A stretch of DNA of 30,079 nucleotides, taken from positions 1-30,079 of the IMG/VR virus record IMGVR_UViG_3300005645_000004; one strand, 5' to 3'. The position numbers were made by a program, and so were the translations under genes. Positions within the stretch are counted from its first letter, which is position 1. Every line of letters begins with the position of its first letter. Shown piece after piece: positions 1 through 30,079 of this stretch. The notes beneath the pieces are model-generated. The model searched no databases. It saw nothing but the letters and a program-made list of their open reading frames with translations, and had not been told where the DNA came from. The stretch is from a virus (lineage: Duplodnaviria; Caudoviricetes).

Positions 1-861
1 GTAACTACCACTAGTACCGCGGTAGCCACTGGGCGGAATATCTAAACCAGAATCACTAAAATGTGCGTCCTGCCTCAATCCTCCAGCATAATCAGTCCAA
101 CTTTGGGCGGCAACATCATTGGCCATATCACTGCCTTCGCTGTATCCCAACCAACCTGTGGTAGATTCATCATACAGAAATACAGTACAATCACTTTCAG
201 AATTATCATTACATATCTGGCGCTCAAGTTTTGTCCACTCGTAATGGGAAGGTATATGCCAGCCGTCCGGGCATATCCCCTGAACCGGATTTGTACATTC
301 AGGCTGGGAAGAACCTGTTCCATTACAAGAAGAAGCTCCATTCATTGCTGCTGACCACTGATACAACATTCCCAGGGTAGTAGCGGCCGAGCAGTCCTCT
401 CCATTGTTGGTGCTGTTAGGCGGACAACTATACTGTGCTTGGTCAGTATCCCAGCCACTACCACCGTGAGTAGCATCTCCTTTGGTAATTGAGCTTTCGT
501 TTGGATATTTTGTAGTCCGCATATTTTCTACCGTCCAGCACTGGTCCCCGATTAAAACTGTATTATAGGTGTTTCCATCCACATCATCGACCGTATCTGT
601 TCCACAAACCCAAACATAAGTTGCCAGCTGGCCGTGATGTCCCAGGCCACTGGCATCATATGCGATACTGCCAGAACCCTCGTCAAAATTCCAGTAGCCC
701 ATCAGTTTCAAAGTGGTAGTGTCTTGAGGGACAGAACCTCCCCCTCCAAACCAACCATTAAGCGCCCCAACCGTACTGATTGAAGCCAAAACCGCAACCG
801 CCACCACGCCTATAATGGCGTATCCTCGTTTCCTTTTTTTCTTCTTATTTTTTTTCCTCAT
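1..861 (-). CDS. Membrane-anchored FISUMP (Fibrobacter succinogenes major paralogous domain, Fib_succ_major) surface protein; 3' end runs off the window
   Basis: Not in the ORF track because no stop lies in the window. Manual translation from ATG 861 is open for 287 codons: MRKKNKKKKRKRGYAIIGVVAVAVLASISTVGAL (basic stretch plus TM helix), a short LamG-like start (LMGYWNFDEGSGSIAYDASG), then FISUMP motifs DVDGNTYNTVLIGDQCWTVENMR, GMLYQWSAAM, QGICPDGWHIPSHYEWTKL and SGLDIPPSGYR. Confidence 0.88.
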   Translation of the reverse strand, partial: MRKKNKKKKRKRGYAIIGVVAVAVLASISTVGALNGWFGGGGSVPQDTTTLKLMGYWNFDEGSGSIAYDASGLGHHGQLATYVWVCGTDTVDDVDGNTYNTVLIGDQCWTVENMRTTKYPNESSITKGDATHGGSGWDTDQAQYSCPPNSTNNGEDCSAATTLGMLYQWSAAMNGASSCNGTGSSQPECTNPVQGICPDGWHIPSHYEWTKLERQICNDNSESDCTVFLYDESTTGWLGYSEGSDMANDVAAQSWTDYAGGLRQDAHFSDSGLDIPPSGYRGTSGSY

Positions 862-995
862 AGTTTAAAAGCCGCCACCGACCCCAGAGTAGCCAACATC
901 ACCCCCATCACAAATCCCAGCATCACCCAAGCAAACTTTACCCATAGAGAAGCGTCGTTATTTTCCATTTTTTGCTTATTTATCTTTTCCTGCAT
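858..995 (-). CDS. Small single-TM membrane protein (45 aa)
   Basis: MQEKINKQKMENNDASLWVKFAWVMLGFVMGVMLATLGSVAAFKL*; its TGA overlaps the ATG of the FISUMP gene (ATGA coupling at 858-861). Confidence 0.7.
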   Translation of the reverse strand: MQEKINKQKMENNDASLWVKFAWVMLGFVMGVMLATLGSVAAFKL

Positions 996-997
996 TT

Positions 998-1153
<156 letters not shown>

Positions 1154-1160
1154 CTTATTT

Positions 1161-1188
1161 ATTATATAATATCAAATTTTTGATGCAA
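1161..1188 (-). promoter_or_regulatory. Sigma70-type promoter, probably giving a leaderless transcript
   Basis: TTGCAT (1188-1183), 16-nt spacer, TATAAT (1166-1161), then 7 nt to the ATG at 1153. Confidence 0.65.
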
Positions 1189-1260
1189 GCGAGCGGGAAA
1201 ATTAGTTTTCCACAGCTTATTGAATTATAGAACATTTTTTGATAAAGCAAAAGATGCTGA

Positions 1261-1291
1261 CAAAACGAAAATCCGAGAAAAACTCTCGGGT
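1261..1291 (-). terminator. Candidate terminator of the phage late operon
   Basis: ccgaga (1273-1278) / tctcgg (1284-1289) stem followed on the minus strand by AUUUUCGUUUUG, about 100 nt downstream of the holin-like gene. Confidence 0.45.
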
Positions 1292-1393
1292 AAAAAATTG
1301 CAGGTTATAGTATTGTCAAGGAAGGCACGAAATTTTTACTTATTTCAGGAAATGCTCAAATGTCCTATCGCCTCCTATCGGGACGACTCTTTT

Positions 1394-1633
1394 TTATTTT
1401 GTATTGTTTTTCTCAAGGAATCTCAAAAGTTGTTCTATCATATCTGCTAATCTAACCTGGGCCTGCTCTAATTTATTCTTTGCCTCGGTATCTGTATGAA
1501 GGTGGTTTTTAATGACTTCGGTAAAATTGTCTTCCTGCCTTTTTAAAAATTTCAAAAATTCCTTAACTACAATTACTAAGGCCACAATCGCTATACCGCC
1601 AACGCCTAATTGAATAAAATCAACTAAATTCAT
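1394..1633 (-). CDS. Holin-like small membrane protein (BhlA/UviB-like layout)
   Basis: 79 aa, one N-terminal TM helix (LGVGGIAIVALVIVV) then a charged coiled coil; last gene of the virion operon. Confidence 0.55.
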   Translation of the reverse strand: MNLVDFIQLGVGGIAIVALVIVVKEFLKFLKRQEDNFTEVIKNHLHTDTEAKNKLEQAQVRLADMIEQLLRFLEKNNTK

Positions 1634-1634
1634 A

Positions 1635-4600
1635 TTATTCCATTCTCAATCTTCTCTCCAAGCTGGTGGCTTCTTTCTGTTTCTTTTCAGTTTCAAACCA
1701 CCTTTCTATATCCTCGTAAGATATAGTAATTTGTTTGAGATTAGATTGATACTGCTTTTTAGTCATTATTTTTGATAACCCCGCTTTGACCACAAGCTCA
1801 TTAAATCTTTTTTGAGCTTCTTTATTGTAATTTGCTATCGTTTGATATAGCTTTTGGTCTTTTTTGACCTCGGCCCAGGTTTTGTATTTTTTATCCTTAA
1901 TATAATCCATAGTCTTTTCTTTCATTTTTAAATAATCGCTTTTTCTTCTTGATTCGCCCACATACTCATCCCAAGTGGTATATTCCCAAGGCATTAGCTT
2001 GCTTAATTCTTCCTGATATTCTCTATATTTTTGAGCCTGGGTAGTTTGAGTGCCCATCAGCAGTCTCTTAAATGCCTCTCCCACCGAGACTCTTTCTCTC
2101 ATTTTGCCGGTAGGAGAATAGGTGGCTCCAGTTTGAAGAGCTTTTATAAAATCAGCGGTTCTTTGAACCTGAATTCCGGCTGGCGGGAAATACTGCAGGG
2201 GCTTTGTAAATTCCCTCCTAGCGCCCTCCAGGTTGCCCTGAACGATTTTGATTAGGGCAGAGGAGGTTTTATACAGATCCCTGCCCACCGGCCACTCTTG
2301 AGGATTGGTAGCCGTTCTCCAAAGAGCCACGGGAAGCCATCTGTAAGCAACTATTTCCTTTCTAATCTTTTGACCGCCGAAAAGAAACAAAGGAATAGCC
2401 AATAACAAATATTTTACCCATTTTACTAATCCCGGGTTTCTAATCTGGGCATTCAACTGCTTGGGATTTCTTTTGTAATATTCTATCGCTTCTTTACACC
2501 AATCAGCATAAAGCTCCATTTCGGTCAGCATCCACTGCTTAAATTGATAAGCCGGCCTTCCTATCGCGGTTTGAGCGGCCAATGGACTTTGAGCTTTCCC
2601 ATAAAGTCCCTGGGTTCTTCCTATCCCTCTTCTTGTTTTTGAAAGAGTCTCTTCGCTTAATTTCCCACTCATAAATTCTGATTTAGGAATTCTTCCTAAG
2701 GCATTAGATCCTCTTAAAATAAACTCTCCGCCTTGCATAATTATAAAAAGGCTTCTTTCTGCTTTTGTAAGATTTTCCCAAACTCCTCCTACCGGTTCAG
2801 TCATAATTGCCTGCTGGGCAAAGCCGTAATCTCGAATAATCTGTCTTCCCTGTCTTGTAAATAAACGTCTGTGTCCCTTCAAAAATGCTTCAAGGGGCAT
2901 ATCAGCAAAGTTGTTCAATGTCCCGCCAATAATATTCACCACCCCCGAACCGAAGTTAAGCCCCAATAATCTCATATATTCAAGCCGAACCAAGAAATTA
3001 GATATACTGTGAGCCCTTCTTCCCCACCTAAAATCAATAGGCCTGCCTTTAACGGTTTTTATGTAATCTCCTACCCACCTTCGAAGATTAGGAGGTAGAA
3101 ATTTTCTCATTTTGTTAATCTCTGGAAGCACAGGATCAAAATTCTTTTTGAAGAAATAAACTCTGGCATAGGCTCCGGCTGATTTCATTATTCTTTTGCT
3201 ATAGGGGCCACCTTCTCTGGGTAAAGCAAAAGGGTTAAACTTCTCATTAGCAATTATAAATTCCAAATTAGCCAGAATGTCGGGCGGAATAATTTCTTCT
3301 TTTCTAATGGGATTGATTATTTCTTTTAAGGCTTGCTGGAGGCCGACTTTTTCAATTCTTTCAGTAAAACTTGGTTTAGTGTGGGTAATATAACCCTTTC
3401 TTATCTGCAGGGGTTTCATTATCGGCAGAGTGTCAAAGAAGAATTTTTTAAGGAACTCGGCTAATTTTCGTGTTTGGGAAGTAATTTCTGGAGGAGCAAT
3501 TTCAGGCTTAGCTTCGCCCTCAATATACTGAAAGGCTTTTATTTCAGCATCTTTTTCGCTTTTCTTGGCTGATTTAGTTAATTCTCTTAATTCTTTAAGA
3601 AAAGCTCTTTCTTCTCTTTCCATTTTTTCTTCGGCTGAAGAAACTTTATCGTAAATCTTTTCTCTCATTGGCGTTCCTTCTAATACTTTTCTAATTTGAC
3701 GAAGCTTGGGTAAAATATAGCCGATATCCGGCTCGCGAAGGTTGACCAAAACATTGCCGGTAGTTATGGCTTTTCTACTTGAAAGAGAGGGCGGAATAAA
3801 ATCAGCCATTGCTCTTAGAGTTTCTTCATCAACTAATTTTATTTTTCCAAACCGACTCGGGGTTAATTGTAAAAGCTCTTCTCTTAATTGGTCGGCCTGT
3901 GGTTCAGTTAATTCCTCCACCTTTGTTCTTTTTCTTCCAGTAAAGCTGTTTCTTAACTGGGCAGAGATATGAGGAGGAATCTTCTTTGTCTCTATAACTT
4001 TTTGAATTACTTCCACCTGCTCCGGGGTGGCAAATCCCTTGCCTAAATATTTAACAAATTTCTTCCCTGGTTTTTCCTCCTCACCCTTTGTTTTGAAATA
4101 CCCCCTGCCTTTTAATTTCTTTACTGCTCCAATAAGTCTCTTTGGTATTTTTTCTCCTTTTTCTAAAACATCTATTACTTCCCTTTCTTCCGAAGTAAGG
4201 GCTTCATATTCAGCTCCTTTTTCGCCAAGAAGCCGGTAGAATTTGGGCTTTCCTTTTATTTTCGGCTCGGCTCTCTCTATACCCAGTTCCCCCCTTCTTT
4301 TTAAACTTACTTGCGGTTTTGTGCCCACTATATCCAGCAGTTCAATTCCGGCCCCTTTTTCTCCCAATTTATCTGCAATGGCCTGAAAAGAGGCAACGTT
4401 TTTTCTTCCGGCCACAGTTTCATCTAAAACCAAATTAGTAGTTAAAATTACGCTGACCGCATTGTTGAGGGCTGCGTTTTTTATAATCTTATTGGCTATT
4501 TTTTCGGGATTTCTAATGGAAAGGGTGACAACATTAACTCCATTTATTTTGTTTCTGGCGCTTAAGTTTACTGCCAGAATGGCCGGAACTTCGTCGTTCA

Positions 4601-7600
4601 GAATTAAGGAAGCAATATCCGCCACCTCAAGATCGTTGCTGACTGTTTTATTTAATTTTTCGGGCAGGTTTTTAATTCTCTGTTCCACTTCCACCATCTT
4701 TATTTTTATTCTTTCTTTCGCTTCCGGCGGCAGAGGTTTTTTCTCCCAGGCCTTCATATCTTTTGAAGAAATGGCTGTGGGATACATATATCCATAATCA
4801 ACTGTATTCATTATTATATGCCCCTGAGGTTCGACTCCCATTCCTTTTATAACGTTTTCTATTCTCCTGGTTATCAATAAGTCGTCTTCGGATGGCTCTA
4901 CTTCTCCCGAGGGATGATTGTGAATAAGGTAAACTTTTTTGGCCTTTGACAGAGTGATTGACTTTATCACTCCTTCGGGATGAACCAAGCTGGCATTGAT
5001 GGTCCCGGTAAAAAGATTTTCGATATTTATAATTTTGTTATTTTTGTCCAAGTTAACCACAAAAAACTTCTCCCGATCGCTGTTTTTCAATTCCCTGAAC
5101 ATATCTGCCACGTCGTCCGGCCCCTCGACTTTCTGATCCCTGGCGTAAAAATATCCTTTTTCTTTTAACTGCAAAGTGACAAAAGAGGCGCTTCTTTTCA
5201 GATAAGGTTTGCCATAAGCTTCGGCCACTGTCTTTTTAATATATTCCGCCTCTTTGTCTCTGATTTCTGGGGTATAAATAGCCTTGCCCAAATCTTTAAC
5301 AAATTTTACTCCCGCAGGCTCTGCGGTTTCGAGAAAAACTGCCGGGTTTTGCAGTTCTCCCAATAAACCATTAATCTTGTCGGCTTGGGCGTTTTTCAAA
5401 AAATCTTCTAAAAAGTTTCTGTTAAATGTATTCTCCCCATTTTTAATAGGCATTACGATGTACAAGTCTTTTTCTTTGGCCGGCGGCGAAACTTTTTCTT
5501 TTATCTCGGCCGGAATTTCTCTCTCAAAGACTTCTTTTTTATCATTAACCGTTCTCTCGGTCTTTATTTTCAATATACCTTTCCCTTTATCGGGCAGTAA
5601 TTGAATCTCGTTTGTCGGCGGAACATAAGCTTTAGCTTCCTGAATTATGTCTAAAAATTCCAGCCTGTTCACCCCAAAAGAAATCGGCATAGGCTTATCA
5701 GGAATTATTGGCTTATAATCGGGATATTCTCCTTCTATTAGTCGGCTTAAAAATTTGAATTTGCCGAACTCTATTTCTATTTGAACGTCATCTGTCTTAA
5801 TATTTATATCCTCCGGCCTGACTTTATCTAAAATTTTGGCAAGCAATTTGGCCGAATTACCCGGAAGCATAAAACTAAATTCTTTAAGAGGTTTCCCCGG
5901 CAAAACATTCTGCCAAAGCCTGAAACTGTCAGTGGAAGCAAGAACCAACCCCTCGGGCGCTGTTTTAAATAGAATTGCGGTTAATTCCGGACGATAACCT
6001 TCTTTAGTAACCGAAGAGAGCGCCTTTTTAAGAACTTCCGGCGGCAGGGAGAAAGAAGTTGCAACTTTTGGTTTTTTAACTTCGGGGAGCAGAGGAAAAT
6101 CTTGTATGCTTTCGCCGACCCTGGAAACCATCTCATTCGTGATTTCCTCAGGTTTCAGCCACCTTTTGGTTTCGGGCAATTGAAACTCTTTAATATGTAT
6201 GGTCGCCTTTACCCCGGTGTCTTTATCGGCAGTGTAAACCAGGGCCTTCTCTAAGTCGGTGGCCATAAACTTGTTTCCGACAACAGCGATCCTTCCCAAA
6301 ACAGGCAGGCGGCGTTCCTCTTTTGTAATTGGCTGAAAGAAATCTCTGAAAAGCGTCTCTTTCATTTTTTCTTCGGGCACGACCTTTCCTTTCGCAACTT
6401 TCGGCCTTGCCGGTTTCCCCATCATTCTTCTTCCTTTAGTGGTCAACTCAATTTCTTCGGTTATGTATTCCTCCGGCTTTTCGGCTGGCTTGGGCTCGGC
6501 TACCAGCTCTTCTGGCTTCAATTCCGGCACTCCCTCTTTAAGGGCTCTTAAAGTCTTGTTGACATAAACTTCCTGCATTTTCTTTATTTGAGAAACCGTT
6601 GCTGTTTTATACCTTATTAAATATTCTCTGGCCAAGGGCGTTAAGACTTCTTTCAACTGCGGGGCGGTAAACACTTCGGCGCCCCTATCCAAATATTCGC
6701 TTTTCGTAACTTGCCTCTCGAATTCTTCTGCAGTGGTAATCTCCGGCAGTCGTTCTTCGTAAAGCTCTTTGAGCCAATTCCTCAAACTGCCCTTATAACT
6801 TAAAGCCTCGGCCATATCATCGATTTCTATTTTTGAATGCTCGTTAAGAATTGAAATGCGGCCGGCTGTTTTTACTGTTTCTTCTGGGTCAAACTCTGGG
6901 CCGAATTTCTTTTTAGCGTGTTCGAGCAGATTTTTTGCCGTTTCGTTCATCTTTCTGATTTCAAAAACTTCTTTGGGAATCGGCTCTGGTTTCTCTGCTT
7001 TTATTTTTCTAAACTCAAAATTAAAATTATGTTTTATAGGAAGCCCGGTCACGTCATCTTTCACGATGACAAAATCTTTCCCCCTTTCTAGCACTTCCCC
7101 GGTCCTTAAAAATTTTCCTGCTTCGTTATACACCTCTACCCGATCGCCGACTTGTAAATCTAAAGCAGGCGCGATCTTCCCTTCTTTTTTTGCTGCCTCT
7201 AATTTTGCTTTTGCTCGTAGGCGAGCCGCTTCCACTTCTGCGGAGAATTCCTTAGCTTCCTTGCTTATTATCGGAGTAAAAGATTCTCTTATCTCAGATC
7301 CCGGAATCGTTCGTATTTCGCCTGTGTCTAAATTTTTAATTTTATACCCAAAAGTTAAACCCCAGCCCTCTTTTTCTATATCAGTTATTTGCCATCTATA
7401 ACCAGCGGCATCGGATAATACCATATTTAATTCTGGGATAAATCCCTCTTTCGGCGGTTTAACTTCCGGTTTCAGCACCCCTTCTATCGGTTTAAGCCTC
7501 ACTTCTTTCAATCCATCAACAATTGTTTTTTCGTCAGTTGTTAATTCTTCGTATTTAATGGCGTCGCCGAGAGAATAAGCATCGATCTGTTGAATTCCTT

Positions 7601-10600
7601 TTTCGGTAGTTGTTAACGCCGCCCCATTATCAAAAATATCTTCCACCGTTCCCAGGCCGGGAATTTTCACTACCTTTCCTTTGTTTTTACCTTTGGTAAT
7701 AACTTTAGTTGCCGGAATCTCCATAGATTTAACAATGTCTCCTTTTTCTAAACTGGTCTGCACCCCCCAGCCCGATTGTAATTTTTCCCAGTCTTTTATA
7801 TCTCCATATTTATCGAAATCGGGAAACTGTTCTCCTATTGTCTCTTTGTCCATAAATTCGGGGTCAAATCGATAATGATGGATCTGCGACTTCTCGGCCT
7901 CCTCGGCAGTTAAATAGAACATTCCCGTCATATCAATTGGAGTTCCCTTGCCCGGCTCAACCTCTTCCATCATCCCCTGCTCCCACATTTTTACTGCTAG
8001 ATAATTTAATTCTGCGGGAATAGGTTCGCCGTTTAAGATTTTATAAACCACATATCCTTCTTGGGTTAACGGCTGTTCATAAATAGAAATAGCTCCCTCT
8101 CCCTTCATCTTTTCTCTTGCCTCTTTTAGAGATTCGTACATCTTGGGCTTAACTGCTTCTTCGAGTTTTGCCATTAGTTCTTTTGCTTCCGGTTCTGGTT
8201 TCTCTATTCCCAACGCCTTCCTGCCCTTAGTAGTCAATTCCGGCACTTCCTCCAGTACTTCCTCTGCCTCTGGTGCCTCTGGAGCCTCTGGAGGCCTTCT
8301 TATTGCCTCCCAGAGCCTCCTTGTAGAGCCAAAGGACTCATTGATCATCCTGTGGTCGTAATCCGGCAGATAGGTCATAATCCCTGATTTTTTGGCGAAA
8401 TCTTCATAGGTATCAAATTCTTTGGCCTCTCTAATAAACTGACTGGCAATAGCCTTTTCCACTCCGGCTCCTGTCAAAGCCTCAACGGTTATCTCTTCTG
8501 GTAGCGCTGGTTTAATTTCTGGTGTCGGCCTTTCTTCGGGGGCCGGTTCGACTTCCAGCAGTTCTTTAACTTCTTCTGTTATGTCTGCTTCTTCTGGTTC
8601 AGCTGGTTTGGCTTCCGGCAGTTTTTCTACACCAGCCGCTTTCCAGAAATTCTCTATTGCTGGTTTAGGATAAATTGTTTCCGGAGATGAATTAATCCTT
8701 GTTATTAAATCAACTAATTTTTGTTGCTCTGGTGTTCTGTCTTTACTTTCAACCGCTTCGTGAATTACCGCCCTAAACTCTTCTGGTGTTTTATATTCTC
8801 TCGCAACCTCAGCTAATGGTTTTAGCTCCTCAGCGATAGGTTTCACCTCGGGTGCAACCTCTGGTTTGATTTCTGGTGGTTTAACTTCCGGCGGTTTTAT
8901 TGCCGGCGGTTGCGCTGTCGGCGGCTTTGCGGGAATAATCGCTTTTTCTTTTGTCGGCACAACAATTTCCTTAAATGCTTCTGGCAAAGGTTTTGCTGGG
9001 ATTTTCGGTTTGGGGATTACTTCCGGAGGGACTGGAGCTACTGGAGCTCCTGGGGCCGGGGGTGCATAGACTACTGGAGGAGGGGGTAATCTGGCCTCTA
9101 ATAATGTCGGCCTGATAAAAGCATCAATCTGGGTAACAATGTCCGGAGCTTTTATCATTTGTTCTTGAACAATTGGATTTGGTTCAAGCAGTTTAAAAGA
9201 GATTGGAGCGGGTTCGCCAACCACGCTATTGATATGCTGAATAAGGAATTTTTCCTGGGGAGTTAAAAAATCAGAAAGAGATCTCGTTTCGGTTTTTATG
9301 GGTTTTAAGTTTTTATCAACAACTATATATTGAATGTCTTTTTCATACATTGTCGTTGCCATCAATTTATTTCTAGCGCTTTCGGCTAATTTACCATCAG
9401 GGGTTCCTCTTTGTATTGTTGCCATTACATCTAACTTGTTAATTAAATCAGCCGTGCTTTTTCTTACCGCCGGATCGGTTATTTTAATTCTATTTTCAAA
9501 AATATACCGGCTTTGATTTGATATAACTTGATCCTTATAGGCCCGGGTAACTGCCTTACTATTGATAAATTCAAAAGCAGCAATTAAAGCTCCACTTGTA
9601 GCTATCGCAGGAATGTCCTCTTTTGTAATTTGTTTATTAACAATAAGGGTTTCTAATGTTGTCCAGCCGGAACCCATAAGTCCGGCTAAACCGATTCTCA
9701 CAGGTGCTGTGGGGAAAGCGTGAGCAATAGAAAGGGCTGCTCCCCACCCCACTCCTTTTAGTGTTTCTCCAATCATCTTGGTCGGACTGAATTTTCTTGC
9801 TTCTATCTGATCAGCGGCTTCTTGTAAAAAGTGAATTGTTCCAAAGGTGGCACCTGCTGAAGGGATATAAGATATAATTCGGGTAGCTACTGGGTGAAAA
9901 ACTTTTGTCGTTAAGGCAACCTTTCCCGCAACAAGGGGGGTAAGAGGTGCAAATACTCTGGCAAAAGTTACTATATTAGCTATATCTCCAACAAAACCCC
10001 CAGCCATATCAATAACAGGAAATTCTTTTTTAAGTTCAGCAATTTCCTTTTCTTCCTTGGCAATGTTTTCTAGTGCAGTGCTTTTCATCTTTGCCACCTG
10101 CTCGTCAGTCGGCGTAGGAATTTTCAATTTTCTTCTAATTTTTAAAATTTCTTTTTCTAATTTCTCTTCAAAGGCTTCTATTTTTTCGTCTAACTTAAAT
10201 CGTTTATCAAAAGCTGAATATAATTTTGTGGGGATGAACCTCTCTGAAATTGCCGAAATATATGCCGGAATCGTGGGTTTAACTATAGCCGCTTCTTTTA
10301 CAGCCCCTAACTCCCTCTTTTGTTTTTCCCACCAAGTTTCTGGCGGAGGCGGTGGAATAGCGGGTTTTGTTTCTGGAGGAGGCGGAGTAATTTCTTTTTC
10401 TTTTGCTCCTAAAAGTTTAGCGAGGCCAGTTGCTAATGCCCCTTCTGCGGGGTATAATCCTGCGGGATATAATCCGACAGATGGTTTTAATATTCCACCT
10501 AATTTTCTCCAAAACGAAGGCTTCTCCTCTTCCGGAGGCTTTATTGGTTCAATGGCTTTAGGTTTGTATATCTTAACCGTCTTCGGCTTCTCGCCTTTTA

Positions 10601-10625
10601 TTTTTGAAGGAATAATTAAAGACAT
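1635..10625 (-). CDS. Giant polyvalent internal virion (ejection-like) protein with DnaN-like, 2x RadC/JAB, ComM-C-like and SH3/KOW-like domains
   Basis: 2996 aa at the podovirus ejection-protein position. Hydrophobic Gly/Ala helices near the N-terminus, Pro/Glu/Lys linkers, beta-clamp motifs (ATDLE, DFPLLP, STDSFRL, SRLIEGEYPDYKPIIP), JAB motif HNHPSGEVEPSEDD, helical C-terminal region (RTQGLYGKAQSP...YQFKQW). Confidence 0.8.
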   Translation of the reverse strand: MSLIIPSKIKGEKPKTVKIYKPKAIEPIKPPEEEKPSFWRKLGGILKPSVGLYPAGLYPAEGALATGLAKLLGAKEKEITPPPPETKPAIPPPPPETWWEKQKRELGAVKEAAIVKPTIPAYISAISERFIPTKLYSAFDKRFKLDEKIEAFEEKLEKEILKIRRKLKIPTPTDEQVAKMKSTALENIAKEEKEIAELKKEFPVIDMAGGFVGDIANIVTFARVFAPLTPLVAGKVALTTKVFHPVATRIISYIPSAGATFGTIHFLQEAADQIEARKFSPTKMIGETLKGVGWGAALSIAHAFPTAPVRIGLAGLMGSGWTTLETLIVNKQITKEDIPAIATSGALIAAFEFINSKAVTRAYKDQVISNQSRYIFENRIKITDPAVRKSTADLINKLDVMATIQRGTPDGKLAESARNKLMATTMYEKDIQYIVVDKNLKPIKTETRSLSDFLTPQEKFLIQHINSVVGEPAPISFKLLEPNPIVQEQMIKAPDIVTQIDAFIRPTLLEARLPPPPVVYAPPAPGAPVAPVPPEVIPKPKIPAKPLPEAFKEIVVPTKEKAIIPAKPPTAQPPAIKPPEVKPPEIKPEVAPEVKPIAEELKPLAEVAREYKTPEEFRAVIHEAVESKDRTPEQQKLVDLITRINSSPETIYPKPAIENFWKAAGVEKLPEAKPAEPEEADITEEVKELLEVEPAPEERPTPEIKPALPEEITVEALTGAGVEKAIASQFIREAKEFDTYEDFAKKSGIMTYLPDYDHRMINESFGSTRRLWEAIRRPPEAPEAPEAEEVLEEVPELTTKGRKALGIEKPEPEAKELMAKLEEAVKPKMYESLKEAREKMKGEGAISIYEQPLTQEGYVVYKILNGEPIPAELNYLAVKMWEQGMMEEVEPGKGTPIDMTGMFYLTAEEAEKSQIHHYRFDPEFMDKETIGEQFPDFDKYGDIKDWEKLQSGWGVQTSLEKGDIVKSMEIPATKVITKGKNKGKVVKIPGLGTVEDIFDNGAALTTTEKGIQQIDAYSLGDAIKYEELTTDEKTIVDGLKEVRLKPIEGVLKPEVKPPKEGFIPELNMVLSDAAGYRWQITDIEKEGWGLTFGYKIKNLDTGEIRTIPGSEIRESFTPIISKEAKEFSAEVEAARLRAKAKLEAAKKEGKIAPALDLQVGDRVEVYNEAGKFLRTGEVLERGKDFVIVKDDVTGLPIKHNFNFEFRKIKAEKPEPIPKEVFEIRKMNETAKNLLEHAKKKFGPEFDPEETVKTAGRISILNEHSKIEIDDMAEALSYKGSLRNWLKELYEERLPEITTAEEFERQVTKSEYLDRGAEVFTAPQLKEVLTPLAREYLIRYKTATVSQIKKMQEVYVNKTLRALKEGVPELKPEELVAEPKPAEKPEEYITEEIELTTKGRRMMGKPARPKVAKGKVVPEEKMKETLFRDFFQPITKEERRLPVLGRIAVVGNKFMATDLEKALVYTADKDTGVKATIHIKEFQLPETKRWLKPEEITNEMVSRVGESIQDFPLLPEVKKPKVATSFSLPPEVLKKALSSVTKEGYRPELTAILFKTAPEGLVLASTDSFRLWQNVLPGKPLKEFSFMLPGNSAKLLAKILDKVRPEDINIKTDDVQIEIEFGKFKFLSRLIEGEYPDYKPIIPDKPMPISFGVNRLEFLDIIQEAKAYVPPTNEIQLLPDKGKGILKIKTERTVNDKKEVFEREIPAEIKEKVSPPAKEKDLYIVMPIKNGENTFNRNFLEDFLKNAQADKINGLLGELQNPAVFLETAEPAGVKFVKDLGKAIYTPEIRDKEAEYIKKTVAEAYGKPYLKRSASFVTLQLKEKGYFYARDQKVEGPDDVADMFRELKNSDREKFFVVNLDKNNKIINIENLFTGTINASLVHPEGVIKSITLSKAKKVYLIHNHPSGEVEPSEDDLLITRRIENVIKGMGVEPQGHIIMNTVDYGYMYPTAISSKDMKAWEKKPLPPEAKERIKIKMVEVEQRIKNLPEKLNKTVSNDLEVADIASLILNDEVPAILAVNLSARNKINGVNVVTLSIRNPEKIANKIIKNAALNNAVSVILTTNLVLDETVAGRKNVASFQAIADKLGEKGAGIELLDIVGTKPQVSLKRRGELGIERAEPKIKGKPKFYRLLGEKGAEYEALTSEEREVIDVLEKGEKIPKRLIGAVKKLKGRGYFKTKGEEEKPGKKFVKYLGKGFATPEQVEVIQKVIETKKIPPHISAQLRNSFTGRKRTKVEELTEPQADQLREELLQLTPSRFGKIKLVDEETLRAMADFIPPSLSSRKAITTGNVLVNLREPDIGYILPKLRQIRKVLEGTPMREKIYDKVSSAEEKMEREERAFLKELRELTKSAKKSEKDAEIKAFQYIEGEAKPEIAPPEITSQTRKLAEFLKKFFFDTLPIMKPLQIRKGYITHTKPSFTERIEKVGLQQALKEIINPIRKEEIIPPDILANLEFIIANEKFNPFALPREGGPYSKRIMKSAGAYARVYFFKKNFDPVLPEINKMRKFLPPNLRRWVGDYIKTVKGRPIDFRWGRRAHSISNFLVRLEYMRLLGLNFGSGVVNIIGGTLNNFADMPLEAFLKGHRRLFTRQGRQIIRDYGFAQQAIMTEPVGGVWENLTKAERSLFIIMQGGEFILRGSNALGRIPKSEFMSGKLSEETLSKTRRGIGRTQGLYGKAQSPLAAQTAIGRPAYQFKQWMLTEMELYADWCKEAIEYYKRNPKQLNAQIRNPGLVKWVKYLLLAIPLFLFGGQKIRKEIVAYRWLPVALWRTATNPQEWPVGRDLYKTSSALIKIVQGNLEGARREFTKPLQYFPPAGIQVQRTADFIKALQTGATYSPTGKMRERVSVGEAFKRLLMGTQTTQAQKYREYQEELSKLMPWEYTTWDEYVGESRRKSDYLKMKEKTMDYIKDKKYKTWAEVKKDQKLYQTIANYNKEAQKRFNELVVKAGLSKIMTKKQYQSNLKQITISYEDIERWFETEKKQKEATSLERRLRME

Positions 10626-10639
10626 AATTTTTATAAAAA

Positions 10640-11995
10640 TTATTCTCCTTCTAATCCTGGGATTCCCCCCGTTTCTTCTGCTGGTTTTTTTCCTTTTGCT
10701 TTTAGAAAAGCATTAGCTGCGGTAGTGCTCATTCCTCCATATTCCTTGCTTACCAAATATGGGAGAAGGTCCTCATAGGTAGCGTCAGGATTAGCGCTCA
10801 CAAATTCTTCAGCCCACTCAATACTCGTTTTTTCCTCTCCCGTGGTTGTAATAAGTTTTTCGTAGCCCTCAGGAACTTTAGTGTAAATATCTTTCCAAAT
10901 ATCAATTCCCGGAAATTCTGCCTTCAAAATATTACCCATCTTTTCTCTTGCCCCTTCCTTTCCATATAATCCTGCGTATAAATTCTTTAATTCTTCGTTA
11001 AATCTATTTTTGTATTCTTCTTTTGTCTTTTCTTCTTTCCAAGCAGGCACCATACCGCTTATTACCGCCCCAGTTAATCTTTCTAATTCGCCTTCGTAGG
11101 CTTCTTTTTCTCCTCTTAAAATATCGGATATTCTTTTTTGAACTCTCTCATATCTGCCGGTAGCCAAATCCAAAAGCCCTTGTAATCTTTGAGCTTCTTC
11201 TTTGGTATCCTCTTGTTTCATTCCCGCCCTAACCGTAACTTCACCCAAGTCTCTGTTGTATTGTTCGGCCAAACTATTTCTCTCATCAATTAAATTACCA
11301 ATGGTTCTTTCGGCATCTTCTAAAACCATCCTTCTCCTGCCGGTGATCATCCATTGAGGAATTGGCTTTCCTTCCTCGGTAAGCAGGGCTTGATCTCTAG
11401 TGCTTTTAGCTTTGGCAATGTCTGTGTCTAGGGTATCGATTTTAGTTTTAGTTCCCCCCAAGCCCGCCGATTCATACTCTTTATTAAAAAGAGCTACTGT
11501 ATCTGGCTTTGCAGATAAAAAGGTTTTTATCTTTTCGCTGGCATCTTCTATCTCTGCCTCGATTTCAGGCATTTTGTATTCTTTCTCTTTTTCTTTTTTT
11601 AGCCTCTCTTCTCTTTCGGCCCAAGTCTCAGGAGGCGTATAACCAGCAACTGCTCCCGCCCCTAATAGTTCAGGAACATATTTTTCTGCCCCGGCCTCAA
11701 CAATTTCTTTAGGAGTAACAGGTTTTACCGGGGGCTTCTCTTCTTCAAAAACTCCTTTGACTGCCCTCACCTCTGTTTCCGGCGTTGTCCCAGCTTCTGG
11801 TACAGTTAAAGCAATTCCAGCCGGCAGTTTCTCGGCAACTCCACTATAGCCCCAGCTAGCCCAAGGGCTGGTTGGGATTTGCTTCTTCAACCACTTCAAA
11901 TAATCCCTGTACATTTCTTGGGCTTTGGGCAGACCAAACTGCTGTTTGGTGATTCCGAACAATGTTTCGCCTGGTTTGACTGTATAGGTTGCCAT
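10640..11995 (-). CDS. LysM-domain, coiled-coil virion protein (probable ejection/pilot protein)
   Basis: N-terminus MATYTVKPGETLFGITKQQFG...LPAGIALTVP fits a LysM with an insertion; the rest is charged and helical; lies directly before the giant protein. Confidence 0.65.
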   Translation of the reverse strand: MATYTVKPGETLFGITKQQFGLPKAQEMYRDYLKWLKKQIPTSPWASWGYSGVAEKLPAGIALTVPEAGTTPETEVRAVKGVFEEEKPPVKPVTPKEIVEAGAEKYVPELLGAGAVAGYTPPETWAEREERLKKEKEKEYKMPEIEAEIEDASEKIKTFLSAKPDTVALFNKEYESAGLGGTKTKIDTLDTDIAKAKSTRDQALLTEEGKPIPQWMITGRRRMVLEDAERTIGNLIDERNSLAEQYNRDLGEVTVRAGMKQEDTKEEAQRLQGLLDLATGRYERVQKRISDILRGEKEAYEGELERLTGAVISGMVPAWKEEKTKEEYKNRFNEELKNLYAGLYGKEGAREKMGNILKAEFPGIDIWKDIYTKVPEGYEKLITTTGEEKTSIEWAEEFVSANPDATYEDLLPYLVSKEYGGMSTTAANAFLKAKGKKPAEETGGIPGLEGE

Positions 11996-12011
11996 AATTA
12001 AAACTTATCTT

Positions 12012-12033
12012 GCCAGCCGACCTTAAAGCTGGC
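12012..12033 (-). promoter_or_regulatory. Conserved-loop hairpin, copy 1 (loop UUUAAGGUCG)
   Basis: GCCAGC-TTTAAGGTCG-GCTGGC, 16 nt upstream of ATG 11995. Confidence 0.7.
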
Positions 12034-12037
12034 TTCT

Positions 12038-12217
12038 TTATTTTTCAGCCTGTTTCAAATCGTAAAATTCTATATCCGTCCCGTATTTCGTAATTATCGG
12101 CTTCATTCCAATTTTGTGCTTCTGGCTGATTAAATTCAGGTCATCAATGTAAGCCTTCACTCTTTGCTGAAAGTCTTTTTCTTTTTGTTTAATTAATTTT
12201 TTCTGAAAGAAATTCAT
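12038..12217 (-). CDS. Hypothetical protein (59 aa), below the ORF-track cutoff
   Basis: MNFFQKKLIKQKEKDFQQRVKAYIDDLNLISQKHKIGMKPIITKYGTDIEFYDLKQAEK* fills the gap between the spike and LysM genes on the operon strand. Confidence 0.75.
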   Translation of the reverse strand: MNFFQKKLIKQKEKDFQQRVKAYIDDLNLISQKHKIGMKPIITKYGTDIEFYDLKQAEK

Positions 12218-12236
12218 ATTTTTAATTTATTAAAAT

Positions 12237-13859
12237 TTATTTTGGCTTGACCTTTTGCTCTAATTTTTCTACTTTCTCTATTAACTCTCTTATCGCCTGG
12301 ACAGCTATCCCCAAAGTTCTGGTCATTTCAATTTCTTCTTTTTCTCCCCTCGGGCTCATAAATTTCATTTCTTTTGGAAAATCATCCTCTTTAAAGTAAT
12401 GTCTTTCCCCATACTCGCCCTCAAAGATTTTTGGGGCTTTTATCTTTTTAAAGACGTCGATGGCCGAATTAGAGGTGGGCAAAGGACAAGCTGATTCGTT
12501 TGTTCTGTAAACATAATTCCATTTATGGGTTGAATCACCCAGCCAGTAATAATTATTGGTTGTCGGAATTAGATCGCCCTGAACCGTTAGACTGGGCGAA
12601 GTTGACAGATACAAGGCCCCCGCAATATAGAGGTTCGTCCATCTTTTTGTCGCCAAACCCAGAGGATGAGAGTTGTCGGCGTATGGAGCTATGCCCAACC
12701 TGGATTCGTTAACAGAAGCTCCGACTTGAAACCGAATGGTGCCTCCTGTCCCCAAGGCTGTGTAACCTCCGCTCCCGGCGTCTATAAAAATATTTTTAGA
12801 AGTTAACTGGTTTTTTATTAAAAGATCGCTGGGACCGGCGTAAATATTGGCCACATTTTCATTGCTGGAATTATAAAAAGCCATCAGGGTTGAATAAAGA
12901 ATTATCCTCTGCCCGGAAGACGCAGTCTCAATCTGCACACCCCTTATTGTCCCGGCGGTCACAAGCCCAATATTGGCTGAAATAGCTGATAATTGAGAAA
13001 CTGATATTTTATCCGCCGTTACCGCACCGGCGTATATCTTTTCGGAAGTAACCGCTCCTGCATCAATCTTTATAGCTGTAACTGCTCCTGCGGCTATTTT
13101 CCCCGCCACAATCGCTCCCGCTTGAATCTTGGGCGAGCTTACGGCGTCACTGGCTATTTTGGTTTCAGTAATGGCGCCTGTCGCTATCACTGCGCCTTGA
13201 ATAGCATCTACGGCTATTTTAGTGTTTGTTACAGCCTGGTTGGCTAATTTTAATTCCGTAACTATCCCGTTAAGTATCGCTGTCGCCTGGCCCGAAGCGT
13301 TTATCGCTGAAGAAAGCGTGGACGCCAACCTGTTATCGACTAACGCGTTGGGGCCTAACTTTAGGGTGGCGGCTGATTTGTCCCAAATCACATATTTGCC
13401 GGAAGCGTAGTTCCCTATAATCACATCGCCGACACTTGCTCCACCGACGTAAGCCTTGAACACATCGTCGCTGGCATCATCAATGATTTGAATGCCGGTG
13501 TTGGCATCCGGGAATATTCTTACCCTCGCCCCGGAAGCCGCACTGTCATATTGACCGCCGAGTTCATCCACTTTTTCTACCGGATTATATCCCGAAGAAA
13601 ACTCAACCGAACCGTCTATTTTTATCAAAGAACTTGTAATTCTTAATCCTTCCTCAGAAGCATTGATAGTCGCTACAATATCATTTTTCCCGCTGGCCGA
13701 TTCCAAAGGAACGAAATTTAATTGGCTCAGAGTTAAACTTCTTTTAACTATTCGTTTCCCATCGATAAGGCCATAAAGAAATTGAGAAACAGGACTATTC
13801 GGATCGGGCTCCGGCAAATCTACATTCGATATATAATTTGGGTGAATCTCTTTTGGCAT
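12237..13859 (-). CDS. Tail fibre/spike protein with 10-aa (AVTxxKIxxG) repeats and a C-terminal chaperone-like coiled coil
   Basis: About nine AVT/AIT-x-x-KI repeats, LSAISANIGLVTAGTIRG, two LGxxTxxW motifs, C-terminal AVQAIRELIEKVEKLE resembling peptidase S74 chaperone ends. Confidence 0.72.
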   Translation of the reverse strand: MPKEIHPNYISNVDLPEPDPNSPVSQFLYGLIDGKRIVKRSLTLSQLNFVPLESASGKNDIVATINASEEGLRITSSLIKIDGSVEFSSGYNPVEKVDELGGQYDSAASGARVRIFPDANTGIQIIDDASDDVFKAYVGGASVGDVIIGNYASGKYVIWDKSAATLKLGPNALVDNRLASTLSSAINASGQATAILNGIVTELKLANQAVTNTKIAVDAIQGAVIATGAITETKIASDAVSSPKIQAGAIVAGKIAAGAVTAIKIDAGAVTSEKIYAGAVTADKISVSQLSAISANIGLVTAGTIRGVQIETASSGQRIILYSTLMAFYNSSNENVANIYAGPSDLLIKNQLTSKNIFIDAGSGGYTALGTGGTIRFQVGASVNESRLGIAPYADNSHPLGLATKRWTNLYIAGALYLSTSPSLTVQGDLIPTTNNYYWLGDSTHKWNYVYRTNESACPLPTSNSAIDVFKKIKAPKIFEGEYGERHYFKEDDFPKEMKFMSPRGEKEEIEMTRTLGIAVQAIRELIEKVEKLEQKVKPK

Positions 13860-13860
13860 A

Positions 13861-15210
13861 CTAAGGAATAATATCTACTCCCTCGATGGCAGTTAGGACC
13901 TTTCTAACCACCGGAGTAAAATTTCCCGACGTGTTTAATTCCAGTCTTATTTCCAAACTTTCAAATCTCTCATTGAAAGGAAAACTCATTTGCTTGGAAT
14001 TCTCTACATCTGCTTTTAAATCATTGCCTGCCTCGTCTTTAATTGATTGCCAGGTATCTTGGCCATCTATTTTTGCTTTCGGCTGAATTGAACAGCCGGC
14101 AGGCATTTTCTCAAAGAATAGCTGGAGATTAAAGCCCTGAAAATAATTATTGCCATCAAAAACTAAACTTTCATAAATTCCTTGCGCCAATTTATTGTCG
14201 GGGTCAATCGTATCTATTCCGTAAGAGCTTCCGTCTTTCCAAGAAACGTATAAATTGTCTCCGCCTAAAATTGCTCCAATTTCGATATTTTCTGTGTGGC
14301 CAGTTGAAATAATGAAAGGACTATTCAGAACTTGGGGGTAGTTTTTATTCTTCCTTCCCCAGTCAAAAATTCCTTTTGTTGTCCCGAATATCATCCTCTT
14401 TTCATAAACATCAATCGCCCCAGGCCGAACCTGTGATGGAAGATCTTTTACCGGAACTGCGGAAACCCCATTAAACCAATAAAGATTTTCGCCGGCAAAC
14501 AAATAAGTTATTCCGCCGGTTTTAAAGAAGGCGTTTATGTCTTTTTCCTCCCAACCCTCGATCGGCTCATAAGAAGCAGATTCCAAATCCCAGGTAAACA
14601 ATTCAGCTCTTTCATTGTTTACTGCTCCAATTTGAAGCAGGGGTTTCAAAAGAGTTAAACATTGAACTTGCCAGCCATAGAAAAGGTCTAAAGCATCTTC
14701 GACAAATACTCCTTCATCATTTACTGTGGCTACATATCTGCCATTTCCCACGCACAACAAATCGCTTTTAGGAACTATCAATATAGGGTGATAATCGCAG
14801 GAATTAAGCGTTTTCCAGTTTGGACTAGCATCAGTATTCCAATCAACAGAAGTTTCTATACACCGGCCCAGCTTTCCGGCCGTAGTCCAGTAAAGATAAC
14901 CGTAAAAATAAGCGGCGTCTTTTATTTCTCCATTAGGATCGGTATAAATTTTAGACCAGGTTCCGGACTCTTTTTTATAAACATTGCCGGCGTCTCCAAA
15001 CCCGTAAATCTTGCTTCCTACTTTTATCATTTTGATTACCAAATCTGTAACCACGCTTCCTGTATCCTTTTTGAGGGCCTGGTTAACTTCTAGGGCTCTG
15101 GGATTTTTGTGAATATTCAAACCGACTCCATAAGCAAATGAGTTTTCTATTCCTGCTTCTTTGCTGTCGGCTAAACCCCCATTAAATTGTCTAATAGGCC
15201 AAATGGGCAT
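13861..15210 (-). CDS. Tail nozzle / tail-hub beta-propeller protein (functional analogue of P22 gp10 / T7 gp12)
   Basis: 449 aa, beta-rich, N-terminal IRQFNGGL motif, directly after the adaptor gene. Confidence 0.6.
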   Translation of the reverse strand: MPIWPIRQFNGGLADSKEAGIENSFAYGVGLNIHKNPRALEVNQALKKDTGSVVTDLVIKMIKVGSKIYGFGDAGNVYKKESGTWSKIYTDPNGEIKDAAYFYGYLYWTTAGKLGRCIETSVDWNTDASPNWKTLNSCDYHPILIVPKSDLLCVGNGRYVATVNDEGVFVEDALDLFYGWQVQCLTLLKPLLQIGAVNNERAELFTWDLESASYEPIEGWEEKDINAFFKTGGITYLFAGENLYWFNGVSAVPVKDLPSQVRPGAIDVYEKRMIFGTTKGIFDWGRKNKNYPQVLNSPFIISTGHTENIEIGAILGGDNLYVSWKDGSSYGIDTIDPDNKLAQGIYESLVFDGNNYFQGFNLQLFFEKMPAGCSIQPKAKIDGQDTWQSIKDEAGNDLKADVENSKQMSFPFNERFESLEIRLELNTSGNFTPVVRKVLTAIEGVDIIP

Positions 15211-15214
15211 AGTT

Positions 15215-15847
15215 TTAACGATAAAGCGGATAAAAATCAGTTATATCTTTGGCTTTGCTCGGCCCCCTTTTATTGCTTTTAACCATCTGCCAGCACTCTC
15301 TAATAATTAAATCGGCTTCCATTAGGGCATCGTTTCCTAAGTTGTATTTTCTTTCTTTTTTCAAAGCAATGCTTAAGGCGGTTAAAATGATGGCTTCGTG
15401 CAAATCTTCTTCCAATTCTGAAATGTCCCCATCGTTGATAAGTTTGGCTGGTCTTTTTTGATACCAGAGATGAATTTCTTTACCGTTCTCTGTCGGAGTG
15501 GGCTTCAAGAAAAATTGAGTTCCCCTGATGGTAAAAACTTTTGATAAATCAAATTCTCCGCTTTCAAAATCAACAAAAGGAACGTAATTATAAGTCTTGC
15601 CGGCAACTTTAATTAAAAGCATACTGCCGTATAAATAATCGGCTGGAAGGGCATAATTCGGCTGTCCGGCCACCGTTCCGTTTTTAACCGTGGCCGATTC
15701 AGCTATGGTCGGCCAGAATTTCTTTTTGGCCACCCTTATTTGAGCAAGATTAAGCCAGCGTTTCTTGGAGGTGTCTGACCAAAAGCCACTCACTCCTGAA
15801 GAAGAAAGCCTGCTATTCAACTCTTGTAACATTTCTTGAAAAGTCAT
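15215..15847 (-). CDS. Head-tail adaptor protein (functional analogue of P22 gp4 / T7 gp11)
   Basis: 210 aa; MTFQEMLQEL...WLNLAQIRVA helices, TVAGQPNYALPAD, FLKPTP, WYQKRP and LHEAII motifs typical of podovirus adaptors. Confidence 0.75.
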   Translation of the reverse strand: MTFQEMLQELNSRLSSSGVSGFWSDTSKKRWLNLAQIRVAKKKFWPTIAESATVKNGTVAGQPNYALPADYLYGSMLLIKVAGKTYNYVPFVDFESGEFDLSKVFTIRGTQFFLKPTPTENGKEIHLWYQKRPAKLINDGDISELEEDLHEAIILTALSIALKKERKYNLGNDALMEADLIIRECWQMVKSNKRGPSKAKDITDFYPLYR

Positions 15848-15862
15848 ATTTTTAAAAATTTA

Positions 15863-18800
15863 TTATGGATAATCTTTTAAATATTCTGTTTCTGTTTTTT
15901 GGTCTTTTTCGTATTCGGTCTCTGCTCTTTGGTCTTTAACGTAATACCATTCGGGACTAAATTGAACTAATCCAGCTAAAGTTGAAACCACTATTTTTTC
16001 TACATTGGCCAGTCCGGCTAAAGTTTCCCATTTTGTTTGCTCTGGTATTACCAATCCTGCCAATGCCTTTTTCTTGGTCTCTTCTGGAATTACCAATCCT
16101 CCTAAATTTCTAACTTCTATCTTCTCTACGATTGCTAACCCTGCTAAAGTTTTATTGTGAGTTTCTTCTGGGATAGCCAGGCTGGCAAGCGTTTTAACTG
16201 CAATTTTCTCTGGATTTGCCAACCCTGATAAAGTTCTAACCTCAATTTTCTCTGGATTGGCTATTCCTGATATACCTGCCTTATGGGTTTCCTCTGGAAT
16301 TACTAATCCAGCTGACCCTTTCACCGCAATCTTTTCAGGATTAACCAATTCAGCTAAAGTTCTTACAACTATCTTTTCTGGGCTAATCAATCCGCTTAGA
16401 GTTTCCCGTTTAGTTTGTTCGGGGGTTGCTAATCCGGCTACGGCTCTAACTTCAATTTTCTCTGGACTAACCAAACCTGCTAAAGTATTTTTATGGATTT
16501 CCTCTGGTATAACCAATCCAGCTAATGTTCCAACAGTTTCAGGGCTGACTAATCCAGCCAGGGTTTTAACAGTTTCAGGGCTAACCAGACCGGCTGCAGT
16601 TTTTACTTCTATTTTTTCTACGCTTGCTAATCCGGATAAAGTTTTTGCCACTATCTTTTCTGGATTTAGAATTCCGGGCAATGTCTTAACCTCAATCTTT
16701 TCCGGATTAACCAAACCGGCCAGGGTAAATTTCTTTGTTTCTTCCGGAGTAATTAGGCCCGCTGAAGTATCAACAAACTCTGGAATAGATAATCCTGCTG
16801 AAGCCTTAACTTCTATTTTTTCAAGTTCTGCTATTCCAGATAAGGTTTTAACTTCAATCTTTTCTGGGTTAGCTATTCCTGCCAAGTTCTTTATCTCTAT
16901 CTTTTCGGGATTTACCTGCCCGGCCAAAGTTTTTACTACTATTTTTTCCGGGCTTGCCAATTCAGCTAATGTTTTTTTCTTGGTCTCCTCTGGGACAATT
17001 AATCCCGAAAGAGTTTTTGCTTCTATTTTTTCCGGCTTTACCAATCCAGCTAAGCTCTTAACTTCAACCTTTTCTGGATTTAACAAACCAGCTGTGGTCT
17101 TTTTGCTAGACCATTCTGCTTTACTAAATCCGGCCAATGTCTCTTTGTGGGTTTCTTCTGGTGTAATCTGCCCTGCTAAACCTTTGACTTCTATCTTTTC
17201 AGGGCTTATCAATCCTGCTAAACTTTTTACAACTATCTTTTCTGGATTAACCAAGCCCGCTATCGTTCCTATCGTCTCTGGCTCAACTAAACCTGCTGTA
17301 GTCTTTTTATCCGACAATTCCGGCTTACTAAATCCAGCTAAAGTTTTGACTTCTATCTTTTCTGTTTGAACCACCCCAGCTAAAGTCTTTTTATAGGTTT
17401 CTTCCGGAATAATTAGGCCCGCTAGAGTGTCAACAAATTCTGGTATTGTTAATCCTGCTAAAGTCCTAAGCTCGATTTTTTCTGGATGTGCTATGCCTGA
17501 TATGGTTTCCTTATGAGTTTCTTCTGGAATCACTATCCCTGCCAAAGATTTCACTTCTATCTTTTCCGGATTTATTAGACCGGCTAAATTTTGAACTGCT
17601 ATTTTTTCGAGGTTGGATAAACCCGCTAAAGATTTTAGTTCTATCTTTTCTGGGGTGGCAATCCCAGCAAGTGTCTTTACTGTTTCAAGCGTAGTTAATC
17701 CAGCTAAAGTTTTCCTTTTCGTAACTTCCGGGGCAACTATTCCTCCCAAAGTTCTTATACCGGGAACTTCTGGTTCAATAAGCCCGGCGATTGTTCTTAC
17801 GACTATTTTTTCAGGACTTGCATCTCCTGCTATTGTTCCTACCGTTTCCGGCTCGACTAAGCCGGCTAAGGTATTTTTCTTCGTTTCCTCAGGGACTGCT
17901 ATTCCAGCCAAAGTAGATACAGAAGGAGCTTCGGGTATGACTAATCCCGCCGAGGTCTTTACTGCTATCTTGTCTGCACTTATCAACCCAGCCAATGTTC
18001 TTCTTTTAAGGAACTCAATTATAGACAGCCCGGCTAAAGTTTTTAATTCAATTTTTTCGGGAAAAACTAATCCCGCTAATGTTTCCACCGTCTCCGGACT
18101 AATCAATCCGGCCAAAGTATTTTCTTTAATTTCTTCGGGAACAACCAAACCGGCTAATGCTCCTTTCTTAGTCTCTTCAGGAATAACTAATCCAGCTAAG
18201 GTTTCTTTCTCAGTCTCTTCGGGGATAACTATTTCCGCCAGCCCGCCAACTGTTATCTTTTCAGGATTTACTAAACCAGCTAAAGTTCCTACTGCTTCAG
18301 GATTAACTAATCCTGCCAATCCTTTAACTGTTATTTTCTCAGGACTAACTATTTCAGCTAAACTCTTGACCGATATTTTTTCTGCACTTACCAACCCGGC
18401 AGATGTTCCTTTTTTGGTTTCTTCGGGAATTATTAAGCCCGCTGAACTTCTAATTTCTATCTTTTCTGGACTTGCCGATCCCGCTGAAGTTTGTTTCTTG
18501 GTTTCTTCCGGAGTTACTAAACCCGATAAAGTATTTTTCTTTGTTTCTTCCGGGCTAACTAGTCCAGCCAAAGAACTCACTTCTATTTTCTCAAGGTTAG
18601 AAATTCCAGCTAAGGTTTCCACCATTTCAGGACTTATCAGTCCCGCTAAACTCTCAATCTTTGTCTCTTCTGGCATTAGTAATCCTGATAAAGTTTCCTT
18701 TTTAGTAATCTCTGGTATCACTAATCCCGCCAGCACATTTCTTTTCGTAACTTCTGGGTTAGCTTTTCCGCCTATAGTTTTCACTTCCAATTTTTCAGGA

Positions 18801-21800
18801 CTTATTAAGCCAGCTAAACTTTTTACAACTATCTTTTCTGGGTTTATTAAACCTGCCGAAGTTTCTACTTTAATCTTCTCGGGATTTCCTAAGCCTGCTA
18901 TTACGCTCTCATTATTTTCTTCTGGGACGACCAAACCCGCTAATGTATCAACAAATTCCGGCGCAGTTAATCCTGCCAAATTTTTAACCTGAATTTTCTC
19001 TGGACTTGCTAATCCAGCCAAACTTTTGACTTCAATCTTTTCTGGATTTATCAATTCGGCAATGGTCTTAACTGCTATCTTTTCGGGACTTATTATCCCC
19101 GCTAAGCTCTTAATTTCAACTTTTTCTGGATTGGCTATCCCAGCTGTGGTTTTTTTCTTAGTCTCTTCGGGAGTTATCAAACCAGCCAAAGTTCTTATTT
19201 CTATCTTTTCTGGATTAGCTATTCCTGCCAGATTTTTAACTACAATCTTTTCGGGGCTAAGTAATCCTGCCAATCCCTTAACTACAATTTTTTCAGGTGC
19301 AGTTATTCCAGCCAAAGTTTCCATTTTGGTTTCTTCTGGAGTAACTAAACCTGAAATAGTCTCTTTTTTTGTCTCCTCGGGAGTAGATAAGCCTGCTAAA
19401 CTTTTCACTTCGATTTTCTCTGGATCGCTTTTGCCTGCGATGGTCTTTGCCAGCTCCCACGATAGAGTACTGCCTCCGTAGTATTTTGCTGCGTTGTCTC
19501 CAGCTTTATCCGTCCAGACAAATGCAATGCCAGTCTTGGGTTTTGAAACATTGAATCTTGCTGGATGGTAAGCCCAGAGAAGAAATGGATAAACTTGATC
19601 ATCAGAGCCAGAAGTCTTTATGGCAAGTTCTGACCACGAATCAATGTATTCCCTTAATTTAATCTGCCTGTAGCTTTCTCCAGCACATTTTCCCTCCCAG
19701 ATTACATAGATATGATCATTTTCATCTATGGAGATTGAGGGATATCTTTGAACGCAATTTTCTGTGCTTAAATCTTGAACTTCACCCCAAGAAGTTGTCC
19801 GCTTGCAGTATTTAATAAAGTCCAGAGAGGCAGTCTGGGAATGCCATATTAAATGAACGTTATTATTGCTGTCTATGGCAATGCTGGGATTGGCCTGATA
19901 CTGATTTGTTATCTGTGCAGAAACTTCTTCGATGTTCTGCCAAGAGTCCGTGTATTTTCTGTATCTGATGTGAGTCCAGCTGGATTCTTCATCGGTCGTA
20001 CCTGCCCACGCTAAATGAAGATAATTGTTTCCGTCTGTTGCTAGGGCAAATGTGTATTGGTCGTGTGATCCGTCAGTCAAATTTTCAATATCCTGCCAGC
20101 TGTCTGTATATTTTCTGTATCTGATCCGATAATGAGGATTCTGTTCCCGCCAGACCACGTGAATGTAATCGTTGCCGTCTATAGCTATGGCAACCTCCCA
20201 CTGGTCATAATTTTCGTCAGCAGTCAGGTTTTCTATTGCCTGCCAAGAATCTGTGAATTTTCTGTATCTGACCTGATAATGGCCGAAAGAATCAGCGTGC
20301 GTCCCATACCAGACAACGTGAATATAATCATTGCTGTCTACGGCAATCGCAGGGTATTTATTGTGATAATCCCCAGAAGTCAGAATGGTCTGTGTCCAGC
20401 TGTCTCCGTCGTCTTCTGATTTTTCGTAATAGATTTGATAATAATTGCTGGCGTCTTTTTTGGAATAAACAACGTGGAGATTTCCGTCCGAAGTGCGGAC
20501 TATTTTTCTGTTTCCACGATAGGTAGCATCATCGGGAACTACGCTTTCGATGGTTACTTCTTTACTGCATTTTGGATTAACTAATCCTGCTATTCCAGCC
20601 ACTGGGAAATCGGGTTCTGCCAAGCCAGCTATTATAGCCACAAATGAGAGGGAAACTGTTCCAGCTATTGTTGCCACTGGGAAATCGGGAGACGCTAACC
20701 CAGCTATCGATAATTCAACCATTGCATCGTAATACGTTCTGAATGCCATATCGTAGGCAGTAGCATCGTAATTCCACGCACCTCCCCAGTAGTATTCCAA
20801 TATCCCGTCAGAATAATTCTCGTCAGCGTAATAAACGCTGAGATTATTACTGCTGCTGGAAGGAAGATCGCTGTCTATTATAATATGGTAGGTTGTATTT
20901 GCCTGTAATTCGGGCGGTGAAGAAAATTCAAAGGCTTCCCAATGCTCTGAATCAGAAATATCATTAAAATCTTTTTTTATACTCTCAGCTATTAGATCGC
21001 CTATTTGTCCGCTGTTATCTGCCCTAATCTCTGCCCAAACTTGATAGCCCGAATAAGAACCGTTCCGTTTGACATACCATTCGACTTTAGGGCATTCGGC
21101 AGTGACAGAAGGCTTAAAGCTCTGGCCGAATTTCCCGTAATCATACGTCATCGTAAAAGAGTAACCTGTATTTGTCTGCTCCTGATCTACGCCTTCAGCA
21201 CCATAGGGAGGCGGAGCAGTAAATTCTGGAATAATCTTGCTGGCTATTGTCTCTTTCGCTGGAACTGACGGAATTGCCAATCCAGCTATGCTGGCCACAA
21301 AATGTTCTGGGGAAGATGTGCCTCCTAAGGTTTTTACTTTTTCTGGGGAAGTCAGGCCAGCTATGGCCGCAACGGGGAAATCTGGGTCAGACAGGCCAGC
21401 AAAAGTCTCAGCATCGATCTTTTCGGGGGTAGCCAGTCCTGCTATTGCTTCTGTTCCCATTGCTCCTGGAGCAATAGCAATTTGAACTCCTACTATTCCA
21501 TCAGCAACACTTGCTCCAATAGTAACATCAAGAGTTGAGCCTGCTGTTCCCATTGATTTCTTACCCCAAACTCCTGAGGCATCGCTAGTTGAAGTTCCTG
21601 ATTGTCCATCATCTTCTTTACTCCAACCTGAATCTGATACTGTAAAAGGATATCCGTCACCGCCGTCAAAAGCACCAAAACAGAGAGCCAAACAATCATT
21701 CACGGTAGTTGTTACAGCAGGAGCAACTATTGTAGCAGAATTATTTATGGCAGGAGTTCCAACCACATTTATTGGATTCCCTGCATCAACTCCTGAAATC

Positions 21801-22105
21801 CTGACATACCAAGCAACCCACTCATCTGAACCTGCCTGCGTCACCTGTTCACTTGACGGTTCTGTTCCGTCTGCTATCTTCCAAAACAATCCAATATGAG
21901 AATCTGAAGTGCCATCTCCAAAATCGCCTATAAAGTTCCAACCTGTTTTATTGTCTGTAAAGGCAGTGCTTGAAGTATCATCGTTAATGCAAATAAGTAA
22001 AAGCAAATCTCCCGCCTGCACTCCAGAGGGTTTTTGAAGTGTTATAGTCGTAGTTGGATTGGTTTCGCTCTGTTCTGTATAATTTTCTATTACTGGAACT
22101 GCCAT
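15863..22105 (-). CDS. Giant fibre/adhesin: two beta-sandwich domains, a beta-propeller and about 85 tandem repeats
   Basis: 2080 aa. N-terminal beta domain (KPSGVQAGDLLLL), second beta domain (GQSFKP...LQANTTYHIII...DMAFRTY), about six ~48-aa blades (PAIAVDSNDYIHVVW...IRYRKYTDSWQ), then xTLAGLxxPEKIEV-type repeats. Confidence 0.8.
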   Translation of the reverse strand: MAVPVIENYTEQSETNPTTTITLQKPSGVQAGDLLLLICINDDTSSTAFTDNKTGWNFIGDFGDGTSDSHIGLFWKIADGTEPSSEQVTQAGSDEWVAWYVRISGVDAGNPINVVGTPAINNSATIVAPAVTTTVNDCLALCFGAFDGGDGYPFTVSDSGWSKEDDGQSGTSTSDASGVWGKKSMGTAGSTLDVTIGASVADGIVGVQIAIAPGAMGTEAIAGLATPEKIDAETFAGLSDPDFPVAAIAGLTSPEKVKTLGGTSSPEHFVASIAGLAIPSVPAKETIASKIIPEFTAPPPYGAEGVDQEQTNTGYSFTMTYDYGKFGQSFKPSVTAECPKVEWYVKRNGSYSGYQVWAEIRADNSGQIGDLIAESIKKDFNDISDSEHWEAFEFSSPPELQANTTYHIIIDSDLPSSSSNNLSVYYADENYSDGILEYYWGGAWNYDATAYDMAFRTYYDAMVELSIAGLASPDFPVATIAGTVSLSFVAIIAGLAEPDFPVAGIAGLVNPKCSKEVTIESVVPDDATYRGNRKIVRTSDGNLHVVYSKKDASNYYQIYYEKSEDDGDSWTQTILTSGDYHNKYPAIAVDSNDYIHVVWYGTHADSFGHYQVRYRKFTDSWQAIENLTADENYDQWEVAIAIDGNDYIHVVWREQNPHYRIRYRKYTDSWQDIENLTDGSHDQYTFALATDGNNYLHLAWAGTTDEESSWTHIRYRKYTDSWQNIEEVSAQITNQYQANPSIAIDSNNNVHLIWHSQTASLDFIKYCKRTTSWGEVQDLSTENCVQRYPSISIDENDHIYVIWEGKCAGESYRQIKLREYIDSWSELAIKTSGSDDQVYPFLLWAYHPARFNVSKPKTGIAFVWTDKAGDNAAKYYGGSTLSWELAKTIAGKSDPEKIEVKSLAGLSTPEETKKETISGLVTPEETKMETLAGITAPEKIVVKGLAGLLSPEKIVVKNLAGIANPEKIEIRTLAGLITPEETKKKTTAGIANPEKVEIKSLAGIISPEKIAVKTIAELINPEKIEVKSLAGLASPEKIQVKNLAGLTAPEFVDTLAGLVVPEENNESVIAGLGNPEKIKVETSAGLINPEKIVVKSLAGLISPEKLEVKTIGGKANPEVTKRNVLAGLVIPEITKKETLSGLLMPEETKIESLAGLISPEMVETLAGISNLEKIEVSSLAGLVSPEETKKNTLSGLVTPEETKKQTSAGSASPEKIEIRSSAGLIIPEETKKGTSAGLVSAEKISVKSLAEIVSPEKITVKGLAGLVNPEAVGTLAGLVNPEKITVGGLAEIVIPEETEKETLAGLVIPEETKKGALAGLVVPEEIKENTLAGLISPETVETLAGLVFPEKIELKTLAGLSIIEFLKRRTLAGLISADKIAVKTSAGLVIPEAPSVSTLAGIAVPEETKKNTLAGLVEPETVGTIAGDASPEKIVVRTIAGLIEPEVPGIRTLGGIVAPEVTKRKTLAGLTTLETVKTLAGIATPEKIELKSLAGLSNLEKIAVQNLAGLINPEKIEVKSLAGIVIPEETHKETISGIAHPEKIELRTLAGLTIPEFVDTLAGLIIPEETYKKTLAGVVQTEKIEVKTLAGFSKPELSDKKTTAGLVEPETIGTIAGLVNPEKIVVKSLAGLISPEKIEVKGLAGQITPEETHKETLAGFSKAEWSSKKTTAGLLNPEKVEVKSLAGLVKPEKIEAKTLSGLIVPEETKKKTLAELASPEKIVVKTLAGQVNPEKIEIKNLAGIANPEKIEVKTLSGIAELEKIEVKASAGLSIPEFVDTSAGLITPEETKKFTLAGLVNPEKIEVKTLPGILNPEKIVAKTLSGLASVEKIEVKTAAGLVSPETVKTLAGLVSPETVGTLAGLVIPEEIHKNTLAGLVSPEKIEVRAVAGLATPEQTKRETLSGLISPEKIVVRTLAELVNPEKIAVKGSAGLVIPEETHKAGISGIANPEKIEVRTLSGLANPEKIAVKTLASLAIPEETHNKTLAGLAIVEKIEVRNLGGLVIPEETKKKALAGLVIPEQTKWETLAGLANVEKIVVSTLAGLVQFSPEWYYVKDQRAETEYEKDQKTETEYLKDYP
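15965..19447 (-). repeat. Coding tandem repeat array, about 85 units of 42 nt (14 aa) and 36 nt (12 aa)
   Basis: Counted by eye from the translation: about 85 units, about 11 of them 12 aa; consensus (K/E/R)TLAGL(V/I)xPE(KIEV/ETKK/TV); diverged at the DNA level. Confidence 0.92.
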
Positions 22106-22126
22106 AGTCCTTATTCACTTCTCAAA

Positions 22127-22190
22127 GAGCATTTTCTTAGAGCACCCTTCGAGAAGTGCCTAAATAATGCTCGTTACCTGTTCGAGCAGG
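22127..22190 (-). promoter_or_regulatory. Two tandem stem-loops sharing a CUCGAA loop in front of the giant fibre gene
   Basis: CCUG-CUCGAA-CAGG (22190-22177) and GAGCAUU..UUAG-GCACUU-CUCGAA-GGGUGC-U-CUAA..AAUGCUC (22172-22127), followed by UUUG, then an AAGGA site before ATG 22105. Confidence 0.5.
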
Positions 22191-22211
22191 CCGAGAAATT
22201 ATTTTTAATTC

Positions 22212-22568
22212 TTATTTAACTCCTTTTCTAATCGCTGTCTTAATTATTTGCAATGAATCTAAGGGAAATCTTTGAACCCAAACGTTGCATTTGCCGTCAA
22301 TTCTAATCTGAATGCACTCTTTTTTCTTATAATCAATTCCGCCGATTACTTTGGCTACTAATCCCCCTTGTCCTCCTGCGGTAGCTATTGCTTCGTTAAA
22401 AAAGTAATAGGCGTCGTATTTTCCCAAACTAACAGTAGGGGCATATTGAGCCTCTCCAATTCTTACCGGCAGAGTTAATTCAAGATTGGTTAAACCTTCG
22501 GGAACGTCGTCCCAAAACTTTTCTTTTTCGGTTATAGATTTCCCATCCTTAAAGTGAGATATAAACAT
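22212..22568 (-). CDS. Hypothetical protein (118 aa)
   Basis: ATG start, operon strand, beta-rich; no family recognised. Confidence 0.75.
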   Translation of the reverse strand: MFISHFKDGKSITEKEKFWDDVPEGLTNLELTLPVRIGEAQYAPTVSLGKYDAYYFFNEAIATAGGQGGLVAKVIGGIDYKKKECIQIRIDGKCNVWVQRFPLDSLQIIKTAIRKGVK

Positions 22569-22644
22569 AAGTTTTTAAGAAGAGCAATTCTCTGCGTCTT
22601 GCTTTTTATCACAAGGAACGATAATACAAGCCAGATAAGAAAAT

Positions 22645-22929
22645 TTACTCCTCTTGGTTAATTAGAGATTCCGCTTCGGCAAACTTTGACTGATTGACCA
22701 ATTCGGCAACTTTTCCTGCTTTTTCCACTGGAAGAGAAACTTCTTCCCAGCCCTCTTTATCACTGAAAATTCTGACAAATTTCTTTCCTCCTAAAACCTG
22801 CTCATTTCTCTTAGCCGCGCACTCATCGCAGACAAAAGTTGAATTGTCGTCCTGCTCGCCAACCGGAACGTCTCTCTCTACTTCCTTACCGCAGGAAGTG
22901 CATTTGATAGTGTATTTTTCTTCGGGCAT
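22645..22929 (-). CDS. Small zinc-ribbon protein (94 aa)
   Basis: Start reassigned to ATG 22929 (MPEEKYTIKCTSCGK...FVCDECAA); two CxxC pairs. Confidence 0.72.
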   Translation of the reverse strand: MPEEKYTIKCTSCGKEVERDVPVGEQDDNSTFVCDECAAKRNEQVLGGKKFVRIFSDKEGWEEVSLPVEKAGKVAELVNQSKFAEAESLINQEE

Positions 22930-22956
22930 ACGAATAGAAAAACAAAAAGGCAACTA

Positions 22957-23586
22957 CTAGGTAGTTACCCAGCCTTCTTCGGTGTCTTGGGTGCCTGATT
23001 CGGGAACTGTAGCGTAATAATTACCGGCTCCAGCTCCTGATTTGCAGTGCCTAATTCCGTGAGTTCCGGGAGTCATCGCTGTCCAGGTCGGAGTACCCTC
23101 TGAGCCTTCGTTGAACTCCCAAGTCAGAGTAGGAGCAGATCCAGTGTAAGAATATCTAATCTGAAGAATATGCTCGAAAGTATCGGAAGTCGTTACATCA
23201 TAAGGCATTTCCAGGACCATATTAAAAGTAATATGGCCGCTGGCACCGGGGGTGTTTACAGCAGTTACATAATTCGTTGTTCCTTTCAATCGGTTCGGAT
23301 TAGCGCTTCCAGCAGTAGCAGAAGCAGGTTTCCAGTTGGCACCGGGAGAAGTTGCACCGTCATTGGTGTCAACCAGACAAAGCATAGGCTTATTGCTGTT
23401 CCCAGCAGTCCCGGCAAAAATAGTCTTGGCGGTTGTTGAACCGGAAGCATCTTTAGCCGGAAAAGTTTGGGAATTATCCCAAGCTTCATACTTGGGGGCA
23501 GCACTCAAAGCCTGTGAAAACGTAATTCTGAATACGTTAGCAGTATCTACATTTCCGTATCCAGTCGCTTTGTTTGGTATTGCCAT
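22957..23586 (-). CDS. Beta-rich virion structural protein (fibre subunit or capsid decoration candidate)
   Basis: 209 aa rich in Thr/Gly/Ala/Ser, between the MCP and the giant fibre gene, preceded by a conserved-loop hairpin. Confidence 0.55.
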   Translation of the reverse strand: MAIPNKATGYGNVDTANVFRITFSQALSAAPKYEAWDNSQTFPAKDASGSTTAKTIFAGTAGNSNKPMLCLVDTNDGATSPGANWKPASATAGSANPNRLKGTTNYVTAVNTPGASGHITFNMVLEMPYDVTTSDTFEHILQIRYSYTGSAPTLTWEFNEGSEGTPTWTAMTPGTHGIRHCKSGAGAGNYYATVPESGTQDTEEGWVTT

Positions 23587-23604
23587 CTTTTTGCTTTAGA
23601 TTTT

Positions 23605-23628
23605 ACCGCCCCGACCTTAATGGGCGGT
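23605..23628 (-). promoter_or_regulatory. Conserved-loop hairpin, copy 2 (loop AUUAAGGUCG)
   Basis: ACCGCCC-ATTAAGGTCG-GGGCGGT, 18 nt upstream of ATG 23586. Confidence 0.72.
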
Positions 23629-23635
23629 TTGTTAA

Positions 23636-23902
23636 TTATTTTTCTTCTTTCGGTTTTTCAGTTTCTTTTTCTTCTTTCTCTACTTCTTCCTCTTTCGCTC
23701 CTTGTTCAAAAACTTTATTTGCGGGAACTTCAGCATACTTTCTGAGGAACTCAATTTCTTTTTTATCTTCGGTATTATACTCGCCTCTATCAAACTGAAT
23801 GTGCTTGCCGGGTAGAATACGAACCCTCCCTCTAATCAATTCTGTATCATCAGATTCCATCGTAATTCCTAATTTTTTATATGGTGTGATAAATTTAGCC
23901 AT
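23636..23902 (-). CDS. Small capsid-adjacent protein (88 aa) with a Glu/Lys-rich tail
   Basis: Start reassigned from TTG 24037 to ATG 23902 (MAKFITPYKKLG...); the upstream extension overlaps structured RNA and does not look protein-like. Confidence 0.72.
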   Translation of the reverse strand: MAKFITPYKKLGITMESDDTELIRGRVRILPGKHIQFDRGEYNTEDKKEIEFLRKYAEVPANKVFEQGAKEEEVEKEEKETEKPKEEK

Positions 23903-23934
23903 AGATTTAATTCGTAGATTACTTTTACTTGATA

Positions 23935-23963
23935 GGCTTAAGCCGACCTTTATTGCATAAGCC
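23935..23963 (-). promoter_or_regulatory. Conserved-loop hairpin, copy 3 (loop AAUAAAGGUCG)
   Basis: GGCTTA-T-GC-AATAAAGGTCG-GC-T-TAAGCC, 32 nt upstream of ATG 23902. Confidence 0.62.
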
Positions 23964-23966
23964 ATT

Positions 23967-24032
23967 TGTTCTGAATGACACTCTGGACTTGGCTTCAACA
24001 GAGTGCCTATCGAAGCCAAGCTATCCAGAACA
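23967..24032 (-). ncRNA. Candidate structured cis-RNA (pseudoknot or bistable switch) downstream of the capsid gene
   Basis: Three pairings within 66 nt: UGUUCUGGAU/AUUCAGAACA (10 bp), CUUGGCUUCGA/UUGAAGCCAAG (11 bp), GGCACUCUG/CAGAGUGUC (9 bp); each contains a G-U pair valid only on the minus strand. Confidence 0.55.
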
Positions 24033-24073
24033 TACAAGGAAAATGTTAAATTGACTTGTTTAGAGGATCAATA

Positions 24074-25264
24074 CTACTCTCCTCCAGTAACTCCTTTAAG
24101 GATTGCGGAACGTTCTTCCTGCTTCACTTCCAAACCAACTTCAGAAATATACTGGTCTTTTTGTTCATCAGCATCATTATCTTGGATATTAGTCTTTAAC
24201 ATAGTATCTCTATGCTGAAGGAATCGATAAGTTAAAGTTTCCAAATCAAGGCCAACGGCATAGCCACCATACACTGCACCTTCTAAGAGAGAATGTTTAA
24301 TCAAATTAATCTCTCCGTGAGCAGATAAATAGCGGTTAATACTAATACCATAGGTCTTATCGGTAGGAACCACTTGCAACTTACCTCTTGCCCAAAGATT
24401 GATAGCTGAAAGAACTTTAGCACTGCAGAAAAGATACTTACTGGCTGAACCGTGAGTGAACAATAGTTCTAAGAAAGTTTCAAATTCGGCTTCGGTCAAT
24501 GTAGAACCTGATTCATCCTGAACATTGGTGGTAATCCTTTCTATAATTCCACCAGTAAATCTTTGAGGATGAGCTCCAGTCGTAATTATTGCCCTTTTGC
24601 CGAATAAGAAAGCCCTCTCAATAGCAACCATATGTTCAATTCCTTTTTTCTTCCTTTGGGTAGCCAAGTCCTCGCCAGTATAAATATCAGTATTTTTTAG
24701 AGTTTCAGTGGCACCAATTGTAGTCTTAAGTATCTGGCAGTAGTTGAATTTCTCAGCTGCTAAAGTAGAATTGACGTCCCTTGCTTTTGACCCTTCCAAC
24801 GAGGCAGAGCCAACAATAACAAGGGGGTCATCATCTACCAAAGCGGCTGTGCCAGTGCCGTCAATTCCCCTAACAACCGTAAGAGTTTCGGTGTCGGTAG
24901 CCACATTGGTTACTAACATTCTCTCAGCGGTCCGGGGAACCAAAACGACATCGTGCTTAGTGAAATAAGCAGAATTATCAACTACAATATCGGTAATACC
25001 TGCCTCATAACCAGCCACGCAATTGATAGCATCCCAAACTTCGCCATACTTATCTTCCCACCAGGTAAATTTAGGATTGATCGCAGCTTTCTTTTTTATT
25101 GGTCCGCCAATCTTATTTCCCAAATAGTCCTTACCAGAATTGGTAAGTAAAGCTAACAAAGGATAACGATTAACATCCAATAAAGCTAATTGAGAAGCTA
25201 CATCAACCCTTAACATTCCAGCAGGAATGTTTCCGCTTCCTCTAATTCCAACAATTTGTCCCAT
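24074..25264 (-). CDS. Major capsid protein (SU10 MCP / DUF5309-like, HK97 fold)
   Basis: 396 aa after the scaffold; PKFTWWED, GSASLEGS, FNYCQILKTTIGATET, EHMVAIERAFLFG, RFTGGI and YISEVGLEV motifs, with an inserted beta domain (TLTVVRGIDGT). Confidence 0.85.
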   Translation of the reverse strand: MGQIVGIRGSGNIPAGMLRVDVASQLALLDVNRYPLLALLTNSGKDYLGNKIGGPIKKKAAINPKFTWWEDKYGEVWDAINCVAGYEAGITDIVVDNSAYFTKHDVVLVPRTAERMLVTNVATDTETLTVVRGIDGTGTAALVDDDPLVIVGSASLEGSKARDVNSTLAAEKFNYCQILKTTIGATETLKNTDIYTGEDLATQRKKKGIEHMVAIERAFLFGKRAIITTGAHPQRFTGGIIERITTNVQDESGSTLTEAEFETFLELLFTHGSASKYLFCSAKVLSAINLWARGKLQVVPTDKTYGISINRYLSAHGEINLIKHSLLEGAVYGGYAVGLDLETLTYRFLQHRDTMLKTNIQDNDADEQKDQYISEVGLEVKQEERSAILKGVTGGE

Positions 25265-25327
25265 TTTAATTTTCTTCTATTTGTCCTGATTGACCAGTCA
25301 GGATATTACTATTTTCGAAATTTTAGA

Positions 25328-26047
25328 TTAGAGACCTCGAAGTTCAGAGGTTGATTGAGAAGTTTCAAGGCTTCTTTTAATCTTCTCGGCTTCGGTCTCT
25401 GTCGGGGTGGTCGAAGCAGACCCTTTTGCTCCTTCCACAAAAGGCTCTTTCTCTTTTCCTGCCTTCACTTTTTCCATAAAACCATTGACTCTCTCGCAGG
25501 CCTCTTCAATTGGAACGCCTGCGCCGTCCATCACGTCAGCCACCATTCGTTTATAAGACTTGGAGGTTTTAAGAAGTGGGTATTTTCCTGAGGCAGAATC
25601 AATAAGCCCTTTGGCTCTTTTTTTATCTTCTGCCCTTTCTTTTTCCCGCTTCTCTACTTGTTCCAAGGCTTTGGCGGTGGCCCTCTTCTCGACTTCCGTA
25701 AGAATTTCCTGAGGAGTTTTTTGAGAATAATCCTCTTCGGGCTTTTCCGGCCCGGAGTATTCTTCCTCCTCCTCTTCTTTTTCTATGGATTCTATTTTCT
25801 CTCTTAACTCTTCCATTTCTTGTTTGAACCTTCTTGCTTCGTCTGAAGAGCCGCTATATTTCTTATTCACCTCTTCTAATTGTTTTTTCGTCTCATCTAA
25901 GTCTTTCTTCAGGCTCTCCAAATTCTCTTTTTCCCCTGAAGCACCCGAGGGAAGAGTGGTTTGACCAGTGCCTTCTGGTTGGGATCCTTCCCCCACTTTT
26001 CCTTGGGGATTTAATTCCTCTTCGGGAGTGTTGTTAGGATTTTCCAT
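25328..26047 (-). CDS. Capsid scaffolding protein
   Basis: 239 aa, acidic, disordered N-terminus plus coiled coil (KKYSGSSDEARR), directly upstream of the MCP. Confidence 0.72.
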   Translation of the reverse strand: MENPNNTPEEELNPQGKVGEGSQPEGTGQTTLPSGASGEKENLESLKKDLDETKKQLEEVNKKYSGSSDEARRFKQEMEELREKIESIEKEEEEEEYSGPEKPEEDYSQKTPQEILTEVEKRATAKALEQVEKREKERAEDKKRAKGLIDSASGKYPLLKTSKSYKRMVADVMDGAGVPIEEACERVNGFMEKVKAGKEKEPFVEGAKGSASTTPTETEAEKIKRSLETSQSTSELRGL

Positions 26048-26060
26048 AAAATTTTATTCC

Positions 26061-26097
26061 TTTTAGGGATTTACCAATGCGGTAAATTTGCCTAAAA
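26061..26097 (-). promoter_or_regulatory. Stem-loop abutting the scaffold ribosome-binding site
   Basis: UUUUAGG..AUUUACC-GCAUU-GGUAAAU..CCUAAAA running directly into GGAAUAAAAUUUUAUG (ATG 26047). Confidence 0.45.
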
Positions 26098-26137
26098 AGA
26101 TAGTTTTTTAATCTATTTAATTGACCTTAAACCCTTA

Positions 26138-26347
26138 TTATTTTCTTAATTGCTTAATAACAGCCTTCTGTCTTCTGCCTTTTTTAGTTGTTCCCATCAT
26201 ACTGGCCTTGCAGACTGCGACAGCCGCTGATTTCTTATCTTGGTCAGGATTTCTCGGCTTAAAATTAGGATTAGCCATTAAATCAGCCACGCATTTTTCC
26301 ATTTTCTTTGTTATGGCCGGAGTTTCCCCCGGAATGTTATAAGGCAT
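26138..26347 (-). CDS. Small basic phage protein (69 aa) with a CV...AVAVC motif
   Basis: MPYNIPG...KMEKCVADLM...KSAAVAVCKAS with a basic C-terminus; operon strand. Confidence 0.65.
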   Translation of the reverse strand: MPYNIPGETPAITKKMEKCVADLMANPNFKPRNPDQDKKSAAVAVCKASMMGTTKKGRRQKAVIKQLRK

Positions 26348-26361
26348 ACTAATATAAATTT

Positions 26362-26664
26362 TTAAGCGCTGACCTCTACGCCAAGCCCGCGTCTGGTACT
26401 TTTGATTTCACCTTTTTGAATCTTTCCTAAAACCTCTATTAAATCGCCGACCGCTTTTTCAAAATTTATTGTCTTTTCTTGTTTATCTAAATCGAGGCTT
26501 CCCATATACGCGCTTCTGGCGGCCGAAACCGCGTCTTCCACCGCGTCCCATTTTTTATATTTATCTTCTCTCTCCTGTCTTTTTTTAAATTTAGCCAGAA
26601 CGACGTTCTCGCCTCTTAATTGGGAAGAAATAACTTCGTTGACTTGTTGTGTTTTCGCTGGCAT
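26362..26664 (-). CDS. Hypothetical helical protein (100 aa)
   Basis: ATG start preceded by a conserved-loop hairpin; operon strand. Confidence 0.7.
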   Translation of the reverse strand: MPAKTQQVNEVISSQLRGENVVLAKFKKRQEREDKYKKWDAVEDAVSAARSAYMGSLDLDKQEKTINFEKAVGDLIEVLGKIQKGEIKSTRRGLGVEVSA

Positions 26665-26678
26665 AGAAATAATTTTTT

Positions 26679-26700
26679 GCTCTGCGACCTTAATCAGAGC
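26679..26700 (-). promoter_or_regulatory. Conserved-loop hairpin, copy 4 (loop AUUAAGGUCG)
   Basis: GCTCTG-ATTAAGGTCG-CAGAGC, 14 nt upstream of ATG 26664. Confidence 0.72.
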
Positions 26701-26706
26701 TGTTTA

Positions 26707-27006
26707 TTATTCTGAAGCTTGTAATTCTTTGATTTTTTGATAGGCATCTTCTTTGGCTTTTATTCTTTTTTCTACTTGTGAAAGAATTGATCTGTAAGCA
26801 TTAATAGACGCCCTGCCTTCGGGCATTTCTTCCTTGGAGCATTTATCTTTTGTCAGAAGATCCTCGGTATTTTTCTCAATTTGTTTTTTTATCCATCTTT
26901 CCAATATCTTCCAGCCTTCAATCATAGTCATTTCCTCTATGGCCTGACCCTTCTCAATTATCTTTTCGTAATCTTTAATTTGTTCTTCTTTTGGTTTTCC
27001 AACCAT
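26707..27006 (-). CDS. Small coiled-coil protein following the portal (99 aa)
   Basis: Helical, EGWKILERWI motif; position typical of post-portal small genes in podoviruses. Confidence 0.7.
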   Translation of the reverse strand: MVGKPKEEQIKDYEKIIEKGQAIEEMTMIEGWKILERWIKKQIEKNTEDLLTKDKCSKEEMPEGRASINAYRSILSQVEKRIKAKEDAYQKIKELQASE

Positions 27007-27010
27007 AATT

Positions 27011-28867
27011 TTATTTAGAAATTAAAGGAATTGATTTTGGTAATTCCGACCCTTTAGCCGGCGGCAATTCTCCTTTCAAGGGAGCAGCCGGCGCTTCTGT
27101 TTTTTCTTTTGGAATAAGGGGTATTGATTTTGGCAGAATTCCGGCGATTCTACTCATAATTCCCGGCCTGCCTTCTGTTTCTCCGCCGCCTTCGCCTGCG
27201 GGCAGTTTCAGCTCCGGAGTCAGAATTTCCTCTTTATTCTCTATCTCAAAGGCATCCAAAAGCATTTCTTTCAATTTCTTTTGATTTACTTCGGGATCCT
27301 TGCCCAGCATTTTGACTACCGCCAAGACCTGTTCTCTTCGGTAAGCTTTGTTAATCAAGGGCCAGGGGTCGATTTCTACCTTAATATCCAAATTGCTCTT
27401 AATTTCCTCCGGCTTAATAGTCTTGAATTGATAACCTTTTTCTCCGGCGATTCTAATTGCTCTCTTTTTCTCGGCGTTGTATTCCTCCATCTGCAAAAGC
27501 ATCTTCACTATTCTCTTGATTCCCATTTCGCCGATTAATTTAATTTTCAGGGCAAATCTCTGGTTGGCTTCGTTGATTAAGGTCAGAATACCGCCATAGG
27601 TTTCAGAAAATCCTTTGGCCACCTGACCTCTGGTGAAGTCAGAAATGCCGGTGGTGTTTTGGGTATCCTGTTTGACAATATCTTCCTCTTGATAGCCCGA
27701 GGGAGATTCTGCACCGGCTTCAATTACTTCTACGTCCCCGGCTTTAGCGTGAATTATTCCCGATGGCTGCCAGACCAATTCGTTTTCATCAACTTCAGCG
27801 TCAGGATCAATCCGCCACATTTTATCTACTGTTTGTTCGGAAGAATCCATCCTTCTATTTCTGATGTGGTTTCTTTCATATTGAAGCCCTTCAATAGGCT
27901 CTATCTCGCCGATGGCCCAATATTCTTTGGGAACCGGTTGGTCTTTGATTTCAATAAAAGGGAACTCGCCGTCCAAATACCAATAAGGGTTGATATCTTC
28001 CCGGATAACTATATTGTCATTGGCTAAAACTATCAGCCTTCCTAGTGGATATTTTTTAGAAGAGCGGAAATAATGTTCTGAAATTTCCACCAGTTTTTCC
28101 GGCTCGGCCGACGCCCCCGAACCAATCCCACCCTCTGACGTAATAATTCTTCCCCTCTGCTTGTTGCTTAAATCGTGGATTCTCCATCTCTCGCCGGCGT
28201 AATTGTCTTCGGTTATCTTTCTGCCCTCGACATATTGAAGGTTTTTATAAACTCCTTCCCGGTTATCTTTTAATTCCTCCTCGGTTAAATAAAGCTTATG
28301 AATAACGTATTTGGCTTTTTTAATAGTTCCAGCGTCGGGATCGATAAAGAAGGAAAATTCATCTACGGTTTCAAATTCGGGATGGCTTTCAATAATTGTT
28401 TTGTATTTCCCCAGAATCAGCCTGCCCAAACCGCTTCTTCTCGGCACCTTTCTTTTTTCTTTCACCCACCTGCCCTTAATCGGAGAAGTGCCGTAAATAA
28501 AGCACTGCTTAAATAAATCGACCAGTTCGATGAACATCTCCATCTGCTCCCACCGATAGTCGATTAAAGTCTTGGCCGGCTCGATGAACTTCGCATCTTC
28601 TTTTTCTCTGGGCAGAACAACGATTTTTGGATGATTCAGAACTATCCTGGGAATTAAAGTTTCAATGGTGGAAAAAACAACCGGGATAAAAATGTTATTT
28701 CTAAATGGCCATTGTTTTTCTTCTTGAATATTTCGGTAAAGGAAGTAATACCTTAAAAGCTTGTCAAAGATCGGCTTTTGATAGGCTTTAGCCCTTTTAG
28801 AGGCGTCCTGAGCCAGCTTCCTGGCTTCGATCTCTTTCTTCGTTGGGTTGTATTCTTCAATAGGCAT
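27011..28867 (-). CDS. Portal protein (P22/SU10-like)
   Basis: 618 aa after terL; NNIFIPVVFSTIET, FFIDPDA, FPFIEI, GEIEPIEGLQYERNHIRNRRMD, TTGISDFTRG and ETYGGILTL motifs. Confidence 0.88.
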   Translation of the reverse strand: MPIEEYNPTKKEIEARKLAQDASKRAKAYQKPIFDKLLRYYFLYRNIQEEKQWPFRNNIFIPVVFSTIETLIPRIVLNHPKIVVLPREKEDAKFIEPAKTLIDYRWEQMEMFIELVDLFKQCFIYGTSPIKGRWVKEKRKVPRRSGLGRLILGKYKTIIESHPEFETVDEFSFFIDPDAGTIKKAKYVIHKLYLTEEELKDNREGVYKNLQYVEGRKITEDNYAGERWRIHDLSNKQRGRIITSEGGIGSGASAEPEKLVEISEHYFRSSKKYPLGRLIVLANDNIVIREDINPYWYLDGEFPFIEIKDQPVPKEYWAIGEIEPIEGLQYERNHIRNRRMDSSEQTVDKMWRIDPDAEVDENELVWQPSGIIHAKAGDVEVIEAGAESPSGYQEEDIVKQDTQNTTGISDFTRGQVAKGFSETYGGILTLINEANQRFALKIKLIGEMGIKRIVKMLLQMEEYNAEKKRAIRIAGEKGYQFKTIKPEEIKSNLDIKVEIDPWPLINKAYRREQVLAVVKMLGKDPEVNQKKLKEMLLDAFEIENKEEILTPELKLPAGEGGGETEGRPGIMSRIAGILPKSIPLIPKEKTEAPAAPLKGELPPAKGSELPKSIPLISK

Positions 28868-28870
28868 AAA

Positions 28871-28890
28871 GTTGACTCACGTTGACTCAC
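28871..28890. repeat. Perfect tandem 10-bp direct repeat (GTTGACTCAC)x2 in the terL-portal spacer
   Basis: Read directly from the sequence; fills 20 of the 27 nt between terL stop and portal ATG. Confidence 0.85.
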
Positions 28891-28894
28891 ATTG

Positions 28895-30079
28895 CTAATA
28901 AATTGGCTGATAAACCCCTTTTCTTAGTTTGTAGTTATAAAGGGGGTCCAACCTTGGGTCTCTCGGCCTCTTCCTGCTTTTCTCTCCGTCGCTTTGGTAT
29001 TTTAGAGACATTAACCCGTATCTAACGGCGTCAACCGAGTGATCGTCTTCTCCTATTAAATCTTCGGGGTGGTTTTTATTGAAAATCATCTGAGGAAGAG
29101 TTCTGATTAAATTGGGGCAGGTTTCCAGTATCTGCAGTTTGGCTGTCTGTTTTCCATTCGGGCCGGTATAAGGTTTCAAATAATCTCTGAATTTCGCCCA
29201 GCCGGCTGTCCTGTTGTTGTCTCCGGCAATGATATTTAATCCTTCTCTCTTCATCGCGTCGGCTCCGGCTTCTCCGGTCGCCCCCGACTTGGCGAAAATA
29301 GAAGGGTCAAATACGCAGTATTTTATGTTTTCATCGCCGGTGGTCAGAGCTTTTATTTTCTGGGCCAAATCCCGATGAATTAAACCCGCTTCGTAAAGTT
29401 CTCTATAAACGAATATCTGGCCGTCGGGATTTATAGCGCACCAATAGACGGCAGAAGGGGTGGAATAGCCGTAGTCTCCGCAGATAAATCTTTTCCATTC
29501 GGAAGTAATATTGAAAAAGGGGGAGATATGAATTTCTCTTCTGAACTCTTTAAAATACTGCCCGGCGAATAAGTCCCAGTTTCCTTCCACATAAGCTTTG
29601 CGCAGATCTTCGGGAAGGCTTTTTAATGATTCAAAATATGATTTATCTAAATAAGGGTTATCTTCAACTTTGGCTGGAATGAAGAAAAATTGGCCAGCCT
29701 CAGCTTCATTGGGGTCGAAAATTCTGTCTATCCATATTTTTTTAACCCAGTCGTGGCCGATTCCTCCGGGGTTGGTCCCGGCAATGAATTTTACGTCCTT
29801 AATCCCCGGCCACCTTAATCTTGTTCTTAAAAAATCAAAGGTCTCTCTTTTGTTTTTAGTGAGTTCGTCGAGGGCGATTGCCGCAAACTCGGCCGATTGA
29901 TATTTTGAAGGATCGTCTAAGTTCCTAAAACACAATACCCCGGAGCCGAATTCATCTGATAAAGTAAATTCGTGGTCTGCCGAGTTATACGTTCCCAACC
30001 AGGCAGGAAACTCATATTTTATCTTTGAAATCTGCCTGTCTTTCAGCGCCGGATAATCTTCGCAGAACATCCCCACCCG
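28895..30079 (-). CDS. terL: Terminase large subunit (5' end beyond the window)
   Basis: Frame open to the window edge; Walker B IALDELT, coupling motif GTNPGGIGHDWVK, nuclease motifs GDYGYSTPSA and DHSVDAVRYG; Walker A is not in the window. Confidence 0.93.
   Translation of the reverse strand, partial: RVGMFCEDYPALKDRQISKIKYEFPAWLGTYNSADHEFTLSDEFGSGVLCFRNLDDPSKYQSAEFAAIALDELTKNKRETFDFLRTRLRWPGIKDVKFIAGTNPGGIGHDWVKKIWIDRIFDPNEAEAGQFFFIPAKVEDNPYLDKSYFESLKSLPEDLRKAYVEGNWDLFAGQYFKEFRREIHISPFFNITSEWKRFICGDYGYSTPSAVYWCAINPDGQIFVYRELYEAGLIHRDLAQKIKALTTGDENIKYCVFDPSIFAKSGATGEAGADAMKREGLNIIAGDNNRTAGWAKFRDYLKPYTGPNGKQTAKLQILETCPNLIRTLPQMIFNKNHPEDLIGEDDHSVDAVRYGLMSLKYQSDGEKSRKRPRDPRLDPLYNYKLRKGVYQPIY

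What the first reader, a model, noticed from the sequence alone, without database searches (positions are those of the whole stretch)
12012..26700. Family of hairpins with unrelated stems but a conserved WUWAAGGUCG loop in front of late genes
Seen: four intergenic hairpins at 12012-12033, 23605-23628, 23935-23963 and 26679-26700. Their stems share no sequence (GCCAGC, ACCGCCC, GGCTTA.GC, GCTCTG) yet all pair and display a 10-11-nt loop ending AAGGUCG on the mRNA strand, 14-32 nt upstream of an ATG that lacks a normal SD. Free stems with a fixed loop are the signature of a structure-plus-sequence recognition site. They have A-rich rather than U-rich 3' tails on the coding strand and are too far from the ATG to be SD sites. 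Inference: binding sites for an RNA-binding protein or ribosomal component (SD-independent translation enhancer), boxB-like antitermination sites, or processing sites that set structural-protein stoichiometry. I cannot assign it to a known family.
Basis: seen in the sequence. Interest (0 to 1): 0.82.

Follow-up and report, generated by a model that had tools for sequence, protein, structure and literature searches.

The report
Helix-26 ribosome-binding site in Patescibacteria phages
This phage and its relatives in tiny Patescibacteria put the word AAAGGUCGA, sometimes on a hairpin loop, 20-45 bases before many genes, where sister phages use a Shine-Dalgarno site; the word is complementary to the loop of ribosomal helix 26 in their hosts and likely is a second, undescribed way for bacterial ribosomes to grip a message.

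Summary
The four hairpins are real (4 matches, 0.31 expected). The conserved part is the word AAAGGUCGA; the stem is optional (26 of 99 sites). In a Patescibacteria phage clade the word precedes 91 of 453 genes; a nested subclade with Microgenomates hosts has 0 of 327 and uses Shine-Dalgarno sites at largely the same genes. Its core GGUCGA is the exact complement of the invariant loop UCGACC of 16S helix 26. Hosts of motif-bearing prophages have that loop (6 of 6), hosts of motif-free ones lack it (6 of 6), and many have lost the anti-SD. Best reading (0.55): an SD substitute that pairs with helix 26, like calicivirus TURBS motif 1. The host gene that keeps it most consistently is khpA (20 of 30), which this phage also encodes, so a KhpA operator is the main rival or a linked regulator. 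No strict compensatory change was found (0 of 10) and nothing is tested experimentally. No Rfam match, no paper in ten searches, and the scan's notes did not hold this motif.

The parts
12012..12033 (-). Hairpin showing the motif (12018-12027) before the 451-aa gene
23605..23628 (-). Hairpin showing the motif (23612-23621) before the 209-aa gene; same hairpin in relative L082
23935..23963 (-). Hairpin showing the motif (23944-23953) before the 88-aa gene that follows the capsid gene; orthologous stems covary
26679..26700 (-). Hairpin showing the motif (26685-26694) before the 100-aa gene
25284..25303 (-). Missed member: hairpin with GGUCA in its loop, 26 nt before the major capsid gene; the same slot has GUC(A/G) in 30 of 30 relatives read
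13888..13912 (-). Missed weaker member: 9-bp hairpin with loop AAAGGUC inside the end of the upstream gene, before the tail-fibre gene
27046..27054 (-). GGUCGG variant at the end of the portal gene, 40 nt before the 99-aa gene; not shown to be a member
26370..26376 (-). GGUCA variant 22 nt before the 69-aa gene; weak candidate
26122..26128 (-). AAGGUCA variant 74 nt before the scaffold-like gene, whose orthologues carry the full motif in 14 of 23 relatives
12248..12254 (-). AAGGUCA variant 30 nt before a 59-aa ORF (12038-12217)
10640..11995 (-). 451-aa gene just before the giant protein gene; no Pfam match; orthologues have an SD in 11 of 11 Microgenomates phages
12237..13859 (-). Tail fibre / virion structural protein
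   Evidence: phrog_892
22957..23586 (-). 209-aa gene of the virion module, function not assigned
23636..23902 (-). 88-aa gene after the capsid gene; slot has the motif in 20 of 23 relatives, an SD in 15 of 16 Microgenomates phages
24074..25264 (-). Major capsid protein, SU10 type
   Evidence: PF17236
25328..26047 (-). Probable scaffold (coiled, acidic, directly before the capsid gene; inferred)
26362..26664 (-). 100-aa gene of unknown function
27011..28867 (-). Portal protein; no motif, as in 0 of 22 relatives
28895..30079 (-). Terminase large subunit (runs off the window)

Best explanation
The hairpins display a leader word, AAAGGUCGA, whose core is complementary to the loop of 16S rRNA helix 26 in Patescibacteria and which likely pairs with that loop to hold the small ribosomal subunit upstream of a start codon, in place of a Shine-Dalgarno site. 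Shown: the word, its 20-45 nt window before ATG, the G-poor A/U spacer, the optional covarying stem that puts it at the 3' side of a loop, the swap with SD between phage clades, the complementarity, and the match between host loop and prophage motif. Inferred: that pairing occurs (a 5-6 bp helix, loop-loop when a stem is present), that it raises initiation, and that it acts at fresh starts as well as after a stop. Inferred, weaker: host khpA keeps the word because KhpA controls or assists this route, as bS21 does for the anti-SD in Flavobacteria, and some of these phages carry khpA to tune it.
For: GGUCGA is the top leader hexamer in tree-chosen phage loci (104 of 477 leaders, 9.1 expected); its only complements in a host 16S are the h26 loop and the paired h42 strand; substitutions are enriched only at positions 1, 5 and 6. 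h26 stems vary freely while the loop keeps UCGACC and varies in the two unpaired 5' bases (33 of 52 hits; 15 of 15 in the class of G031). Prophage-host pairs: 6 of 6 motif-bearing hosts have the loop, 6 of 6 motif-free hosts lack it; 0 of 10 Microgenomates-class h26 have it. khpA leaders carry GGUCG in 15 of 24 genomes with the loop, 1 of 12 without, and that one can still pair through wobbles. Motif and SD swap at the same genes: capsid 19 of 23 vs SD 16 of 16, next gene 20 of 23 vs 15 of 16; portal and nozzle genes have neither. 0 of 99 motif leaders have an SD vs 22 of 365 others. Only 10 of 30 16S tails in the class of G031 keep CCUCC. Precedent: TURBS motif 1 pairs with the h26 loop of 18S from a stem of free sequence (PMC5972666); HCV-like IRES IIId does too (PMC5727462); bacterial h26 is exposed and pairs between ribosomes (PMC5620043); h26 is conserved in Parcubacteria with role unknown (PMC9297842).
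Against: No strict compensatory motif in 10 of 10 genomes with variant loops; 9 simply lack the word. The host-loop contrasts are not independent: they rest mostly on Microgenomates against the rest. A Clostridiaceae genome has the same loop, yet its khpA leader and prophage lack the word, so the loop is not sufficient and may be kept for another reason such as ribosome dimers. The near-invariant AA before the core is not explained by pairing, and the C-to-U wobble variant is not enriched (6 vs 5.1). The word is rare before host genes: 3 of 710 in G002, HU 1 of 30, rpsS 2 of 29, odd for a general ribosome-binding site. Three motif slots show no SD in the sister clade (97-aa, 104-aa and scaffold genes: 1 of 16, 2 of 20, 2 of 16). 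In this window the sixth base is G or C, not A. No 3D model and no experiment.
Confidence: 0.55

Rival explanations
1. The word is a protein operator for the KH-domain protein KhpA (alone or with KhpB): khpA autoregulates through it and phages join or hijack that regulon, some with their own khpA.
For: khpA leaders carry GGUCG in 13 of 30 phylum-wide and 20 of 30 class-level genomes against 4 of 231 and 4 of 92 neighbouring genes. This phage encodes KhpA (L081:1051-1329, PF13083; L081 identical to the window over 16003 bases) with the word 32 nt upstream; six other phage khpA leaders have it. A KhpB binds single strands of 7-9 nt (PMC12968392), close to the loop size.
Against: Motif-rich phages without khpA exist (G128 90% complete, G129 87%; G267, G269), and 22 Microgenomates-type loci have khpA but no motif. 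The papers read give no such KhpA motif and one calls the proteins non-specific. It does not explain the exact complement in h26 or the fit to host loops. Sites sit upstream of the ribosome footprint and replace SD, unlike repressor operators.
Confidence: 0.25
2. The word marks an RNA processing or stabilising site that cuts or protects segments of the late message and so sets protein ratios.
For: 45 of 120 sites lie within 15 nt after a stop codon; stems occur more than by chance (26 of 99 vs 2.3).
Against: Host sites lie a few bases after promoter-like boxes, where a cut makes little sense (read by eye); the swap with SD and the fixed distance to ATG point to initiation. The one RNA run gave no ends.
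Confidence: 0.08
3. The hairpins are boxB-like antitermination sites or terminators for antisense transcription.
For: Read on the plus strand the hairpins are followed by T-rich runs.
Against: 73 of 99 sites have no stem; sites are repeated through one operon and tied to start codons, not to a promoter; strand bias 151 sense vs 20 antisense; a terminator needs no fixed loop.
Confidence: 0.05
4. The word pairs with another RNA site (anti-SD tail or 16S h42) or mimics the tRNA variable loop or the h26 loop for a ribosomal protein or tRNA enzyme.
For: h42 gives a 7-bp match at -10.5 kcal/mol; AAGGUCG occurs in tRNA variable regions; the word shares UCGA with the h26 loop.
Against: Anti-SD pairing is weak (-4.4) and no tail is complementary (0 of 30); the h42 strand is paired within its helix, varies within the class, and is present in a motif-free lineage; mimicry predicts conserved CC after UCGA, but GG before it is what is fixed.
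Confidence: 0.07

Closest known systems
TURBS motif 1 of caliciviruses and influenza B (PMC5972666; passages and section 13 part 1 read)
   Same: A short fixed word complementary to the h26 apical loop, shown by a stem of free sequence, at a set distance before a start, in viral capsid-region messages.
   Different: Bacterial host, different word; usually downstream of the previous stop (only 25 of 120 sites lie inside the upstream ORF) and also after promoters, so not tied to termination; stem optional; pairing untested here.
HCV-like IRES domain IIId loop (PMC5727462; passages read)
   Same: An mRNA loop pairs with the h26/ES7 loop to recruit the small subunit at a fresh start.
   Different: No large IRES fold; 5-6 bp rather than a GGG triplet; many copies per genome; bacterial.
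Shine-Dalgarno sequence
   Same: Short purine-rich word before starts, at the same genes that carry SD in sister phages.
   Different: 20-45 nt upstream, not 5-12; poor match to the 16S tail; used in lineages that often lack the anti-SD.
rpsU/bS21 autoregulation in Flavobacterium (PMC9976891; abstract) and phage-encoded bS21 (PMC9723584; passages)
   Same: One host gene keeps an rRNA-pairing signal that most genes lack, and phages carry a copy of that gene's product.
   Different: The protein is KhpA, not a known ribosomal protein; the rRNA site is h26; ribosome binding by KhpA is not shown.
CsrA/RsmA sites and lambdoid boxB (recalled, no call)
   Same: Fixed loop word on free stems.
   Different: No GGA-type loop or GNRA-like pentaloop; not over the start; no N-like or Csr protein sought or found.

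Membership tests
TURBS | Core word complementary to the h26 apical loop | tested here: met
   GGUCGA vs UCGACC
TURBS | Word exposed by a stem of species-specific sequence | tested here: inconclusive
   Covarying stem where present but in only 26 of 99 sites
TURBS | Lies upstream of a stop-restart junction and needs translation of the upstream ORF | tested here: not met
   25 of 120 sites inside the upstream ORF; the rest after the stop; host sites in 5' leaders
TURBS | Motif mutants rescued by complementary rRNA changes | not testable with these tools
   Natural surrogate negative: 0 of 10 strict compensations
Shine-Dalgarno | Pairs with the 16S 3' tail | tested here: not met
   -4.4 kcal/mol vs -12.4 for a full SD; no complementary tail in 30
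Shine-Dalgarno | About 5-12 nt before the start | tested here: not met
   101 of 111 sites end 20-44 nt upstream
Rfam RNA families | Match at gathering score | tested here: not met
   0 in the window; only tRNAs in 18 related loci
KhpA operator | Site in the leader of khpA itself | tested here: met
   13 of 30 and 20 of 30 host leaders; 7 phage leaders
KhpA operator | Phage khpA goes with the motif | tested here: not met
   6 of 15 motif-bearing records have khpA; 22 motif-free loci have it; 0 of 5 further records
KhpA operator | Specific binding of KhpA to the word | not testable with these tools
   No protein-RNA prediction on hand
boxB / nut | Obligate hairpin near a promoter with boxA and an N-like protein | tested here: not met
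   Stem absent at 73 of 99 sites; boxA and an N-like gene were not searched for

The most novel reading that the evidence does not exclude
Patescibacteria that are losing the anti-SD have a second mRNA-rRNA handshake at the tip of helix 26, convergent with eukaryotic viral TURBS and IRES elements. KhpA is its gatekeeper on the 30S subunit and autoregulates through it, giving two ribosome populations; phages exploit the route for virion genes, capture khpA to tune it, and revert to SD on moving to hosts without the loop.
Probability: 0.25. Interest if true: 0.95.

Novelty: new variant of a known kind. Interest (0 to 1): 0.85.

Why it matters
Bacterial start selection by rRNA pairing is known only through the anti-SD. 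A second site would answer a stated open question (the role of the conserved h26 in Parcubacteria that lack the anti-SD, PMC9297842), show that the h26 handshake of eukaryotic viruses has a bacterial counterpart, and offer an orthogonal ribosome-binding site that can be tested in E. coli with one rRNA loop swap. Either way the word is a marker of phage host lineage and of likely highly translated genes in uncultured bacteria.

Tried and rejected
Variant anti-SD: tails are canonical or degraded, none complementary. General host enhancer of highly expressed genes: HU 1 of 30, rpsS 2 of 29, DUF378 2 of 15, khpB 0 of 4; a strict pattern gave 0-4 hits per genome in 121 genomes, no more than its reversed control. 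Conserved complement in 23S: none shared by the four 23S scanned. Occlusion by a nearby CGACC as a general feature: 6 of 120, three being the motif's own palindrome. RNA reads: one run, two 151-nt contigs, uninformative. Terminator scan: blind to loops over 8 nt, so it says nothing on the four hairpins. Single-sequence model of phage KhpA: pLDDT 49, not used, no fold search. Cultured phages: four weak khpA-like hits in small unannotated records. Viral scans with the window's capsid protein and the phage KhpA found one and no relatives. The split was chosen by motif count and is circular; one search replaced it with tree-chosen groups. No covariance model was built, as most sites have no stem. 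No complex prediction was sent.
Full report
Observation. The window is the virion module of a podovirus-like phage, with terminase, portal, SU10-type capsid, adaptor, tail fibre and a 2996-aa protein all on the minus strand. The four hairpins are as described. WTWAAGGTCG matches 4 times against 0.31 expected, and AAGGTCG is found 5 times on minus and never on plus. Rfam has no match. Weaker members lie before the capsid and tail-fibre genes and four other genes.

The word, not the stem, is conserved. Capsid relatives were fetched from IMG/VR (80 of 213 confirmed), metagenomes (2) and GTDB (78 loci from the best 80 of 96). In loci picked for having the motif (a circular choice) the consensus is AAAGGUCGA, 101 of 111 sites end 20-44 nt before ATG, and the strand bias is 151 to 20. 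A closing stem was found at 26 of 99 sites against 2.3 in shuffles; the spacer is 54% A and 7% G; none of the 99 leaders has an SD. Where a stem exists it covaries: 7 of 7 pairs in 11 related orthologous leaders, 0 of 500 shuffles as high. The capsid leader holds GUC(A/G) in 30 of 30 loci read (3 of 33 had no capsid call), mostly drawn at the 3' side of a loop (by eye).

It swaps with Shine-Dalgarno. The capsid tree has a 58-row clade rich in Patescibacteria prophages, with the window at its base and a nested 23-row subclade whose named hosts are mostly Microgenomates (FastTree). Groups were then chosen by the tree, thinning near-identical rows (23 and 16 loci; L022 was added by hand because its capsid was mis-extracted for the tree). 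The first group has AAGGUCG in 91 of 453 leaders and 22 of 23 loci, SD in 29; the second has 0 of 327 and SD in 94. Over 15 gene families motif use and SD use correlate (rho 0.57, p 0.027, families not independent); three families have the motif but little SD in the sister group. This argues for a positive element. A pattern scan of viral contigs (80 of 121 loci read) was mostly chance hits (65 without a leader site), but found one unrelated phage with the word in 10 of 24 leaders and another type with it before virion genes; none of 5 such records has khpA.

Hosts use it sparingly, above all at khpA. In about 760 of 886 kb of G002, AGGUCGA precedes 3 of 710 host genes and 7 of 58 in the prophage region. 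In G031, 13 of 25 AAAGGTCG hits lie 20-72 nt before a gene (khpA, HU, SSB, pilins, a ferritin-like protein, mobile genes), several just after promoter-like boxes (counted by eye). khpA leaders carry GGUCG in 13 of 30 phylum-wide loci (the best 30 of 45 matches) and 20 of 30 in the class of G031 (30 of 33), against rpsS 2 of 29, HU 1 of 30, DUF378 2 of 15, neighbours 4 of 231 and 4 of 92, and 2 of 22 in other bacteria and Microgenomates, one of them a phage-type copy. A second contig of this phage, identical over 16003 bases, encodes KhpA (PF13083) with the word 32 nt upstream. But khpA is in only 6 of 15 motif-bearing viral records and in 22 motif-free Microgenomates-type loci, there behind a strong SD.

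The core is the complement of the 16S helix 26 loop. The 16S tail is not the partner; in the class of G031 only 10 of 30 tails keep CCUCC, in line with PMC9297842, which reports the anti-SD in 48% of Parcubacteria and calls the role of their conserved h26 unknown (passages). h26 has a free stem and a loop ending UCGACC in 15 of 15 readable loci of that class and 33 of 52 phylum-wide hits (121 genomes searched, one hit not 16S), but 0 of 10 in the class of G001 (12 hits in 61 genomes, 2 dropped as not 16S). The helix number comes from the position and flanks (my assignment). GGUCGA is the most enriched leader hexamer (104 of 477, 9.1 expected), and in G002 16S its complement occurs only at h26 and in the h42 stem. 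For the 12 of 31 prophage hosts with this 16S segment, 6 of 6 with motif-bearing prophages have the loop and 6 of 6 with motif-free prophages lack it. khpA leaders have the word in 15 of 24 genomes with the loop and 1 of 12 without (table compiled by hand). In both RNAs the hexamer sits at the 3' side of the loop behind unpaired bases, the geometry I recall for kissing loops (no call).

Against. Ten genomes with variant loops show no strictly compensated word; one keeps GGUCGA and can pair by wobbles. The contrasts are few in phylogenetic terms. A Clostridiaceae genome has the loop without the word, and h26-h26 pairing in ribosome dimers (PMC5620043, passages) offers another reason to keep it. 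The leading AA and the missing C-to-U wobble variant are unexplained. Scarcity in host genes needs an extra idea, such as masking by KhpA, for which I have only the analogy with bS21 (PMC9976891, abstract; PMC9723584, passages). RNA data gave nothing.

Known relatives. TURBS motif 1 pairs with the h26 loop of 18S rRNA near the mRNA exit, shown by a stem of species-specific sequence, with rescue by rRNA changes (PMC5972666); HCV-like IRES IIId pairs with the same helix (PMC5727462). The element works like these on paper but is not a TURBS: most sites follow the stop. I found no report of the word, of a KhpA sequence motif like it, or of bacterial mRNA-h26 pairing in ten searches or in the parts read of the KhpA papers (bioRxiv 10.64898/2026.10.12.757534 abstract, introduction, discussion; PMC11261784 and PMC12968392 passages) and of PMC6728339 (passages). 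The library lacks most subscription papers and I read no supplements, where motif lists could hold it. The scan's notes did not contain the word.

Verdict. A real and widespread leader element of Patescibacteria phages and of host khpA, most likely an SD substitute that pairs with 16S helix 26 (0.55), with a KhpA operator as main rival or partner (0.25). Interest 0.85.

Noticed in passing
window 1635-10625 (-): 2996-aa protein with a RadC-like JAB domain and a sliding-clamp-like domain; probably an injected polyvalent protein.
   Followed up: no
window about 1070-1105 and 1-861: A long GA dinucleotide run before a gene with a Fib_succ_major domain; may be host DNA or a phase-variable cargo gene.
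   Followed up: no
window 28871-28890 (-): A direct 10-base repeat containing GAGUCA just before the portal start.
   Followed up: no
window 22106-22211 (-): Long hairpin with a 13-nt loop ending about 10 nt before the 2080-aa gene; no motif.
   Followed up: no
L081:4640-4664: In the leader of the probable small terminase gene the motif is paired with its own complement, which would hide it; a similar stem is at L042:11291.
   Followed up: partly
L081:1051-4385: Upstream of the terminase genes the same phage has khpA, a 77-aa acidic protein (also behind the motif), a DNA methyltransferase and a sigma region-4-like gene.
   Followed up: partly
L086:12909 and 21 similar loci: Microgenomates-type phages carry khpA inside the virion module, about 2.8 kb after the capsid start, behind a strong SD; most phage KhpA form their own clade.
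   Followed up: partly
L479-L508: 20 of 30 16S tails in the class of G031 lack CCUCC, several losing even GAUCA.
   Followed up: partly
G104, G080, G047, G072, G112, G089, G012, G011, G083: Variant h26 loops in scattered Patescibacteria, and very long h26 in some Microgenomates: natural material for a larger covariation test.
   Followed up: partly
G002: This single-contig 886-kb chromosome has khpA but no R3H (KhpB) match, and its 16S and 23S genes are unlinked.
   Followed up: no
L087, L091, L094, L102, L103, L108, L128: Record titles name Gammaproteobacteria or Bdellovibrionales, but the prophages and, where read, the 16S look Patescibacteria-like.
   Followed up: no
L299, L329, L338 (G031): Three copies of a small GIY-YIG nuclease element, each with the motif between a promoter-like box and the start.
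   Followed up: no
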